From a virus: a stretch of 64,000 nt of DNA. The translations under genes were made by a program, and so were the position numbers. The first letter of the stretch is position 1; each line of letters opens with the position of its first letter. The notes beneath the pieces were generated by a model that was not told the DNA's origin, ran no database searches, and was given only the letters and a program-made list of their open reading frames with translations. Of this stretch, positions 1-64,000 are shown piece after piece. Location: IMG/VR virus record IMGVR_UViG_3300009085_000002, positions 1 to 64,000 of that record; one strand, written 5' to 3'.

Positions 1-385
1 GTCTGCCTCTAAGGTCTATTTCTTGATAGGATAGTATTTCAGATCCAGCATATACTATATTATTATCAAGCATATTAGTATATCCACGATCTGTACCTTT
101 ATATATAATACCTCCTAGAGTTATTTTTAGCAGAACTAAAGTACTGATGTTTGAGCTATGATAATGTTTTCTTGCTACTGCAAGTTTTTTTAATATTGTG
201 CATAATTTAAATTGCTTCATTATATAATTATAGTTGAATACATTTACAGATTCACGAGGAGAATTAATTTTACCTAAATCTATTCTACTTCTAACTATAT
301 GAGAATAGTACGTATCTTTCTCTTTCCAGCATAATTTATATCCTGTTACAGTTTTTAGTTTTGTTTTCTTGTTTATATCACACAT
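1..385 (-). CDS. hypothetical early protein, partial (runs off window start)
   Basis: Hand-translated open frame from ATG at 385 (MCDINKKTKLKTVTGYKLCW...) with no stop before position 1; starts just after the stop of the 388-717 ORF. Confidence 0.7.
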   Translation of the reverse strand, partial: MCDINKKTKLKTVTGYKLCWKEKDTYYSHIVRSRIDLGKINSPRESVNVFNYNYIMKQFKLCTILKKLAVARKHYHSSNISTLVLLKITLGGIIYKGTDRGYTNMLDNNIVYAGSEILSYQEIDLRGR

Positions 386-387
386 AT

Positions 388-717
388 TTATGACTTCTTA
401 ATTAGATCTAATACTGCTTGAGCGCTCTTTTTAGTTCTATAATTAAACCATTTATTAAAAGGATGATTTTCTTGGCCACAACCTGCTTCATCTAAATCAT
501 TATAATCCTTTATTTTTAATCTTATTGGACATTTTCCACAGTTTAGTAATGTTTTAGTTCTGGTACTAAAATATAATTTACAATAAGCACAATGATTTGT
601 AAGACTTTTTAATTGTGGGTGTTCACTAAGTAAATCCCAAGGGTCATAGTCACCTCCGCATTTAACTATATATTCCCATTTTAGTATACATAGTTCTTTT
701 GCTTCTTTTTTATTCAT
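388..717 (-). CDS. hypothetical Cys-rich (putative metal-binding) phage protein
   Basis: CAYC and CGKCP motifs in a 109-aa ORF. Confidence 0.7.
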   Translation of the reverse strand: MNKKEAKELCILKWEYIVKCGGDYDPWDLLSEHPQLKSLTNHCAYCKLYFSTRTKTLLNCGKCPIRLKIKDYNDLDEAGCGQENHPFNKWFNYRTKKSAQAVLDLIKKS

Positions 718-745
718 ATATTATAATTTATTATTTAATTTAAAT

Positions 746-785
746 AAAAACCTTAGTTACTAGTTATACTTTCACTAAGGTTTTT
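746..785. terminator. intrinsic terminator-like hairpin (bidirectional)
   Basis: AAAAACCTTAGT ... ACTAAGGTTTTT inverted repeat between genes. Confidence 0.7.
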
Positions 786-799
786 GTCTAATAAATTTT

Positions 800-973
800 T
801 TAAAAAAAGTACTTTTGGGTTATAGGGGGAGGAATACTCCAACCTTCACACCAATTGTACCAATACCATTGCTGGGTCACAGAATCCCATTTTTTAATCC
901 AACAATCAGGTCCTTCACCTGCTATAATCTTACTTATCTCTTCTTGAGATAAGGGTTTTTTTCTAATATTCAT
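800..973 (-). CDS. small Trp-rich protein, WW-domain-like
   Basis: Likely start ATG 973 (MNIRKKPLSQ...) downstream of a TATATTTG element; contains WIKKWDSVTQQWYWYNWCEGWSIPPP. Confidence 0.55.
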   Translation of the reverse strand: MNIRKKPLSQEEISKIIAGEGPDCWIKKWDSVTQQWYWYNWCEGWSIPPPITQKYFF

Positions 974-1006
974 AATTAATAAAGTTATTTTGTAAAATGT
1001 ATTTTG

Positions 1007-1014
1007 CAAATATA
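1007..1014 (-). promoter_or_regulatory. Bacteroidota -7 promoter element (weak -33)
   Basis: TATATTTG on the minus strand ~35 nt upstream of ATG 973. Confidence 0.5.
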
Positions 1015-1043
1015 GTAAAAAATGTAAAACATACATTATAATG

Positions 1044-1469
1044 TTATTTTAAAGTATTCATGTATTTAAGTACTTCTTGAATATCTTTTTTATCTACTCT
1101 AACACACCCTACTTTGATATAATCTTTATTATATTCTATACTATATTCATCAAGATCTGTAACTTCTGGTAAAATATATTTAAATTTAGGATCTAAAGTT
1201 ATAGAAATAATTTTTACATTACAGCTTTCTATTTCTTCCATTGTACCATTATTAACAGCCCAAGAATATCTATAACCTAATTTATTATTACAGTTTACCC
1301 CACTCATTATATTTTGACATAAATAAATAAAAGCTTCTTCTTCATCTTTATATATTCTTCCTGTACATTTTTTACCTCCAATTATTGCAGTAAATTTGCT
1401 ACCAGTAGGTATATTTTCCCAGTTAGGTATTTTTGTTGTTTTTATTGTAAATAAATCTGTATCTTTCAT
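1044..1469 (-). CDS. hypothetical protein
   Basis: 141-aa ORF in the tightly packed minus-strand cluster; IYLCQN...LGYRYSW motif. Confidence 0.75.
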   Translation of the reverse strand: MKDTDLFTIKTTKIPNWENIPTGSKFTAIIGGKKCTGRIYKDEEEAFIYLCQNIMSGVNCNNKLGYRYSWAVNNGTMEEIESCNVKIISITLDPKFKYILPEVTDLDEYSIEYNKDYIKVGCVRVDKKDIQEVLKYMNTLK

Positions 1470-1482
1470 AGTTATTATTAAT

Positions 1483-1767
1483 TTAATTTCTTTTAAAAGT
1501 ACAATCAGGCTTACCTATTTTAGTTAATGAATTAGTAGAGATAAAAAGAATATTTTCATCTGGATAAATTCTATTAAATTCTGATTCAAATTCACTTTCA
1601 GCTCTCAAATACTCTTCATTTGTCACATAGAAATCCGTAGGCAGTATTTCTATAATATGAGTATTAGTAGTTGACTTTAATTTATAATTAATTGTTATAT
1701 CTATGTTATTAAAATACTTAATAATATCATTAAACCATTCAAATATAAATTCTTTTGGTGTTATCAT
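1483..1767 (-). CDS. hypothetical protein
   Basis: 94-aa ORF overlapping the upstream stop (ATGA-type coupling). Confidence 0.7.
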   Translation of the reverse strand: MITPKEFIFEWFNDIIKYFNNIDITINYKLKSTTNTHIIEILPTDFYVTNEEYLRAESEFESEFNRIYPDENILFISTNSLTKIGKPDCTFKRN

Positions 1768-2018
1768 TTTTCTAAATCGTAGTTAAAAAGTTTACTTAGT
1801 AATTTTGATTTATTGGCTTTATATTCAATAATACCTAAACTACATATAATAATTAAGAATATAAATACTATTGTATTACAAAAAGGAATAATCCAGCTAA
1901 TATTAAATGTACAACTTTTACTTGATAATATATCATATTTATAAAGTACTCTGTATAACCATCTTATTCCTATAACAGATAGAATGTAAATTATTAAAAT
2001 TATAATTAGTATTTTCAT
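1764..2018 (-). CDS. hypothetical membrane protein (2 TM)
   Basis: Two hydrophobic stretches. Confidence 0.7.
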   Translation of the reverse strand: MKILIIILIIYILSVIGIRWLYRVLYKYDILSSKSCTFNISWIIPFCNTIVFIFLIIICSLGIIEYKANKSKLLSKLFNYDLEK

Positions 2019-2019
2019 A

Positions 2020-2808
2020 TTAGTTCATTTTTTCATTAGTTATTAATTCATCACTAGCTTCTTTACCCCATGCAGTTATTATTAAATAGTGCTTTATATA
2101 TTTGAATATAACTGGTTGCAAAACAATTGGATCTGGAATGGGTTTTTTAATTAATTGATAGCTTTTTATTTCTGTATTCTTTAAATTAAAATATGATGGT
2201 GGTGCAACAATTTCTAATGAGCATTTTAAAAACTTATAATCAGAACTTGAATGATTGTTTTCCTTTTCTTTTAAATATTTTTTATACTCTTGTTTAGATA
2301 TGTATGCAGAATAAGGATCTCTATCATAATTTGCTGATAAGGTACTAATAATTATAAAACATTTATCATTTTCATCAATTTTAAATTCTTCAATTCTTTG
2401 TAAATTTTCATCAGGTACTGTATCAATATAATTATTGATTGAACTATAAATTAATTTATATTTATTACATATTTTCTTAACCGAGTCCTCAGTAATAAAT
2501 TTATATATAGGGTATTTAATAGAGAAATAATTAATTGACTCTATTAAATCTTGTTTTAATTCATTTTCTTTTTTTAGCTCATCTAACCTACTAATTTCTA
2601 CTTTTGCTTCCTGAACTTCTTTTGTATTAATAAATCCTAATTTTTCTAAACGCTCAGATTTATTAATTAATAATTGTTTATCTGTATCTAAACTATTATA
2701 TATTTTTGCTTCTTGTAATAGTTTATCTACTTCAGTATAAAATGTTTCATGAATTTCTTCAATGATTTTATTTGTGTCTTTATTAATAACTTTTTTAAAT
2801 AAATTCAT
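2020..2808 (-). CDS. hypothetical phage protein
   Basis: Long ORF, probable start MNLFKKV; C-terminal PDPIVLQPV...YLIITAWG motif. Confidence 0.75.
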   Translation of the reverse strand: MNLFKKVINKDTNKIIEEIHETFYTEVDKLLQEAKIYNSLDTDKQLLINKSERLEKLGFINTKEVQEAKVEISRLDELKKENELKQDLIESINYFSIKYPIYKFITEDSVKKICNKYKLIYSSINNYIDTVPDENLQRIEEFKIDENDKCFIIISTLSANYDRDPYSAYISKQEYKKYLKEKENNHSSSDYKFLKCSLEIVAPPSYFNLKNTEIKSYQLIKKPIPDPIVLQPVIFKYIKHYLIITAWGKEASDELITNEKMN

Positions 2809-2954
2809 ATTATTATGTTTAATTATAGTTTTAATTTCCACCACTCAATTCTTATATGAATAGCAAAATACTTACACTGTATAAAGATAAAATATTCACT
2901 AAATGGATTTGGAATCTAAATAATTTATTTATAAAATTTTTCATAAGCCTAACA

Positions 2955-3134
2955 TTATTGTTTTATTAAATTTATTTCTGGTCTTAATGTTGATTCTTTA
3001 TATACACATTTATTAGTTTGATAAGGATATTCTATACAACCTCTACCACCCATTTCATACCATTTTCTTTTAACTTGTTTGCATTTGCACCATGCACCCA
3101 GATTATTAAATTTACAATCAATTTTTATTGTCAT
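2955..3134 (-). CDS. small Cys-rich protein (59 aa, not in ORF track)
   Basis: Hand translation MTIKIDCKFNNLGAWCKCKQVKRKWYEMGGRGCIEYPYQTNKCVYKESTLRPEINLIKQ*. Confidence 0.55.
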   Translation of the reverse strand: MTIKIDCKFNNLGAWCKCKQVKRKWYEMGGRGCIEYPYQTNKCVYKESTLRPEINLIKQ

Positions 3135-3232
3135 GATTAATTATATTAAAATAAGATTAAATTCATTTGTATTTAAACAAAATTTCTATTTTAGTTTTTT
3201 ATTGGGTAAAATGATGGTGTGTAGATGAGAGG

Positions 3233-3272
3233 TGAAAAGGGATGTAGGGGTTTATAGCACTCTACACCCTTA
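3233..3272 (-). terminator. hairpin/terminator after the 3280-3513 gene
   Basis: Minus strand AAGGGTGTAG ... CTACATCCCTT followed by TTT. Confidence 0.55.
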
Positions 3273-3279
3273 TGAATCC

Positions 3280-3513
3280 TCATTTACAGTAATTACCATT
3301 AAACTTATGACCTCTTATTACTAATGGTACATTAAGACTACATTTAACCAATTTAGTGCTGTTAGGTATTCTAATTTCCTTAACAACACCATTAATTAGT
3401 CTAAGAATAGTTCTCTTAGATAGTCTTCTTTGTTGTCTATTAATACCATCACTTGTAGGATTGAATCCTTTAGGTAATGCTTTAATTTGCTCATGATTTA
3501 GTGGTGTGTTCAT
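3280..3513 (-). CDS. hypothetical basic protein
   Basis: 77-aa ORF containing NRQQRR. Confidence 0.65.
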   Translation of the reverse strand: MNTPLNHEQIKALPKGFNPTSDGINRQQRRLSKRTILRLINGVVKEIRIPNSTKLVKCSLNVPLVIRGHKFNGNYCK

Positions 3514-3550
3514 AATATAATTATTTTAAAGTTAATAGTCAATTAAAAAT

Positions 3551-3712
3551 GTCTAGGTTACTAACCTTTGACCAGGTTACTGTGAGTAGAAGCTTTTTAC
3601 TACAAGTTTAACACCATGTAGGTTTAACACCAAGGGTTTAAGACTTATAATCCTTCTACATTCCTAGACTATTTACTGAGACTTCCTTTACTCAGTAAAC
3701 CACAGTGGAAGT
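3551..3712 (-). ncRNA. putative structured RNA element with pseudoknots (strand inferred from flanking genes)
   Basis: Six complementary segment pairs and an 11-nt direct repeat within a 210-nt intergenic gap. Confidence 0.5.
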
Positions 3713-3724
3713 ATTTTAGAATAG

Positions 3725-3958
3725 TTAATTTTTATAGTCATATAATTCTTCATATAGCTCTTTAGCCAACTTCTCAAGAACTATTCTTTTATTTTCTCCT
3801 TGTAATCCTGTTTTTTCATAGTATAAATTACTAGGTAATCTATAAAAAACAGTAATAATTGGATTATGATCTGGTCCAGTTTTACTAACTACACCATTTT
3901 CTAATGCAGCTCCAAATTCTTTTTGAACTGTTTCTGCTAATTTAACTCTATAGTCCAT
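3725..3958 (-). CDS. stand-alone double-stranded RNA-binding domain (DSRM)-like protein
   Basis: MDYRVKLAETVQKEFG...KTGPDHNPIITVFY...GENKRIVLEKLAKELYEEL follows the RNase III dsRBD pattern (DYKtxLqE, GPdH, KKxAEqxAAk). Confidence 0.6.
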   Translation of the reverse strand: MDYRVKLAETVQKEFGAALENGVVSKTGPDHNPIITVFYRLPSNLYYEKTGLQGENKRIVLEKLAKELYEELYDYKN

Positions 3959-4016
3959 AATATAATTATTTAAGTGAATAATCAAAAAGCAATTCTACCA
4001 ACAATTACTATAGGTA

Positions 4017-4253
4017 TTAGTATAACTCATTATACCATTCTATAGCTTCTGTTAGTGAATCTGTAAACTTATTAAATAGTAATTTATGTTCTTTAGCATT
4101 ATTACTTTGAGTTACACAAAATTTAGAACATATTTTATCATTCTCTATTGTAAAATGAATGAATAGTCTTTTTAATTCTTTAACAGAACTTGCTAATATA
4201 TAAGTATGTTCTATTATATTATTAAGATCTATTACATTTATTGTGTGTTTCAT
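4017..4253 (-). CDS. hypothetical protein
   Basis: 78-aa ORF. Confidence 0.65.
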   Translation of the reverse strand: MKHTINVIDLNNIIEHTYILASSVKELKRLFIHFTIENDKICSKFCVTQSNNAKEHKLLFNKFTDSLTEAIEWYNELY

Positions 4254-4387
4254 ATAGATAAAATTAAGAAAAACTGGAGGATATAAAACAAAACCTAAAA
4301 CATTATTTAATACTAAAACAGATATATGAAAAAAAAATCTAGTAAATGAGTCACAATTAAAAGAACGAAATATCCTCCAGTATATTT

Positions 4388-4561
4388 TTAGTTAGATAAA
4401 TATAAGAATAATGTCCAGCTTATTATTACTAATACAAGATGTATCATGTTGTAAGTTGTATACTTATTACTATAGTATCTATTTATCACATAATTTATAC
4501 CACTGATTATATAAGTTATTGATAAAGATAAACTAATTGCAAATACAATATAATACCACAT
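4388..4561 (-). CDS. small 2-TM membrane protein (57 aa, not in ORF track)
   Basis: Hand translation MWYYIVFAISLSLSITYIISGINYVINRYYSNKYTTYNMIHLVLVIISWTLFLYLSN*. Confidence 0.55.
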   Translation of the reverse strand: MWYYIVFAISLSLSITYIISGINYVINRYYSNKYTTYNMIHLVLVIISWTLFLYLSN

Positions 4562-4592
4562 ATTATTTAGTTTTAAGTTAAATTCAAAGTAA

Positions 4593-4618
4593 CTACAGAG
4601 TATTATTAACTCTGTAGT
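4593..4618 (-). terminator. hairpin after the 4620-4868 gene
   Basis: ACTACAGAG...CTCTGTAGT inverted repeat. Confidence 0.5.
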
Positions 4619-4619
4619 A

Positions 4620-4868
4620 TTAGTTCATTGACTCTAAACTCTCTAAGTTTATAAATAAATCTTCTTTTGACAATGTGTCATTATAGAAGTATATATTTAG
4701 AGAGTCAGATCTTTTATTATTAGAGTTAGTTGGCATATTTTCCAACACTCTAATCATTTCTTTTTCAATCTTAATTGTTTGATATTTGTAATATAAATAA
4801 GTTACAAATATACCTAATGCAAATGCACCAGAAAAAACAAAGAAGATTATTAATGATAGTTTAAGCAT
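4620..4868 (-). CDS. hypothetical membrane-anchored protein
   Basis: N-terminal hydrophobic helix. Confidence 0.65.
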   Translation of the reverse strand: MLKLSLIIFFVFSGAFALGIFVTYLYYKYQTIKIEKEMIRVLENMPTNSNNKRSDSLNIYFYNDTLSKEDLFINLESLESMN

Positions 4869-4891
4869 AGTGGTAGATTTAATTAATTAAT

Positions 4892-4924
4892 AAAAACCTA
4901 AGAGGACTATTATATCCTCTTAGG
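4892..4924 (-). terminator. intrinsic terminator
   Basis: CCTAAGAGGA...TCCTCTTAGG stem with T-run on the minus strand. Confidence 0.65.
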
Positions 4925-4973
4925 AAATGTCTAAATTAATTTTATGTAATACAAAAGTTGAATAGAACTAAAT

Positions 4974-5063
4974 CTATCCAATAAGATTAATAGCTATTAC
5001 AGCTAAGCTAGCTACAAAAACTATACTATAGAATATTGTAGCAGAAATTTCTAAAGTTTTCAT
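4974..5063 (-). CDS. 29-aa single-TM peptide (not in ORF track)
   Basis: MKTLEISATIFYSIVFVASLAVIAINLIG*, lying between two hairpins. Confidence 0.45.
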   Translation of the reverse strand: MKTLEISATIFYSIVFVASLAVIAINLIG

Positions 5064-5106
5064 ACTAATAAGTTTAAGATTAAATATATAAGATTAAAGA
5101 AAATAC

Positions 5107-5137
5107 AAAAGAGAAAGCAGGAAATTAATCCTGCTTA
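5107..5137 (-). terminator. intrinsic terminator
   Basis: AAGCAGGA-AATTAA-TCCTGCTT followed by a T-rich tract on the minus strand, right after the 5147 stop. Confidence 0.65.
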
Positions 5138-5146
5138 ATTAGCTTA

Positions 5147-5518
5147 CTAAGCTTCTGAACCTTCTTTAATAGAAGCTCTAGTTGTACTGGCAACTTCTAT
5201 TGGTTCAATTTCAAACATATCTGCTGGGCCATATTTATGGCAATACTCTGCAATTTCCAGAGCAGATACTTCAGCAACTTTAGTATAAGTAAACCTTCTT
5301 CCATAAGTAGGATCAGCCTCAACTTCTCTTACTTGAAATAAGTAGGACTTACCTACCTGTAGTTGCATATTTTCTGCTATTGTACCAGAAAGTACATTCC
5401 TGTTAGGAAATATTCCTGACAATACATTAAGAATTACAGGTTCCTTACCATTTTTGTCTAATGATGCATTAGGACCATTAAACTTACTAGCTACTGCTAA
5501 AATTAGTGCGTTAAACAT
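5147..5518 (-). CDS. first gene of the early cluster; hypothetical beta-rich (possibly OB-fold) protein
   Basis: 123-aa ORF, DKNGKEPVIL...PNRNVLSGTIAE...GKSYLFQVRE...YGRRF; has its own terminator. Confidence 0.7.
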   Translation of the reverse strand: MFNALILAVASKFNGPNASLDKNGKEPVILNVLSGIFPNRNVLSGTIAENMQLQVGKSYLFQVREVEADPTYGRRFTYTKVAEVSALEIAEYCHKYGPADMFEIEPIEVASTTRASIKEGSEA

Positions 5519-5744
5519 AACTTTAAATTTTAAAAATTAATACATAAATTACACTGGCAATAAGCAAATGGGTACTCCCATCAGCCCAATGCAAACTTTG
5601 GTGGGGGTGCTTTAGGGTAGGTACTACTCATACCTGGTAACATAGATAATTTTGATAATTTTATGTTTAGTAATATAAAGTACTATATTTAAATAAATAT
5701 AATTTAACTAAATATGTGCTATTTATATGTCTTTAGATATAATA

Positions 5745-5845
5745 AATAAAAAATCCCTGAGTAGTTAGAGTTACATGCAGGGATTTGAGGAATTGCTCAT
5801 GACTATTAATTGTAATACCATGCAAGCAATTATTGAATTAAAGAT
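5745..5845 (-). ncRNA. putative ~100-nt small RNA (or 16-aa peptide unit)
   Basis: Consensus promoter at 5850-5881, hairpin 5791-5831, terminator AAATCCCTG/CAGGGATTT plus T-run. Confidence 0.5.
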
Positions 5846-5849
5846 ATAG

Positions 5850-5881
5850 CAAAGATAATACTAAAAAAATTAAAAATCAAG
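5850..5881 (-). promoter_or_regulatory. Bacteroidota primary-sigma promoter (leftward)
   Basis: CTTG-N20-TATCTTTG. Confidence 0.7.
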
Positions 5882-5911
5882 TAAAATTAAATAAAAATAA
5901 TTAAAAATAAA

Positions 5912-5943
5912 TTTGCATAATATATTAATTTTTATTATATTTG
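5912..5943 (+). promoter_or_regulatory. Bacteroidota primary-sigma promoter (rightward, start of late block)
   Basis: TTTG-N20-TATATTTG. Confidence 0.8.
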
Positions 5944-5960
5944 CTAAAGAAATTTGTTAT

Positions 5961-6353
5961 ATGTCACATCAACTAATAATTGTTATTGTACCCTGGTTAT
6001 TATTAATTTTAGAAGGACTATCTGAAGGCTTATATGATAAAGATTTTAAAAGTTTATCTAAGAAATTTCAGGCATTACTAATTATTTCATGTTTTATATT
6101 TCTTCCACAGTTATCCTGGTGGAAAGAAATGAGTTTATTTTTTGTAGTTTATTTAAGTTATAGAATACCAGTAATAAATCTTACTTATAATAATGTAAGA
6201 GAGTTTAATTGGTATTTTTTAGGTACTACTTCTATAACTGATAGAATTGTTAAAGTTATTTCCAGAAGAATTCCTTTATGGTTTATATATACATTTTTAT
6301 TTATGGTGGGTATATTAGTAACTGCATTAGGATTTTATTATAAATTTGTTTAA
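5961..6353 (+). CDS. multi-TM membrane protein
   Basis: Start reassigned to ATG 5961 because the track's TTG 5913 lies in the promoter -33 box; several hydrophobic helices. Confidence 0.7.
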   Translation: MSHQLIIVIVPWLLLILEGLSEGLYDKDFKSLSKKFQALLIISCFIFLPQLSWWKEMSLFFVVYLSYRIPVINLTYNNVREFNWYFLGTTSITDRIVKVISRRIPLWFIYTFLFMVGILVTALGFYYKFV

Positions 6354-6654
6354 TATAAAAATTAAAATTATGCATTATTATGAATTAATACAATTTCTAA
6401 TTAAAGAATCCCTAGAGAGAGGTATAAAACCTACGATTCTTGTACTAGACAAATTAACTAGAAAAGAATTTTTTAAAGATTCCATGATTAATATACAACA
6501 TTTAGATGGAAGTTTTGTATATTCTTCCAAAGAAATAGAAGATATTTTAGAGAAAAAGGAAATTAAATTAATAACTTTGTCTGGAATTGATTTATCTATA
6601 GAACAAAGTGATGAGATAGAATCATTTAATAAAATACATATAGAACTAAAATGA
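6346..6654 (+). CDS. hypothetical protein
   Basis: 102-aa ORF overlapping its neighbours. Confidence 0.65.
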   Translation: MFNIKIKIMHYYELIQFLIKESLERGIKPTILVLDKLTRKEFFKDSMINIQHLDGSFVYSSKEIEDILEKKEIKLITLSGIDLSIEQSDEIESFNKIHIELK

Positions 6655-7127
6655 AAAAATTACTAAAAGATTTATTTTTTGATTATTATCTTCCTAAAAT
6701 AGGTTTAGGATTTTTATTGATTCTTATAGGAGATATTTATTATGATTATATTGTAGGTTTCTGTATATTTATACTAGGGGTACTTATACTAGGAATTACT
6801 TTTTTAACTAGTCTATATTTTGCAATAAAAAATCTAAATATAATAAGTAAAATAAAGAGATTTAAGGCAACTCAACTTAGAAAAAGATATGCTAGGGCAC
6901 ATACTACCTTAGATAGTGAGGGGTTTATTAAGATACTTCATTATAAAAATTCGTGTTACTATAAAGATTACTATGTAGAATCTAATATAATTAAAGATGC
7001 CTGTAGAACTAGAAAACAATTAGAAAAAGAGTTTTTAAAAGTAAGAACTGAATATATAAATAATTTACTGGAAATAGATGAATTAAAATTAGAAATACTA
7101 TATCTAAATAAAAAATATGAAAAATAA
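6651..7127 (+). CDS. hypothetical membrane protein
   Basis: Two N-terminal TM helices. Confidence 0.65.
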   Translation: MKKLLKDLFFDYYLPKIGLGFLLILIGDIYYDYIVGFCIFILGVLILGITFLTSLYFAIKNLNIISKIKRFKATQLRKRYARAHTTLDSEGFIKILHYKNSCYYKDYYVESNIIKDACRTRKQLEKEFLKVRTEYINNLLEIDELKLEILYLNKKYEK

Positions 7128-7482
7128 AGTTATAAAACTTAAAATAAAAAGTCCAATTGGCTGGGTATATTTTAATGATTGGAAAGAATTAAAGTTTATA
7201 ACTAGTGATTGTATAGGTTATTTTACACGAATAAGAAGATCTTATGAAAGTAAACCTATTACAAAAATTAAATATATGATCCCAGGAAAGAACAAGAATG
7301 AATTTACATTAATATTTCAAGAGTCGTGGTTTAATAAAGGAGATATATTAGAAACTCAGGATAAACTCAAATATAAAGTAGTTAAAGTTTATAAATATAA
7401 TTGGTATAGGAAATTACGTAATTTTTTAGGATTAAGTTTTAAATCATCTAAATGTATTAAAGTAAAAGAGTGTGGAAAATAA
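7117..7482 (+). CDS. hypothetical protein with a capsid-like segment
   Basis: GKNKNEFTLIFQESWFNKGDIL resembles MCP segment GKGLSTFYMHFAENYFGKSEQI. Confidence 0.6.
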   Translation: MKNKVIKLKIKSPIGWVYFNDWKELKFITSDCIGYFTRIRRSYESKPITKIKYMIPGKNKNEFTLIFQESWFNKGDILETQDKLKYKVVKVYKYNWYRKLRNFLGLSFKSSKCIKVKECGK

Positions 7483-7771
7483 TATTTTAGATTTTAAAAA
7501 GAGATTATTAATTAATGAAGAAATAGAATGTAAAAATAATACTTCTATTAAGTTAGGGCCACTAAAAAGTACAAGATTACAAGAGAATATATCTTATACT
7601 TTCCATTTATGCTCTAAGTTTCATAGTGAATATATTTTTGGAGAATCTTTTAGGGATTTAATCACTTTAGATAAGGAGGATATAGAATATTTTAAGAGGA
7701 AATATTTACCTAAATTAGAAGAAGAATTAAATAATAAATTAGAAAATATTAAAAAAGAGTATGGAAAATAA
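7472..7771 (+). CDS. hypothetical protein
   Basis: 99-aa ORF, translationally coupled. Confidence 0.65.
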   Translation: MENNILDFKKRLLINEEIECKNNTSIKLGPLKSTRLQENISYTFHLCSKFHSEYIFGESFRDLITLDKEDIEYFKRKYLPKLEEELNNKLENIKKEYGK

Positions 7772-8246
7772 ATATTATACTCCTAATATAACTGAATTCT
7801 ATGTAGGATTTGAATGCGAATTCTTTAATAATCAGCAAGATAAGATATGGAAGAAGGAGATATGTGATGAAGATGCTGTTTCAATTGCATATACCACATA
7901 TGAGCACGGTACTTCTGAATGGGAAGATAATATAACTAAAGTATTTAGAGTTAAATACTTAGATAAAGAAGATATAGAAAGTTTAGGATTTAAACAAATA
8001 GAGTATAATAAATCTTTTAGTTCTTCTTGGGCAACACAGTTTGAAAAGAAAGATTACATACTTTATTTAAGTTCAATTCACATAGATTCAAATTCAAAAG
8101 CACTCTTAATAGGTATATCTATAAAAGATAAAGTTAGGTGTTTAAATAAAGATATGACTTATAAAGAAGTTTCTATATTTAGAGGATTTATTAAAAATAA
8201 ATCAGAACTTAAAGTATTATTAAGGCAGTTAAATATACGAGAATGA
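7761..8246 (+). CDS. hypothetical phage protein
   Basis: YYTPxITEFYVGFECE ... RVKYLDKEDIESLGF ... FRGFIKNKSELKVLLRQL. Confidence 0.75.
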   Translation: MENKYYTPNITEFYVGFECEFFNNQQDKIWKKEICDEDAVSIAYTTYEHGTSEWEDNITKVFRVKYLDKEDIESLGFKQIEYNKSFSSSWATQFEKKDYILYLSSIHIDSNSKALLIGISIKDKVRCLNKDMTYKEVSIFRGFIKNKSELKVLLRQLNIRE

Positions 8247-8371
8247 AATATTTATATTTTAAACATAAATTAACACAAGTAACTGGAGTTATGACAGTAG
8301 ATCCTAGAGAAGAACTTGAAGTATTAAAGCTCAAGTATAAAAATTACGACGTTAAATTATTAAATTTTTAA
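8243..8371 (+). CDS. small hypothetical protein (42 aa, not in ORF track)
   Basis: ATGA overlap with the upstream stop; MKYLYFKHKLTQVTGVMTVDPREELEVLKLKYKNYDVKLLNF* fills the gap. Confidence 0.6.
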   Translation: MKYLYFKHKLTQVTGVMTVDPREELEVLKLKYKNYDVKLLNF

Positions 8372-8374
8372 TGT

Positions 8375-8665
8375 ATGATTAAAGAATTCACATTAGGAGC
8401 AGTTAAATGGAAAGTAGAAATAAATAATAAACTTACAGATGAGAATGGGATATATGGTAGATGTATTCCAGATAGTTCTAAAATAATTCTAGCGGATAAT
8501 TATAGAAGTGTAAAAAGAACTAAAGAGTCTGTAGAAGAAACATTATATCATGAAGTTGTACATGCTATATTAAGTTCTTTAAATTATATAGATTTATATC
8601 AGGATGATTTATTTGTACAACAATTAGCAGTATTATTATATCAGTTTGATAAAACTAAGAAATAA
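8375..8665 (+). CDS. small zincin-like metallopeptidase domain protein
   Basis: ETLYHEVVHAIL (HExxH). Confidence 0.7.
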   Translation: MIKEFTLGAVKWKVEINNKLTDENGIYGRCIPDSSKIILADNYRSVKRTKESVEETLYHEVVHAILSSLNYIDLYQDDLFVQQLAVLLYQFDKTKK

Positions 8666-9594
8666 TGAATATAATACAAATAGTAGATAGTTTTAAACAA
8701 AAGCCTTATCTTATAAGAATGGGTAAGTCTAAGATATCTAAAATACTTAATTGTACTGAAGAAGATGTAGTTAAAGCTAGAAAAATTATTAAAAATAAAC
8801 AAACTAATCGTGCAATAAATATGGTAAAGGCACGATCACCAAAAGCAAAAATATTATTATTTGATTTAGAAACTTCTCCAATAACAGCTTATGTATGGAA
8901 GACTATAAAAGAATTTATACAACCAGAACAAATAATAAGAGATTGGACCATATTAACTTATTCAGCTAAATGGTTAAATGAAGATAAAATATTTAGCGGC
9001 ACTGCAAAAAATGAAAAAGATTTTAATGATTATAACTTAGTTAAAGAAATGTGGTACTTACTAGATGAAGCTGATATAATTATAGCCCATAATTGTAATA
9101 GGTTTGATAGAAAAAGAATAAATGCCAGATTTTTATTTCATGGTCTAACTCCACCTAGTCCTTATAAAGTTATAGATACTTTAGAGATTGCTAAGCATAA
9201 TATAGGAACTACTTATGGTAAATTGGATTTTTTAGCTAAATATATAGGTAATGAAGGTAAGATGGAACATGAAGGTTTCTTATTATGGAGAAAATGTATG
9301 GAAGGAGATCTTGTTGCATGGGATACAATGTCAGAATATAATAAAAAAGATGTAATTGAATTAGAAAAATTATATTTAACTCTAAGACCTTGGGATAGTA
9401 GACATCCTAACTTAGGAGTATTTAAAGAAGATCCTAATATGTGTTGTACTAAATGTGGTTCTAAAAATTTAGAATATATGAAGGATGTTTATACTAATAC
9501 ACGTGTATATAAATTATATAAATGTAATGATTGTCATGGATGGAGTAGGAGTAGAACTGGACAAAATAAAACTAAAGCATTAATAACACAATAA
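8665..9594 (+). CDS. DnaQ/RNase H-like 3'-5' exonuclease with C-terminal Zn ribbon
   Basis: ILLFDLETSP (ExoI), AHNCNRFD (ExoII), YNKKDV (ExoIII), CTKCGS...CNDC. Confidence 0.85.
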   Translation: MNIIQIVDSFKQKPYLIRMGKSKISKILNCTEEDVVKARKIIKNKQTNRAINMVKARSPKAKILLFDLETSPITAYVWKTIKEFIQPEQIIRDWTILTYSAKWLNEDKIFSGTAKNEKDFNDYNLVKEMWYLLDEADIIIAHNCNRFDRKRINARFLFHGLTPPSPYKVIDTLEIAKHNIGTTYGKLDFLAKYIGNEGKMEHEGFLLWRKCMEGDLVAWDTMSEYNKKDVIELEKLYLTLRPWDSRHPNLGVFKEDPNMCCTKCGSKNLEYMKDVYTNTRVYKLYKCNDCHGWSRSRTGQNKTKALITQ

Positions 9595-9604
9595 ATTATA
9601 AATT

Positions 9605-9919
9605 ATGCAAAACGAAGAATTAAAACAAGAAGATGTAATTAAAGAAGAAGTTAAAATTGAAAAAACTGAAAAAGATAAGAATAATAGAATTAAAGAAGCT
9701 AAAATTAAATTAGAACATTATAAAAATTTTCTAAAAACAGAGTTTAATTTTTTAGATTTAGAAAATAAATTTTTAAAAGCTAAGATAGATAATCACTTCT
9801 TAACTCAGAAATATAATGAAATATTTAAGCCTAAATCAACTATTGAACCTATAGTTGAAAAGATGGAAGAAGATAAAGAAGAGCCTTCAGTAAAAAATAT
9901 GAATGGTGAAACTATCTAA
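9605..9919 (+). CDS. hypothetical charged coiled-coil protein
   Basis: 104-aa E/K-rich ORF. Confidence 0.7.
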   Translation: MQNEELKQEDVIKEEVKIEKTEKDKNNRIKEAKIKLEHYKNFLKTEFNFLDLENKFLKAKIDNHFLTQKYNEIFKPKSTIEPIVEKMEEDKEEPSVKNMNGETI

Positions 9920-9964
9920 TTATTAAATGGTTAAATATAAAGTTCTTTGATTTATAAAAATAAA

Positions 9965-9996
9965 TTTGCTTTTTGAGTTATTTTTTATTACTTTTG
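9965..9996 (+). promoter_or_regulatory. Bacteroidota primary-sigma promoter
   Basis: TTTG-N20-TACTTTTG. Confidence 0.8.
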
Positions 9997-10000
9997 TTAA

Positions 10001-10348
10001 GTGATCTTGCTACCCCTCAGATTTTAGAGTAGTAACCTAAAAGGAAAGGGAGAAGTAGATTTGTAAGGATAAGAACTCCAAAAGAGTACACTTCATTGAC
10101 AAGTAAGATACTATCCTGAGATAATCTATAGTCACAAAAAGTTCTTAAATATAATAGTTAGGTAAATGGGGATTCAAGCTTAAGGGTAAAGGAGCTTCCC
10201 TAATTGGACTTCACATCCAATTTTCAGTGATGATAATTTGATTAGTTAATGACTATGAGATAACGTACGGCCTAATTAGAAGTTTTAAGAATGCTTATTA
10301 GAACAAGAGTAGTAAAAGTCTCTAGGGGTTTACTTATGTTCTTTTTTT
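10001..10348 (+). ncRNA. putative ~350-nt structured non-coding RNA
   Basis: No long ORF, relatively GC-rich; bounded by a consensus promoter and a terminator-like hairpin (AGAACA/TGTTCT + T-run); many internal complementary segments. Confidence 0.6.
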
Positions 10349-10426
10349 ATTAGGTATTAATTAGTTAAGAACCTAATTATTAGAATATAATAGTAAAGTT
10401 GCGTTACATATATTCAGATAACAACT

Positions 10427-10807
10427 ATGGCAGAAAATAAAAAATTGAAAACTATTGACATAGTTGCTAAAGATCATAAAGAGGTTTTTGACAACTATGT
10501 AAGATTTATTGTAAAACCAATATATAATTTAACTGAGAGAGAAGCTGAAGTGGCTTCTCTTTTATTATACATGTTTAATGTAGAAATTAGTAAAGGTGAA
10601 AGTATAAAGGCAGCAATGTTATTTGTATTTCATCCTGATTCTAAATTAAAGATTATAGAAGAATTAAAAATAACAGAATATACTTTAAATAATATTTTTT
10701 CTACTTTAAGAAAGAAGAAATTTATAAAAGAAAAAGAAATTGAGAATATTAATTTAATTTATGATCCTTCTAAATACAAAGGAATAACATTATATATAAA
10801 TGAATAA
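10427..10807 (+). CDS. winged-HTH-like DNA-binding protein
   Basis: LTEREAEV...IIEELKITEYTLNNIFSTLRKKKFI pattern. Confidence 0.6.
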   Translation: MAENKKLKTIDIVAKDHKEVFDNYVRFIVKPIYNLTEREAEVASLLLYMFNVEISKGESIKAAMLFVFHPDSKLKIIEELKITEYTLNNIFSTLRKKKFIKEKEIENINLIYDPSKYKGITLYINE

Positions 10808-10982
10808 GACTTTACCTAATAATATATATGTAGAATCTGATCTTGGTACATTTTTAGAAACTTCTATAAATATTCTTTTACAATTAGAAGATAATGAGAA
10901 TATTAAGACAGACAGTACTATTTATATAGGTAAAGAATATAATATATTAACATTTAATTCTTATGTTGTACAAACTAGTTAA
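10800..10982 (+). CDS. hypothetical protein
   Basis: 60-aa coupled ORF. Confidence 0.6.
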   Translation: MNKTLPNNIYVESDLGTFLETSINILLQLEDNENIKTDSTIYIGKEYNILTFNSYVVQTS

Positions 10983-11223
10983 AAGTGAAGTAGATAAAAT
11001 AGCAAAAGCTAAAAAAATACCTAAGAGCTATTTGATGGATATTTTTGAAACTCCTTTTGAGTTGGCTGCACAAATTATAAAACAAGGTCCAGATGAGAAG
11101 GGTAAGTTTAAAAATATAAGAATACCTGGATTTTGTTTATTTTATGTTTCTAAGAGAAAACAAGAAAGTTATTTAAGAAGATTAGAAGAAAAATTACAAT
11201 ATGAGTCTAATAAAAAACTTTAA
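10963..11223 (+). CDS. HU/IHF-like DNA-binding protein
   Basis: IAKAKKIPKS helix followed by NIRIPGFCLFYVSKRK, resembling the HU V.I.GFG.F motif. Confidence 0.6.
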   Translation: MLYKLVKSEVDKIAKAKKIPKSYLMDIFETPFELAAQIIKQGPDEKGKFKNIRIPGFCLFYVSKRKQESYLRRLEEKLQYESNKKL

Positions 11224-11737
11224 CATACAAGATAATTTTTGGGAATATAATCAACAATTATCTATTATAGGATCCATTAGTGAACTTTATAATAAAGATA
11301 AAAGTCCACATAAACAAGATAGTTCTAAGATTATGTGGGCTATAGTAATGTTAATAGATATAAATTCTTCAAATAAATATAGAACTTTATCAGAAGAAGA
11401 TAGAAAGAAATTAATAATTACAGATTATTTAAAGAATCCTAAATTTAAATGGGAAGATTATAAAGATATAATTAATGATTATAAGAAATTAGCATTATCT
11501 CCAGAAGAAAGAAGACTTATGGAACATGATATAAAAATGGAAGAGAGGTCTACATTTATAAAAAATACTAAATATAGCTTAGATACTGCTAATTTATTAG
11601 ATAATATGGAAAAGAATAGGGTATTATTAGGAAAAATTAGAAAAGAATTAGTAGAATTAGCAACAGAAAAAGATGGAAATTCTATGAGTGTAAGAGGAGA
11701 TAAAAAATTATCAGCTAGGGAACAAGGTATAATATAA
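11201..11737 (+). CDS. conserved protein upstream of TerL, candidate terminase small subunit
   Basis: Position immediately 5' of TerL; helical 178-aa protein. Confidence 0.45.
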   Translation: MSLIKNFNIQDNFWEYNQQLSIIGSISELYNKDKSPHKQDSSKIMWAIVMLIDINSSNKYRTLSEEDRKKLIITDYLKNPKFKWEDYKDIINDYKKLALSPEERRLMEHDIKMEERSTFIKNTKYSLDTANLLDNMEKNRVLLGKIRKELVELATEKDGNSMSVRGDKKLSAREQGII

Positions 11738-11738
11738 T

Positions 11739-14700
11739 ATGAGCTTATTTATAAGAATAAATAATAGAAAAAACTTTTTACTTAAAGAAATTCCTTCTTT
11801 ACATCCAGATAGTATGGCTTATATAGAATATTGGGGAGAACAAACTAAAAGGTGTATAGAAGGTTTTTGGGGAATAGATGATAATAATATACCTTGTAAT
11901 ATAGGAGAAGTTGGTTGGGATAAAGATATAAATTCTAGTAGTTGGAGATTTATACCACCTGTTCTTTATTTTTATATTAATTTTGGAACTATTTTACATA
12001 AACCAGAAGATGCTCCTAAATCTGAGCCACAACAAAAGATGAAACCATTATTAAGAGATTTTGATTGGGAATTTCATTATAATTGGATAGAAGCTAGAGG
12101 ATTCTCTGGATTTGAAGAAGATGAAGAATATACTTGTTTAGAAGATGTATTAGAATGGAAGTTAGGAAGATTAACTAAGAAAAATATACATAAGTCTGCT
12201 TTTAATAAAGATCACAAATTAAAGGAGTATGTACCTACCAGAGAATATATAAGAAGATTGTTTAATAAACCTATGGGTACGCCTATATATCAAAATGAAC
12301 CTAAGAGCTTCTTTGTATTATCTTCACGTGGTGGTGGTAAGTGCCTAAAAAACAGTGAATTAGTATATTATAAAGATAGGGTTGGAACTATTGGAGAAGT
12401 TAAAGCAGGAGATGAAATATATGGATCTGATGGTAAATTAACTGTAGTTACTAATGTATACCCTCAGCCAAAAAAAGTATTATATAAACTACAATTAAGA
12501 GATGGTAGAGAAATTATTTGTTGCGAGGAACACATATGGAAAGTTTTTGATAAATCTAATAGAAAGTTTTTAAATTTAAAATTAAAAGATTTTAAAGATT
12601 CCTATTATAATATAAGAATAGATTCTAAGCATAGAGAGAAATATAAAGAAGCTAAATATGTAAAGGAATTTAAATATGCTATACCAAATAGTATAGGCGT
12701 AGACTTTTCTGAAAAAATACTTCCTATAGACCCATATACTTTAGGTTTATTATTAGGAGATGGGTGTATAACTAATAATTATTATTCTATTAAATTTACT
12801 ACAGGAGATAGTCAACTAGTAAATTGGTTAAAAAATAAGTATCCTGATAAAATATCTATTTATAATAAAGGAAAAAATTATGAATTAACTTTTAGAGGTT
12901 CATTTCTAAATAAAGAATTAACTTGTTTAAACTTATTAGGTACTTACTCTAATACTAAATTTATTCCTAATATATACTTATATAGTAGTAGAGAACAAAG
13001 ATTAGAGTTATTAAGAGGATTAATGGATACAGATGGATTTGCAGATTCTAGACATACGGAATATTATACAACTTCTAGTAAGTTAGCAGATAATGTAGTA
13101 TTTTTGTTACAAAGTTTAGGCATACAATGTAAAAAATCTATTAAAGAGAGTAGTTATAAAGATAAGAATAATAATAAAGTAAAATGTAAGGATTGTTATA
13201 GAATTAGCCTATACACAGATAAAAAAATATTTAATTTAGATAGAAAACAGTCTAAAGTTCAGAAATTATCTAAGACTTCTAAATCTAAATTAGAAAAATC
13301 TTTTATAACTAGTATTGAATATTATGGAGAAGATTATTCTACTTGTATAAAAGTAAGTAATAAGGATCATTTATTCTTAACAACAGGATTTACTATTACA
13401 CATAATTCTTATGATGGTGCAGCTTGTGATGCACATGAACTCTTATTTGATGGATTGAAAAAGTATATACCAGGAACTATTTCTAAAACTGTTGTTAGTA
13501 TTGTAGTAGGTGCATCTATTGGAGATAAATCTTCTGAAACTATAGAAAAAATAGTAACAATGTTTGAAAATTTACCTGGTGGTTGGAAAGAAAATACTAT
13601 AGAGGCTAGACCAAGCCCATTTGCTAAGATAATGGTAGGTTCTACTAAACCTAATAATGGAGATAGTCCTTGGAGAAATGAAATACCTGTTAATGTTGGT
13701 GGTATTGATAAAGTTATGGGTTCTGGATGTAAATTAAAACATGTTATTTTTACTAGTAATAATCCTCAAGCTGCTGCTGGAGGTAGAAATACTATTATAC
13801 ATGTAGAAGAAGTTGGTTTATGCCATAATTTATTAGATGTACATGGATCTAATGAAGCAAATCAATTTATAGACCATTATATAGGAAGTTCTTTATATAC
13901 TGGCACTGGAGGTAATGTTGATAAAATTATGGAATCAGAGAAGATATTTAGAAATCCTAAAGATTATAGAATGCTTGCATTTGATGATATATGGGAGAAT
14001 ATGGGTAGTATAGGATGGTTTGTTCCTGCAACACATACTAATAATAAATTCAAAGATGAGAATGGAAATACTGATGAAGAAGAAGCTATGGCTTTCTATG
14101 AGAAAAGAAGAGAAGATAAAAGAAAGTCTGTAGACTCTAAAGCATTAGAATATGAAATGATGAATTATCCTCTTATTCCTTCAGAAATGTTCTTATCTAC
14201 CAAATCAAATAGATTTCCTTTAAATATACTTAGATTAAGAAAGTCTGAATTAATATCTACCGAATTATCTAAAGGTTTAGGTATGACTGGATTTTTTGAA
14301 GAAGAAGAGGGAGAATCTGTATGGAATCCTACTCTAGATGTAGTTCCAATTAGAGAATTTCCATTATCTAGAACTTCTAATAGTACAGGTTGTATTGAAA
14401 TGTGGGAATTACCTAAGAAAGATAATGATGACGAAATAATTAGAGGAAGATATATTGCAGCTTTAGACCCTGTAGATGATGATGAAGAAAATACTATAGG
14501 GACTAAAAGATCTCTACAATCTTTTTGGATATTAGATCTATGGACAGATAGATTAGTTTTAGAATATACTGGTAGAACTGAGTTTGCAGAAGATTTTTAT
14601 TCACAGTGTTTATTAGCTACTTTATTTTATAAAGCTACAATACTATATGAGAATCAAAAGAAAGGATTCTTTACTTTTATGGATAAAATGAATTATCTTA

Positions 14701-15107
14701 GTTTATTAGAAGATAATCCAAAACAACTACAAAGTACTGAAGATTTAGGTATAGGTAAAATTAAAAATACTAAAAAGGGAGCTTATTTAACAGGACATTT
14801 AAAAAATTGGGGTTTAGAAATGTTAAATGAGTATTTAAGAAAAACTGCATACGGAGAAGAATCTAAGACAAATGCAACTAAATTAAAATCTTTAGGGCTA
14901 GTTTTAGAATTATTATCTTATGGACCTAAAGTAAATGTAGATAGAATTTCCTCATTAATAATACTAATGATATATAGGAATTTAAAAGAGAAAGAAGTTT
15001 TAGAAAGTAAAACTAGAAAAGTAAAAGCTTATGTAAAAGATCCTTTTATAGAAAGAAATTATGGTAAATTTGAAATATTTGATAAAAAGAATATATGGAC
15101 AATATGA
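11739..15107 (+). CDS. terL: terminase large subunit (intein-containing)
   Basis: Walker A SSRGGGK|S, Walker B IIHVEEVG, nuclease ALDPVD and ILYENQK motifs; precedes portal. Confidence 0.93.
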   Translation: MSLFIRINNRKNFLLKEIPSLHPDSMAYIEYWGEQTKRCIEGFWGIDDNNIPCNIGEVGWDKDINSSSWRFIPPVLYFYINFGTILHKPEDAPKSEPQQKMKPLLRDFDWEFHYNWIEARGFSGFEEDEEYTCLEDVLEWKLGRLTKKNIHKSAFNKDHKLKEYVPTREYIRRLFNKPMGTPIYQNEPKSFFVLSSRGGGKCLKNSELVYYKDRVGTIGEVKAGDEIYGSDGKLTVVTNVYPQPKKVLYKLQLRDGREIICCEEHIWKVFDKSNRKFLNLKLKDFKDSYYNIRIDSKHREKYKEAKYVKEFKYAIPNSIGVDFSEKILPIDPYTLGLLLGDGCITNNYYSIKFTTGDSQLVNWLKNKYPDKISIYNKGKNYELTFRGSFLNKELTCLNLLGTYSNTKFIPNIYLYSSREQRLELLRGLMDTDGFADSRHTEYYTTSSKLADNVVFLLQSLGIQCKKSIKESSYKDKNNNKVKCKDCYRISLYTDKKIFNLDRKQSKVQKLSKTSKSKLEKSFITSIEYYGEDYSTCIKVSNKDHLFLTTGFTITHNSYDGAACDAHELLFDGLKKYIPGTISKTVVSIVVGASIGDKSSETIEKIVTMFENLPGGWKENTIEARPSPFAKIMVGSTKPNNGDSPWRNEIPVNVGGIDKVMGSGCKLKHVIFTSNNPQAAAGGRNTIIHVEEVGLCHNLLDVHGSNEANQFIDHYIGSSLYTGTGGNVDKIMESEKIFRNPKDYRMLAFDDIWENMGSIGWFVPATHTNNKFKDENGNTDEEEAMAFYEKRREDKRKSVDSKALEYEMMNYPLIPSEMFLSTKSNRFPLNILRLRKSELISTELSKGLGMTGFFEEEEGESVWNPTLDVVPIREFPLSRTSNSTGCIEMWELPKKDNDDEIIRGRYIAALDPVDDDEENTIGTKRSLQSFWILDLWTDRLVLEYTGRTEFAEDFYSQCLLATLFYKATILYENQKKGFFTFMDKMNYLSLLEDNPKQLQSTEDLGIGKIKNTKKGAYLTGHLKNWGLEMLNEYLRKTAYGEESKTNATKLKSLGLVLELLSYGPKVNVDRISSLIILMIYRNLKEKEVLESKTRKVKAYVKDPFIERNYGKFEIFDKKNIWTI
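12342..13406 (+). mobile_element. 355-aa intein with LAGLIDADG homing endonuclease
   Basis: Begins CLKNSELV after GGGK; block B CCEEHIW; LGLLLGDG and LRGLMDTDG motifs; ends ITHN before +1 Ser. Confidence 0.95.
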
Positions 15108-17452
15108 TAAAATCCTTACCTTCACAAAAGAAGTTAAGAAAACAAAGAACAACTCCATGGTGGAAGGAGTCTATAGATGCCTGTATACAACTAGCTATTG
15201 ATAATTATAGTGCAAATGGAATTAGAGATAATATGATTTCTAATTATTATTTATGGGCTAGCCAATTAGATACGGATGATATAGAAAGAACTTTAAATCC
15301 ATTTAATATTAGAGGTGCTAATTTTCCAGCTAAACCCCAACATTATCCTATAGGTAACCAGAAATTAGCTACTTTAATAGGAGAAGAAAAAGAAAGAAAC
15401 TTTTCTATAAGAGCTTTTGTATCAAACCCTGAAGCTGTCTCTGAGAAGGAAAAAAGAATAATGGATGATGTAATAGATAAATTATTAATCTATACTAATC
15501 CTAATATTACTAAAGATTTAGACGAAAGAAAACTAAAAGAAGCTTTAGATAAATTATCAAAATGGAAAAATTATGATGCACAAGATATAAGAGAAAAATT
15601 TGCCAACTCTATTATACAATATGCAAAAAATATTCATAATATAGATTTTATTAAAAATCAAGGATTTAAAGATTTAGCTTTAAGTGCACATGAAATTTAT
15701 AATATAGATATAATAGGTAAAAGAATTAAGTTAAGAAAATGTAATCCTTTACATATTTATACTTATGGATTAGGAGAGTCCTATAAAATAGAAGATGCAG
15801 ATATAATAGTAGAAGATTGTTATATGTCTATAGGATCTGTTATAGATGAATTTTATGAATATTTAACATCAAAAGATACTACAGATTTAGAAGAAGCTGC
15901 TGGATATGGTAAATCTCATCCTGAAAATAGTATGTTTACTGGAGAAGTAGGATCTCCTACACTTAGTCTTACTAAATATTTTAGTCCTTTGTCACCTACT
16001 AATATAGAAGAGATACCTTTTGATTTAGATAGTTTTCCATCAGAATCCTATGATAGTAAAGGTAATATAAGAGTTACAAGAGTAACTTGGAAATCCAGAA
16101 GAAAATTAAAAGTTGCAGAATATAAAAATGAAGATGGGGAGGCTGTAACTAAGATTTGGGATGAAGAATTTATTCCAGACCCTAATTTAATTGGTTTAGA
16201 GGTTAAAGAGTATTGGGTAAATGAATGGTTAGAAGCTATTAGATTAGGTGCAGATAAATATATTAGAATGAGAGTTAAGCCTATACAATTTAGATATATG
16301 GATAGTTTAATGTTAGGGGGTTCTGGCTATGTAGGAACTATTTTAAGAACTAATAATGGAATTCCTGTATCTTTGATGGATAGATTAAAACCTTTTTCTT
16401 ATATGTATGATTATATAATGATGAAATTAGAATTATTATTAGCTAGAGCACATGGGCCTGAAACTGAATTAGATTTAGCTAAGATACCTGATGGATATAC
16501 TATGGATCATATAATGTATTTTTCTCAGGTTATGGGCTATAGACTTTTAGATTCTTTTAAAGAAGGAGAAAAAGGAGCTTCTAAAAATATAATGGCTGGT
16601 AATTTTAATACTACTGGCAGAGTACTTAATCCAGACTTTAATTCTTTTGTTAGTATGTATATTAATATACTTACATTATTAGAAAATGAAATGGGAAATG
16701 TTACTGGAGTCACTAAACAAAGAGAGGGTAATGTAGGTAATAGAGAAACTATGGGTGGTATTGAAAGAGCAGTTACTCAAAGTACATATAATACAGAGGA
16801 ATTGTTTATGACTCATGAAGATACTATCAAAAGAGTCTATGATTATTTAGTTATTGCATATAAACAACTCTATATTAATGAGAAGCCTTTACATTTACAA
16901 TATGCATTAGATGATGGTACTCCTATTAGTGTTATGATAGATGGAGAACAATTTGCTTCTGCTGATTATGATACTATAGTAGGTAAAGATAGAGATGTAG
17001 ATCAAATTAAACAAATTATGAGAGAATCTGCTTCCAATATGTTACAGAGTAGAATGATTACTTTTTCTCAATTTGTTAAAACTTATAGGGATCCATCTAA
17101 TGCTTCCACTTTAAGAAAACTTGAACAGTTTGAAGAGGAACTGTTGCAAAAAGAGAAACAGTCTTCTGAAGAACAAAATAAAATTGAGATGGCAAAACTA
17201 CAAGATAAACTTGCTGATAGAGATATGATAAAATATAAAGTAGATCAAGATAATTTAACTCAATTACAGATTGCAGCAATGTCTAAAGGTAGAGATAAAG
17301 AATCTGTTCAAGAGGAGCAATTAAAAAGTGAAAGATTAGAAGCTTTAGAACTTAAAAAAATAGAATCTAAAGAAAGAATGCAAGAAAAAGAAATGAGTTC
17401 TAAAGAAAAAATAGAAGATAAAAAGGAAATTAAGAAAAAACAAAGTTCATAA
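15095..17452 (+). CDS. portal protein
   Basis: Between TerL and scaffold/MCP; crAss-type motifs (HYPI...LIGEE, WVNEWLE, SLMDRLKPFSYMYD, GVTKQREG). Confidence 0.9.
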   Translation: MDNMIKSLPSQKKLRKQRTTPWWKESIDACIQLAIDNYSANGIRDNMISNYYLWASQLDTDDIERTLNPFNIRGANFPAKPQHYPIGNQKLATLIGEEKERNFSIRAFVSNPEAVSEKEKRIMDDVIDKLLIYTNPNITKDLDERKLKEALDKLSKWKNYDAQDIREKFANSIIQYAKNIHNIDFIKNQGFKDLALSAHEIYNIDIIGKRIKLRKCNPLHIYTYGLGESYKIEDADIIVEDCYMSIGSVIDEFYEYLTSKDTTDLEEAAGYGKSHPENSMFTGEVGSPTLSLTKYFSPLSPTNIEEIPFDLDSFPSESYDSKGNIRVTRVTWKSRRKLKVAEYKNEDGEAVTKIWDEEFIPDPNLIGLEVKEYWVNEWLEAIRLGADKYIRMRVKPIQFRYMDSLMLGGSGYVGTILRTNNGIPVSLMDRLKPFSYMYDYIMMKLELLLARAHGPETELDLAKIPDGYTMDHIMYFSQVMGYRLLDSFKEGEKGASKNIMAGNFNTTGRVLNPDFNSFVSMYINILTLLENEMGNVTGVTKQREGNVGNRETMGGIERAVTQSTYNTEELFMTHEDTIKRVYDYLVIAYKQLYINEKPLHLQYALDDGTPISVMIDGEQFASADYDTIVGKDRDVDQIKQIMRESASNMLQSRMITFSQFVKTYRDPSNASTLRKLEQFEEELLQKEKQSSEEQNKIEMAKLQDKLADRDMIKYKVDQDNLTQLQIAAMSKGRDKESVQEEQLKSERLEALELKKIESKERMQEKEMSSKEKIEDKKEIKKKQSS

Positions 17453-17475
17453 TTTCTATATAAAAGTATGATTTT

Positions 17476-17507
17476 TTTGACTTGTTTTTATATATATAGT
17501 ATATTTG
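17476..17507 (+). promoter_or_regulatory. Bacteroidota primary-sigma promoter for the head operon
   Basis: TTTG-N20-TATATTTG. Confidence 0.8.
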
Positions 17508-17530
17508 TTTAACATAAAGAAAATAATTTT

Positions 17531-18706
17531 ATGCCAGACCTTTTAAAGAGTCTTAAATTTGGAGAAATGTTTGAAGTGGCTGATGCAGGAAGTTTTAATG
17601 CAACTTCTGTATCAGAAGAGCCTATTATCAATAAAGATAAAGAAACTAAAAAAGAGTCTAAGTTAGAAGTTACTACTGCTGATTTAGAAGATTTAATTAA
17701 CCCTAATAAAGTTGAAACTGAACAAACTTTAGAAACTAAACAAGAACCTATAACTAGTAAAGAAGAAACTAAAGATAAAAATTTAGGAATATTTCAATTA
17801 CTTCCAGAAGCATTAAAAGAAGATGGAGTACTTGAATTTTCTGATGAAGAGTTAAAATCTTTACAAGAAAGTTCTAAAGATGAATCTGAGTTATTTTACA
17901 ATGCTTTTAAAATAGGATTAGAGAGAAAGAAACAAACTGAGTTACAGGAGTATGTAAATTCTCTAGAAGGAGATTATAAAACTTATGCAGAAGCAAGAAT
18001 TAAAGGTATAGAGCCTGATGAGTTTGTAGGATTAAATAAACTATATACTTATCATAAATCTCTAACACCAGAAGTTTTATCTCAGGATATAGAATTAAGA
18101 AAAAGTATTTTAAAAGAATACTATACTCGAACAACTCAAATGTCAGAACAGGCAATTGATAATATAGTAGATACTGAAGTTAAAATAGAAAAGGATAAAA
18201 TAAATGCTCCTATTTATTTAAGTGACTTAGTAAAGTTAGATGAGTATGGTATGATACAAATGCAGAATGATGCTATATTAAAACAACAGGAAAGAGATAA
18301 ATCTATTAAAGAAAGACATACTAAACTTAAAAGTACAGTAGAATCTTTAGTAGATAAAGAAATATTACCAGGAATTAAGATTAAAAAAGATGAGTGCCAG
18401 AAGCTTTTATCTATGCAAACTGATATAGTAGATAAATCTGAAAGATTAAATGCTATAGGAGTTTATAGAAAAAAGATAGGAGCAGAAACTTTTGATATTG
18501 TTCTGGCTAAATTAATAAAAGAAGGTATATTTGAAAATAAGGCTAATAAGAAAATTGAAGATGTTGCTTCTTCTAAAAGTAAGAAAAACTTAATGGAGTT
18601 GCTTAATTCTGGAGAATTAAAGTTTAATAATTCTGGAGTTATTCCAAAGAAAACTTCTTCAAGTAGCAATGGTAGTATTTTCAAAATTAATAGAACAGGA
18701 AGCTAA
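17531..18706 (+). CDS. putative capsid scaffolding protein
   Basis: Acidic, helical, located between portal and MCP as in crAss-like phages. Confidence 0.7.
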   Translation: MPDLLKSLKFGEMFEVADAGSFNATSVSEEPIINKDKETKKESKLEVTTADLEDLINPNKVETEQTLETKQEPITSKEETKDKNLGIFQLLPEALKEDGVLEFSDEELKSLQESSKDESELFYNAFKIGLERKKQTELQEYVNSLEGDYKTYAEARIKGIEPDEFVGLNKLYTYHKSLTPEVLSQDIELRKSILKEYYTRTTQMSEQAIDNIVDTEVKIEKDKINAPIYLSDLVKLDEYGMIQMQNDAILKQQERDKSIKERHTKLKSTVESLVDKEILPGIKIKKDECQKLLSMQTDIVDKSERLNAIGVYRKKIGAETFDIVLAKLIKEGIFENKANKKIEDVASSKSKKNLMELLNSGELKFNNSGVIPKKTSSSSNGSIFKINRTGS

Positions 18707-18728
18707 ACTTTTTAAATAATATAAAACA

Positions 18729-20219
18729 ATGCAAATATCAAGACTGCAAGTGACAGATCCTGCACATTGGGCAGGTTTCACAGACGCTAATCACTTATAT
18801 ACAGTTGCTGGTAAAACTTCTCAACTAGTATCTGATGCTGTTGAACAGTTATATCAAGTAAACTTAGGAAGTGATGATATAGTAGCTTATTTGGACAAAT
18901 TTCCAGTAAGTTATGTAGAAGATGAAAATGTACCCTATAGGTGGTTAATTCAGGGTTATTCTGAGAGATCTATTCCTCTTATTAAGGCAACTATGGAAGA
19001 TATGTCTACTGCTCCAAGTGAAGCAGGTAAAGGACTTAGTACTTTCTATATGCACTTTGCTGAAAATTATTTTGGTAAATCTGAACAAATTGTAGGACAT
19101 AAACCAGATAAGTATGCTCTACTTATTTTAGAAGATCCTATTAATTTGGGTAGTACTTATGCATATAAAGTACAACTAGTAACTGGAGATAGAGATTTAT
19201 TTATTCCAGCTACAGAATTAACTGCTGGTAAGAAATGGTCATATGACTTTGGTTTAGTAACTAAAACTTTATCTAGAACAGGAAGTATTGTTAGACATTC
19301 TAGTCCTTACGCATTAGAAAATGATCTTTCTATGATTAGAAAAGAAGCTATTATTCCAGGTAATTTAATTAACTTTAAAACTGGTGAAAATGGTCCATTA
19401 GCATTTAAATTTGTAAATGATGAGGGTAAACCACAAGTATCTTGGATTTCTAAATTAGATTGGGATATGCTTACTCAATTTAGGAGAGATAGATCAAGGT
19501 TATATATGTATGGTAAATCTAATAAGAAACCTGATGGAACTTTTGGGAATCTAGGTGATTCTGGTTATGAAATTCAAAGTGGCTTTGGTCTATTAGAACA
19601 AGTAAGTTCTTCTAATATATTCTATTATAATTCGTTTACTGCTGATTGGTTAGGAAATATTGGTGGTCAGATGACTTATGGTAAAGTACAAGAGGACTTA
19701 AGAAATTTTGTTCTTGTTACTGGAGAAGCTGGTGCTGAATTATTCCATAAAGCAATGGAAGATAAAGCTGCTGGTATTACTTATCTATTTAATGAATCCA
19801 GATTAAAAGACCAAAAAGGAAGATTAAGTTTATCTGGTCAATTTGTATCCTATGGTTATATTAATGGTATACAATATACTGTACTAATTGATCCTATGAA
19901 AGATGATCCTATTAGAAATAAAGAATATGGTGCTGATGGTAGGTTATTATCTTCTAAAGAATTTGAAATCATAGATTTTGGTACAGCTAATGGTAAGCCA
20001 AATATTCAGAAAGTATTACTAAGTGGTAATAGATCTGATATTTATAGGTATATTGATGGATTTAGAAGTCCTTATACTATGTATAACAATACTAATACTC
20101 CTACAGTAACTTCTAGTAAAGTTGATGGATATGAACTTCTTAGAGGTCATATAGGTGGAGTTAAAATTAATAACCCAATGAGAGCTGGCAGGTTGCTCCC
20201 AAGTGAATATTTAGCATAA
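18729..20219 (+). CDS. major capsid protein
   Basis: 496 aa; crAss-type N-terminus (WAGFTDANHL), SGFGLLEQ, VLVTGEAG and C-terminal DGYE...GVKINNP motifs. Confidence 0.9.
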   Translation: MQISRLQVTDPAHWAGFTDANHLYTVAGKTSQLVSDAVEQLYQVNLGSDDIVAYLDKFPVSYVEDENVPYRWLIQGYSERSIPLIKATMEDMSTAPSEAGKGLSTFYMHFAENYFGKSEQIVGHKPDKYALLILEDPINLGSTYAYKVQLVTGDRDLFIPATELTAGKKWSYDFGLVTKTLSRTGSIVRHSSPYALENDLSMIRKEAIIPGNLINFKTGENGPLAFKFVNDEGKPQVSWISKLDWDMLTQFRRDRSRLYMYGKSNKKPDGTFGNLGDSGYEIQSGFGLLEQVSSSNIFYYNSFTADWLGNIGGQMTYGKVQEDLRNFVLVTGEAGAELFHKAMEDKAAGITYLFNESRLKDQKGRLSLSGQFVSYGYINGIQYTVLIDPMKDDPIRNKEYGADGRLLSSKEFEIIDFGTANGKPNIQKVLLSGNRSDIYRYIDGFRSPYTMYNNTNTPTVTSSKVDGYELLRGHIGGVKINNPMRAGRLLPSEYLA

Positions 20220-20231
20220 TAAAATTAGTTT

Positions 20232-21143
20232 ATGAGTGAAAATATTTCTTTAAGAGAAAAATATTTACCAAATAAAAAGGTGATGTTAAAACCATTACCT
20301 AAAGGAAACAGTATGATTGGAAATGATTCATCCCACAAAGGTTATTTTATGTGGGATGGCACTTCCGTCAATATTCCTTTACCTAAAGTAAAAGAAACTG
20401 GTAGATTAATAGATATTTTTGAGAGCCAAGAGGAAAGAGAATTCTTTGCTAAAGAATTAGGAGTTCCTGTTGAAAGATTAAATGTAAATAATAAACAAAG
20501 TATTTTTAATGAAGATGACTTTATAGTCAAAGTTAGGAAAGATGAAAATTTGATGAAAACTGGTATAGTATTAGATTTATCAAATGTTGTAGAAAATATT
20601 CATTATAGAATACTTACTAAATGTTCTTCATTAGTATCTCCTTCTTGGAATGAAAGAAATGAAAAACCAGGAGAATATAGATTTGTTCTAGTAGATAAAG
20701 ATGAAGCAAAAGCAGATGCTTCTGAACTTATGAAAAAGAAAGCTAGGGCTTGGGGAATATTAAATAAATTAAATAAGAGTAAGGAAGATTTATATTCATT
20801 CTTATATATTTATAATCTTGAAAATAAAGTAACTGGAATTCTTCCAGAAGATTGTCTTAAAGAAGAATATTTTACAATGTTAGCAGAGATAGTAGAGAAG
20901 AGTCCAGATTCAGTTATTAATCTAGATAAAGATGCAGACTTTCAGGAAAAAATTCTAATACAAAGAGCTATTAAAGAAGGTTTTATAGAATATAGTGCTA
21001 AACATAATAGTTTTAGTATTTATAGCAAAGATGGAGATTTTAAAGTATTAGGTAATAGTTTAAAGAAAGTAGTTGCTTTTTATAAAGATGATATTAATTC
21101 TGAAGAAAGATTACTTTTAGAAGCTAAATTAAAAAATAAATAA
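20232..21143 (+). CDS. conserved crAss-like protein downstream of MCP
   Basis: Synteny; LDLSNV...YRIL and YRFVLVD motifs. Confidence 0.7.
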   Translation: MSENISLREKYLPNKKVMLKPLPKGNSMIGNDSSHKGYFMWDGTSVNIPLPKVKETGRLIDIFESQEEREFFAKELGVPVERLNVNNKQSIFNEDDFIVKVRKDENLMKTGIVLDLSNVVENIHYRILTKCSSLVSPSWNERNEKPGEYRFVLVDKDEAKADASELMKKKARAWGILNKLNKSKEDLYSFLYIYNLENKVTGILPEDCLKEEYFTMLAEIVEKSPDSVINLDKDADFQEKILIQRAIKEGFIEYSAKHNSFSIYSKDGDFKVLGNSLKKVVAFYKDDINSEERLLLEAKLKNK

Positions 21144-21152
21144 ATCTAAACA

Positions 21153-21989
21153 ATGACAGCAGAAGAAATGCAATACAGTTGTCAGGTGCAGTTTGATGTT
21201 TTAACTAACTATTCTGCACCTGGCATTTCTGCTAAAGAGTGGTCATCACTTCTTACAGAATCTCAGGAAGAAATACTAAGAGAAAAAATAGATTCTATTT
21301 TTCCTTCTAGAGAGATTACTATAGAAGAAACTGAAAAAATTGCAAATTATTTTAATTTAATAATAACTTCTTCTTCTGTTTCAAACACTGGAGCTTTAAC
21401 TCGTATAGTAGTAGATACTGGAAAGTTTATAAAAGAAAGTGGAGTAGCTAATGTAGAAATGACTTTTGGAAATAATATTTTTCATATTTTACATGAAAGA
21501 TTTACTAGTACTAATAATGGAGAACCTATTGTAACAACTGAGTATAAAGTTACACCTATTCCACATAATTTTATTAAAAATAATTTAGATAATCCTTTTA
21601 AAAAGCCAACTGATACTGAAATATGGAGAATAAAATATAATGATTCTGGATCTGCTCCTATAACTAAACATCAGTTAATATTTTCAGATTCACAATCTTC
21701 TACTTTATCAACATTATTACTTTATTGTACATATTATGTAAGATATTATAAAGTACCTCCTCCTATAATTATATATGATGATTCTTATGCTGATGAACCA
21801 GATACATCAACTATAAGAGGAGTAATTTTAAATACTATAAGCACTAGTAGTAATTGTTTATTAAGTCAAATAATTCATCCAGAAATAGTTACAAATGCAG
21901 TTAATAAAGCACTTGCAATCTATAAAGATAGTGCTGGATTACAATCAGAACAGTTAAAGGAAAATTTAAATCAAATACAAGATAAATAA
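21153..21989 (+). CDS. tail ring/adaptor protein
   Basis: FDVLTNYSAPG...EWSSLLTESQEE, NPFKKP, YYVRYYKVPPPII, IHPEIV...AV motifs of crAss ring proteins. Confidence 0.75.
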   Translation: MTAEEMQYSCQVQFDVLTNYSAPGISAKEWSSLLTESQEEILREKIDSIFPSREITIEETEKIANYFNLIITSSSVSNTGALTRIVVDTGKFIKESGVANVEMTFGNNIFHILHERFTSTNNGEPIVTTEYKVTPIPHNFIKNNLDNPFKKPTDTEIWRIKYNDSGSAPITKHQLIFSDSQSSTLSTLLLYCTYYVRYYKVPPPIIIYDDSYADEPDTSTIRGVILNTISTSSNCLLSQIIHPEIVTNAVNKALAIYKDSAGLQSEQLKENLNQIQDK

Positions 21990-23089
21990 TGGCACTAGAT
22001 AGATTACAAGAGTATTCAGATGATTTATTTCTACATATAAAAAGTGTACAAGACTCTGTTGAAGTTAGATACAAACAGTATAGACACATAAAAGAAGTAT
22101 TAGATTCTTATGCTAGTGCTATAGAAATATTACAAGCTGCTGGAGAATTAGAGTGGGATACTATTACTATTAATACTATAGAAAATAAAGATGAAACTTA
22201 TATAGATATAAATGCAGATATACAATGTGATGCTATAGAGTGTACTGGATTAACTAGTACTGGAGATGTAGTAATAAGTGGAGAACATAATCTATCAATT
22301 GGAAATATGTTAACTGTAGATGAAGATACTACGCTTAAAGGAGATGTTCAGATATTAAGAACTCTATTAGTAGATGTTATAACTGAAAAAACTAATAATA
22401 CTGGTACTACTATAGAAGGAGTTTTACTCAAAGATAGTAAAATTTCAGCAGGAACAGCCCCACCTACAACGGGAGATATTAATGCGACTACTTTAGTAGT
22501 AAAAACTACTTTAGATGTTCAAAGTGGGGGAAATCTTAAATCTAATAATATTATTCCTAGTAGTGGAACTGTGATAGATGCACAAGCTACTACTGTTACT
22601 CTAGGACCATTAGGAACTAAAACAACTATAAATAGTACAGGATTAGCTACAGTTAAAATTTCTACATTAGAATTAGGAGTTTCCACAGAAGGAACTAATG
22701 TTAATATAAAAGAAGCTAAAGATAATTTAACTACAGTAGGAATTGCAAGCGCTAATTATACTATATTAGATTCTGATAGAGTATTGGTAGTAAGTGATTC
22801 TACTACTTTTGGAAATACAAAACTTATAATAGGAAATCCTTCTGAAGATAAGATTGGAAAGACAACCTGGATACATAACGAATCTGTAAATGATGTTTTA
22901 TTAACTACTTTGACTTATAATGGTAGTTATACTATTAATAATAAGGTAATTGGAGAAGCTAAAGATGGTGTAATAATACCTGACAGAAGTTATATTAAAG
23001 TTATTTGTATTACTAGTACTAGTTATATTGCTCATTTATTGTCTGAGACTAAATTAACTACTTATGAAGACCCTGGTGAGGGTGTTTAA
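21989..23089 (+). CDS. putative fibre/structural protein
   Basis: Thr/Gly-rich beta-repeat character (VDVITEKTNNTGTTIEGVLLKD; NYTILDSD) in the structural operon. Confidence 0.55.
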   Translation: MALDRLQEYSDDLFLHIKSVQDSVEVRYKQYRHIKEVLDSYASAIEILQAAGELEWDTITINTIENKDETYIDINADIQCDAIECTGLTSTGDVVISGEHNLSIGNMLTVDEDTTLKGDVQILRTLLVDVITEKTNNTGTTIEGVLLKDSKISAGTAPPTTGDINATTLVVKTTLDVQSGGNLKSNNIIPSSGTVIDAQATTVTLGPLGTKTTINSTGLATVKISTLELGVSTEGTNVNIKEAKDNLTTVGIASANYTILDSDRVLVVSDSTTFGNTKLIIGNPSEDKIGKTTWIHNESVNDVLLTTLTYNGSYTINNKVIGEAKDGVIIPDRSYIKVICITSTSYIAHLLSETKLTTYEDPGEGV

Positions 23090-23133
23090 ATATAAAATAA
23101 TTAATTATTTATTAACTTAAAAATTTATAAAAA

Positions 23134-24684
23134 ATGCAAAGTCAAAAACATCTAGTAAGAACTTTTGTAGCAAAAGATACAAATAACCTTACTTATGGAG
23201 CACTTATAAATGACTATTCAGATATGGCAGACGGCCAAATTGCAGTCATTGATAATGATAATAAAACAGTTGGTATTAGCGCAGCTACCAACACTATAAC
23301 TGGAAAAACTGTTGTTAGATTAGTTTGTAGGAGAGGAACAGAATTATTTTATTCTCCTTTTATAACTAAAGCTACAGTTGCAGCTAAAATAGTAGAAACT
23401 GCTGCTGCTGTGGAACAGGTAACTTATATTGGTTACAATGGAGCTTCTGGAAGTATTGATACTACTACAAGTAATGAATTTTTCATTAAAGTAATAGATC
23501 AAAGCACTATAGATTCTGATAGGATTAATAGATGGACAGCACAATATGTTTCTAAAGCTTCTACTTCTGAAGCAACTATTTCTCAGAATCTTACCTGGAG
23601 TTTATTGGAAAATATGAACAAAACTATAGGATCTTATCCTAAAACTATGTTTAAGATTTCTAGAATTAATTCTAATGCTTTAGTATCAGCAAATGATTTT
23701 GTTAATGGTATTAAAGTAGTTAATGGTTATAATGTAATTGTTGGTGCAGCTAAAATTACTTTAACTGGTACTTCTGGTACTGCAAATGTTACAGGTATTG
23801 GTGGGTTAACTAAGCTTGCTACTTTTGATACAAATTTAACTACAACTGCTACTAATTTTGTAACTGCTCATGCTGCTGCTTATCTTGCCGTAGGAGTTAC
23901 ATTAACTTCTAGTACTACTAGTTTAATATTTACTCCTACTACTGCTTATGATTATTTAGCAGATCCAGTTATTACTAATGCAACAACAGATTTAGCAGGT
24001 ACAGTATTTACAGCTTTTGAGTATACTACTAATACTGATGCAGTTGTTGGTGATTATATTAGATTAGGCGCAACTACTACTACAGCATGTGCATTAACAT
24101 CTAGTGTTTATAAAATTACAGCTTTGTCTGGTAATAAAATTACCTTAGATATTCCTATAGTTGAAGCAACAGGTACTTATGCTGCTGGATCTGCTTATCA
24201 TGAAGTTATTCCTGCTGCAACTGCTGATGCTGCTGATTTTGGTATTAAAATTCAAGGTATTTCTAGATTTACTTATGATACTTATAGACCTGGTTATACC
24301 AGATATTATAAAAATAAATTTATTGTAGGTCTTGAAAACTTTACTAATACTGTAGTTACTTATACTACTGCTGGTTATGATGGTATTGGACAATATTATC
24401 AAGTAGCAGAAATGGAATGGTTTGATTATGGGCATCAAGGTAAATATCTAAGAGTAGGTAATCCATCTCCAGAATTTTCATTAAATGCAACTTCTGGTAA
24501 ATCTTATGACTGTATTAGTTTTACTGATGTTATTAAACATACTAGTATAGTATCAGGAGATGCAGATGCACCATTTACAATTCATTTATACTTACCATCA
24601 GATTCTACAAATGCTTATGATAATGATAAGACAGTTCAAATGATAGAAGACTGGTTAAGTATAACTCTAAAAGATTATTCCTAA
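23134..24684 (+). CDS. auxiliary capsid (decoration) protein with inserted domain
   Basis: N-terminal VRTFVAK and C-terminal GIGQYYQVAEMEWFDYGHQGKYLR resemble the crAss auxiliary capsid family; Ala/Thr-rich insert; followed by terminator. Confidence 0.65.
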   Translation: MQSQKHLVRTFVAKDTNNLTYGALINDYSDMADGQIAVIDNDNKTVGISAATNTITGKTVVRLVCRRGTELFYSPFITKATVAAKIVETAAAVEQVTYIGYNGASGSIDTTTSNEFFIKVIDQSTIDSDRINRWTAQYVSKASTSEATISQNLTWSLLENMNKTIGSYPKTMFKISRINSNALVSANDFVNGIKVVNGYNVIVGAAKITLTGTSGTANVTGIGGLTKLATFDTNLTTTATNFVTAHAAAYLAVGVTLTSSTTSLIFTPTTAYDYLADPVITNATTDLAGTVFTAFEYTTNTDAVVGDYIRLGATTTTACALTSSVYKITALSGNKITLDIPIVEATGTYAAGSAYHEVIPAATADAADFGIKIQGISRFTYDTYRPGYTRYYKNKFIVGLENFTNTVVTYTTAGYDGIGQYYQVAEMEWFDYGHQGKYLRVGNPSPEFSLNATSGKSYDCISFTDVIKHTSIVSGDADAPFTIHLYLPSDSTNAYDNDKTVQMIEDWLSITLKDYS

Positions 24685-24696
24685 TATTTAAATTAA

Positions 24697-24730
24697 TATA
24701 AGGCTCTATAAAAGGAGCCTTATACTTTTC
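24697..24730 (+). terminator. intrinsic terminator of the head operon
   Basis: TAAGGCTC...GAGCCTTA then ACTTTT. Confidence 0.7.
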
Positions 24731-24740
24731 TTATAATTTA

Positions 24741-24772
24741 TTTGACAATTAACTTAAATTTTATTATCTTTG
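24741..24772 (+). promoter_or_regulatory. Bacteroidota primary-sigma promoter
   Basis: TTTG-N20-TATCTTTG. Confidence 0.8.
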
Positions 24773-24776
24773 TTAT

Positions 24777-24944
24777 ATGGCAAAAACTAAATATAAGCCT
24801 AAAGGAAAGTTAGGTTTAGGCACAAGATTTAAACAGCTTACTAAAAAAGTAGGTTCTTCTACTTTAGCTGCGTGGATAGGTAGAAAAAAATATGGTAAAT
24901 CTAAATTTCAAAGTCTAGCAACTAAAGGAAGAAAGGATAAATAA
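24777..24944 (+). CDS. small very basic protein (55 aa, not in ORF track), probably leaderless
   Basis: MAKTKYKPKGKLGLGTRFKQLTKKVGSSTLAAWIGRKKYGKSKFQSLATKGRKDK*; ATG begins 5 nt after the -7 box. Confidence 0.75.
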   Translation: MAKTKYKPKGKLGLGTRFKQLTKKVGSSTLAAWIGRKKYGKSKFQSLATKGRKDK

Positions 24945-24945
24945 T

Positions 24946-25305
24946 ATGTCTGTAACTATACCAGGATTAGCCACTCTAATAGAGTCTTTTAGAATATTTT
25001 ATGAGAAAAATCCAAAGAAAATGATTGAAAATAGGGAGTACCAAAAAGTACTTCCTTATATGTTATTATTATTAGAACAAATTAAGCCTATCTTAGAAGC
25101 TATACAAACAATATTTAATACATTTTTATTTACAGCTTCTTTAGTTGTTGTAGATGGATATATTTATTTTTGTGTTGATTCTAGTTTAAACATTAATTTA
25201 GTAGGAACTATTAGAATGGGAGAATCTGATGATGGTTTCTTTGTAATTGATAGGTTAACAATTGCTAGTGATCCTCCTGTATGGGATAATTTATTTAAAA
25301 GTTAA
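24946..25305 (+). CDS. hypothetical (possibly structural) protein
   Basis: 119-aa ORF coupled to the upstream gene. Confidence 0.7.
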   Translation: MSVTIPGLATLIESFRIFYEKNPKKMIENREYQKVLPYMLLLLEQIKPILEAIQTIFNTFLFTASLVVVDGYIYFCVDSSLNINLVGTIRMGESDDGFFVIDRLTIASDPPVWDNLFKS

Positions 25306-25315
25306 AAATATAAGT

Positions 25316-28300
25316 ATGAAAAAAAAGATATTATTATGTTTAATGCTATTAGGTTCTTTATTATGTCATGGTCAATTTGATACTTCTTTTTTTTATAAGA
25401 ATGTAAAAATACAAAATAAGGACTTAGTAGTTGATACAGTTAAACTTAGATATGGAATATTATTTAGTAATGGAAGTTATCAGAGTATAGCTTTTGCTTC
25501 TAGTAATTATTATACAAAGTTACAAATAAATGATACTTTATTAGATTATTTAAGAAGTAATAATGATACAGCTACAAATTTAAGCATATCTGATTCACTT
25601 CTTAAATTCAATATGGGTAATAACTCTATATTATTTTTTGATGATACAGGAAATGTATATATAGGTAATTATCCTACAGTTCCAACACCTTCAGGTACCA
25701 GGAATGTTTTTATTGGATATCGTACTGGTTGGAAAGTTACAACTGGTTATGGTAATATAGGTATTGGATATCTATCATTAGATTCAGTAACTACTGGCAA
25801 TAAAATTGTATCAATAGGTGACTACTCAGGAACTAGAATTAAAACAGGTAATTCAAGTTTATTTATTGGATCTTTTTCAGGTCAAAATACACAAACTACA
25901 TCTGGACAGACTAATACGTTTGTAGGATATGGTTCTGGAACTCAAAATACAACAGGTTATGAAAATGCTTATTATGGTTCATTCTCTGGTAATCAAAATA
26001 TAACTGGAATAAGAAATACTGCTTTAGGTGAATATAATTATTATGGAGATTCAGCTAATGCAGGTAGTTATAATGTCTATGTGGGTTATGGGGTTGCAAG
26101 ACAAAATAGAGGGAACTTAAATATAATGCTAGGTGCATATTCTGGTTATGCTAATGTGGCTAATCAATATACAGGAGATACAAATATTTATTTAGGACCA
26201 TACTCAGGTTATGGATCTTATGGTGATAAAAATATTTATTTAGGCCCATATGCTGGTTATAATCAAACATCAGAAGATAATCTTCTCTTGATTGGCAATC
26301 AAAACTATGGATCTAAAGCCAACGAGTATACAAATTCTCTATTATACGGTAATTTTAGTACAAAACGATTATATATAAACAATTGGGTAAGTACTGATAC
26401 TATAGAAAACACAGACTCATTAACAATAAAGGCAAGTTCAAATGTTTTTAAATTTAAAAATGATGGGTTTCATGTTGGTACTAATGCAGATGGTTCTATA
26501 TATACAGGTAGTTTAACTTTTGGAAATGGTGCAAATATAGCAGATTCTTATAATACAATACAATTAGAAGATGATACTTTATTAATACGAAATACTGCAA
26601 ATGATAGCATTACATTAATACCAGGCGATACAGCTAAAATAGTATCAAATCATGATGATATATATATTAAAGAATTAACAACAGATTCAATTCATAATTT
26701 TAAAACTGATAGAATAGTTATTCCAGATCAGACATTATATAAAGGAACTCAATATTGGGGTAATAACTTAGGAGGTCGTTATTTAACTACTATAGGTGGT
26801 AATAATGTACCAGGGTGGGGAAACATAAGTGTAGGTGATAGTGCTGGAATGAATATTACTAACGGACACTATAATACATTTTTAGGCTTTAAGGCAGGAT
26901 ATGCAGCAACGCAGGCAATGGCAAATACTTGTATAGGTTATAGATCAGGGGAAAAAATAATTGGGAACGATACTATTTTTTATAACAGTGGAGTTGGATA
27001 TGCCAATACTTTCGTAGGCAGTCAGGCAGGACGTGACTGTGATACAGGAGGTTATAATACAGGTGTTGGTGTTGATGTACTACATAATTTAACCGGAGGC
27101 AAAAATAATTGTGCATTTGGGGTGCATGCTGGAAACAATACTACAGTAGGCATGTACAATTGTTATTTTGGATTTAGTTCTGGTTATAATAATACGACAG
27201 GGAGTTACAACGTAGCAATAGGATTAAATGCATTAACAGGAGGTGTTACTGTTAGTAATGCCGTAGGTATAGGACTGAATGCAGGAGCAGCTAACTTGGT
27301 AGATGGCAATATATTTATTGGTGGGCAGTCAGGTATAGCTAACACAACAGGTGCTGCTAACCAATATTTAGGATATTATGCAGGACGTTATAATCAATCA
27401 GGTGAAAATAACACTTTCTTTGGTAATTACGCAGGATATAATATGAATGGTGGTGGATACAATGTATTCATTGGCCACCAAGCCGGATATGGATCAACAG
27501 GTATTACTACACGTTATTACAACACAATGATAGGTTGTCAGGTAGCTACTGCCAACCAGGGGAACGCCAATACAATTATAGGATATCAGGCGCAGAAAAC
27601 AGCCACAAATGCAGGATCATGCACGATGATAGGGTATAAAGCCGGATATTATGAAACTGGTAATTATAAACTATATATAGCTAATTCAGACGATAGAACC
27701 CCTTTGATATATGGTGAGTTTGACAATAATAAAATAAATGTTAATGGTTCATTCGCTATCACAACTGAAAGCAATATGGGTTTAACTGATTCATGTGAAA
27801 AAACAACATTCAGTTCAGGAAATCCAGTACATACAATGATGGCTACAGACGGAGATGATTGGAGTTATACTATTAATACATCCGATCAGGCATTATTTCA
27901 AAATGCTGGTGGAGGGTATGTGTTTGATAATGATTTAAGTTATGAATTGAGACATGCATATATGGATTTTCAAGATAGCTCAGAAGTTGTTAATGTATCT
28001 CAAAACGTATATAGTTACATTACAAATGATAATAAAACATTGTTTACAACAATAGAGGCTTCAAATATTACAGAATCTGGTGATACATTGACAATAATAA
28101 CACCTGGTGATTATATTATAATGTTTTCATTTGAAGTTGAAAACTCATCGGTGGGTGATAGATATAGAATTGGTATTTTTAAAAACAACATAAAAGTTTT
28201 TTCTATAGGACAAAAATTCCCATCTGCCTCAGATACTAAAATAATATCAGGGTTTTATTATTTTGAGAATTTAGTAGCTGGGGATGATATTAGTTTTAGA

Positions 28301-28375
28301 GTTACAAATACAGTAGATAATGATGATCCTACATTTGTTACAGGTACTGTTTATTTTAGAAAAGAACATAATTAA
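25316..28375 (+). CDS. Gly/Asn-repeat fibre/adhesin-like protein with N-terminal Sec signal peptide
   Basis: Start ATG 25316 MKKKILLCLMLLGSLLCHG|QF; two blocks of NxxxGxxAG ~14-15-aa repeats; C-terminal C1q/TNF-like beta domain (TLTIITPGDYIIMFSF). Confidence 0.7.
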   Translation: MKKKILLCLMLLGSLLCHGQFDTSFFYKNVKIQNKDLVVDTVKLRYGILFSNGSYQSIAFASSNYYTKLQINDTLLDYLRSNNDTATNLSISDSLLKFNMGNNSILFFDDTGNVYIGNYPTVPTPSGTRNVFIGYRTGWKVTTGYGNIGIGYLSLDSVTTGNKIVSIGDYSGTRIKTGNSSLFIGSFSGQNTQTTSGQTNTFVGYGSGTQNTTGYENAYYGSFSGNQNITGIRNTALGEYNYYGDSANAGSYNVYVGYGVARQNRGNLNIMLGAYSGYANVANQYTGDTNIYLGPYSGYGSYGDKNIYLGPYAGYNQTSEDNLLLIGNQNYGSKANEYTNSLLYGNFSTKRLYINNWVSTDTIENTDSLTIKASSNVFKFKNDGFHVGTNADGSIYTGSLTFGNGANIADSYNTIQLEDDTLLIRNTANDSITLIPGDTAKIVSNHDDIYIKELTTDSIHNFKTDRIVIPDQTLYKGTQYWGNNLGGRYLTTIGGNNVPGWGNISVGDSAGMNITNGHYNTFLGFKAGYAATQAMANTCIGYRSGEKIIGNDTIFYNSGVGYANTFVGSQAGRDCDTGGYNTGVGVDVLHNLTGGKNNCAFGVHAGNNTTVGMYNCYFGFSSGYNNTTGSYNVAIGLNALTGGVTVSNAVGIGLNAGAANLVDGNIFIGGQSGIANTTGAANQYLGYYAGRYNQSGENNTFFGNYAGYNMNGGGYNVFIGHQAGYGSTGITTRYYNTMIGCQVATANQGNANTIIGYQAQKTATNAGSCTMIGYKAGYYETGNYKLYIANSDDRTPLIYGEFDNNKINVNGSFAITTESNMGLTDSCEKTTFSSGNPVHTMMATDGDDWSYTINTSDQALFQNAGGGYVFDNDLSYELRHAYMDFQDSSEVVNVSQNVYSYITNDNKTLFTTIEASNITESGDTLTIITPGDYIIMFSFEVENSSVGDRYRIGIFKNNIKVFSIGQKFPSASDTKIISGFYYFENLVAGDDISFRVTNTVDNDDPTFVTGTVYFRKEHN

Positions 28376-28396
28376 TACTCACTAAAAATAAATTAT

Positions 28397-28642
28397 ATGG
28401 CAAAAATAGGATTTTTTCAAGAAGATGTAGGAATAAATTCTTCAACAAGATTAATTTTTATAATAGGCTCTATTATTAACTTATCTGTTTTAGTAGGAAT
28501 GGTTTTTAAATTAAAAGTAGATCCCATAGTAGCTGCAACTTTCTTTGGAATGGTTGAAAGTGTATTATGTGGTTTAAAATTAATACAAAATCATCAAGAA
28601 TTAAAATCAACTAATAAACCTAATAAAGAGGAGGAGGATTAA
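28397..28642 (+). CDS. putative holin
   Basis: 81 aa, two TM helices, SSTRL motif, charged C-terminus. Confidence 0.55.
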   Translation: MAKIGFFQEDVGINSSTRLIFIIGSIINLSVLVGMVFKLKVDPIVAATFFGMVESVLCGLKLIQNHQELKSTNKPNKEEED

Positions 28643-28782
28643 TGTATACTTTTATGTTTATAAGTGGAGGAGATATGTGTACTGAAAATATATTTGCATC
28701 TTCAGCTACTGAAGCATGGAAAATATTTGAAGCATCACATCCTGGAATTCATCCTATTAGTGGTCCTAAAAAGGAAACCTAA
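28642..28782 (+). CDS. small hypothetical protein (46 aa, not in ORF track)
   Basis: TAATG overlap; MYTFMFISGGDMCTENIFASSATEAWKIFEASHPGIHPISGPKKET*. Confidence 0.6.
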   Translation: MYTFMFISGGDMCTENIFASSATEAWKIFEASHPGIHPISGPKKET

Positions 28783-28783
28783 T

Positions 28784-29218
28784 ATGAGAAAATTAATAGA
28801 TATATCAGTAATAATAAGTATATTTATTTCTATAATTTGGTTATTTTATTTTGAAGATCTTGTTTATCCTAGTAATAGTAAATTTTTATTTATTCAAGAT
28901 AAAATAAATTTAAACAATAATATAGAAATTGAGTGTAATAATAATATAAGAGTGGTTATGCTATTTTTATATTATTCTAAAGAATACTTACCTTACATAT
29001 TATTACTGATATTCTATTACAAGTTTACAGAATTTAAATCTTTTTATTTTGGATCTATTATATTTTTTATTTCAATGTTTTTAATTTCTACATTATTGTT
29101 AATATTTGAAACTACCAACTATAAAGAATTAATAGGAGATCCTATAATAGGATATGGTTTAATTTTAATATTTATAGTTGCCTTATTTACTAGAAAACAT
29201 ATTATAAAAAATTTATGA
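28784..29218 (+). CDS. multi-TM membrane protein
   Basis: Start reassigned to ATG 28784 (MRKLIDISVII); about 4 TM helices. Confidence 0.65.
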   Translation: MRKLIDISVIISIFISIIWLFYFEDLVYPSNSKFLFIQDKINLNNNIEIECNNNIRVVMLFLYYSKEYLPYILLLIFYYKFTEFKSFYFGSIIFFISMFLISTLLLIFETTNYKELIGDPIIGYGLILIFIVALFTRKHIIKNL

Positions 29219-29682
29219 AAGAAAAAATTGTAACACCTAATCTATTTTTTAAATGGTTTAAAAATAACTGGAGTACAACAATAATAATAGTAACACTAAT
29301 AGTAACTGTATATGGATATATTACAAGTACTCAAGTTACTGCATATAATGTAAAAAAGTTACAAGATAAAGAGCTTATAAAGGAAAATATAGAAGATTTA
29401 AATGATCTTATTAATGAAAAAAATTCTAGAATAAATAAGTTACAATATAGAAATATATGTAGAGATATAAGTATTTCAAGAAAAAAGAGTAAAGAAACTA
29501 TTGAAACTTTATTAGAAGAAATACGAAAAGATAGTGAGGAAATTCTTAAACTAGAACAAGAAGTAGAAAGATTGATAGAAGATAAAAAAGAAGAAAAGGA
29601 CAAATTAAAGGGTATTTATTATAGAACTCTTCCTCTTAATTCTGATGAGGTGTTAGTTAATTTAAATGAATTACAAGAATGA
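29215..29682 (+). CDS. TM plus coiled-coil protein (lysis-module candidate)
   Basis: One N-terminal TM followed by a long coiled coil. Confidence 0.6.
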   Translation: MKEKIVTPNLFFKWFKNNWSTTIIIVTLIVTVYGYITSTQVTAYNVKKLQDKELIKENIEDLNDLINEKNSRINKLQYRNICRDISISRKKSKETIETLLEEIRKDSEEILKLEQEVERLIEDKKEEKDKLKGIYYRTLPLNSDEVLVNLNELQE

Positions 29683-30254
29683 AAAGATACAATTTTGGAC
29701 TAACTTTATTATTAATAATAATAAGTTTTATATTAGGTTTATATACTAGACCATATATTTTTAAAGAAAAAGTAGTTACTTTAATAGATACTATATTTAT
29801 TGATACTAGTACTATAATAATTGATACAGTTCCTACATTAATTACTCAAACAGTTATAATACCACAATATGATACTATAATAAAGATAGTTGAAGGAAAG
29901 ATTAGAATTGATACTTTGGAAGTAGTTCAAGACTATATATTGGCTAGAGAATATGAAACTAAATTAGATACAAATGAAGTATCTTTAGATATAATAAGTA
30001 TAGTACATTTAAATAAACTAAAAGAACAAAGATTAGCTATAAAAAATAATAGAATTACTTCTATAATCAATAAAACAGAAATTATAGATAATAGTAAAGG
30101 TTGGTATATTGGAGGTAATATAACACAATCTATTAAAACTGAGTTTGGTATATCTTCTTTATATAAGACTAAAAAGAATGATATATTTGAGATAGGTGCG
30201 CAATTTACTAACCCTAACATAGGATTAAAATTAGGTTATTATAGAAAATTTTAA
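29679..30254 (+). CDS. spanin-like / lysis-associated membrane protein
   Basis: N-terminal TM, repeated IDT segments, C-terminal amphipathic beta strands ending in F. Confidence 0.5.
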   Translation: MKRYNFGLTLLLIIISFILGLYTRPYIFKEKVVTLIDTIFIDTSTIIIDTVPTLITQTVIIPQYDTIIKIVEGKIRIDTLEVVQDYILAREYETKLDTNEVSLDIISIVHLNKLKEQRLAIKNNRITSIINKTEIIDNSKGWYIGGNITQSIKTEFGISSLYKTKKNDIFEIGAQFTNPNIGLKLGYYRKF

Positions 30255-30256
30255 AT

Positions 30257-30988
30257 ATGGAAAATTTTGTAACTTTAAATAAAATTATATATAGAATATG
30301 GGAATCCTTAAGAGCTGGTATATATAATGATGATTCTTTAAATGATAGAATCATAGAGAATGATATTGTAAATGCTAGAGGATTATTACTTAGAAATGAA
30401 TTAAGTAAAAATAGAACTATTGATGTGTCTATAAGACAAAGAATATCTAATATAAAAGTAGAAGAAACATCAAATCCTAATTTATATGGGTATAATAAAA
30501 TGTATCTTAAAACAAAAACAACTATTCCTAGGACTATAGAAAGATATCATAAACCTACTATAACTAGTATAACTATAGCAAATGATAGTTATAATAATAT
30601 CCCTTTATTAGATTTTAATATAGTAGATTTAGTAGGAAATGGTAGATTTAATACTAATAAGGAATTTTCATTTTTACATGATGAGTATTTGTTTATACAT
30701 AATCCAACAAGAAGTACTGCATCTAGTTATATAACATATTATAAAACTACTTATACTTCTCTATCTGCATTGACTGCTGATGAAATTAATTTAGATATAG
30801 AGGGAGTATTTCAGAATCCTAAGGATGCAAATGTATTATTAACTAATGATGATGAGTATCCATTATCTACTTGGATGGTAGATGTTATTATTGGAATGAT
30901 TTTAGATAAATATTTAAAAGTAGATGTGCGTGCTCTCAAAGATACTACTAATGATAATAATCTTAAGTTAGAAGCAACAAATGGATAG
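30257..30988 (+). CDS. tail ring protein
   Basis: crAss ring motifs (DDSLNDRII...RGLLL; IEGVFQNP; YPLS...D.TND); synteny. Confidence 0.7.
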   Translation: MENFVTLNKIIYRIWESLRAGIYNDDSLNDRIIENDIVNARGLLLRNELSKNRTIDVSIRQRISNIKVEETSNPNLYGYNKMYLKTKTTIPRTIERYHKPTITSITIANDSYNNIPLLDFNIVDLVGNGRFNTNKEFSFLHDEYLFIHNPTRSTASSYITYYKTTYTSLSALTADEINLDIEGVFQNPKDANVLLTNDDEYPLSTWMVDVIIGMILDKYLKVDVRALKDTTNDNNLKLEATNG

Positions 30989-31499
30989 TGGATATAAGTA
31001 CAGAACTCATGTAGGAGCAAAGGATATATATAAATATTATTGTAAGAAGACTGGTAATCCAATGAAACTTACAAGAGGTCAATTCACTAACCTTTTTAAG
31101 GAAATAATCAATCATTTTATGGATCTTATGATTCATAAAAATTTCCATTTAAAATTACCTAGAAGACTAGGAACAGTTTGTATTATTGAATATACTATAC
31201 AACTTAAAGAATATGATGGTAAATTAGTTAAAAGAGGATTAGCTCCAGATTGGTCAAAATGTCATATATTATGGGAAAAACTATATGGAAAAATGTCTTT
31301 AAAGGAGTGGGGTAAGATAAATAATAAACCTATAGTTTATTTTAAAACTAAAAGAAGATGTAAATTTCTATGGGATAAAAGAATATGTAATATTTCAAAT
31401 ACTAGAAGATATAGTATACATCATTTAAAACACCATAAACAAGAATTAGTACATAGTATAATTGAAGATGATAATTTAAAATTTAACAATAATAATTAA
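30981..31499 (+). CDS. IHF/HU-like crAss tail-region protein
   Basis: LKLPRRLGTVCI and PDWSKCHILW; located between ring genes. Confidence 0.65.
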   Translation: MDSGYKYRTHVGAKDIYKYYCKKTGNPMKLTRGQFTNLFKEIINHFMDLMIHKNFHLKLPRRLGTVCIIEYTIQLKEYDGKLVKRGLAPDWSKCHILWEKLYGKMSLKEWGKINNKPIVYFKTKRRCKFLWDKRICNISNTRRYSIHHLKHHKQELVHSIIEDDNLKFNNNN

Positions 31500-31501
31500 T
31501 T

Positions 31502-32209
31502 ATGTTATCAGGAAAATTTGTATCATTAAAAACAATACTTGAAAAAGTATTTAGAGATTATCAGGGTACTATTAATCCTGATGATTTATATGTAGAAGAA
31601 GCTTTAGAATGGACAGGAGAAGCTTTAGGGTTATTAGGAATAAATGCAGTTTATGAGGATGTAATAGAAGAAATAGAAGTAGAAGATTATTCTTGTGATA
31701 TACCTACAGGATTAGTACAAATTAATTTTATTAGATCCGTAGATAGTTATGTTCCTATTTATAAGAGTACAGACTTAATGTATAATTCTGAGAATTCTAA
31801 GTTTTTTGGAGATAGTTATACTTATAAAGAAAATAATGGGCACTACTTGTTTAATTTTGAAGAAGACACAGTAGAAATATCTTATAAGAAATATATAACA
31901 GACACTTATGGTCCAATGATTCCTGATGATGATACATTTAGATGTTATGTAGCTGAATTTATAGCTTGTAAAGTTGTAAAAAGATTATGGAGAATAGGAA
32001 AAATACCTGATAAGATTAGAATAGATTGTGAACAAGAATTATCTTTTTATGCAAAAAGAGCTCATATGAGAGGTATAACACCAGATTTAGCAAGTATGCA
32101 AAATTTTGTGAATATGTCTTTAAGACTATTACCAAATATTAATTGTTTTGATACAGCTTTTGGTAGTTTAAGAATGCAAGGACAGAGGCCAACCCCTAAT
32201 GTAAGATAA
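31502..32209 (+). CDS. tail tubular/ring protein (P22 gp4-like position)
   Basis: FVSLKTILEKV, VEISYK...GPMIPDD motifs; precedes muzzle. Confidence 0.75.
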   Translation: MLSGKFVSLKTILEKVFRDYQGTINPDDLYVEEALEWTGEALGLLGINAVYEDVIEEIEVEDYSCDIPTGLVQINFIRSVDSYVPIYKSTDLMYNSENSKFFGDSYTYKENNGHYLFNFEEDTVEISYKKYITDTYGPMIPDDDTFRCYVAEFIACKVVKRLWRIGKIPDKIRIDCEQELSFYAKRAHMRGITPDLASMQNFVNMSLRLLPNINCFDTAFGSLRMQGQRPTPNVR

Positions 32210-32210
32210 T

Positions 32211-35200
32211 ATGAAACATAAAATAGGATTTTCCAAAGGATTAAATAAAGATATTTCTCCAGATAAATATGATAGTGAAAATTATTGGGATGCTATGAAT
32301 ATTCAGATTATGTCTGATACAGAGCATGGTGGGTATGCAGTTTCTCAAGAATTAGGTTTAGGAACTTTATTTTTATTTCCTACAGGCCATGAATTGCTAG
32401 GATGGACTACAATGAGAAATTATTTAATTTGTTTTACTGGAAAGAAATCTACAGCAGACTATTTATATATATGGCTGCTTGAATTTGAAGGTTCAATAGA
32501 TAAGATAAAAAAATCTTCTACTCCTGGAGATTACATAACTTATATGGATACTTTAAGTACTTCTTACCATTTAAAGTACTCTGCTGATCTAAATATAAAC
32601 TTTAGTGATTCTAATGAATTAAAAATAGATTGTCTTGCAAAGTATATAAATTCTACTTACGGTAAAGTATATTGGACAGATTTTAATAACCCCCTAAGAT
32701 CTATTAATATATTAGATCCATTAGTAGCCTCTACAGATTCAGGATTACTAGATGTTATTCCTGATATAGAATTAACTAATCCTAAGTATAATGTAACTTC
32801 TACAACATCTACAGAAGTACTACCTGGAGGTATTATTCCTTCTGGTATGGTTCAATATTGTTATCAACTCTTTAATAGAACTGGTGTTTATTCTGCTATA
32901 TCTTCAATGACAGCACTGTTACAATTAACTTCTGTAAGTCATGCTGTTGCAGATCCTCATGATTATATAGGAGATAGTTTAAGCACAAGTTCAAATAAAA
33001 AAATATCTATAAATATTACTAATACAGATAGTAATTATGAATATATAAGAATAATAGGTATATATTATACAGATAGCACGAATATTCCTTCAGTAAAAGT
33101 AGTTAAAGAGGCTATAAATCCAAAGACAGGAACTTTAATTGTAGTAGATAATGGTAGTAATTATTTAGAAACACTTACTATAGAGTCCTTAATAGGATCT
33201 AGTAATTTATTTACATGTAAAACTTTAGCAGTTAAAGATAAAAGACTTTGTGCTGGTAATATAGAAGAAACTTTCTTTGAAGTAGATTATGATACTAGAA
33301 CTTATAGATTTGAATATATAACTCCTTCTCCAAGATTATATGCAAGAATACAAAATGTTGATGGTACGGAAGCAATAACAAGTGATCCTATATTATATTT
33401 GGGAGGAGCTTGGAACTATGATAGAGCTTGGTTTGATACTATAATGAACGGAGGAGAATCCATTCCAGAGGAACATGACTGTTTTATTGGTTATAATAGT
33501 TTATATGATGCTACAGCAAATAATACTAATAATCCCTTATATTTCTATAAGTGGATGTTATATGATAATGGAGATGGTACTTGGACTAGAAGATTAGGAG
33601 GTATGGGAAAAAATATAGACTATTGGTTTACAATAGATCCTATAATAATGTTAGATAATGATGTTAATTCTGAGGAATATTTATCATCAAAAGGAAATTA
33701 TAACTATGATTCTTGGTATCCTAATGCAAGTAGAGTATCAGATGCTTATGATGATTGGATTAACTATAAATGTTATACTAATTCAGGTTGCTTTAGGGGA
33801 TATCAAAGAGATGAAATATATAGATTTGGAATAGTTTTTATTAATGGAAAGGGCCAGAGATCCTATGTATCTTGGATTGGAGATATTAAAATGCCCGCTA
33901 TATGGGAAGAAGATGCAATTGAAACTATTACTGGAATATATACATTTCCTACAGCTATATGGGATAATACTTATTCAGAATTAAAAGGATGTACACTATC
34001 AATAAATTTTAAATTATATAATATACCTATAGATCCTATTACTGGTGTAGAATATAGATATCAAATAGTTAGAGTAATTAGAAATCAATCAGATCAATCT
34101 ATACATTCTCAAGGTGTATGTAGAACTTTACAAGATGTTGGAACTGCAATGACTGAGTGGTATATGGACTTTCCAATAAATGCTACTCCGGCAGGACAAA
34201 CTTATGCTAAATATTTTACTTCTCCTGAAATATGTTTTTTAGGTAGTAATTTAAATGATCTTACATCTTATTATTTAGATAATCAATACACCTTTTATGA
34301 AACTGGAGATACTGTCTATGGAGTAAATAATTTACAAAAAATGGGAGAAGAGACAAGTATATCTTCTCCTATTGAAGCTTATGTATATAAGGGAAGGACT
34401 TGGGATAGAATGTATAATACAGTTACTCCTGGATTTGAAAAGCCTTTGACTGAAGCTACTCATAAAGTAGAAACTATATTAGATAGTTTTATAGCAGATC
34501 AAGAAGTTGATACTTTAACTGAATCTTTATCAGGACCATCTGGAGGCTATACAATTCTTATGAATATTAATGAGTTTGATCCAACTAATATGTATGGAAA
34601 AGTAGCTTTTATAACAACAAATATGTTACAAAGGCATGATGATTCAATTAGTTGTGTATCTAATTTAAAAACTATTAATATAAATCAATATGGTGGGTCT
34701 ACTTATATAGCAAGACAGAATAATGAATATATAATTTGTACAGGAATACTTAATGGAGAAAACTCCAGAAAACAAGTATTTGGAGGAGATATTTATATAT
34801 GTTATTTCTCTTGGTTAATGGCTGTAAATAGAGGACTTTTAGGAGCTACTTATGCAAGCAATGTACAAATTGTAGGGTTATATCCTATAGAAACTAGGTA
34901 TAATTTAGATATGCAGCATGGTGATTTTTGGCCTTATTTAAAAGAAGTATATTTAAGTGGTTATGCTGGTAGTTCTTATGCTCCTACAACTCAAACCAAA
35001 GACTATTATTTATATAATTCTGTGTATTCTAGAGAAGAAGATGTTATTAAATATTATGCTAAACCTGTATTATTTGAAGAACAACAACATATAGATACTC
35101 AAATTAAAATATCAGATCAAGCAATAGGTTCTGAACTTATAGATAGTTGGTTATCTTTTCAAACAAATAATATTTCAGAAGTAGATACTGAGTATGGAGC

Positions 35201-36359
35201 AATAAATAAATTATTAACTTGGAAAGATAAATTATATTTTTTTCAAGATATTGGCTTTGGTATTCAAGCATTGAATGAAAGAGCTTTAATGAGAACTGAA
35301 ACTGGAGAAGAATTAGTTATGGGTTCTGGAAATATAGTAGGAGATTATGGATATATATCTACTAACTATGGAACTAAATTTATGAGATCTGTATTAGGTA
35401 CAGAATCTTCTATATATTTTATAGATTCCTTATCAAAAGCTTTAGTATCTTATAATATGTCTCAACAAATACCTATTAATAAAATTAAAGGATTAAACAG
35501 TTATTTTAATAATTATTTAAATGGGGATATTACTGTAGAAGATTACGGAAATTTAGATATAGATATAAATTCTGGATTTGATAAAGAGAATAATAGAATA
35601 TATTATACAATAAAAAATTCCTATACTATTACAGTACCTACAACAAGTAATTACTTCTTATTATATACAGGATATGCTTATAAAATGGATCTAATAAAAG
35701 AGGGATCTATTTGGTATTATGGTACAACTCCTATAACTATAACATCAATAAATACAAGTTATTCTCCAGTAAGAATATATTTTACTGGAGCAACTATAAC
35801 TAATGCTTATACTAAACTTACAATACCCTTACAATTTACTATTTCATATAATGAATTATTAAACATATTTGAATCATTTCATGATTATTTACCTGATTTT
35901 TATGTAAGTGTACAGGATAAATTATTGCAGCACACTAGAAATGCAGTATCAGGTGGTGCATCTGGAACTAGATTAACTTCTGTACATAATGCAGGATTAC
36001 CAAATAGAACTTCTTATATAACTATACTTAGTAATCAATATCCAGATTTAATTAAGACTTTTACTAATTTAGAATATGACTTATCTACAAAATATTTAGA
36101 TAAAGATATATATGATAGTAATCTTTCTTCTATTCAAGTATATAATGATTATCAGAATACTAATGAAATAACTTTAACTAGTAATAATAGTAAAAGAAGA
36201 ATGAGAACATGGAGATATACAATTCCTAGAAGTATAGCAATGACTACAGGTGATAGAACTGATGCCAGAATAAGAGATTATTATAGTAAGATAAAATTTA
36301 AATTCATAACTAATAAAATACAAAAACTTAGAAATGTGATAGTTAAGTTTTTACCATAA
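32211..36359 (+). CDS. tail stabilization/muzzle protein
   Basis: KGLNKD, KVYWTD..NPLRSINI, GYQRDEIYRFGIVF...WIGDIKMP, IDSWLSF...YGAINKL, RIRDYY motifs. Confidence 0.85.
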   Translation: MKHKIGFSKGLNKDISPDKYDSENYWDAMNIQIMSDTEHGGYAVSQELGLGTLFLFPTGHELLGWTTMRNYLICFTGKKSTADYLYIWLLEFEGSIDKIKKSSTPGDYITYMDTLSTSYHLKYSADLNINFSDSNELKIDCLAKYINSTYGKVYWTDFNNPLRSINILDPLVASTDSGLLDVIPDIELTNPKYNVTSTTSTEVLPGGIIPSGMVQYCYQLFNRTGVYSAISSMTALLQLTSVSHAVADPHDYIGDSLSTSSNKKISINITNTDSNYEYIRIIGIYYTDSTNIPSVKVVKEAINPKTGTLIVVDNGSNYLETLTIESLIGSSNLFTCKTLAVKDKRLCAGNIEETFFEVDYDTRTYRFEYITPSPRLYARIQNVDGTEAITSDPILYLGGAWNYDRAWFDTIMNGGESIPEEHDCFIGYNSLYDATANNTNNPLYFYKWMLYDNGDGTWTRRLGGMGKNIDYWFTIDPIIMLDNDVNSEEYLSSKGNYNYDSWYPNASRVSDAYDDWINYKCYTNSGCFRGYQRDEIYRFGIVFINGKGQRSYVSWIGDIKMPAIWEEDAIETITGIYTFPTAIWDNTYSELKGCTLSINFKLYNIPIDPITGVEYRYQIVRVIRNQSDQSIHSQGVCRTLQDVGTAMTEWYMDFPINATPAGQTYAKYFTSPEICFLGSNLNDLTSYYLDNQYTFYETGDTVYGVNNLQKMGEETSISSPIEAYVYKGRTWDRMYNTVTPGFEKPLTEATHKVETILDSFIADQEVDTLTESLSGPSGGYTILMNINEFDPTNMYGKVAFITTNMLQRHDDSISCVSNLKTININQYGGSTYIARQNNEYIICTGILNGENSRKQVFGGDIYICYFSWLMAVNRGLLGATYASNVQIVGLYPIETRYNLDMQHGDFWPYLKEVYLSGYAGSSYAPTTQTKDYYLYNSVYSREEDVIKYYAKPVLFEEQQHIDTQIKISDQAIGSELIDSWLSFQTNNISEVDTEYGAINKLLTWKDKLYFFQDIGFGIQALNERALMRTETGEELVMGSGNIVGDYGYISTNYGTKFMRSVLGTESSIYFIDSLSKALVSYNMSQQIPINKIKGLNSYFNNYLNGDITVEDYGNLDIDINSGFDKENNRIYYTIKNSYTITVPTTSNYFLLYTGYAYKMDLIKEGSIWYYGTTPITITSINTSYSPVRIYFTGATITNAYTKLTIPLQFTISYNELLNIFESFHDYLPDFYVSVQDKLLQHTRNAVSGGASGTRLTSVHNAGLPNRTSYITILSNQYPDLIKTFTNLEYDLSTKYLDKDIYDSNLSSIQVYNDYQNTNEITLTSNNSKRRMRTWRYTIPRSIAMTTGDRTDARIRDYYSKIKFKFITNKIQKLRNVIVKFLP

Positions 36360-36389
36360 TATATATATTTAATATTAATATAAAATAAA

Positions 36390-36421
36390 TTTGATTTTAC
36401 TTAAAATAAGTATTAATTTTG
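36390..36421 (+). promoter_or_regulatory. Bacteroidota primary-sigma promoter for the cargo-protein operon
   Basis: TTTG-N20-TAATTTTG. Confidence 0.8.
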
Positions 36422-36440
36422 TTAAATAAGGAATTTAAAT

Positions 36441-38552
36441 ATGTCTTATAATAATAAAAAAAATAAGAAACTATCTTTTGCTGATTTAGCAAAGAAAATA
36501 GATAAAAAGTATTCTAAAGCTTCTAAATATGATAAAGTAGCACAGGAGTCCAAAGAATCAGAATTAGAAACCCTAAGATTACAACAAGAGGGTATTAAAA
36601 ATAATCTTCCTCAGTATGGTGGAGGTGGTGCATTACAAGGGGGTGTCACTGGATTATCTACAGGTGCTCAAATAGGTACTATGATAATGCCAGGTTGGGG
36701 TACTGCTATAGGGGGAGGTTTAGGACTAATTGGTGGTGCTTTAATGGGTAGTAAAGCAGAAGATAAGGCTAAAAAAGAAGAAGAAAAAAGATATCAAGAT
36801 CAATTAGAAATGCAAAGAATTGCTTTACAGATGCAATCAAAAGCAATGCAACCTATGCAATATGCTAATATGGGAATGTCTAATAAACCAGTAGTTTCTT
36901 TTGCTTATGGAGGAGATTTAGCCAAAACAATGCAAACAGGATTAATGCAGTATAATGGACCTTTACATGGTAATAATCCTAATGGTGGTATTCCTATTGA
37001 TAAAAATGGAGTTCCTACAAATATAAGTAATAATCAACCAATAGCTTCTACTGAAGGTGGAGAACTTGCTTATAAGGGATATATTTATTCTAATAAATTA
37101 GGACCAGAAGGAGAAATAATTAATAAAAAAACTATATCAAAAACTACTACTCCTATAGAATCTATACAAAAAGTTCCTTATAAAACTATAGAACAATTAC
37201 CTTATGAAATAAAAGAAAGAATACAAGGCAGACAACAAACTAATATTAATAAAACTGAATCTACTAAAACTTATTCAGTAAGTCCTAATTTTAGACCAAT
37301 TACTTCTGAAACATTTAGACAGCATAATAAAAAAAATTCTATATTTTCAGATGATGAGTTAAAAAATATATATAGTAAAGATCCTAAAGAAGCTGCTGAA
37401 TTAGCAAACAAAAGAATAAAAGAAACTTATGGTACATTAGAAGATAATTATTTACCTTACAAGTTTGAAGCAAAAGATGGTAAGTTAAATATTAGAAATA
37501 ATAGAGCTATAGTTACATTTAATAAATCTGAATATAGTGAATCTGGAAAGAAGAAACCTAAATCCATAGGAGATACTTATGAATTATATGATTATGATAA
37601 ACCAGTTAAAGATCAATTGGGAGATATTCAAAAAAGGTTTATATTAACAGGAGAACAACCTAAGATGCAATATGGGGGAGAATTAGGAGATATATCTGGT
37701 TTAGGTTCTTTATTAGGAGATACTAGTACTGGATTAGGAAATTTAGGTACAGGACAAATTATGGACACAAGTTCTGAATTAGGTAGTGTGTCAAACTTAA
37801 GTTCAATACTAGGAGGAGAATCTGGAGGAGGATTTATGCAAGGATTAGGTAATGTAGGATCTTTTCTTAATAAAAATCAGGGATTATTAAGTGGATTATC
37901 TGGGTTAGCTTCTGAAATAGGAGTTAATAAAAGAGATATTAGAAATGCAATTCCAGCACCAGTTAATTATCAAAGAGTTACTCCTTATATGGTTAATTAT
38001 AATCAAGAAAGACAAGATATAGGTCAAACTTTTGATATTGCTGAGAATCAAGCTAGAAAAAATGCTATAAATTCTTCTAGAACTAGAGGAGAATTAATGA
38101 CAAGTATGGCTGCTGCAAATGCTGGTTTAGCAAGACAAAGAGGTAGTGCTATAGGACAATCTTATCAGAATGAACAAGTACAAAATGTTAATAGTTTAAC
38201 TCAAGCTAATAGAGTAAATTCTATGATTCAAATGGAAGAAGCAAATACTAGACAACAAGAACTAGATGCTGCTGAAGCTAAAAAATCACAAGCATATCAT
38301 AACATATCTCAGTCTTATCAAGGATTTTTAAGAGATCAGTCTGCTGAAAGAAGTCAAGATGAAGCAATGAAATATCTAGGATTAGGTAGTCCTTCTTTAG
38401 GACAAATAGAAGTAAGCGGATCTAAATATCCTTCAGTTAATGTAGGAAATGGATTATCTTATGCAAATGTAAATGGAGAAAAGATGTATTTCTATAATAA
38501 TAATCCTATAACTCAAGAACAATATAAGAGTATATTAATGGGAGGTTCCTAA
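36441..38552 (+). CDS. ejected cargo protein 1 (glycine-zipper membrane segment)
   Basis: GAQIGTMIMPGWGTAIGGGLGLIGG glycine zipper; GPLHGNNPNGG...EGGE motif; repeated xYGG motifs; follows muzzle. Confidence 0.7.
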   Translation: MSYNNKKNKKLSFADLAKKIDKKYSKASKYDKVAQESKESELETLRLQQEGIKNNLPQYGGGGALQGGVTGLSTGAQIGTMIMPGWGTAIGGGLGLIGGALMGSKAEDKAKKEEEKRYQDQLEMQRIALQMQSKAMQPMQYANMGMSNKPVVSFAYGGDLAKTMQTGLMQYNGPLHGNNPNGGIPIDKNGVPTNISNNQPIASTEGGELAYKGYIYSNKLGPEGEIINKKTISKTTTPIESIQKVPYKTIEQLPYEIKERIQGRQQTNINKTESTKTYSVSPNFRPITSETFRQHNKKNSIFSDDELKNIYSKDPKEAAELANKRIKETYGTLEDNYLPYKFEAKDGKLNIRNNRAIVTFNKSEYSESGKKKPKSIGDTYELYDYDKPVKDQLGDIQKRFILTGEQPKMQYGGELGDISGLGSLLGDTSTGLGNLGTGQIMDTSSELGSVSNLSSILGGESGGGFMQGLGNVGSFLNKNQGLLSGLSGLASEIGVNKRDIRNAIPAPVNYQRVTPYMVNYNQERQDIGQTFDIAENQARKNAINSSRTRGELMTSMAAANAGLARQRGSAIGQSYQNEQVQNVNSLTQANRVNSMIQMEEANTRQQELDAAEAKKSQAYHNISQSYQGFLRDQSAERSQDEAMKYLGLGSPSLGQIEVSGSKYPSVNVGNGLSYANVNGEKMYFYNNNPITQEQYKSILMGGS

Positions 38553-40861
38553 TGCCAAGATATAACTATACACCAAGTAATCTACAACCAGGTTATGTAT
38601 CTCAATTTGTACCTATAGATTACCAATTTATTACTGGAGAAATTGATAAGAGGCAACAAAGAATAGATACTGCTACTCTTAATAAAGGAAAAGCTGTAGA
38701 AGATTTAAATAAAGATTTTGCAGTTACTCCAGAAGATCAGGAATATCTTGATAATATGAGAGAAGGCATAAAAAATGATTTTAAAGATATTATAAATAAA
38801 TATGATGGGGATTTAAGTACAGCTTCCAATGATTTAGTTACTTATATAGGAAATATGAGGAGTGATCCATTTTGGCAATCAAATGAAATAAATAAGTTAA
38901 AATGGGATGAGTATGAAAAGAAAAGAATGGAGTTTGGGGATCAAGCAGTACAATTTATGAAACCATCTTCAGTAACTAAATTTGATGAAAATGGTACTTT
39001 TAGGGGTATTAAAACTCCACAAGAATTACAATATGAAATAGAAAAAAAGACAGATTCAGAACAAATAGCTACAGATATATATAAAAATTTGCAAGCAGAT
39101 AGTAAATTTAAAGGTATAGATTATATAGGGTATTGGGCTAAGTTCAATGATATAAAAGAGATTACAGATCAGAAAATTAAAGATGTAGCACATAACAGTA
39201 TTAATGCATTTAAGGAAGCAGACCCTCAGTTTCTTAGAAGAATATTATTAAATAATGGTATGTATAATGCATCTGGAATTACTCCAGAACAAGCAGAACA
39301 ATTACTTAATAAAAAAGCTAGAGAAGAAGGGGTGATATATAATGGTAAATTATATAAAGGAGATAATCAAGTAGATAATATTATTTATAATTTTTTAATT
39401 GCATCTAATGCAGATAGACCTTATGAACAAGAGGATTATAAAGTATTAGAAAATCCTTATGCTGTAGAAAAGTTAAGAGCACAATTTACTCCTCAACCTA
39501 GGCAGTATCCTGGAGAATCTGGCTATTTACAACAAGTAGACCCAATACAGGAAGTTAAAGATGCTTTAGTAAAGAATAAAGAACTTACTTTAACTGATTT
39601 AGGTGCAGTAGGAAGAATAATAGAAAACACTAATATAGAAAAAGACCCTAATGCACAAAATACATGGTTTGAAAGACTTGCGTGGAATTTAGTTCCTTCT
39701 AATATTAAAAAAGCTGGAGCAGTTCTTAAAGAAGTTAAAAATAAGCAAGTATCTACTATAATGAATTCTAAAGGAATAACAGGAGATCCTAATGATTATC
39801 TTATAAAAAAAGATATAGATGGTAATCCTACTTTAGTAAGAGCAACTCAATTTCAGAAAGTTCCTTATACTGTAACTGGAGGAGAAATGTCTCAGGAAAC
39901 TCTTAAATTTTTAAAGAATAGATACGCAGGTACTTTGTATAATGCGGGGTTAGTTCTAAGCCAAGATCCTTCTGGTAATTTAGATATAAAATCTAAGGAA
40001 GGTAAGCCTCTTAATTTCGATGAGTATACTAAAGTAAATCAGTTTGTTGCAGATAGGATTAATGATAATTATACATTATATAATCCTACTTGGGAAAATC
40101 CTATAGTTGTAGATGCAAAAGGAAAAGAATCTACTTATGGACAATCTAGAGAAGATGATTTGGGTCTTACAGAATTTAATAAGAATATTTATGGAGAGAA
40201 AGATAAAGATAAAATAATATCTTCAGCTGCAAGTAATTTAAATATAGATTTAGATAATAAAAACTTTTTCTATGTGGGAGGTAACTCAGATTATGAGGGG
40301 CAATATTTAGAAAATGCTTCTTTTAGTGATATTATTAAGAATAATAAGTTACCTTTAATAGGATTTAATGTAATTGGTAATTCTAATGATTTACCTGGAG
40401 TTGGACCAATGGATATAATTGAAATAAGAATGGGTGCGCCTGGAGGTAAAGAAATTAAAACTATTAAAACTGCCAGACCTAGATCAGATGCTTCTATATT
40501 AGATTATTTAGATGCTGGACAAAAACAAATACAGTATGGGTATGAACATAATAATGAAATAGTTATACCACTAGATAAAACTGCTCAAACAGATATTTTA
40601 AATTCAAGAGAATTAGGAGAAACTACTGAGTTCGCACAAAATCCTAAAGGAAAGTTTGTTAAAATTGTACCAGTTACTAGAGGTAATAATAGTATTGGAT
40701 TTGAAGTAATATATCCTAGTACTGGAGGAATAATGAAAAGTATGAATAATCCTACAAATGATCCAAATTTACCTAATTCTGCCTATTATCCTAGTGTAGA
40801 AGAAGCTTATAATGGTTTCTATTCTAGTTATATTGATATGTTAAGTAAACCTAAGAAATAA
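38552..40861 (+). CDS. ejected cargo protein 2
   Basis: YVSQFVPID N-terminal motif; located between cargo 1 and RNAP. Confidence 0.65.
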   Translation: MPRYNYTPSNLQPGYVSQFVPIDYQFITGEIDKRQQRIDTATLNKGKAVEDLNKDFAVTPEDQEYLDNMREGIKNDFKDIINKYDGDLSTASNDLVTYIGNMRSDPFWQSNEINKLKWDEYEKKRMEFGDQAVQFMKPSSVTKFDENGTFRGIKTPQELQYEIEKKTDSEQIATDIYKNLQADSKFKGIDYIGYWAKFNDIKEITDQKIKDVAHNSINAFKEADPQFLRRILLNNGMYNASGITPEQAEQLLNKKAREEGVIYNGKLYKGDNQVDNIIYNFLIASNADRPYEQEDYKVLENPYAVEKLRAQFTPQPRQYPGESGYLQQVDPIQEVKDALVKNKELTLTDLGAVGRIIENTNIEKDPNAQNTWFERLAWNLVPSNIKKAGAVLKEVKNKQVSTIMNSKGITGDPNDYLIKKDIDGNPTLVRATQFQKVPYTVTGGEMSQETLKFLKNRYAGTLYNAGLVLSQDPSGNLDIKSKEGKPLNFDEYTKVNQFVADRINDNYTLYNPTWENPIVVDAKGKESTYGQSREDDLGLTEFNKNIYGEKDKDKIISSAASNLNIDLDNKNFFYVGGNSDYEGQYLENASFSDIIKNNKLPLIGFNVIGNSNDLPGVGPMDIIEIRMGAPGGKEIKTIKTARPRSDASILDYLDAGQKQIQYGYEHNNEIVIPLDKTAQTDILNSRELGETTEFAQNPKGKFVKIVPVTRGNNSIGFEVIYPSTGGIMKSMNNPTNDPNLPNSAYYPSVEEAYNGFYSSYIDMLSKPKK

Positions 40862-43800
40862 TGCCAGATCCAAAACTTGATATAAGAGCTTTAGAAGAAT
40901 TAAATAACTCAACCCAATCTAATGATATTAGACAAAAAGAGTTTGGAGATGAGGATTTAAAAAAAAAGAATCTTCCTAAATTATCTCAGGAAGATTTTGA
41001 ATATTTAGCTAATACTCAAACTGAATTAGAGCCTCATAAAGCTATAAGTAGACCTTTCTTAACATCTAAATATGATGAACCCCTTCAACCTGGAGAAAGT
41101 ATTAAAGATAATAGTTGGATAGAAAAGCATAGAGCTAATAATCAACCTTGGCATCATGAAGCTACAAATGCTATTGCAGGAGGTATTACTAAAGGAGTTT
41201 TTGGGGCAATAGAAAATATGGGGTATCTTCTAGATTTTACTACACAATTAGGTTATAATAATATTTTAGATAAAGCAGAGTCTAATGCAGTATCAGATGC
41301 ATTTAGGCAAGCTAGATTAAAAGTAGATGAAGTATTACCTATATATAAAGATAATCCTGATACATTTTTAGATGGCTGGAGAGCAACATCAGACATACTT
41401 CAGAATGTTACTGAGTTTGCTATACCTGGAGGTATTATAGCTAAAGGTATAGGTAAAGGAGTTTCTTTATTAGGAAAATTAGGTAGATATGGTAATTTAT
41501 TAGCAAATAGTGAAACTGCTACAGAAATATTAAGTACTGTTCCTACAGCATATTTAACTAATAGGATGGAATCTGCTAGAATGGCTGTAGAAGATTTTGA
41601 ACAAAATATGCAAATGCTAAGTCCCTATATTAAAGCAGGACAAATATCTTCTGAGAAAGCTGCACAAATAGCTCAAGATGAGGCTAATAAGATTTATATG
41701 AGAAATCTACCTATGATGTGGACTGATATATTAGCATTAAAAGGTATAATAAAAGGTTCTAAGTTAACTAGGGGTGCATATAATAAAACTCAAAAACAAT
41801 TAAATAGAAGTCTATTTAATAAAGTTACAGAATTTACAGGACAAAATGCTTTAGAAGGTTTAGAGGAAACTTACCAAGGAATTGCTGAAAGAGAAGCAAC
41901 TTATAATACTTTAAAGAGAGCAGGAATAGATCCTAAAGGAATATATAATGGAAATTTAGGAGAAAGAATTAGTAATTATTTAGGAGATAAATCTTTACAA
42001 TACGAAGCTTTATTGGGATTTATGGCTGGAGGTATGCAAAGATTAGGTGCTCAAGTAGTTAGTGGTGGATTTTATAGTAATAAAGATAGAGATAGAGATC
42101 AACAATTACAGAATGATAGAGAAGAATTATTAACAAGTACTTCTTCTAATTTACAAGGAATGCTTCAATCTTTTATAAAAAAAGAAACTTCTAAACAAGA
42201 AGCTATAAATAAAGGATATTCTCATGAAGCAGAACTGTGGGATGATATAGATTATATAAATAATATAACTGCACATTTATCTTATGGTACAGTAGATAAG
42301 CTAGAATCCGTGTTAGATGTTGTAGAACAAGATGGTATTAAATCCTTTGGAGAAGAATCTTCATTAACTCAAGAAGATGAGCCTCAGATTAAAACTGCTG
42401 CAAGAGAATTAAAAGATAAATTAAGGTTTGCTGAAAAGAAATGGTTAAAATATAGCAATCTACCTTTTAAATCTAGAGTTAGTACTGTAAATAATGAAAT
42501 GATATATACTTCTCTGGAAAAAGTTGGAAAAGGATTAGACTCTAAAATATCTGAGATTAAAGATGATATAAGAAAAGTTATTGAATCCTCTAATTTTAAG
42601 GAACATTTAGGAAATATAAAATTAGATGAACCTAGAAAAGCTTTCTTAGGTAATAAAGATCTTAATGCACAATATACTAACTTTATTGAGCAGACAAGTA
42701 ATGATAAAATAACTGAGTTAGAACAATTACAACAGGATAAAGCTGGAATAGAAAATTATAAAAGAAATTTAAGAACTAGTATATCAGAATCTACTACTCC
42801 TAAAGCTATAGCAAAAGCTAAAAGAGAGGAAATGAATGATATAGAAAAACAAAAGGAAAAAATAGTTGAAGAAACAAACAATCTTAAAAAAGAAAAAACA
42901 AGAGAAAATAGAAGTAAACAAGAGTATGATAATTTATCTTCTAGAGCTCCTAATGCAGATAATATTTCTAAATTAGATAATATTGATAAGGAAATAAAAT
43001 CTAATAAGTTTCTTAATAGTCGAGATAAAGAGGAATTATTCAAGAATATAAAAGCTCAAAGAGACCATTTAGAAAAGATTAAAACTCAACCTAAAGTAGT
43101 TTCTACTGAAGAGGAGGTAACTAAACCTTCGGAATTTACAGAAGGATTTACTACTTTAGAAGATATGGGTATAGAACCTCCAACAGGTACTAACAAAGTT
43201 AAAGATATACAAATAGGAAATCATATAGCTAAACTTAATTATGATAATACATATTCTTTCTTTAGAAAATCTAAAGAAGGTAAATTATCATTATTAAATA
43301 ATCCTACAGTATCTACCATTAAGGAAGCTAAAATAGTATTAAGTGAATTAAATAAAGAATTAGATATAAAAGAATCCAATAATCAGGAAGAATTATCAGA
43401 ATTATTATCTAAACAGGATAGAAATAGTGATCCTGATACTTATACTTCTGAAAGTAATAAATCTGTTAATTCTAATAACACCCAGTCAGAATTAAATGAA
43501 GGTTCTTTAAAACAACCTGGAAGTATTTTTGATACTAATAAAGATGATAAGAACTCTGGTTATTCTTCAATAACTCAAGCTTATAATACTATAGCGTGGT
43601 TAGGTAGAAAATATAGACAAGAAACTAGGGATAATAATACAGTTATAATTGATTTAGAAGATGAATTAAATGAATCTTCTTTTAAACTATTAATGGATCC
43701 AGATAAATTCCTTCCTGGATCTAAAATTACTCTAGAAGTAGAAGATGATGATTCAGTTCCAATGTATGATTTAAATCTAAGAGATTTTGAATCTATAACT

Positions 43801-46800
43801 ACTTGGGGAGAATATAAGAAATCCTTAATGGAAAATAGAGTATTTGAAGATTTAACTAATGAAGAAAAAGACTTATATATATCTAATATCCCAGTAAGAA
43901 TTATTGATGAATATAATAATAAATTAGGATATATACATAGAACTGAATGGAGTGATATAGATAGAATTTCAGGAGATGTAGAATTAGATAGAAAAAATAA
44001 TTTAGAACTAAGAAAATCTGTATATGAAAAGAGTTCATTAAATACAGAAATTACTTATAAATCCTATGGTTCTTTAATGAGTGCAGTGGATAATAAAAAA
44101 GATTCTTTAAAGAATAGATTTAAAGATCCTAACTTAGTTATATCTGTATGGAATCATGAAACTCAATCTTTACAATTGAGTAGAGATAAAAAATATAAAG
44201 GACATAAAGATGATATTTTAGTAAATACAACTTTAGTGTCTGGTATTCCTTATGTTATAGCAAAAATTCAGAAGAATACTTATATGGGTATACCTGTAAC
44301 TTCTTCTAAGATAAAAGATTATAACAAAGATTTATCTAATAGCCTATTAAAAGTAGTAGATATATGGACAAAATCAAACAGTAAACAACCTTTAATTCCT
44401 ATAGAACAATCATTAGTAGATCAAATAATGGATATGACTAATAATGATGTTAGAACTTTTAGAGGATTTAGAGATTTTATAAAAATCTTTTTGAAAGATT
44501 ATAATACTAAAGGAAAAGATCTAAAATCTTTTGATAGAAATGATTTAAAAGTATCTGATGCTGATGGTATAATTCATTTTACTGGAAACAGTATAGAATT
44601 TTTTACAGGTGGCTTAGATAAAGTATTAGAAATAGGGACTAATACTCCTATTAATTCTATAAATAATCTTAAACTTATTTTAAAAAACGTAGTAGATAAT
44701 GCTTATATTAATGTCAATCTTGATTATATGGAAAATAATAATTTCTATGTTCCGTTTATTCAAGAAAATAAAGTTATAGACTTAAACAATGGTAAATCTT
44801 ATAAAGATTTTTTAAAAGAAGTTTTGAATACCAATTTATTATCATTTAATATAGGAACTGAAGAGACTCCAAATTTTATATATACTACTCAGCAAGTAAT
44901 AACTTTTGATTCTAAGTTAAATCCTATATCTACCAGAGAAGAAAACAATACAATTACTACTCCTCAAAGTTTAATAACTAAAAATGTTAATATAGAAAAT
45001 AAAACTAAAGAAGGATTTAATGAATTCTTTGGTAAATATACTGCAAGTTTAGATGATTTTATAGATGAAATGCCTTTAGTAACTAAAGAAGAAGATATAG
45101 AAATAGATGATCCTTACATAATGAAAGGATTTAATTTCTATGAACAATCCTTAATTATTAATTCTAGTCTAGGAACTATATTAGATTTTGTAAAAGCTGC
45201 TGATGAACAAAATGCAGGTCTTAAAGTTAATAAAACTTTAGAGTCCTATAAGAAGTCTATAGAAAGTGTTAGAGATGATTATCAAGAGATTGGTAATAAA
45301 AAAATGACAGATTTCTATAATAAATGGTTAAACAATTATGATAAATTTTCTAATATTCTTAAACTAAAATTCCAAAGATTAAGGGATGTTCATAATAAAG
45401 GTTTAATTGGAGATATAGAAGAAATTCTAAATGAAGACTTTGAAGATACAACTACATTAGAAAAATCTTTTAATGATGACTTTTATTTAACTTTGAATAA
45501 AGCAAATAAGACTACAGCAAGATTTAGATATTTCTTAACTGGAATTAAAAGATTAGATAAGAATGGTAATCCTCAATTATATGCACCTGGTTTATATAAG
45601 ACTGTAAATTTTGATGAGGTATTTTCTACCTTACAAAGATTATTATCTAATATAAGATCAAATTATAATACTATGTATAATGAATTACTTCAGTATAAAA
45701 ATAGTATTGATTGGATGCCAGATTTCTTAAAAAAGTTAGATAAATCTTCAGAAAGAACTAAGAAAGAATTTGCTGTAACAATGGGATCATCATATATTAA
45801 TATGAAATTTAGTATGTGGTCTCAGCAAGGTAAAGAAAATTATTTTCAAACCTGGGATGCAAATGCTAATAGTACATCTAAATTTCTACAACAACAATGG
45901 AAAGATAATATAGTAGATACTAATTTAATAATATTAGATCCTAAAAGCACAGAGTATAAATTAAATGAAAGTATATCTAATAAGTTATTGGAAGATTTTA
46001 ATAAGTTTAAAGAATCTTTAGTTACTATAGATAATAAAGATATAATAAACTGGTTATCTAATTTAGGTATTAATGTTTCAGATGGAGTAATAAAGCACAT
46101 AAGAACTAATAATATAAGAATTCAAACTTCTGAGAGTAATAAAGTAGGAGTTAAATTAAGCTGGGATCAACAATTTGAAACTAGTGGAATATTTGGTAAT
46201 TTAAATGAGAAACTTAAAACTTTATTAAAGCAACAAAAAGATGGAGAAGAAATAAATTTTACAGATCTATTTAATGGTAGACCTATAAATACTTTTGCTA
46301 GAATAATTGCATCTATAGAAGATATTATATCACCTAATTCTTTTGTTATAGCTAATAAAACATACTATCCTTTTAGTTTAACTAAATTCTTAACAGATAG
46401 AACTAGAGATATATTAGAAGATAAGATGGTAATAAATGCATTATTAAATAATTCTTATTCTAAAGATTCTTTATTACTTAATAGAATGGTATCTAGAGAT
46501 AAGGGCGGTAATATAGAATTCTTAGATTCTAGTATTAGAAAAGTATTTGATATACAGTATACTTCTCCAGAAGCTTTAAGAAAGATAAGTGATAAAGAAG
46601 GTAGAAAAGATGAAATTAATGAGTTTACTCCACAGGAACTTGAAGCATTTCAAGCTAATCTATTCTTTGATACCAGATCAAAATTAAATAATGGAAAGGA
46701 TAGAAAAGTAATAATTACATTACCCCCACTATCTGATAAACATAATTTAATGTTATTAGAAACAATTGCATACAGACCTTCATATATTGAATCTAAGGCA

Positions 46801-49800
46801 CAATTATCCAATTCTGATCTCCAAGTATTATATAGCCAGTTAGTGCTCCCAGATTTGAGAAGAATGCTTGTAGAGAAGGAAAATTTGCCAGATATTGATA
46901 AATATAAAGAAGGGCAGAATTTATTCTATCTATTCCCTGAACTTAATAAGTTTGATGAATTTTTTGATAATAATGGAAAAATAGTAGATGATATTTTAGA
47001 CCCAAATAAAGATTATATAAGTAAAATAAAATCAATACTTAATGATTTCTATATTAAGGAAGCTAACACTATTGTAAATAAATGGAAAGAATTTGGCCTT
47101 ATAACTAAAGATAGTAGATATCTTAATGAACAATATTTTAAAGAAAATTTAGATAACAAAGAATTTGATGAACAAAACTTCTTAGCAGCTTTAGATTATT
47201 CAATTAATCATGCAATAATGAAGTCTAATATATATCAGTTATATGTTGGAGATATTGCACAATATTATAAATCTTCTAAATCTAAGAGTAAACTAGATCA
47301 AGTAAAAGATACTATAGATAATGTAGGTAAGAGATTAGCAGGTTTAAATGCCACTGGTATTGATTTAACTAATAATGATGAAAATACTTTTGATATATTA
47401 ATTGCAAAAGATATTAGTACTACTTCTTTTAATATAGAACAACTATCTAATACTTTGTACAATAAGTCTTTTACTAGGCAACAATTATTACAAATGAATA
47501 AAAAGACTTTAGAATCTGAATATCCATATTTGTATCCTTATGTATATATTAATTCTACAGATGCTCAAGAATTAACTACTTGGAGAGATCACTTATATAT
47601 AATGAATCAAAGAGGTTTACTAGATGAAGAAGTTTATAAAGAGATCTATGATAAATTAGAGCAAGGAAAAGAACTAACTTCAGAACAATTAGGTACAGTA
47701 ATGCAACCTATGAAACCTGTATACTTTGGAGATGTGTATGGAGAGAATCCACAGTTTCTTAGAAAATTATATGTTAAATCTTCTAGTTATCCTTTATTAT
47801 CTCAACTAACTAAAGGTACTAATTTAGATAATCTTAGAATTAAGTTAGAAGATTATGAAAAAGAAACTAAAAGAAATATTAGAGTTGCTTATGAATCTGC
47901 CGTTAAAGTAGGTAGTATAAAAAATAAAGCTACTCTCTTTAATGAAGATGGTATTTTTAATGAGAAGTTAGATATTAATAATCATGTGATTAAGAATGTA
48001 CCTAGAAGACACTTTAAAATTCAACAAGATATACCTTATAATGAAGCTAAGAAAGAAATATCTATGGGTACTCAAGGATCTAAACTTCTTTTTGATACAG
48101 TTAGATTTATAAAAGATAAAGTTTTTAATGGTAAAACTGGAACAGAATTATATTCTAATTATTTACAATTACATAAAGAATTATTAAAAATAGGTCAAAA
48201 AGAATTAGAAGATAAATTAAATTATAATTCTTCTACAGGAACTATAAATATTAAGAAATTACAGGAACTACTATTAAATGAAGCTATAGAAAGAGGTTTT
48301 TCAATTAATGAAATAAAAGGATTAGGTTTAAAAAATAACAAGTTTGTTATACCTCCTTATTTATCAGGTAATTGGAAAAAATACCAGGCTTTGTTAACTT
48401 CTCTGGTTACCAATAAAATTATTAAACAACAATTTCCAGGGATAGCTGTAGTACTAGGATCTGAAACTGGATATAAAATAAAAGAAGGTACTGAAGAAAC
48501 TATAAATTCTTATAATATAGTCTATACTAATAAGGATATAAAATTCTTAAAACCTATAAGATTAGTAAAGAAAGATATTTATGAAAAAAGTAAAGTAGAA
48601 GAAGAACCTTCTAAACAAGATTTAAATAATGGTAATTATATTACTTTAGGTTCTCAAGTTATATTACCTTGGAGATTTAAAGATAATGAAGGTAATCTTA
48701 TAAATATACAAGATTATTTAAATGAAGATAACACTCTAAATCTAGATAAGATAGACCCTAAATTATTAGAATGGATAGGATTTAGAATTCCTACACAAAA
48801 ACATTCTTCTATGACTAAGATAGAAGTAGTAGGATTCCTACCTAATCTGTCTGGAGATTTAATCATAGCTTCTCAGGATTTAGTTGCACAAATGGGGTCT
48901 GACTTTGATGTTGATAAGTTATATATGTATAGATATAATTATATGGTAGAAGATGGAATACTTAAAGTTGGAGTTAATGATGAAAATGCAAAAAAAATAA
49001 ATCAAAATAAAATAATAGATATATATCATCAAGTACTTAGTAATAAGGAGATAGTAAAAAAAATGATGAAGCCGTTGGATTATGGTAAGTTAAAGGAATT
49101 ATCAGATAAATATAAATCTTTTATAAAAGAAGATTCTTATAACCCACTCTCTCCTTTATGGAATATGGATAAATTCTTTCAGGCAAATTCTGGAGGTAAA
49201 TTAGGAGTAGCTTCATTTGCATTAACTAGTGTATTAAATGCACAGGCCCAAGGATTAAATCTACAATTCTTAAAAGATGATGGAAGTCCTTTTGAAATTA
49301 ATTTTGGAGATTTTAAGTCTAATGGTACTATTTCAGGAGAACATGTAATAGGAGATAATACTAGATCCATATCTGATGTAATATCTGCATATTTATCTTC
49401 TTCTGTAGATAATGAGAAAGAAAGAATACTAGAAAAGCTTAATATAAATAATCATACATTTCCTATTATTAAAGTATTAACTTTGATGGGATTTGATGAA
49501 GATGTAGTAATACCTTTTATTAACCAACCTATTATTAAACAATATATAAATGAAGTATTTAAATTAAATTCTAAGTTTTCTCAAGTAAAAGGTAAGATAG
49601 GAAAAATTGCTTTTGATAATATTATTAATTCTGATACTTATAAAACAAATACTTCTATAAAAGATTTAGAAGCTATATCAGATATTGGACCTATAGAAAT
49701 GGTTAAATTTTTAACTATGGAAAATCCTCCTAAAGATATACAAATAGGACTATTAAGGAAATTTAAAAAAATTGAAGTATTAGGAGAAACTTTACAAAGA

Positions 49801-51840
49801 TTAGAAACTACGTTTAATACTGATTCTAAAGGAGTTGGTAAAAATTTTATAGAAGTACAAACTAAATTAGACAATCTACAAAGTTTAGAAGGAGAGTTTT
49901 CCAATATTAGTAATATAGGAAATTTACTTAATAATTCTATTTCAGGATTTGCAATTACTGAAGGATTATACAATGTTAATAAATACTTTGGAGCTTTAAA
50001 TCCTTTTAATAGTAGAAGTTTTAATAAAGTAGAAGAAGACTTTAAGAAAGCTACAAATAATGTTACTTCTCCAAAGATTAAGCAATTACTTTGGAATGGT
50101 ATGAAAGCTTATCTTTATAATACTACTGGTACAGATCTATATATAAATAATATAGAACAAGAAAGAAAAAGAATCTATTTTGATACTTATAAAAAAGATA
50201 TAAAAGGGCACTACTCTTTAGCTTCTATAGTTAAAGATATACAAGATAAAAAGATAATAAAAAACTATTTATTAAGTTCATTCCAACCACAAATTGAAAA
50301 GAATGGTAATCCTTCTTTATTAAAATTTAATGCAGCACAGGGAGAATTATTTGATGATAGTATTTATTTTCAAGCTTTTTATGACTTATTAAGAAATAAA
50401 TCTTTAGGGATTTATAATGGTAAAGAATATACTACTTTAGATTTAGCAAATGATTTAGTAAGATATACAATGCTAAATGGTAATTTACAAGAATCTAAAG
50501 ATTTTGCAAGATATATTCCTGTTGATTATTTAAAGTTAAACAATCAATTCTTAAATTATCTTAATACTATAAACTTAGAAGATGATTCTAAATTTGGTAT
50601 TATAGAAGGAGGTAAAGATTGGGATATATCTAATTTTACAATTCAATTTATACAACATAATCCTTGGTACATAAACTACGAAGTTACTTCTACAAAAGAG
50701 TTATCTAGTATGGATAATAAATCTTTAACTAGTGTTAAGAAGTTTAAGATAGAAAATATAAAAGATCTTCCAGTATTTGTTAAAATTGCAACTACTAATA
50801 ATACTAAAGGATTTAATATTTATAAATTTAATGGAGAATTTTATGAAAAATTAAATGTTTTGGGTTCTAATTTCTTTACTGAATATAATATGGATAATGA
50901 TAATATACAATCATCTATATATAGGAATTTTGATCCTTTTATACCTAATAAAACTTTAGTACCTAATTCTCCTATTAATCCTATTAATCCTAAAGTATTA
51001 GATAAAAATATAGTTACTGAATTTGGAATTAAGGAAGGTAAAAATATAGAACAAATTATGATTAATATAAGAGATCATACTAGTTCAGATTTTTATAAAC
51101 ACTTAATAGATCATCTACTTAGAAATAAACAGATGATTCAAGATACTATGGTCTTAATAGATTCTAAAGTTATTGAAGCGGCTTCTTATAATTCTAGAGA
51201 TAATTTATTAACAATTAATCCTACTGCACCAGTAAGGAACTTTGAAGATACTTTGATACATGAACTATTACATGCTTATACTTCTAGATTAATTAGGAAT
51301 CCTCAAACTCCTGAACAACAACTAATTGTAATGAGATTACAGAATGTACAGGAGTTATTAAAATCTAAAATAAAAGAAGGTTTTAAAGGATTAAATCAAC
51401 AAGAATTAGAATCTTTTGAAAAGAAACTTAAACAATATAAGATTGATGGTAAAGTTACTTTTACTTCAACCGATTTATCTAAGTATTATGCAACTATTTC
51501 TTTACCCGAGCTAATATCTATGACTATAGCAGACCCTATTACTAGAGATTTAATGAAGGATATAGAAATAGAACCAAATACTTCTTTATTACAGAAAATA
51601 AAAGAAATACTTATAGATCTTTTAAATACTCTAATTTCTAAACCAGAATTTTTAACTAATACTGCTTTTAGTGAAGTGTTAAGTAATACTTTACTGTTAA
51701 CTTCTAAAGAATCTAATCTTATTGAAATTGAAGAAGGTATTAATGAAGAGAATAATTTTGTAGATTACCAAGATGATATTATCTTTACAGAAGAAGAATT
51801 AAATGAGTATGATAGTATGAATAAATGTAAAAAACTTTAA
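40861..51840 (+). CDS. giant virion RNA polymerase (single-chain, two-barrel) with C-terminal zincin motif
   Basis: 3659 aa; catalytic GSDFDVDKLY (~48895-48924), GFRIPTQKHSS, TDAQ, MKPVY, KSSSYPL motifs; IHELLHAYT near the C-terminus. Confidence 0.92.
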   Translation: MPDPKLDIRALEELNNSTQSNDIRQKEFGDEDLKKKNLPKLSQEDFEYLANTQTELEPHKAISRPFLTSKYDEPLQPGESIKDNSWIEKHRANNQPWHHEATNAIAGGITKGVFGAIENMGYLLDFTTQLGYNNILDKAESNAVSDAFRQARLKVDEVLPIYKDNPDTFLDGWRATSDILQNVTEFAIPGGIIAKGIGKGVSLLGKLGRYGNLLANSETATEILSTVPTAYLTNRMESARMAVEDFEQNMQMLSPYIKAGQISSEKAAQIAQDEANKIYMRNLPMMWTDILALKGIIKGSKLTRGAYNKTQKQLNRSLFNKVTEFTGQNALEGLEETYQGIAEREATYNTLKRAGIDPKGIYNGNLGERISNYLGDKSLQYEALLGFMAGGMQRLGAQVVSGGFYSNKDRDRDQQLQNDREELLTSTSSNLQGMLQSFIKKETSKQEAINKGYSHEAELWDDIDYINNITAHLSYGTVDKLESVLDVVEQDGIKSFGEESSLTQEDEPQIKTAARELKDKLRFAEKKWLKYSNLPFKSRVSTVNNEMIYTSLEKVGKGLDSKISEIKDDIRKVIESSNFKEHLGNIKLDEPRKAFLGNKDLNAQYTNFIEQTSNDKITELEQLQQDKAGIENYKRNLRTSISESTTPKAIAKAKREEMNDIEKQKEKIVEETNNLKKEKTRENRSKQEYDNLSSRAPNADNISKLDNIDKEIKSNKFLNSRDKEELFKNIKAQRDHLEKIKTQPKVVSTEEEVTKPSEFTEGFTTLEDMGIEPPTGTNKVKDIQIGNHIAKLNYDNTYSFFRKSKEGKLSLLNNPTVSTIKEAKIVLSELNKELDIKESNNQEELSELLSKQDRNSDPDTYTSESNKSVNSNNTQSELNEGSLKQPGSIFDTNKDDKNSGYSSITQAYNTIAWLGRKYRQETRDNNTVIIDLEDELNESSFKLLMDPDKFLPGSKITLEVEDDDSVPMYDLNLRDFESITTWGEYKKSLMENRVFEDLTNEEKDLYISNIPVRIIDEYNNKLGYIHRTEWSDIDRISGDVELDRKNNLELRKSVYEKSSLNTEITYKSYGSLMSAVDNKKDSLKNRFKDPNLVISVWNHETQSLQLSRDKKYKGHKDDILVNTTLVSGIPYVIAKIQKNTYMGIPVTSSKIKDYNKDLSNSLLKVVDIWTKSNSKQPLIPIEQSLVDQIMDMTNNDVRTFRGFRDFIKIFLKDYNTKGKDLKSFDRNDLKVSDADGIIHFTGNSIEFFTGGLDKVLEIGTNTPINSINNLKLILKNVVDNAYINVNLDYMENNNFYVPFIQENKVIDLNNGKSYKDFLKEVLNTNLLSFNIGTEETPNFIYTTQQVITFDSKLNPISTREENNTITTPQSLITKNVNIENKTKEGFNEFFGKYTASLDDFIDEMPLVTKEEDIEIDDPYIMKGFNFYEQSLIINSSLGTILDFVKAADEQNAGLKVNKTLESYKKSIESVRDDYQEIGNKKMTDFYNKWLNNYDKFSNILKLKFQRLRDVHNKGLIGDIEEILNEDFEDTTTLEKSFNDDFYLTLNKANKTTARFRYFLTGIKRLDKNGNPQLYAPGLYKTVNFDEVFSTLQRLLSNIRSNYNTMYNELLQYKNSIDWMPDFLKKLDKSSERTKKEFAVTMGSSYINMKFSMWSQQGKENYFQTWDANANSTSKFLQQQWKDNIVDTNLIILDPKSTEYKLNESISNKLLEDFNKFKESLVTIDNKDIINWLSNLGINVSDGVIKHIRTNNIRIQTSESNKVGVKLSWDQQFETSGIFGNLNEKLKTLLKQQKDGEEINFTDLFNGRPINTFARIIASIEDIISPNSFVIANKTYYPFSLTKFLTDRTRDILEDKMVINALLNNSYSKDSLLLNRMVSRDKGGNIEFLDSSIRKVFDIQYTSPEALRKISDKEGRKDEINEFTPQELEAFQANLFFDTRSKLNNGKDRKVIITLPPLSDKHNLMLLETIAYRPSYIESKAQLSNSDLQVLYSQLVLPDLRRMLVEKENLPDIDKYKEGQNLFYLFPELNKFDEFFDNNGKIVDDILDPNKDYISKIKSILNDFYIKEANTIVNKWKEFGLITKDSRYLNEQYFKENLDNKEFDEQNFLAALDYSINHAIMKSNIYQLYVGDIAQYYKSSKSKSKLDQVKDTIDNVGKRLAGLNATGIDLTNNDENTFDILIAKDISTTSFNIEQLSNTLYNKSFTRQQLLQMNKKTLESEYPYLYPYVYINSTDAQELTTWRDHLYIMNQRGLLDEEVYKEIYDKLEQGKELTSEQLGTVMQPMKPVYFGDVYGENPQFLRKLYVKSSSYPLLSQLTKGTNLDNLRIKLEDYEKETKRNIRVAYESAVKVGSIKNKATLFNEDGIFNEKLDINNHVIKNVPRRHFKIQQDIPYNEAKKEISMGTQGSKLLFDTVRFIKDKVFNGKTGTELYSNYLQLHKELLKIGQKELEDKLNYNSSTGTINIKKLQELLLNEAIERGFSINEIKGLGLKNNKFVIPPYLSGNWKKYQALLTSLVTNKIIKQQFPGIAVVLGSETGYKIKEGTEETINSYNIVYTNKDIKFLKPIRLVKKDIYEKSKVEEEPSKQDLNNGNYITLGSQVILPWRFKDNEGNLINIQDYLNEDNTLNLDKIDPKLLEWIGFRIPTQKHSSMTKIEVVGFLPNLSGDLIIASQDLVAQMGSDFDVDKLYMYRYNYMVEDGILKVGVNDENAKKINQNKIIDIYHQVLSNKEIVKKMMKPLDYGKLKELSDKYKSFIKEDSYNPLSPLWNMDKFFQANSGGKLGVASFALTSVLNAQAQGLNLQFLKDDGSPFEINFGDFKSNGTISGEHVIGDNTRSISDVISAYLSSSVDNEKERILEKLNINNHTFPIIKVLTLMGFDEDVVIPFINQPIIKQYINEVFKLNSKFSQVKGKIGKIAFDNIINSDTYKTNTSIKDLEAISDIGPIEMVKFLTMENPPKDIQIGLLRKFKKIEVLGETLQRLETTFNTDSKGVGKNFIEVQTKLDNLQSLEGEFSNISNIGNLLNNSISGFAITEGLYNVNKYFGALNPFNSRSFNKVEEDFKKATNNVTSPKIKQLLWNGMKAYLYNTTGTDLYINNIEQERKRIYFDTYKKDIKGHYSLASIVKDIQDKKIIKNYLLSSFQPQIEKNGNPSLLKFNAAQGELFDDSIYFQAFYDLLRNKSLGIYNGKEYTTLDLANDLVRYTMLNGNLQESKDFARYIPVDYLKLNNQFLNYLNTINLEDDSKFGIIEGGKDWDISNFTIQFIQHNPWYINYEVTSTKELSSMDNKSLTSVKKFKIENIKDLPVFVKIATTNNTKGFNIYKFNGEFYEKLNVLGSNFFTEYNMDNDNIQSSIYRNFDPFIPNKTLVPNSPINPINPKVLDKNIVTEFGIKEGKNIEQIMINIRDHTSSDFYKHLIDHLLRNKQMIQDTMVLIDSKVIEAASYNSRDNLLTINPTAPVRNFEDTLIHELLHAYTSRLIRNPQTPEQQLIVMRLQNVQELLKSKIKEGFKGLNQQELESFEKKLKQYKIDGKVTFTSTDLSKYYATISLPELISMTIADPITRDLMKDIEIEPNTSLLQKIKEILIDLLNTLISKPEFLTNTAFSEVLSNTLLLTSKESNLIEIEEGINEENNFVDYQDDIIFTEEELNEYDSMNKCKKL

Positions 51841-51842
51841 TT

Positions 51843-54800
51843 ATGATATGTCCAAATTTTAATGATAAAAAAGTTAAAGAAGAATTTACTGAATTAGTAA
51901 ATGTTTTAGGTGAAAAGGTTGCATATCATGTATGGAATTTAAATAATGGATATCATTTAGATAAAGCTTCTAATGGTAAAGATAGTAAATTATTTAATGA
52001 TCTACTTAAATTATATAAAGATAATAGAAGCTTAGCAATTACAAGTAAAGCAAAATATTATTCAAGTAATATAAATTCTAAAATAAGTAAATCTGATGTA
52101 GATGAGAATAATGAACCTATATTAGAAGAGTTAAAAGAAGATAATATAAAAGATTTACTTCCCAAAACTTTAGTAAATGATAAAAAATTTACTATAGTGG
52201 AAGATAAAACTTTACTAGAAATTAGATCATTAAAAAGAAAGAGAGCTAAACTTAGAAGAGAAAGTAAAGATATACAAAATAGAGATGATATAAATAAACA
52301 GATATTAAAAATAGATCAATTAATAGAAGAAAAAGAAGATGATATTAAGAATATTAGAAGTATGGAAGCTATTAGTGATCTTGAAGATATTAAGAATAGA
52401 GATTTTAAGTTAATAGATTCTTACTTAGAACATTCTACTGAATTAGACTTTGATGATCTGGATTATATTAAGAATATAATTAAATTCTGGCAAAAAGCTG
52501 GAGATTTTACTAATGGCAGAAATCATATATTCTTTGATGAATATGATTTAAATAAATTAGAATTGGTACACAAATTTCAGTCTTGGAAGAATAATGCAGA
52601 TTTGTACTATGACAAATTAACAGATATATTAAAAGCTAAAATAGAACTATTTGTTAATAAACAGTTTCCAAATGCCAATTTGACAACTGATGATATATTT
52701 AAAATTACTAAAGATATAGGATGGTTTACTGCACAAACTATGGATATTAGTGAAATTAATAATATAATGCTTCAAGCAACCCATCAGGCAGTTAAGATAG
52801 AAAATAATAGAGCTTTTAATGAGTTTAAAGAAAGAACTGAAGAGTTAGATAAATTATATGATAAAGCTAAAAAAGCTGGAACTTCTTTATATGGTAATAA
52901 TTGGAAAGATTTATTTAGACAAGAAGATGAAAATGGTTTTGAAACTGGGGGATTAACTTATAGAATTTCTCAGAAGTTTTGGGATAACAGAATGGAATTT
53001 TATAAGAAAACTAGAGGAGTATCTTTTAATAAAGCAGTACAAGCTAAATTAACTTGGAGAAAAAATAATGAAATATTCTTTGACCCTAGAATATTATTTC
53101 CAGATCTAGAAATATATAATAAACAATATTCAGAAGAATCTAAGACTAAATTAGAGGATGAATTAAAAGAAGTATTAGGCTCTGATTATGATAAATATTA
53201 TAATAAAGCTAAAGAAGCCATAGAAACTTTTAAAGAGTATAGAAAAGCTTCATTTGATTATATAGAATCTGTTGGAGAAAATATTGAGAATGCAAAAGAG
53301 ATATGGAATGCAGAACATTCTCCATATTATTATATGGATAATATAGATGGAGAAAAATATCAAAATAAATATGCTATAAGTGCTGAGGAATTTATAAAAG
53401 CTATACCCCAAGATAAAAATGGATATTATGATGAGAAGTATAAAAAGATAGAAAGAAATATAGATATAAAAAACTATCATTCTTTTATATCAGATATTTT
53501 AGTTACTTTAAAAAATATAGTACCTCCTGAAGTATCTAAAGATATACATATTAATAGTTTACCTATACTAGATAAAGGTATAACAGAAGAATTTTCTGCA
53601 AATGGTATGCAATTAGGTATTAAACCTTTTTGGAATAAATTACAAGATAATTTAGCAAAAGCAACTAGAGAATCTGGATTAGAGGTAGGTTTAAATATTC
53701 CTAGAAATGTAGAGGGTGAAGAAATAAAAGAAGTTAAGTTTAATATTCCTATGAATATTAAATCTATAGTTGATAGAAAAATTGAATTAGAAAAAATTAA
53801 ATGGGAAAATGAGAATGGAGAATTACCTTCAGAAGAGTGGGAATCTTTAAGAAGGAAAGAACTAACAGATCAAATAAGTAAGAGTAAGAGTTGGGATTTA
53901 CCCGCATTGATAAAATTCTATACTATGGCTGCCGTAACTTATAAACATAAACATTTAGTAGAAGATCCTATTAAAGCTATTAAGAGTATTATAGCTGAAA
54001 GTAAAGGAGAAGTTACCAATAGGACAGGTATACCAGTTCAAAGAAGAGATGGTAAAACAATAGATAATAAAGATCTTAAACATCTTAAAGATCAGTTTGA
54101 TTATTACTTTCAGAATTTCTTAGGTGAACCTGGTAAATCTCCAGAAGGAATTTCTGAGACAAAGAAAGTTTATACTACTGAAGAAAAACAGTTACTTGAA
54201 GATTATAATACAGAATTAAAAACTTTAGAAGATAGATACAATAAAGGAGAATTTAATAATAGAGAAGATTTATATGTTGCACATAAGAATATTTTAGAAG
54301 AAAGAATAAAACATTTAGGAGGTAAAAGATCCACTGGTAAATATGGTGATATGATTCTTAAGTATTATCAACTTAAAGTTATGGGTTGGAATGTTAAAGC
54401 TGGTATTGCTAATATGGGATTTGGATTATTATCTAATTTAGTGCAAGGTGCAGAAGGAAGACTCTATACTAATGGATCTTTATTTAAAGCTTATAATATA
54501 GTATTTAAGAATTCTTTATTGGGTAGAATATTACCTAGTGATAGTAAAATGAAGAAAAAAGTTAGAGCTTTAATGGAAAAATTTGATGTATTAAAAGATG
54601 CATCACAAGAACTTTTCTTTAGTAGAACTCCTTCTAATGTATCTATTAAACTTAAAAAATTAGCTCCTTATGAAATAACTAAATCTACTGAATATATTAA
54701 TCAAGCTCCTATAATGATTGCTGTATTGATGGATACTAAAGTAGGAGATAAGTCTTTATGGGATTTATATGATGAAAATGGGAATTTAACTGAAAAAATA

Positions 54801-55631
54801 GATGAATCTATTATAGACCAGGTTAAAGTTAAAATTGATAAAACTAATAAGATAAATCATGGTAACTATGATAGTTTAGATTCTCCATTAATGGCTAAAA
54901 AAACTTGGATAGGTAGAGCAGCATTACAATTTAGAGTATGGGCATTAATGGGCTTTTCTAATAGATTTAGGAAAGAATATCCTGATTATCAATTAGGTAT
55001 ACAAAGAAAAGGTAGATATAGATCTGTTATAGATATATTTGGTAAGACTAGACCAGAACAATATTCTATAAATAGGGCAGGTAAATATAAAAATTTACTA
55101 GCAACAATGGATGTACTAAAAGTTAATTTACAGTATCTTATAAAGAAGTTAAGCTTTAACAAAATATACTCTGGGTTAACTTTTGAAGATGAAGGATTTA
55201 CTGAAGTAGACGCTGCAAACATGAGAGCAAATTTAACTGAACTTATTATCTATGCTTCTATGTATGGGTTTGGCGCATTAATTTCAGCAATTGCTTATGA
55301 TGATGAAGATAAAGAAGAAATGAATGCTAGAATTGCAATGGCAAACTTTTTAATGAATTCTTTATCTAGAGTTGAATCAGATGTTATGTATTATATATCT
55401 CCAGTTCAGATGGAACAATTACAGAAAAATCCTATAGCAGTTGCAGGTCTAGTAGAAGATACTTATAAAATAGTAGAAGGATTCCAAAGGTTAATTAATG
55501 GAGAAGATATAATTAAATCTGGCCCAGATAAAGATAGAAGTTTCTTATTAAGAGAAACTTTAGACTGGTTACCTTTAGGATCTCAAGTAAATAGAACAGT
55601 AAAATCTATGCAAGAAAGATTCAATCAATAA
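51843..55631 (+). CDS. large ejected virion protein
   Basis: 1262 aa; MICPN N-terminus; INHGNY...GRAALQFRVW...GRYRS motif; last gene of the cargo operon. Confidence 0.7.
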   Translation: MICPNFNDKKVKEEFTELVNVLGEKVAYHVWNLNNGYHLDKASNGKDSKLFNDLLKLYKDNRSLAITSKAKYYSSNINSKISKSDVDENNEPILEELKEDNIKDLLPKTLVNDKKFTIVEDKTLLEIRSLKRKRAKLRRESKDIQNRDDINKQILKIDQLIEEKEDDIKNIRSMEAISDLEDIKNRDFKLIDSYLEHSTELDFDDLDYIKNIIKFWQKAGDFTNGRNHIFFDEYDLNKLELVHKFQSWKNNADLYYDKLTDILKAKIELFVNKQFPNANLTTDDIFKITKDIGWFTAQTMDISEINNIMLQATHQAVKIENNRAFNEFKERTEELDKLYDKAKKAGTSLYGNNWKDLFRQEDENGFETGGLTYRISQKFWDNRMEFYKKTRGVSFNKAVQAKLTWRKNNEIFFDPRILFPDLEIYNKQYSEESKTKLEDELKEVLGSDYDKYYNKAKEAIETFKEYRKASFDYIESVGENIENAKEIWNAEHSPYYYMDNIDGEKYQNKYAISAEEFIKAIPQDKNGYYDEKYKKIERNIDIKNYHSFISDILVTLKNIVPPEVSKDIHINSLPILDKGITEEFSANGMQLGIKPFWNKLQDNLAKATRESGLEVGLNIPRNVEGEEIKEVKFNIPMNIKSIVDRKIELEKIKWENENGELPSEEWESLRRKELTDQISKSKSWDLPALIKFYTMAAVTYKHKHLVEDPIKAIKSIIAESKGEVTNRTGIPVQRRDGKTIDNKDLKHLKDQFDYYFQNFLGEPGKSPEGISETKKVYTTEEKQLLEDYNTELKTLEDRYNKGEFNNREDLYVAHKNILEERIKHLGGKRSTGKYGDMILKYYQLKVMGWNVKAGIANMGFGLLSNLVQGAEGRLYTNGSLFKAYNIVFKNSLLGRILPSDSKMKKKVRALMEKFDVLKDASQELFFSRTPSNVSIKLKKLAPYEITKSTEYINQAPIMIAVLMDTKVGDKSLWDLYDENGNLTEKIDESIIDQVKVKIDKTNKINHGNYDSLDSPLMAKKTWIGRAALQFRVWALMGFSNRFRKEYPDYQLGIQRKGRYRSVIDIFGKTRPEQYSINRAGKYKNLLATMDVLKVNLQYLIKKLSFNKIYSGLTFEDEGFTEVDAANMRANLTELIIYASMYGFGALISAIAYDDEDKEEMNARIAMANFLMNSLSRVESDVMYYISPVQMEQLQKNPIAVAGLVEDTYKIVEGFQRLINGEDIIKSGPDKDRSFLLRETLDWLPLGSQVNRTVKSMQERFNQ

Positions 55632-55641
55632 TACAGATAGT

Positions 55642-55677
55642 AAAAAAAAATAAGTCCTCAATTAAGAGGACTTTTTA
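55642..55677. terminator. bidirectional terminator between converging late and replication blocks
   Basis: A9-tract, AAGTCCTC-AATTAA-GAGGACTT, T-run. Confidence 0.85.
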
Positions 55678-55684
55678 GTTATTA

Positions 55685-55852
55685 TTATTTATATTTTCTT
55701 AAAATATCTTGAATTGATTTAAGTTTATAAGGTAATTTACTTTGTAAAGTTAATAGATGAAACTGTGCTGACATTGCTAAATAAGTGTCCTTTAATGCTT
55801 CATTAATTTCATCTACAAGGGCACTTATTTTTTTAATGTCATCTTGTTTCAT
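55685..55852 (-). CDS. small hypothetical protein (55 aa, not in ORF track)
   Basis: MKQDDIKKISALVDEINEALKDTYLAMSAQF...LRKYK*. Confidence 0.55.
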   Translation of the reverse strand: MKQDDIKKISALVDEINEALKDTYLAMSAQFHLLTLQSKLPYKLKSIQDILRKYK

Positions 55853-55866
55853 AATTAATTTTAATT

Positions 55867-56355
55867 TTATTTTATTCTACCACATACTCTATGTGCTACA
55901 TAATACTTAGATTTAAGGTTTATATAGAAAAACCAAATATTTTGATTAGTTATATTACAATTTTTTAAGAACTCATAGATTTCTTTAGTTAAATTTGCTC
56001 TTAATAGGTATAACCATTTCCATTCATAACAAATAGATAATTTATCTGCATAACATAATTTAGATGGATTTACTTTATCTTCTATTGAATAATACCTAGA
56101 ATGATATTTAATAAAATTATACCATTTTTTTCCAAATATACCTATTATTTTAGCACCTAATAAAGGATGTGTTTTTCCTTCCTGCCCATCTATATTAGAT
56201 TTTCCCCAATAACCTAAATCATGAATAAAAATTGCTATCCATATCCTAGGATCATAAGGAAATCCATATAATTTAATCCAAGCTATTAATACAAATATAG
56301 GATGTATAAAAAAACAATGTACACCGAATAGAATTGATTTTGTACCTATTTTCAT
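55867..56355 (-). CDS. HD-domain phosphohydrolase-like protein
   Basis: H...IFIHDLG...HPLLGA...HSR...ADKL. Confidence 0.7.
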   Translation of the reverse strand: MKIGTKSILFGVHCFFIHPIFVLIAWIKLYGFPYDPRIWIAIFIHDLGYWGKSNIDGQEGKTHPLLGAKIIGIFGKKWYNFIKYHSRYYSIEDKVNPSKLCYADKLSICYEWKWLYLLRANLTKEIYEFLKNCNITNQNIWFFYINLKSKYYVAHRVCGRIK

Positions 56356-56438
56356 TATATTTATAAAATTTGTTACTAAATCGGTTTAGTTCTTATTAGT
56401 TTAATTGTAAGTACCTAAATGAATACTTTATATTACTT

Positions 56439-56762
56439 TTATATCTTTTTTAAACATTCCATAGATAATCTATGATAAAAGTTGTTTATTTCTTTTTTAT
56501 CTAAAGTATTATTTAATAAGTCACTCAATTCATTTGTGATATTCATGGTAAACGCATCAATACTAACAGATTGAGATCCTGAAAGAATATATTCTGATAT
56601 ATCTTTGTTAGATATATTAATCTTAGTTATTTTAAACCCAGCAGGAATGGGCTCAACTTCATTAACTTCTTTTATAAAATTATTTATAGGAGGATCATAT
56701 TCTCCAGTAATTAAAAAATTACTATCTCCTAGAATAATACTTACTACAACTTCTTTTTGCAT
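56439..56762 (-). CDS. hypothetical protein
   Basis: 107-aa ORF. Confidence 0.65.
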   Translation of the reverse strand: MQKEVVVSIILGDSNFLITGEYDPPINNFIKEVNEVEPIPAGFKITKINISNKDISEYILSGSQSVSIDAFTMNITNELSDLLNNTLDKKEINNFYHRLSMECLKKI

Positions 56763-56932
56763 AAATTAATTATTATTGTTTTTCTAATATTTTTTGAACT
56801 GGTGTAAAATATAACCCAATAACCTTTTTTAATTTTATAAAAGGAAAATTTAAATAAAACTTTTAATGAAGAATATATAAAACCTATTAAGGATAGTATT
56901 CCACAAATTATTAATATAGTGACTTTATCCAT
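56744..56932 (-). CDS. small membrane protein
   Basis: N-terminal TM. Confidence 0.55.
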   Translation of the reverse strand: MDKVTILIICGILSLIGFIYSSLKVLFKFSFYKIKKGYWVIFYTSSKNIRKTIIINLCKKKL

Positions 56933-56934
56933 TT

Positions 56935-57648
56935 TTAATTAATTAGAGGAGTTATGAAATTATGTAGATCTATATGTTTTTGTATAAACGTAATAGGATG
57001 AGTTAATTTTAAAGATTCTGTAATATGATTATACATATCCCACATAGTATATTCTCTATCAGTTATTTTCCTAAAATTAGTTGAATTATATAACTGATCT
57101 TTTATACAATTTAATTGAATTGAATTAATAATATTTTCTTCTAGAAACATTCTACCTATTAATTCTGCATTAATTTTAGAATTAATAGCTACATTATCCA
57201 TTTTATTTTTATCTTGTAGTAATCTTTCAAATGTTTCTTGAATACTTTCAATACCTATTCTTATTTTTTCTTTAGCAATTTCATTAGCATTTCCAGTATG
57301 TTTTCTTTTCAGATTAATTTCTCCACAGATCATTCCATTTGTACATGCATATACAACTGCACCAACTGCAAGTCCAAAGCTCATAGATTTATCATAAGAA
57401 TTTTTAAATCCTAGTCTCATACCAATGTTAGAATTACTTGATTGAATATCAAATAAACCTATAAATTTATCTCCTTCTAAAGTAGATTTATAATTTTCAT
57501 TTAGAATAATTAAATTATTTTTATGGCATTCTTCTTCAATTAAATTTAGTATAAATTCATTTGGTATAGGAGTATATGTATTTGTTTTCTCTGGTAAAGG
57601 TGCATTTAATAAAATATCCCTATCTGGAATTAAATTTAATTTTATCAT
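56935..57648 (-). CDS. DUF932/DUF945-like protein
   Basis: GFKNSYDKSMSFGLAVGAVVYACTNGMI...KHTG; TMWDMYNHITESLK. Confidence 0.8.
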   Translation of the reverse strand: MIKLNLIPDRDILLNAPLPEKTNTYTPIPNEFILNLIEEECHKNNLIILNENYKSTLEGDKFIGLFDIQSSNSNIGMRLGFKNSYDKSMSFGLAVGAVVYACTNGMICGEINLKRKHTGNANEIAKEKIRIGIESIQETFERLLQDKNKMDNVAINSKINAELIGRMFLEENIINSIQLNCIKDQLYNSTNFRKITDREYTMWDMYNHITESLKLTHPITFIQKHIDLHNFITPLIN

Positions 57649-57674
57649 ATTTTCTATAATATTTAAGTTATAAA

Positions 57675-58052
57675 TTAACGATATACTTCAATAATAGCAT
57701 CTGGATTTTCTTTGCAGGCTTTTAAATATTTCTCAACCCAAGGAATAAAATTATCATAAGTTCCCCACCCATTTGGTGAATTAAATTTTTTGAATCTTTC
57801 AGGGTCTTTTATCATTAAAGTTAGGCCAATAGATAATTTTTTAATTATGTCCTTTGCTTTTACTACTCCAACTTCTTCTGGTCTCCATAATATTTCATAA
57901 ATTCCAGCTTCACTAGCCATTTTATATAAGTTGTGTGTAATATTAGCTTCAAATATAGTTTCTTTTTCAATCTTAAAATCTTCATGACCACACTCAGTAC
58001 AAATAAAGGTAACTATTTTTCTTTCTTCAACTAGATAAACACTTAAGCTCAT
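57675..58052 (-). CDS. conserved phage protein with N-terminal Zn finger
   Basis: CTECGH; ANITHNLYKMA; NGWGTY. Confidence 0.75.
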   Translation of the reverse strand: MSLSVYLVEERKIVTFICTECGHEDFKIEKETIFEANITHNLYKMASEAGIYEILWRPEEVGVVKAKDIIKKLSIGLTLMIKDPERFKKFNSPNGWGTYDNFIPWVEKYLKACKENPDAIIEVYR

Positions 58053-58058
58053 ATTTAT

Positions 58059-58229
58059 TTATTTTTCTATAATTTCATATTCAAATGATATATCTTCTTC
58101 TGTTATATCTACAATAGACTCTTTTATACTTTTTAAATCTTCTTGTTCTATATCTGATAAGCTATAAATCATTTCTTTTCTTTTTAAATCCATAAGTTCC
58201 TCTAGTGGAACTAATACATATTTTGTCAT
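58059..58229 (-). CDS. small acidic protein (56 aa, not in ORF track)
   Basis: ATGA overlap with the 58226 stop; MTKYVLVPLEEL...FEYEIIEK*. Confidence 0.6.
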   Translation of the reverse strand: MTKYVLVPLEELMDLKRKEMIYSLSDIEQEDLKSIKESIVDITEEDISFEYEIIEK

Positions 58230-58540
58230 ATATTTTTAGATTTTTTTAATTTAGTTAATTCTTTAATATGGTATTCTAACCACTTTATTCTAATTTCTTT
58301 ATTATTTGGATCCCAATAAAAAAGATTATAAGTAGGATCATAAAATATACCTTTCTTTGGCTCATGTAATTCTATGAAGTTATATAAATTTTGTTTTTCA
58401 TTATAATCAATAATACCTACGAAACATATACCTGAAATATAACAGCATAATCCATTTTTTTCATATGGCATATTTTTTTCATGCTTTAATGCTTTAACTA
58501 CTATTTTTAATAAAGTTAAAATACTTCTTTTTCTTGCCAT
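58226..58540 (-). CDS. hypothetical protein
   Basis: GLC...YW...RIKWL pattern. Confidence 0.7.
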   Translation of the reverse strand: MARKRSILTLLKIVVKALKHEKNMPYEKNGLCCYISGICFVGIIDYNEKQNLYNFIELHEPKKGIFYDPTYNLFYWDPNNKEIRIKWLEYHIKELTKLKKSKNI

Positions 58541-58558
58541 CTTTATAATTTTAAATTA

Positions 58559-64000: not shown

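What the first reader, a model, noticed from the sequence alone, without database searches (positions are those of the whole stretch)
3551..3958. Stand-alone dsRNA-binding-domain gene directly followed by a pseudoknotted RNA element: possible phage ribonucleoprotein module
Seen: the 77-aa ORF 3725-3958 has the hallmarks of an RNase III-type dsRBD (DYRVKLAE, GPDH, NKRIVLEKLAK) but no nuclease domain, and the densest non-coding structure in the early region starts ~12 nt after its stop codon. Established: dsRBDs bind A-form RNA, and eukaryotic viruses use them (e.g. vaccinia E3L) to hide dsRNA. Inference: protein and RNA may act together (autoregulation, RNA decoy, RNase III antagonism, or masking phage RNA from RNA-sensing defences).
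Basis: partly seen in the sequence, partly recalled or inferred. Interest (0 to 1): 0.75.

Follow-up and report, generated by a model that had tools for sequence, protein, structure and literature searches.

The report
Lone divergent dsRBD gene in crAss-like phage
A freshwater crAss-like phage carries a small optional early gene for a protein that is only a diverged double-stranded-RNA-binding domain, but the folded RNA said to follow it is ordinary for this gene cluster and nothing links the two.

Summary
The 77-aa ORF (3725-3958, minus strand) is real and is a divergent stand-alone dsRBD. Pfam's dsrm model misses it. However, 7 of 10 of its relatives that I scanned pass that model, and its subfamily aligns to them at 98.9% hhalign probability. 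The alpha1 Glu and GPDH are kept. The KKxAK motif is degenerate: the third Lys is absent in 20 of 20 subfamily members.

The gene is accessory. It lies in a leftward cluster of ORFan genes of an orphan 89-kb crAss-like phage, and the nearest phages lack it.

It is not the densest structure. Four of 8 other spacers tested and two other stretches fold more strongly. The 'pseudoknot' pairing arises in 5.8% of shuffles and looks sterically strained. There is no Rfam match, no paralogue and no covariation data. The one subfamily homologue with visible context is followed by a plain terminator.

This scan had already noted a similar lone dsRBD in another freshwater crAss-like phage (e1-6062588). The RNP-module idea remains untested and unsupported.

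The parts
3725..3958 (-). 77-aa stand-alone divergent dsRBD gene (P0001); the TAA stop is at 3725-3727
   Evidence: Translation. 11 relatives at E 3.6e-10 to 7.8e-4. 7 of 10 of those scanned pass PF00035. hhalign 98.9%.
3671..3700 (-). Hairpin with a 10-bp stem and a 10-nt loop, 24 nt after the stop. Likely a 3'-end, stability or pause hairpin of the dsRBD mRNA. It has no U-run.
   Evidence: Folds. Inverted repeat I19. Not called as a terminator.
3707..3712 (-). ACUUCC, complementary to GGAAGU (3681-3686) in the hairpin loop. This is the proposed crossing pairing.
   Evidence: Read from the sequence. Chance rate 5.8% of 20,000 shuffles.
3551..3670 (-). Imperfect branched hairpin. It is built largely from three near-palindromic GTTTAAC-type direct repeats (3605-3644) and two AGGTTACT repeats (3550-3581).
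   Evidence: Fold. Repeat families D2, D5, D6. The motifs are not repeated elsewhere in the genome in this arrangement.
3508..3526 (-). 19-nt start region of the next gene, 95% identical to the start region of the dsRBD gene (3953-3971)
   Evidence: Repeat D3. The exact 15-mer occurs only at these two places in the window.
3280..3513 (-). Next gene downstream: a 77-aa ORFan that looks Lys/Arg-rich by eye
   Evidence: ORF list. No Pfam, PHROG or PADLOC match passing threshold.

Best explanation
P0001 is a stand-alone, diverged member of the dsRBD superfamily. It is encoded as an optional gene in the leftward cluster of small ORFan genes of an orphan freshwater-sediment crAss-like phage.

Inferred setting: by analogy with phi14:2, this cluster is the early region transcribed by the virion RNA polymerase. 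It lacks host-type promoters, and its spacers are punctuated by hairpins.

Inferred mechanism: the protein binds A-form RNA duplexes without sequence specificity, through the alpha1 Glu9/Gln12 face and the GPDH loop. Contact from the altered KKxAK region is probably weakened. Its targets would be the many hairpins of the early transcripts, or sense/antisense duplexes. By binding them it would shield them from, or compete with, host RNase III or RNA-sensing immunity.

The 211-nt spacer after the gene is best read as ordinary punctuation of this cluster. It holds a 3' hairpin for the dsRBD message and a repeat-built imperfect hairpin in the leader of the next gene. It is not a dedicated partner RNA.

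Shown: the gene, its homology, its accessory status and the unexceptional fold statistics. Inferred: RNA binding, the target and the early timing.
For: Homology:
- 11 relatives at E 3.6e-10 to 7.8e-4 among 1.84 billion representatives.
- 7 of 10 of them that I scanned exceed the PF00035 cut-off.
- Subfamily against those relatives: hhalign 98.9%, E 1.2e-17 over 66 columns.
- A mixed profile hits 26 PDB sequences, all from dsRBD proteins by their names.
- Language-model neighbours are dsrm clusters at 0.88. This is a lead only.

Motifs:
- Glu9 is kept in 20 of 20 subfamily members, and G..H in 20 of 20.
- The defining regions are taken from the Introduction passages of PMC11309768.

Stands alone:
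- The protein is 77 aa and the genome has no RNase III domain.
- 21 subfamily members are all 72-82 aa.
- No longer forms were found, which is weak evidence.

Accessory:
- The nearest phages share 42% major capsid identity.
- Neither has a match, including the one complete genome.

Setting:
- crAss-like by its head and portal PHROGs and 31% capsid identity to Crassvirales records.
- TTTG-N-TAnnTTTG sites lie in the + strand operon region at 5912, 9965, 17476, 24741 and 36390. None lies in the spacers of the leftward cluster.
- phi14:2 early genes are made by the virion RNAP without a common promoter motif, and two early intergenic regions there are abundant non-coding RNAs (passages of 10.1101/2020.03.07.982082).

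Hairpin punctuation: 4 of 8 other spacers have z <= -2.96.
Against: - Pfam dsrm does not match P0001 directly.
- Subfamily-only profiles give nothing significant against PDB. In one search, 7 of 13 sub-threshold hits at E 0.46-1.8 are dsRBD proteins.
- The fold itself could not be predicted.
- The KKxAK region is degenerate. The third Lys is absent in 20 of 20, and the first Lys is present only in P0001 (1 of 20). Acidic residues follow it (E62 in 20 of 20, E63 in 17 of 20). P0001 has net charge -1. Canonical dsRNA affinity may therefore be low or lost.
- No expression data exist.
- Early timing is inferred from position and from the absence of promoter motifs only. The count of promoter-pattern matches is itself not above chance: 7 against 4.05 expected, with 13 of 100 shuffles reaching 7.
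Confidence: 0.5

Rival explanations
1. First reader's module. The dsRBD protein specifically recognises the structured RNA encoded just downstream (3551-3712). The pair would act as a ribonucleoprotein for autoregulation, as a decoy, or as an RNase III antagonist.
For: - The two are adjacent.
- The spacer has 37% GC against 26% for the genome, at the 97.9th percentile of 120-nt windows.
- The sense strand folds better than the antisense: z -2.53 against -1.28.
- By eye from the fold, the central helix is an interrupted duplex of about 22 bp, long enough for one dsRBD.
- Another note of this scan describes a lone dsRBD 'between structured RNAs' in another freshwater crAss-like phage (e1-6062588). 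It is unchecked here.
Against: - The spacer is not exceptional within its cluster.
- There is no Rfam family and no paralogue.
- The crossing pairing is at chance level.
- P0011's flank is a plain terminator with a 75-nt spacer.
- Downstream folds of the 5 homologue loci share no visible architecture, and their z values of -2.0 to -3.8 are what gene ends with hairpins give.
- From established knowledge, dsRBDs read shape rather than sequence.
Confidence: 0.1
2. The dsRBD fold has been re-used for something other than dsRNA. It could be a type-B-like protein-protein module, for example docking on host RNase III or another dsRBD protein. Or it could be an oligomeric small-molecule sponge, as proposed for the evolution of Acb4.
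For: - The third Lys of KKxAK is lost in 20 of 20 subfamily members, and helix alpha2 is acidic.
- The subfamily is tightly conserved, with 70% mean column identity, including an extra W43-G44 segment in at least 90% of members.
- The Acb4 sponges (PF13876) have a dsRBD-like fold (PMC11722364, section 8 read).
- A Porphyromonas phage relative lies beside a gene annotated as an Apyc1-like anti-Pycsar nuclease.
Against: - Neither P0001 nor any of the 10 relatives scanned hits PF13876 or HicA.
- The alpha1 Glu and the GPxH His, which contact RNA, are invariant, and would not need to be kept in a sponge.
- P0001 itself keeps K57 and R58.
Confidence: 0.2
3. The spacer acts as DNA rather than RNA. 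The three GTTTAAC-type repeats (spacing 16 and 14) and the two AGGTTACT repeats (spacing 19) would be binding sites for a regulator controlling the next gene or an antisense promoter.
For: - Direct repeat families D2, D5 and D6.
- The predicted helices are largely made by these near-palindromic repeats pairing with each other.
- The best sigma70-like site of the 3.2-kb region scanned, TTAACA-16-TATAAT with 11 of 12 matches, lies inside the repeats on the + strand.
- The next gene encodes a small protein that looks basic by eye.
Against: - The repeats are short and occur only here.
- No DNA-binding domain was found in neighbouring genes.
- Promoter-like sites are not enriched: 32 against 25.1 +/- 3.9 expected.
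- A sigma70 consensus may not apply in a Bacteroidota host.
Confidence: 0.15

Closest known systems
Canonical dsRBD (Pfam PF00035 dsrm), e.g. the C-terminal domain of bacterial RNase III and the dsRBDs of ILF3, ADAR2, TARBP2 and Staufen
   Same: About 70 aa. Homologous by profile-profile comparison. The alpha1 Glu and the GPxH loop are kept. A mixed profile hits these PDB chains.
   Different: The Pfam model does not match it. KKxAK reads KRIVL here and NQ[KR]xVA in the rest of the subfamily. There is a 3-residue longer beta3-alpha2 link and an acidic alpha2. It is not joined to any catalytic domain.
Uncharacterised phage dsRBD proteins: about 75 aa stand-alone, or 146-199 aa with an N-terminal extension. 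Examples are P0003-P0009, loci L002, L046 and L047, and Porphyromonas phage phage005b XAW31776.1.
   Same: Phage-encoded and without a nuclease. 41-48% identical to P0001 over the domain. Annotated only as a hypothetical protein.
   Different: These pass PF00035 and keep [KQ][KR]xAK. By eye they lie in other phage types with about 41% GC.
Vaccinia E3 and other eukaryotic-virus dsRBD proteins that mask dsRNA (recalled knowledge; only the abstract of PMC9319463 was seen in a listing)
   Same: A virus-encoded dsRBD without a nuclease. A masking role is the natural analogy.
   Different: Different host domain, and no homology beyond the domain was shown here. The sensors being evaded would be bacterial, for example RNase III or RNA-sensing CBASS (abstract of PMC10686824 seen in a listing). 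No function has been tested.
RNase III processing hairpins between early genes of phage T7 (recalled knowledge, no paper read)
   Same: Irregular hairpins in the spacers of an early gene cluster.
   Different: No cleavage data and no sequence similarity was sought. The transcription units are unknown here.

Membership tests
dsRBD / Pfam PF00035 (dsrm) | Match to the family model above its curated cut-off (23 bits) | tested here: not met
   No hit at E<=10 for P0001. No hit on the genome at E<=1, while the same search rings in 10 control genomes.
dsRBD / Pfam PF00035 (dsrm) | Significant homology to proteins that do pass the model | tested here: met
   phmmer E 5e-6 to 3.1e-4 to P0003-P0009, which score 34.8-49 bits on PF00035. 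hhalign 98.9%.
dsRBD / Pfam PF00035 (dsrm) | alpha1-beta1-beta2-beta3-alpha2 fold | not testable with these tools
The Atlas has no model.
dsRBD / Pfam PF00035 (dsrm) | RNA-binding region 1: Glu in helix alpha1 (PMC11309768 Introduction) | tested here: met
   E9 is kept in 20 of 20 subfamily members, and Q12 in 20 of 20.
dsRBD / Pfam PF00035 (dsrm) | RNA-binding region 2: GPxH in the beta1-beta2 loop | tested here: met
   GPDH at residues 28-31. G and H are kept in 20 of 20, P in 12 of 20.
dsRBD / Pfam PF00035 (dsrm) | RNA-binding region 3: KKxAK at the start of alpha2 | tested here: not met
   P0001 reads K57 R58 I V L61. The third Lys is kept in 0 of 20, the first Lys in 1 of 20, and the second basic residue in 20 of 20.
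dsRBD / Pfam PF00035 (dsrm) | Binds dsRNA | not testable with these tools
   Needs biochemistry.
RNase III | Catalytic RNase III domain | tested here: not met
   The protein is 77 aa. PF14622 finds nothing in the genome at E<=0.1.
Acb4 anti-CBASS sponge (PF13876) | Match to PF13876 | tested here: not met
   No such hit for P0001 at E<=10, nor for the 10 relatives at E<=1. Tetramer formation was not testable.
HicA toxin (dsRBD-like fold) | Match to the HicA model, and a HicB partner gene | tested here: not met
   No HicA hit. Neighbouring ORFs have no Pfam family. A HicB partner was not sought by fold.
Known RNA families (Rfam 15) | Covariance-model match to the spacer | tested here: not met
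   Only two chance-level hits at E 2.7 and 4.7, far below gathering scores. No tRNA or tmRNA.
H-type pseudoknot | Two crossing stems with loops long enough to span them, supported beyond chance or by covariation | tested here: inconclusive
   A 6-bp crossing stem exists, but it arises in 5.8% of shuffles. By my own geometric reasoning, 0 nt between the two 3' arms would force a 6-nt loop to span 16 bp. No covariation data exist.
Intrinsic terminator | GC-rich hairpin followed by a U-run | tested here: not met
   The scan lists no terminator at 3671-3700. The stem has 3 G-C pairs, counted by eye, and the tail reads AGUCUAGG.

The most novel reading that the evidence does not exclude
The 72-82 aa subfamily (21 members, all known only from metagenomes) is a phage counter-defence protein. 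It would be a bacterial-virus counterpart of vaccinia E3. Made early, it would coat the duplex regions of the phage's own highly structured early transcripts, including the element just after its gene. This would keep host RNase III or RNA-sensing immune cyclases from seeing or cutting them.
Probability: 0.12. Interest if true: 0.75.

Novelty: new variant of a known kind. Interest (0 to 1): 0.4.

Why it matters
In bacteria, dsRBDs are known almost only as the tail of RNase III (established knowledge). Lone dsRBD proteins of phages have no study that I could find. Three searches listed no paper on them, by title and abstract, and a search for PF00035 with 'phage' found none.

A conserved phage subfamily keeps two of the three RNA-contact regions and has systematically lost the third. 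That makes it a cheap and clear target for biochemistry: does it still bind dsRNA, and does it blunt RNase III or RNA-triggered defence?

For this particular finding the value is moderate. The protein is real and unusual. The proposed RNA partner, which gave the finding its appeal, does not stand out.

Tried and rejected
- Direct family scans of P0001 gave nothing usable: Pfam, PHROGs (best E 0.12), PADLOC and PDB phmmer (best E 0.92, Cmr2).
- Subfamily-only profiles against PDB gave nothing significant.
- Looking for subfamily loci:
  - IMG/VR scans with A2, P0002, P0011 and A4 returned only canonical-type relatives (L002/L045, L046-L048).
  - The metagenome scan gave 15 loci. By eye, 9 are full-length RNase III-like genes. 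One (L003) is the same contig as L002. Only L007 is a subfamily member.
  - The GTDB genome scan found nothing.
- Tandem-motif search in IMG/VR: 24 stretches. By inspection these are coding peptide repeats or unrelated palindromic sites, none like this spacer.
- BLAST of the spacer against the genome and all loci gave only chance-size matches.
- Sequencing runs: no RNA holder is listed.
  - X1 is probably the source sample.
  - X2 holds an identical 372-nt contig.
  - X3 holds pieces about 5% diverged, none covering 3514-3958. No covariation could be read.
- Longer fused forms of the subfamily: none found, which is weak evidence.
- The nearest phages by capsid lack the gene.
- Supplementary files were not asked for. 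Supplementary Tables 2-4 of the phi14:2 preprint (non-coding RNA coordinates, primer extension) and Table S3 of the Acb4 paper (family list) might bear on the analogies drawn.

Full report
**What is there**

The window is the first 64 kb of an 88,965-bp IMG/VR virus record with direct terminal repeats. Its G+C is 26%. PHROG matches to a major head protein (phrog_11589, E 7e-79) and a portal (phrog_6547, E 9e-87) mark it as crAss-like. So do tblastn matches of its capsid protein to 120 phage records, mostly crAss-like Bacteroides, Flavobacterium and Cellulophaga phages. It is a distant member, with at best 31% capsid identity. The nearest IMG/VR relatives share only 42% capsid identity. Its DNA occurs in freshwater-sediment metagenomes.

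**The gene**

The ORF is on the minus strand, 3958 down to 3725. It sits in a run of small minus-strand ORFs from about 5518 down to the left end. None of those I scanned has a Pfam, PHROG or PADLOC match passing threshold.

**Is it a dsRBD?**

Direct tests fail.
- Pfam gives no hit at E<=10, and PF00035 does not ring on the genome at E<=1.
- PDB phmmer gives only chance hits.

An exhaustive phmmer over 1.84 billion representatives found 11 relatives at E 3.6e-10 to 7.8e-4.
- Of the 10 I scanned (P0012 was left out), 7 pass the PF00035 cut-off with 34.8-49 bits. P0010 scores 18.5 bits. The two closest, P0002 and P0011, have no dsrm hit.
- A profile of all 12 hits 26 PDB sequences at E<=0.01, all from dsRBD proteins by their names (ILF3, ADAR, TARBP2, Staufen, SPNR, RNase III, Xlrbpa). 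That profile contains the canonical members, so this alone says little about P0001.
- The decisive comparison is hhalign of the three closest sequences (A2) against the eight canonical-type relatives (A3): 98.9% probability, E 1.2e-17, 66 aligned columns.
- BLASTP of P0001 against P0003, which scores 47 bits on dsrm, gives 48% identity over 71 residues.
- Language-model neighbours are dsrm clusters at 0.88, which the tool itself rates as a lead only.

**The subfamily and its altered RNA face**

A profile search found 21 proteins of 72-82 aa, all from metagenome sources (ENA, Logan, JGI). None has a precomputed Pfam domain, and one carries the JGI name 'dsRNA-specific ribonuclease'. I aligned 20 of them (P0016 left out); mean column identity is 70%.

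The three RNA-contact regions of dsRBDs are the alpha1 Glu, GPxH and KKxAK (Introduction passages of PMC11309768). Measured against them:
- Glu9 is kept in 20 of 20.
- G28 and H31 are kept in 20 of 20, and Pro in 12 of 20.
- In KKxAK the first Lys is kept only in P0001 (1 of 20; Gln in 19). The second basic residue is kept in 20 of 20. The third Lys is kept in 0 of 20 (Ala 18, Leu 1, Phe 1).
- Acidic residues follow (E62 in 20 of 20, E63 in 17 of 20). P0001 has net charge -1.

The canonical-type phage relatives keep a basic residue at the third position in 7 of 8 by a motif pattern. The subfamily is therefore a dsRBD with one contact region systematically changed. RNA binding is plausible but not assured.

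**Stand-alone and accessory**

- No RNase III catalytic domain is found in the genome.
- No longer subfamily forms were found, which is weak evidence.
- Neither of the two nearest phages has a dsRBD match. One is a complete genome and the other is 66% complete.
- Other phage loci carry canonical stand-alone forms (78 aa, L046) or N-terminally extended forms (146-150 aa; L002, L006, L008, L047, L048).
- In Porphyromonas phage phage005b the relative is a 155-aa 'hypothetical protein' next to a gene annotated as an Apyc1-like anti-Pycsar nuclease.

**The RNA**

The spacer 3514-3724 is 211 nt and non-coding.
- The stretch 3551-3712 has 37% G+C, against a mean of 26% (sd 4.8%) for 120-nt windows. 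Its best 120-nt window is at the 97.9th percentile.
- The antisense strand gives z -1.28. The whole spacer gives z -1.57, with 13 of 200 shuffles as good.
- In my scan of 4440 windows of 160 nt on both strands, 3551-3710(-) ranks 5th by raw energy and 56th after regression on composition.

It is not the densest structure.
- 4561-4760(-) gives z -6.01, with 0 of 200 shuffles as good.
- 3135-3480(-) gives z -3.95, with 0 of 100 as good.
- The 8 other spacer stretches of the cluster give z +1.77, -1.11, -0.75, -2.96, -3.79, -4.22, -3.42 and -0.57. Four of 8 are therefore stronger than the candidate.

The structure has two parts.
- The first is a 10-bp hairpin with a 10-nt loop at 3671-3700, with no U-run. 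It is not called as a terminator.
- The second is a branched imperfect hairpin at 3551-3670. Its helices come largely from three near-palindromic GTTTAAC-type direct repeats and two AGGTTACT repeats.

The 'pseudoknot' is ACUUCC (3707-3712) pairing with GGAAGU in the hairpin loop.
- An equal or longer Watson-Crick match arises in 5.8% of 20,000 shuffles of the 24-nt flank, and in 33% if G-U pairs are allowed.
- There are 0 nt between the two 3' arms. By my own geometric reasoning, a 6-nt loop would then have to span both stacked stems.

Other tests found nothing.
- Rfam gives only two chance-level matches, and there are no tRNAs.
- No paralogue exists in the genome or in any fetched locus.
- The tandem-motif search in IMG/VR found only unrelated repeats.

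**Do homologues carry a partner RNA?**

Only one subfamily locus could be read: L007, encoding P0011. Its stop is followed by a GC-rich hairpin plus U-run, and the next ORF starts 75 nt after the stop. The 150 nt after five homologue genes fold with z -2.0 to -3.8. The window's own 150 nt gives z -2.29. The structures show no common plan by eye, and such values are what gene ends with hairpins give. I ran no control set of unrelated gene ends. Read-laying gave no diverged copy of the spacer, so covariation is untested.

**Setting and mechanism**

Sites fitting the Bacteroidota promoter pattern TTTG-N17-23-TAnnTTTG lie on the + strand at 5912, 9965, 17476, 24741 and 36390, in the operon region. 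The other two of the 7 matches are at 783(+) and 26300(-). The total count is not above chance: 7 against 4.05 expected, with 13 of 100 shuffles reaching 7. Within 2228-5458, the only minus-strand TAnnTTTG sites fall inside ORFs.

In the crAss-like phage phi14:2, early genes are transcribed by the virion RNA polymerase with no common promoter motif. Two early intergenic regions there are abundant non-coding RNAs of unknown function (passages of 10.1101/2020.03.07.982082).

I therefore infer three things:
- The leftward cluster is early and made by the virion RNAP.
- Its spacer hairpins are transcript punctuation (3' ends, pauses or processing sites). Phage T7's RNase III sites are a recalled analogy.
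- P0001 is an early accessory protein acting on RNA duplexes in general.

Masking duplex RNA from RNase III or from RNA-sensing immunity is the most natural role. A structured phage RNA triggers a CBASS cyclase according to the abstract of PMC10686824, seen only in a listing. This role remains inference.

**Comparison and novelty**

The domain is known, and lone dsRBDs are known in eukaryotic viruses. Three searches listed no paper on lone phage dsRBD proteins, and a search for PF00035 with 'phage' found none.

Acb4 sponges have a dsRBD-like fold (PMC11722364, section 8 read), but PF13876 is not matched. HicA toxins also share the fold (passages of 10.1101/2023.12.08.570793) and are not matched either.

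This scan had already reported a lone 76-aa dsRBD in another freshwater crAss-like phage (e1-6062588). I could not see that sequence.

**Verdict**

This is a real, unusual accessory protein: a new variant of a known domain. It is followed by an ordinary structured spacer. The ribonucleoprotein-module reading is unsupported, at about 10%.

Noticed in passing
window 59576-62651 (-): The family A DNA polymerase is split. 61467-62651 carries the exonuclease and the first part of the polymerase domain. 59576-60406 carries PF00476 positions 127-380. Between them, ORF 60400-61221 has a LAGLIDADG_3 domain. Whether this is an intein, an intron-borne or a free-standing homing endonuclease was not resolved.
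   Followed up: partly
window 4561-4760 (-): This is the strongest local fold I measured: z -6.0, with 0 of 200 shuffles as good. It overlaps the 3' half of ORF 4620-4868 and includes a 10-bp hairpin just after that ORF's stop.
   Followed up: partly
window 3508-3526 and 3953-3971: The two consecutive genes, both 77 aa, share a 19-nt stretch across their start codons. The exact 15-mer occurs only at these two places in the window. It may be a shared leader or initiation signal.
   Followed up: partly
window 3624-3651 (+): A sigma70-like site, TTAACA-16-TATAAT with 11 of 12 matches, lies on the strand opposite the genes and inside the repeats. If active, it would give a transcript antisense to the dsRBD gene. 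Such sites are not enriched in the region.
   Followed up: no
window 5912, 9965, 17476, 24741, 36390 (+): TTTG-N-TAnnTTTG (Bacteroidota-type) sites lie in the + strand operon region. No such full site lies in the spacers of the leftward cluster. This suggests a Bacteroidota host and a different polymerase for the left cluster.
   Followed up: partly
window 4254-4387 (-): A 12-bp perfect long-range pairing (CUGGAGGAUAUU with AAUAUCCUCCAG) closes almost the whole 134-nt spacer: z -2.96, with 0 of 200 shuffles as good.
   Followed up: no
L049 (PP754928.1 7805-8272): In Porphyromonas phage phage005b, a 155-aa dsRBD-bearing 'hypothetical protein' follows a gene annotated as an Apyc1-like anti-Pycsar nuclease.
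   Followed up: no
window 3271-3420 and 3990-4140: A 2025 freshwater metagenome (X3) holds short contigs about 3-5% diverged from this phage, so a close relative exists in another study.
   Followed up: no

What the first reader, a model, noticed from the sequence alone, without database searches (positions are those of the whole stretch)
9965..10348. Promoter- and terminator-bounded ~350-nt structured ncRNA upstream of the packaging genes
Seen: a perfect TTTG-N20-TACTTTTG promoter, then ~350 nt with no long ORF and more G/C than its surroundings, ending in AGAACA..AGTAAA/TTTACT..TGTTCT plus a T-run. Pairings: 5' multibranch domain (ATCT..CCCT 10004-17 with AGGG..AGAT 10047-60); AGGATA 10066-71/TATCCT 10112-17; TAAGAACT 10070-77/AGTTCTTA 10140-47; long-range ATCTATAGTCA 10124-34/TGACTATGAGAT 10250-61; TAGTTAGG 10155-62/CCTAATTA 10271-78; AAGCT/AGCTT and AATTGGA/TCCAATT hairpins. 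Several helices cross. Inference: a large phage ncRNA, or an attenuating leader for the HTH-HU-terminase operon. A packaging-RNA-like role is conceivable from its position but is speculative.
Basis: partly seen in the sequence, partly recalled or inferred. Interest (0 to 1): 0.75.

Follow-up and report, generated by a model that had tools for sequence, protein, structure and literature searches.

The report
Long untranslated leader before phage packaging genes
A freshwater crAss-like phage puts about 430 gene-free bases, ending in a weak stop signal, between a strong host-type promoter and its regulator and DNA-packaging genes; this is most likely a control leader, and nothing shows it to be an elaborately folded RNA.

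Summary
The sequence features are real. A consensus Bacteroidota-type promoter lies at 9965-9996 and is the third-best promoter site in the 88,965-bp genome. No ORF follows until ATG 10427, in the longest gene-free gap of the genome, 507 nt. GC is modestly raised. A hairpin plus T7 at 10300-10348 ranks 8th of 246 T-runs.

The "structured RNA" part fails its tests:
- Folding energy equals shuffles, z -0.11.
- Complementary words are not above chance.
- The best sub-domain sits only at the 7.7th percentile genome-wide.
- There is no Rfam match.
- No homologue was found by blastn, nhmmer or a covariance model in about 1 Mb of relatives.

The phage is an orphan: the nearest portal is 48% identical. 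Covariation is therefore untestable, and no RNA data exist.

The downstream 126-aa gene is a conserved crAss regulator. In 15 of 18 orthologous loci the same promoter type ends 14-25 nt before its ATG. Here no other promoter lies in between, so P9965 transcripts must pass the weak terminator.

Best reading: a long 5' leader that gates the regulator-terminase-portal operon. Earlier notes of this scan report analogous leaders in other crAss-like phages on other DNA; I could not test those.

The parts
9965..9996 (+). Host-type (Bacteroidota sigma-A style) promoter: -33 TTTG, 20-nt spacer, -7 TACTTTTG
   Evidence: Exact motif. Its extended flanks are shared with the four other window promoters. 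The leave-one-out weight matrix gives 23.6 bits, third best in the genome.
10001..10299 (+). Body of the untranslated leader. The start near 10001 is inferred, not mapped.
   Evidence: The -7 box spans -12 to -5 in Flavobacterium psychrophilum (PMC9723704, passages read). No ORF. No Rfam match. Six-frame reads with X at stops match no Pfam or PHROG family in a meaningful way.
10141..10292 (+). Only sub-domain with a marginal folding signal: a predicted three-hairpin multibranch closed by 10141-10162 / 10271-10292
   Evidence: z -2.56 and -2.17, but only the 7.7th percentile genome-wide. Covariance model R1, built from it, finds only itself in 1,044,571 bases from 97 sources.
10300..10348 (+). 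Imperfect AU-rich hairpin followed by T7: a weak intrinsic-terminator candidate
   Evidence: -9.4 kcal/mol. 8th of 246 T>=6 runs. The base helix has pairing probability 0.76-0.89 in the full leader. It is weaker than the GC-rich terminators near 24700 and 55650.
10349..10426 (+). 78-nt spacer with no promoter-like site before the regulator gene
   Evidence: The best weight-matrix score between 9997 and 10430 is -7.4 bits, against 16-27 bits for the nine clear promoters.
10427..10807 (+). 126-aa winged-helix regulator gene, first gene of the packaging operon
   Evidence: Orthologues at 33-38% identity, phmmer E 1e-10 to 1e-13. Profile match to the cr85_1 'VpsT-like regulator' at 97% probability. 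Weak MarR/Lrs14-type matches.
10800..17452 (+). Rest of the operon served by the leader: 60-aa, 86-aa (possibly HU-like) and 178-aa genes, large terminase (11739-15107) and portal (15095-17452)
   Evidence: ORF map. Terminase PHROG matches. Portal matches to Crassvirales. The next promoter lies at 17476.

Best explanation
The stretch is the 5' leader of the regulator-terminase-portal operon of an orphan crAss-like phage.

Proposed mechanism:
1. Host RNA polymerase starts at about 10001 from the consensus promoter at 9965-9996.
2. It transcribes about 300 nt of untranslated RNA.
3. It meets a weak intrinsic terminator (hairpin 10300-10342 plus U7).
4. Part of the transcripts end there, giving a roughly 345-nt non-coding RNA.
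5. The rest read through the 78-nt spacer into the winged-helix regulator gene and on to terminase and portal.

The leader therefore acts as a gate that sets, and perhaps times, expression of the packaging genes.

Shown: the promoter, the lack of ORFs, the lack of any second promoter, the hairpin plus T-run, and the orthology and gene order of the operon.

Inferred: the start site, partial termination, and any regulation of read-through.
For: - Promoter quality. 5 motif copies against 1.81 expected, all intergenic and on the + strand; 23.6 bits, third of all genome positions.
- Other promoters. Six of the nine clear promoters have an ATG ORF within 4-29 nt. This one has 430 nt.
- Orthologues. 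In 15 of 18 orthologous loci an exact promoter ends 14-25 nt before the regulator's ATG, and the gene-free gap there is 10-224 nt against 507 nt here. P9965 is therefore the operon's promoter, moved away from its gene.
- No second promoter. No promoter-like site lies in 9997-10430.
- Terminator. The hairpin plus T7 ranks 8th of 246 T-runs, and its base helix is 0.76-0.89 probable in the full leader.
- Relatives. Three distinct relatives (L046, L077/L081, L068) carry a promoter or near-promoter, about 95 nt of non-coding sequence and a GC-rich terminator just upstream of the same gene. The terminator stems differ by compensating changes.
- Same genome, other arm. A second promoter (box ending at 5850, minus strand) is followed by a strong terminator (5753) and 331 nt without an ORF.
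- Compactness. The gap is the longest gene-free stretch in a very compact genome.
Against: - No RNA data of any kind. The one run that holds the sequence is DNA, probably its source.
- The terminator is weak, and a stricter consensus scan did not call it.
- No alternative antiterminator fold of comparable stability was found. Removing the terminator costs only 2.7 kcal/mol, but the terminator dominates the ensemble.
- No Q-type antiterminator gene was found.
- Read-through from the upstream promoter at 5912 could also feed the operon.
- The group A units in relatives are followed by a proximal promoter that this phage lacks, and they share no detectable sequence with it.
- A leader needs neither 300 nt nor raised GC, so part of the observation stays unexplained.
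Confidence: 0.5

Rival explanations
1. A stand-alone RNA gene. The roughly 345-nt transcript from P9965 to the T7 run is the functional product: a folded or trans-acting phage RNA. The packaging operon is then expressed by other means.
For: - The unit is bounded by a promoter and a terminator-like end.
- GC is in the top 1.7% of 200-nt windows.
- Domain 10141-10292 has z about -2.2 to -2.6.
- phi14:2 makes abundant long non-coding RNAs of unknown function from intergenic regions.
- Earlier notes of this scan describe conserved leader RNAs at late-arm heads of other crAss-like phages. These are leads only.
Against: - Whole-RNA z is -0.11.
- Helix counts are at or below chance.
- The region is not an outlier among genome windows.
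- No Rfam match.
- No antisense target above chance in the genome.
- No homologue in about 1 Mb of relatives, nor in two exact-word scans.
- No second promoter for the operon downstream.
Confidence: 0.2
2. A spacer without a role of its own. An insertion, or a decayed gene or mobile element, pushed the operon's promoter 400 nt away from the regulator gene. The RNA is merely tolerated, and the hairpin plus T-run is the leftover terminator of the upstream replication operon.
For: - Relatives have the promoter 14-25 nt from the ATG, so the extra 400 nt is lineage-specific.
- There is no folding signal.
- The genome carries another mobile-looking insert, a LAGLIDADG domain inside the terminase.
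- In relatives a terminator often sits upstream of this gene's promoter.
Against: - Six-frame reads with X at stops match nothing credible in Pfam or PHROGs.
- There is no second copy in the genome.
- Internal repeats and inverted ends are not above shuffles.
- GC is higher than in coding DNA, which is unexpected for decaying sequence in a 26% GC genome.
- The genome is otherwise very compact.
Confidence: 0.2
3. A DNA-level control region: an array of binding sites for the winged-helix regulator or the HU-like protein encoded just downstream. The inverted words that the reader read as RNA helices would then be operator half-sites.
For: - GTTCTT/AAGAAC occurs 5 times against 0.49 expected, raw p 1.5e-4.
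- CTAATTA/TAATTAG occurs 4 times against 0.15 expected, raw p 1.8e-5.
- The adjacent gene encodes a DNA-binding fold.
Against: - The p-values are uncorrected for the many words tried.
- The sites show no regular spacing or clear dyad.
- 22 of 8,846 windows of 510 nt hold at least as many GTTCT words; the listed ones are windows overlapping this region, plus at least one near 84.2 kb that looked like coding sequence by eye.
- The sites lie downstream of the promoter, spread over 400 nt.
Confidence: 0.1

Closest known systems
Lambda late-gene gate: PR' promoter, 194-nt '6S' transcript ending at tR', read through with Q (recalled from textbook knowledge, not from a call)
   Same: A strong constitutive host-type promoter, then a short non-coding transcript that ends at an intrinsic terminator just ahead of the late or packaging genes, with no other promoter for them.
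   Different: - No Q-family gene was found.
- The promoter is Bacteroidota-type.
- The transcript is about 345 nt rather than 194.
- The terminator is weak.
- The first gene is a winged-helix regulator rather than lysis genes.
- Termination and read-through are unmeasured.
Small promoter-to-terminator units upstream of the orthologous regulator gene in IMG/VR relatives (loci L046, L077/L081, L068)
   Same: Same position, after a + strand ORF and before the regulator-terminase-portal genes, and the same parts: a host-type promoter or near-promoter, non-coding RNA, then a hairpin plus T-run.
   Different: - They are about 95 nt, not 345.
- They have GC-rich canonical terminators.
- They are followed by a second, proximal promoter 14-15 nt from the ATG, which the window lacks.
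- There is no detectable sequence likeness: the nhmmer profile gives E 17 inside the region.
Long non-coding RNAs of Cellulophaga phage phi14:2 (g004-g005 and g005-g006 junctions; preprint 10.1101/2020.03.07.982082, passages read)
   Same: A crAss-like phage with intergenic stretches transcribed as abundant non-coding RNA of unknown function.
   Different: - Different place: the early region at the left end rather than ahead of the packaging genes.
- They are present from the earliest time point.
- No sequence likeness: the best blastn match is 29 nt at E 2.4.
Uncatalogued leader RNAs behind host-type promoters at the head of the late arm in other crAss-like phages
   Same: Same kind of place and the same promoter type. 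Sizes are 150-310 nt, and none is in Rfam.
   Different: Those are reported as strongly conserved, with compensating changes. This one has no detectable relative and no folding signal.
HK022 put RNAs and other cis-acting processive antiterminator leaders (recalled)
   Same: Promoter-proximal RNA ahead of a long operon that contains terminators.
   Different: No two-stem put-like fold was identified. Nothing was tested beyond the absence of an Rfam match.
phi29-type packaging RNA (pRNA)
   Same: Only the nearness to packaging genes.
   Different: No Rfam match of any kind. That Rfam holds a pRNA family is recalled, not checked. crAss-like virions are not known to carry such an RNA. No evidence for this reading.

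Membership tests
Any Rfam 15 family (riboswitches, ribozymes, 6S, tmRNA, phage RNAs) | Covariance-model match at or above the family's gathering score | tested here: not met
   0 matches in the whole window at gathering. In 9850-10500 there are only 4 matches, with E 1 to 9.8 and 10.9-18.8 bits against cut-offs of 40-61.7.
Lambda-type late gate (PR'-6S-tR' with Q) | Strong host-type promoter directly ahead of the late or packaging operon, and no other promoter before its first gene | tested here: met
   23.6 bits, third best site in the genome. The best site in 9997-10430 scores -7.4 bits.
Lambda-type late gate (PR'-6S-tR' with Q) | Short non-coding transcript ending at an intrinsic terminator before the first gene | tested here: inconclusive
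   The hairpin plus T7 is present, ranks 8th of 246 T-runs and has pairing probability 0.76-0.89. It is weak, the strict scan did not call it, and there is no RNA run.
Lambda-type late gate (PR'-6S-tR' with Q) | Q-family antiterminator gene in the genome | tested here: not met
   PF06530 and PF03589 give no match at E<=1 in the 88,965-bp genome. Only these two families were tried.
Transcriptional riboswitch or attenuator | Antiterminator fold mutually exclusive with the terminator and of similar stability | tested here: inconclusive
   Barring the terminator's 5' arm from pairing downstream raises the MFE from -73.3 to -70.6 kcal/mol. The terminator still dominates the ensemble. No distinct antiterminator helix was seen.
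Transcriptional riboswitch or attenuator | Conserved ligand- or factor-binding domain | not testable with these tools
   No homologues to compare.
Structured non-coding RNA (generic) | Folding energy below that of shuffled sequence | tested here: not met
   Whole RNA z -0.11. Eight sub-windows give z from +1.57 to -2.56. The best genome-wide composition-corrected rank is the 7.7th percentile.
Structured non-coding RNA (generic) | Compensating base changes across relatives | not testable with these tools
   The nearest portal is 48% identical, then 39% or less. The 126-aa neighbour finds only itself among 5.8 billion proteins.
Promoter-terminator units upstream of the orthologous regulator gene (relatives L046, L077/L081, L068) | Same position relative to the orthologous gene | tested here: met
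   Orthology and upstream maps.
Promoter-terminator units upstream of the orthologous regulator gene (relatives L046, L077/L081, L068) | Sequence likeness to the unit, and a proximal promoter after the terminator | tested here: not met
   An nhmmer profile of the three units against the genome gives nothing in the region better than E 17. There is no proximal promoter.
phi14:2 long non-coding RNAs | Sequence likeness or the same genomic position | tested here: not met
   blastn and nhmmer against L010 (phi14:2 1-9000) give only a 29-nt match at E 2.4. The position differs.
phi29-type pRNA | Family model match; RNA bound to proheads | tested here: not met
   No Rfam match. Prohead association cannot be tested here.

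The most novel reading that the evidence does not exclude
The leader is itself an active RNA. It could be a lineage-specific, roughly 345-nt member of a wider and still uncatalogued class of crAss-phage late-arm leader RNAs that modify host RNA polymerase, put- or EAR-like processive antitermination, so that it reads the 45-kb virion-gene block. Alternatively it could be a trans-acting phage RNA made in bulk from one of the strongest promoters of the genome. The evidence does not exclude this, because homologues and RNA data are missing rather than negative.
Probability: 0.15. Interest if true: 0.65.

Novelty: new variant of a known kind. Interest (0 to 1): 0.35.

Why it matters
How crAss-like phages switch host RNA polymerase onto their packaging and virion genes is poorly understood. 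A promoter, a long leader and a weak terminator in front of a conserved regulator gene give a concrete, testable control point.

The comparison with relatives adds three things:
- The promoter-regulator-terminase-portal arrangement is conserved across the clade.
- The leader is freely remodelled: 14-25 nt in most relatives, a roughly 95-nt terminated unit in some, and about 430 nt here.
- The same genome shows a second promoter-terminator-leader arrangement on its other arm.

On present evidence this is an ordinary regulatory leader in an unusual phage, not a new class of RNA.

Tried and rejected
HOMOLOGY SEARCHES THAT FOUND NOTHING
- blastn (distant mode) of 9600-10900 against 50,697 phage records.
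- blastn and nhmmer against 8 exonuclease-relative loci.
- blastn and nhmmer against 956,972 bases of relatives. Best nhmmer E 2.9, best blastn E 0.12, none at a syntenic place.
- Profiles of the upstream regions of relatives (groups A and B) against the genome.
- Covariance model R1 of 10141-10292 over 97 sources and 1,044,571 bases: only the self match.
- One exact 20-mer in metagenome contigs and one exact 19-mer in viral contigs: 0 hits each.
- Look-ups in this scan's findings by sequence and by relatives: nothing.

READINGS REJECTED
- Coding. No ORF under table 11, TAG=Q or table 4. Six frames read with X at stops match nothing credible: best Pfam E 0.018 at 14.9 bits against a 28.4 cut-off, best PHROG E 0.049.
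- tRNA or tmRNA. ARAGORN finds none in the window or the genome.
- Internal duplication of promoter units. Local alignments between thirds of the gap give p 0.05-0.45 against shuffles.
- Antisense target in the genome. The longest exact match is 13 nt, E 0.37.
- A motif shared with the two other long promoter-headed stretches. None was found.
- Origin of replication or pac site. No iterons. GC is above average, not below. The genome ends are direct terminal repeats about 10 kb away.

DATA THAT WERE NOT AVAILABLE
- RNA evidence. No RNA holder is listed. One DNA run, a freshwater sediment metagenome and probably the source. Laid on 9400-11000 it gives one contig with no variants and no joints.
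- Single-protein locus searches with the 126-aa protein and the terminase found no relatives.
- The exonuclease relatives were not syntenic.

TANGENTS THAT LED NOWHERE
- The cr85_1 leader has no relative among phage records.
- The stretch after the PhiCrAssBcn4 promoter is a tRNA array.
- A T-arm-like motif near 84.6 kb of the genome matches no Rfam family.

PAPERS
- 'crass-like' + 'non-coding rna': 22 papers, 15 listed.
- 'crassvirales' + 'leader rna': 0 papers.
- 'TAnnTTTG' + 'promoter': 26 papers, 12 listed.
- I read passages only, through the find mode, of PMC8375218 (nothing relevant), of preprint 10.1101/2020.03.07.982082 and of PMC9723704.
Supplementary file 1 of the preprint, which lists promoters in 14 crAss-like genomes, may bear on the promoter claim and was not seen.
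Full report
WHAT THE WINDOW IS
The window is the first 64 kb of an 88,965-bp IMG/VR virus record with direct terminal repeats. GC is 26%. The only sequencing run that holds it is a freshwater sediment metagenome. Its portal matches Crassvirales portals at 33-35% identity: phi14:2, cr85_1 and the PhiCrAssBcn phages, 128 records, all under 60%. Among 5.8 billion proteins the nearest portal is 48% identical and the next are 39% or less. The phage is a deep orphan, and that limits every comparative test below.

CHECK OF THE OBSERVATION
- The promoter TTTG-N20-TACTTTTG lies at 9965-9996.
- The composite motif occurs five times in the window against 1.81 expected (4 of 100 shuffles reach 5). All copies are on the + strand and sit in intergenic spacers at 5912, 9965, 17476, 24741 and 36390.
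- The -7 box alone is not enriched: 99 against 102 expected.
- The five share extended flanks and an exact 20-nt spacer.
- A weight matrix trained on 19 other promoters (four from the window, 15 from relatives), leaving this one out, scores it 23.6 bits. That is third best of all positions on both strands of the genome. Nine sites stand clear above 16 bits.
- From passages of PMC9723704, the sigma-A -7 box of Flavobacterium psychrophilum spans -12 to -5, and the median 5' UTR there is 24 nt. I therefore place the start near 10001. This is an inference.
- No ORF follows. Stop-to-stop frames on the + strand are at most 27 aa, and other codes do not help.
- The 507-nt gap 9920-10426 is the longest gene-free stretch of the whole genome.
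- GC rises to 0.35 at 10000-10199. The best 200-nt window is in the top 1.7%.
- The hairpin plus T7 at 10300-10348 folds at -7.5 to -9.4 kcal/mol and ranks 8th of 246 T>=6 runs.
- The seven listed pairings exist.

IS IT A STRUCTURED RNA?
The tests say no, or at least not visibly.
- The full transcript folds no better than shuffles: -74 against -73.4 kcal/mol, z -0.11.
- Complementary 6- to 9-mers are at or below shuffle expectation. The list of helices, including the crossing ones, is what a 346-nt AT-rich sequence gives by chance.
- Of eight sub-windows only 10141-10292 is marginal, z -2.56, and -2.17 in a second run with 5 of 200 shuffles as good. Against all 150-nt windows of the genome, corrected for composition, it reaches only the 7.7th percentile. 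The other windows of the region are average or worse.
- Rfam gives nothing at gathering, and only four chance-level matches at E of 1 or more.
- ARAGORN finds nothing.

HOMOLOGUES
None was found.
- Phage records gave no match.
- About 0.96 Mb of loci from relatives gave nothing by blastn or nhmmer.
- A covariance model of the marginal domain, run over 1.04 Mb, matched only itself.
- Two exact-word scans returned nothing.
- The neighbouring 126-aa protein finds only itself in the word-indexed protein search.
Covariation is therefore untestable rather than negative. No RNA run holds the sequence, and the DNA run gives one contig without variants.

WHAT THE SURROUNDINGS SAY
The 126-aa gene at 10427 is not an orphan.
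- It has orthologues at 33-38% identity (phmmer E 1e-10 to 1e-13) in loci found through the portal.
- Its family matches the 'VpsT-like transcriptional regulator' of cr85_1 at 97% hhalign probability and gene g098 of phi14:2.
- It has weak winged-helix matches.
- Regulator, a few small genes, terminase and portal follow in the same order in phi14:2, cr85_1 and PhiCrAssBcn4.

In 15 of 18 orthologous loci an exact promoter motif ends 14-25 nt before the regulator's ATG. The gene-free gap upstream is 10-224 nt there. In this phage the only promoter is 430 nt away, and nothing promoter-like lies between 9997 and 10430 (best -7.4 bits). So P9965 is the operon's promoter, and its transcripts must cross the hairpin and T-run to express regulator, terminase and portal. 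The next promoter is at 17476.

Three distinct relatives (L046, L077/L081, L068) have, just upstream of the proximal promoter, a further promoter or near-promoter, about 95 nt of non-coding sequence and a GC-rich terminator. The terminator stems differ by compensating changes. This is the same architecture in miniature, but it has no detectable sequence likeness to the window.

Within this genome, three of the nine clear promoters are not followed by an ORF within 30 nt:
- this one;
- one with its box ending at 5850 on the minus strand, followed by a strong terminator at 5753 and 331 nt without an ORF;
- one outside the window, with its box ending at 88203.

MECHANISM
The best-supported reading is a long 5' leader with a weak, probably leaky intrinsic terminator that gates the packaging operon.
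- The terminator's base helix is 0.76-0.89 probable in the full-length ensemble. Forbidding it costs 2.7 kcal/mol, with no distinct antiterminator helix. A riboswitch-like two-state switch is therefore not evident.
- No Q-type antiterminator gene is present.
- Whether read-through is constitutive or raised by a phage factor, or by the leader itself, is unknown.
- The raised GC, the length and the position in a compact genome argue that the stretch is kept for a reason. They do not say which reason.
- The words GTTCTT/AAGAAC (5 against 0.49 expected) and CTAATTA/TAATTAG (4 against 0.15) are enriched at raw p of 1e-4 to 1e-5. They could be alternative pairing registers or protein-binding sites. 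After correction for the many words tried this is suggestive only.

RIVALS
- A stand-alone RNA gene (0.2).
- A tolerated spacer left by an insertion (0.2).
- A DNA-level operator array (0.1).
A decayed gene is unlikely, since six-frame reads match nothing. Internal duplication is not significant. An antisense role within the genome has no support.

COMPARISON WITH WHAT IS KNOWN
In function the unit resembles the lambda PR'-6S-tR' gate (recalled knowledge). It meets the promoter features, is inconclusive on termination, and fails the Q feature.

phi14:2 makes abundant long non-coding RNAs of unknown function, but elsewhere in its genome and without sequence likeness.

Earlier notes of this scan report conserved, uncatalogued leader RNAs behind host-type promoters at the head of the late arm in many other crAss-like phages, on other DNA. 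These are unchecked AI notes without sequences, so I could not test membership. They raise the prior that such leaders matter, but they are not evidence for this one.

I found no paper on leader RNAs of Crassvirales: 'crassvirales' + 'leader rna' returned 0 papers, and 'crass-like' + 'non-coding rna' returned 22 papers, of which I opened the two top-listed and read passages only.

VERDICT
Novelty is a new variant of a known kind, a promoter-leader-terminator gate in an orphan crAss-like phage with an unusually long leader. Interest is 0.35.

Noticed in passing
window 11739-15107: The large terminase is 1122 aa. It has terminase matches at residues about 193-567 and 606-1096, and a LAGLIDADG/Hom_end domain at about 416-494. 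This points to an intein or homing-endonuclease insertion in the packaging ATPase.
   Followed up: no
window 10458-10570: Two strong hairpins lie inside the 5' part of the regulator gene, at about 10458-10500 and 10534-10564. The second has a 13-bp stem followed by a U-rich run. z is -3.10 with 0 of 200 shuffles as good, and these are among the 25 most over-folded windows of the genome. It may be an intragenic terminator or attenuator.
   Followed up: partly
window 5745-5860 (minus strand): A clear host-type promoter (box ending at 5850, 21.6 bits) is followed after about 90 nt by a strong terminator (T-run at 5753, -11.4 kcal/mol). A further 240 nt without an ORF then precede the first leftward gene (ATG 5518), including a GC-rich patch at about 5550-5640. 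This is the same promoter-terminator-leader logic as at 9965.
   Followed up: partly
window 24741-24944: The promoter at 24741 is followed after 4 nt by the ATG of a 55-aa ORF, so its mRNA is essentially leaderless.
   Followed up: no
window 4561-4790, 3151-3360, 721-885, 55606-55905: These are the most over-folded 150-nt windows of the genome after composition correction, z down to -5.8 at 4591. The 55.6-55.9 kb set holds the convergent terminators. The others were not examined.
   Followed up: no
L073:5353-5555, L085:1387-1589, L086:642-844, L036:232-434, L057:426-628, L095:1429-1631: In a second group of relatives a conserved GC-rich element of about 90 nt, followed by a T-rich run, lies just upstream of the regulator gene's promoter. 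In at least one locus (L085, read by eye) the gene upstream of it runs the opposite way. It is conserved across loci whose regulators differ substantially (alignment). Strand and function are unknown.
   Followed up: partly
L046:2347-2551, L077:3880-4083, L068:3081-3284: A small promoter-to-terminator unit (about 95 nt of non-coding RNA and a GC-rich hairpin with compensating changes) sits directly upstream of the proximal promoter of the regulator gene. It is a candidate small RNA or gate in these uncultured crAss-like phages.
   Followed up: partly
G000:C1:88171-88965 (outside the window): A ninth clear promoter (16.1 bits, + strand) near the right end of the genome is followed by no ORF of 40 aa or more up to the end of the record. 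By eye (print-out) the stretch looked like the antisense of minus-strand coding sequence; this was not checked.
   Followed up: no
L127:1179-1337 (cr85_1): In cr85_1 a host-type promoter is followed by a leader of about 125 nt with a long, roughly 17-bp hairpin before a tRNA array. That array heads the arm containing regulator, HU, terminase and portal. No relative of this leader exists among phage records.
   Followed up: partly
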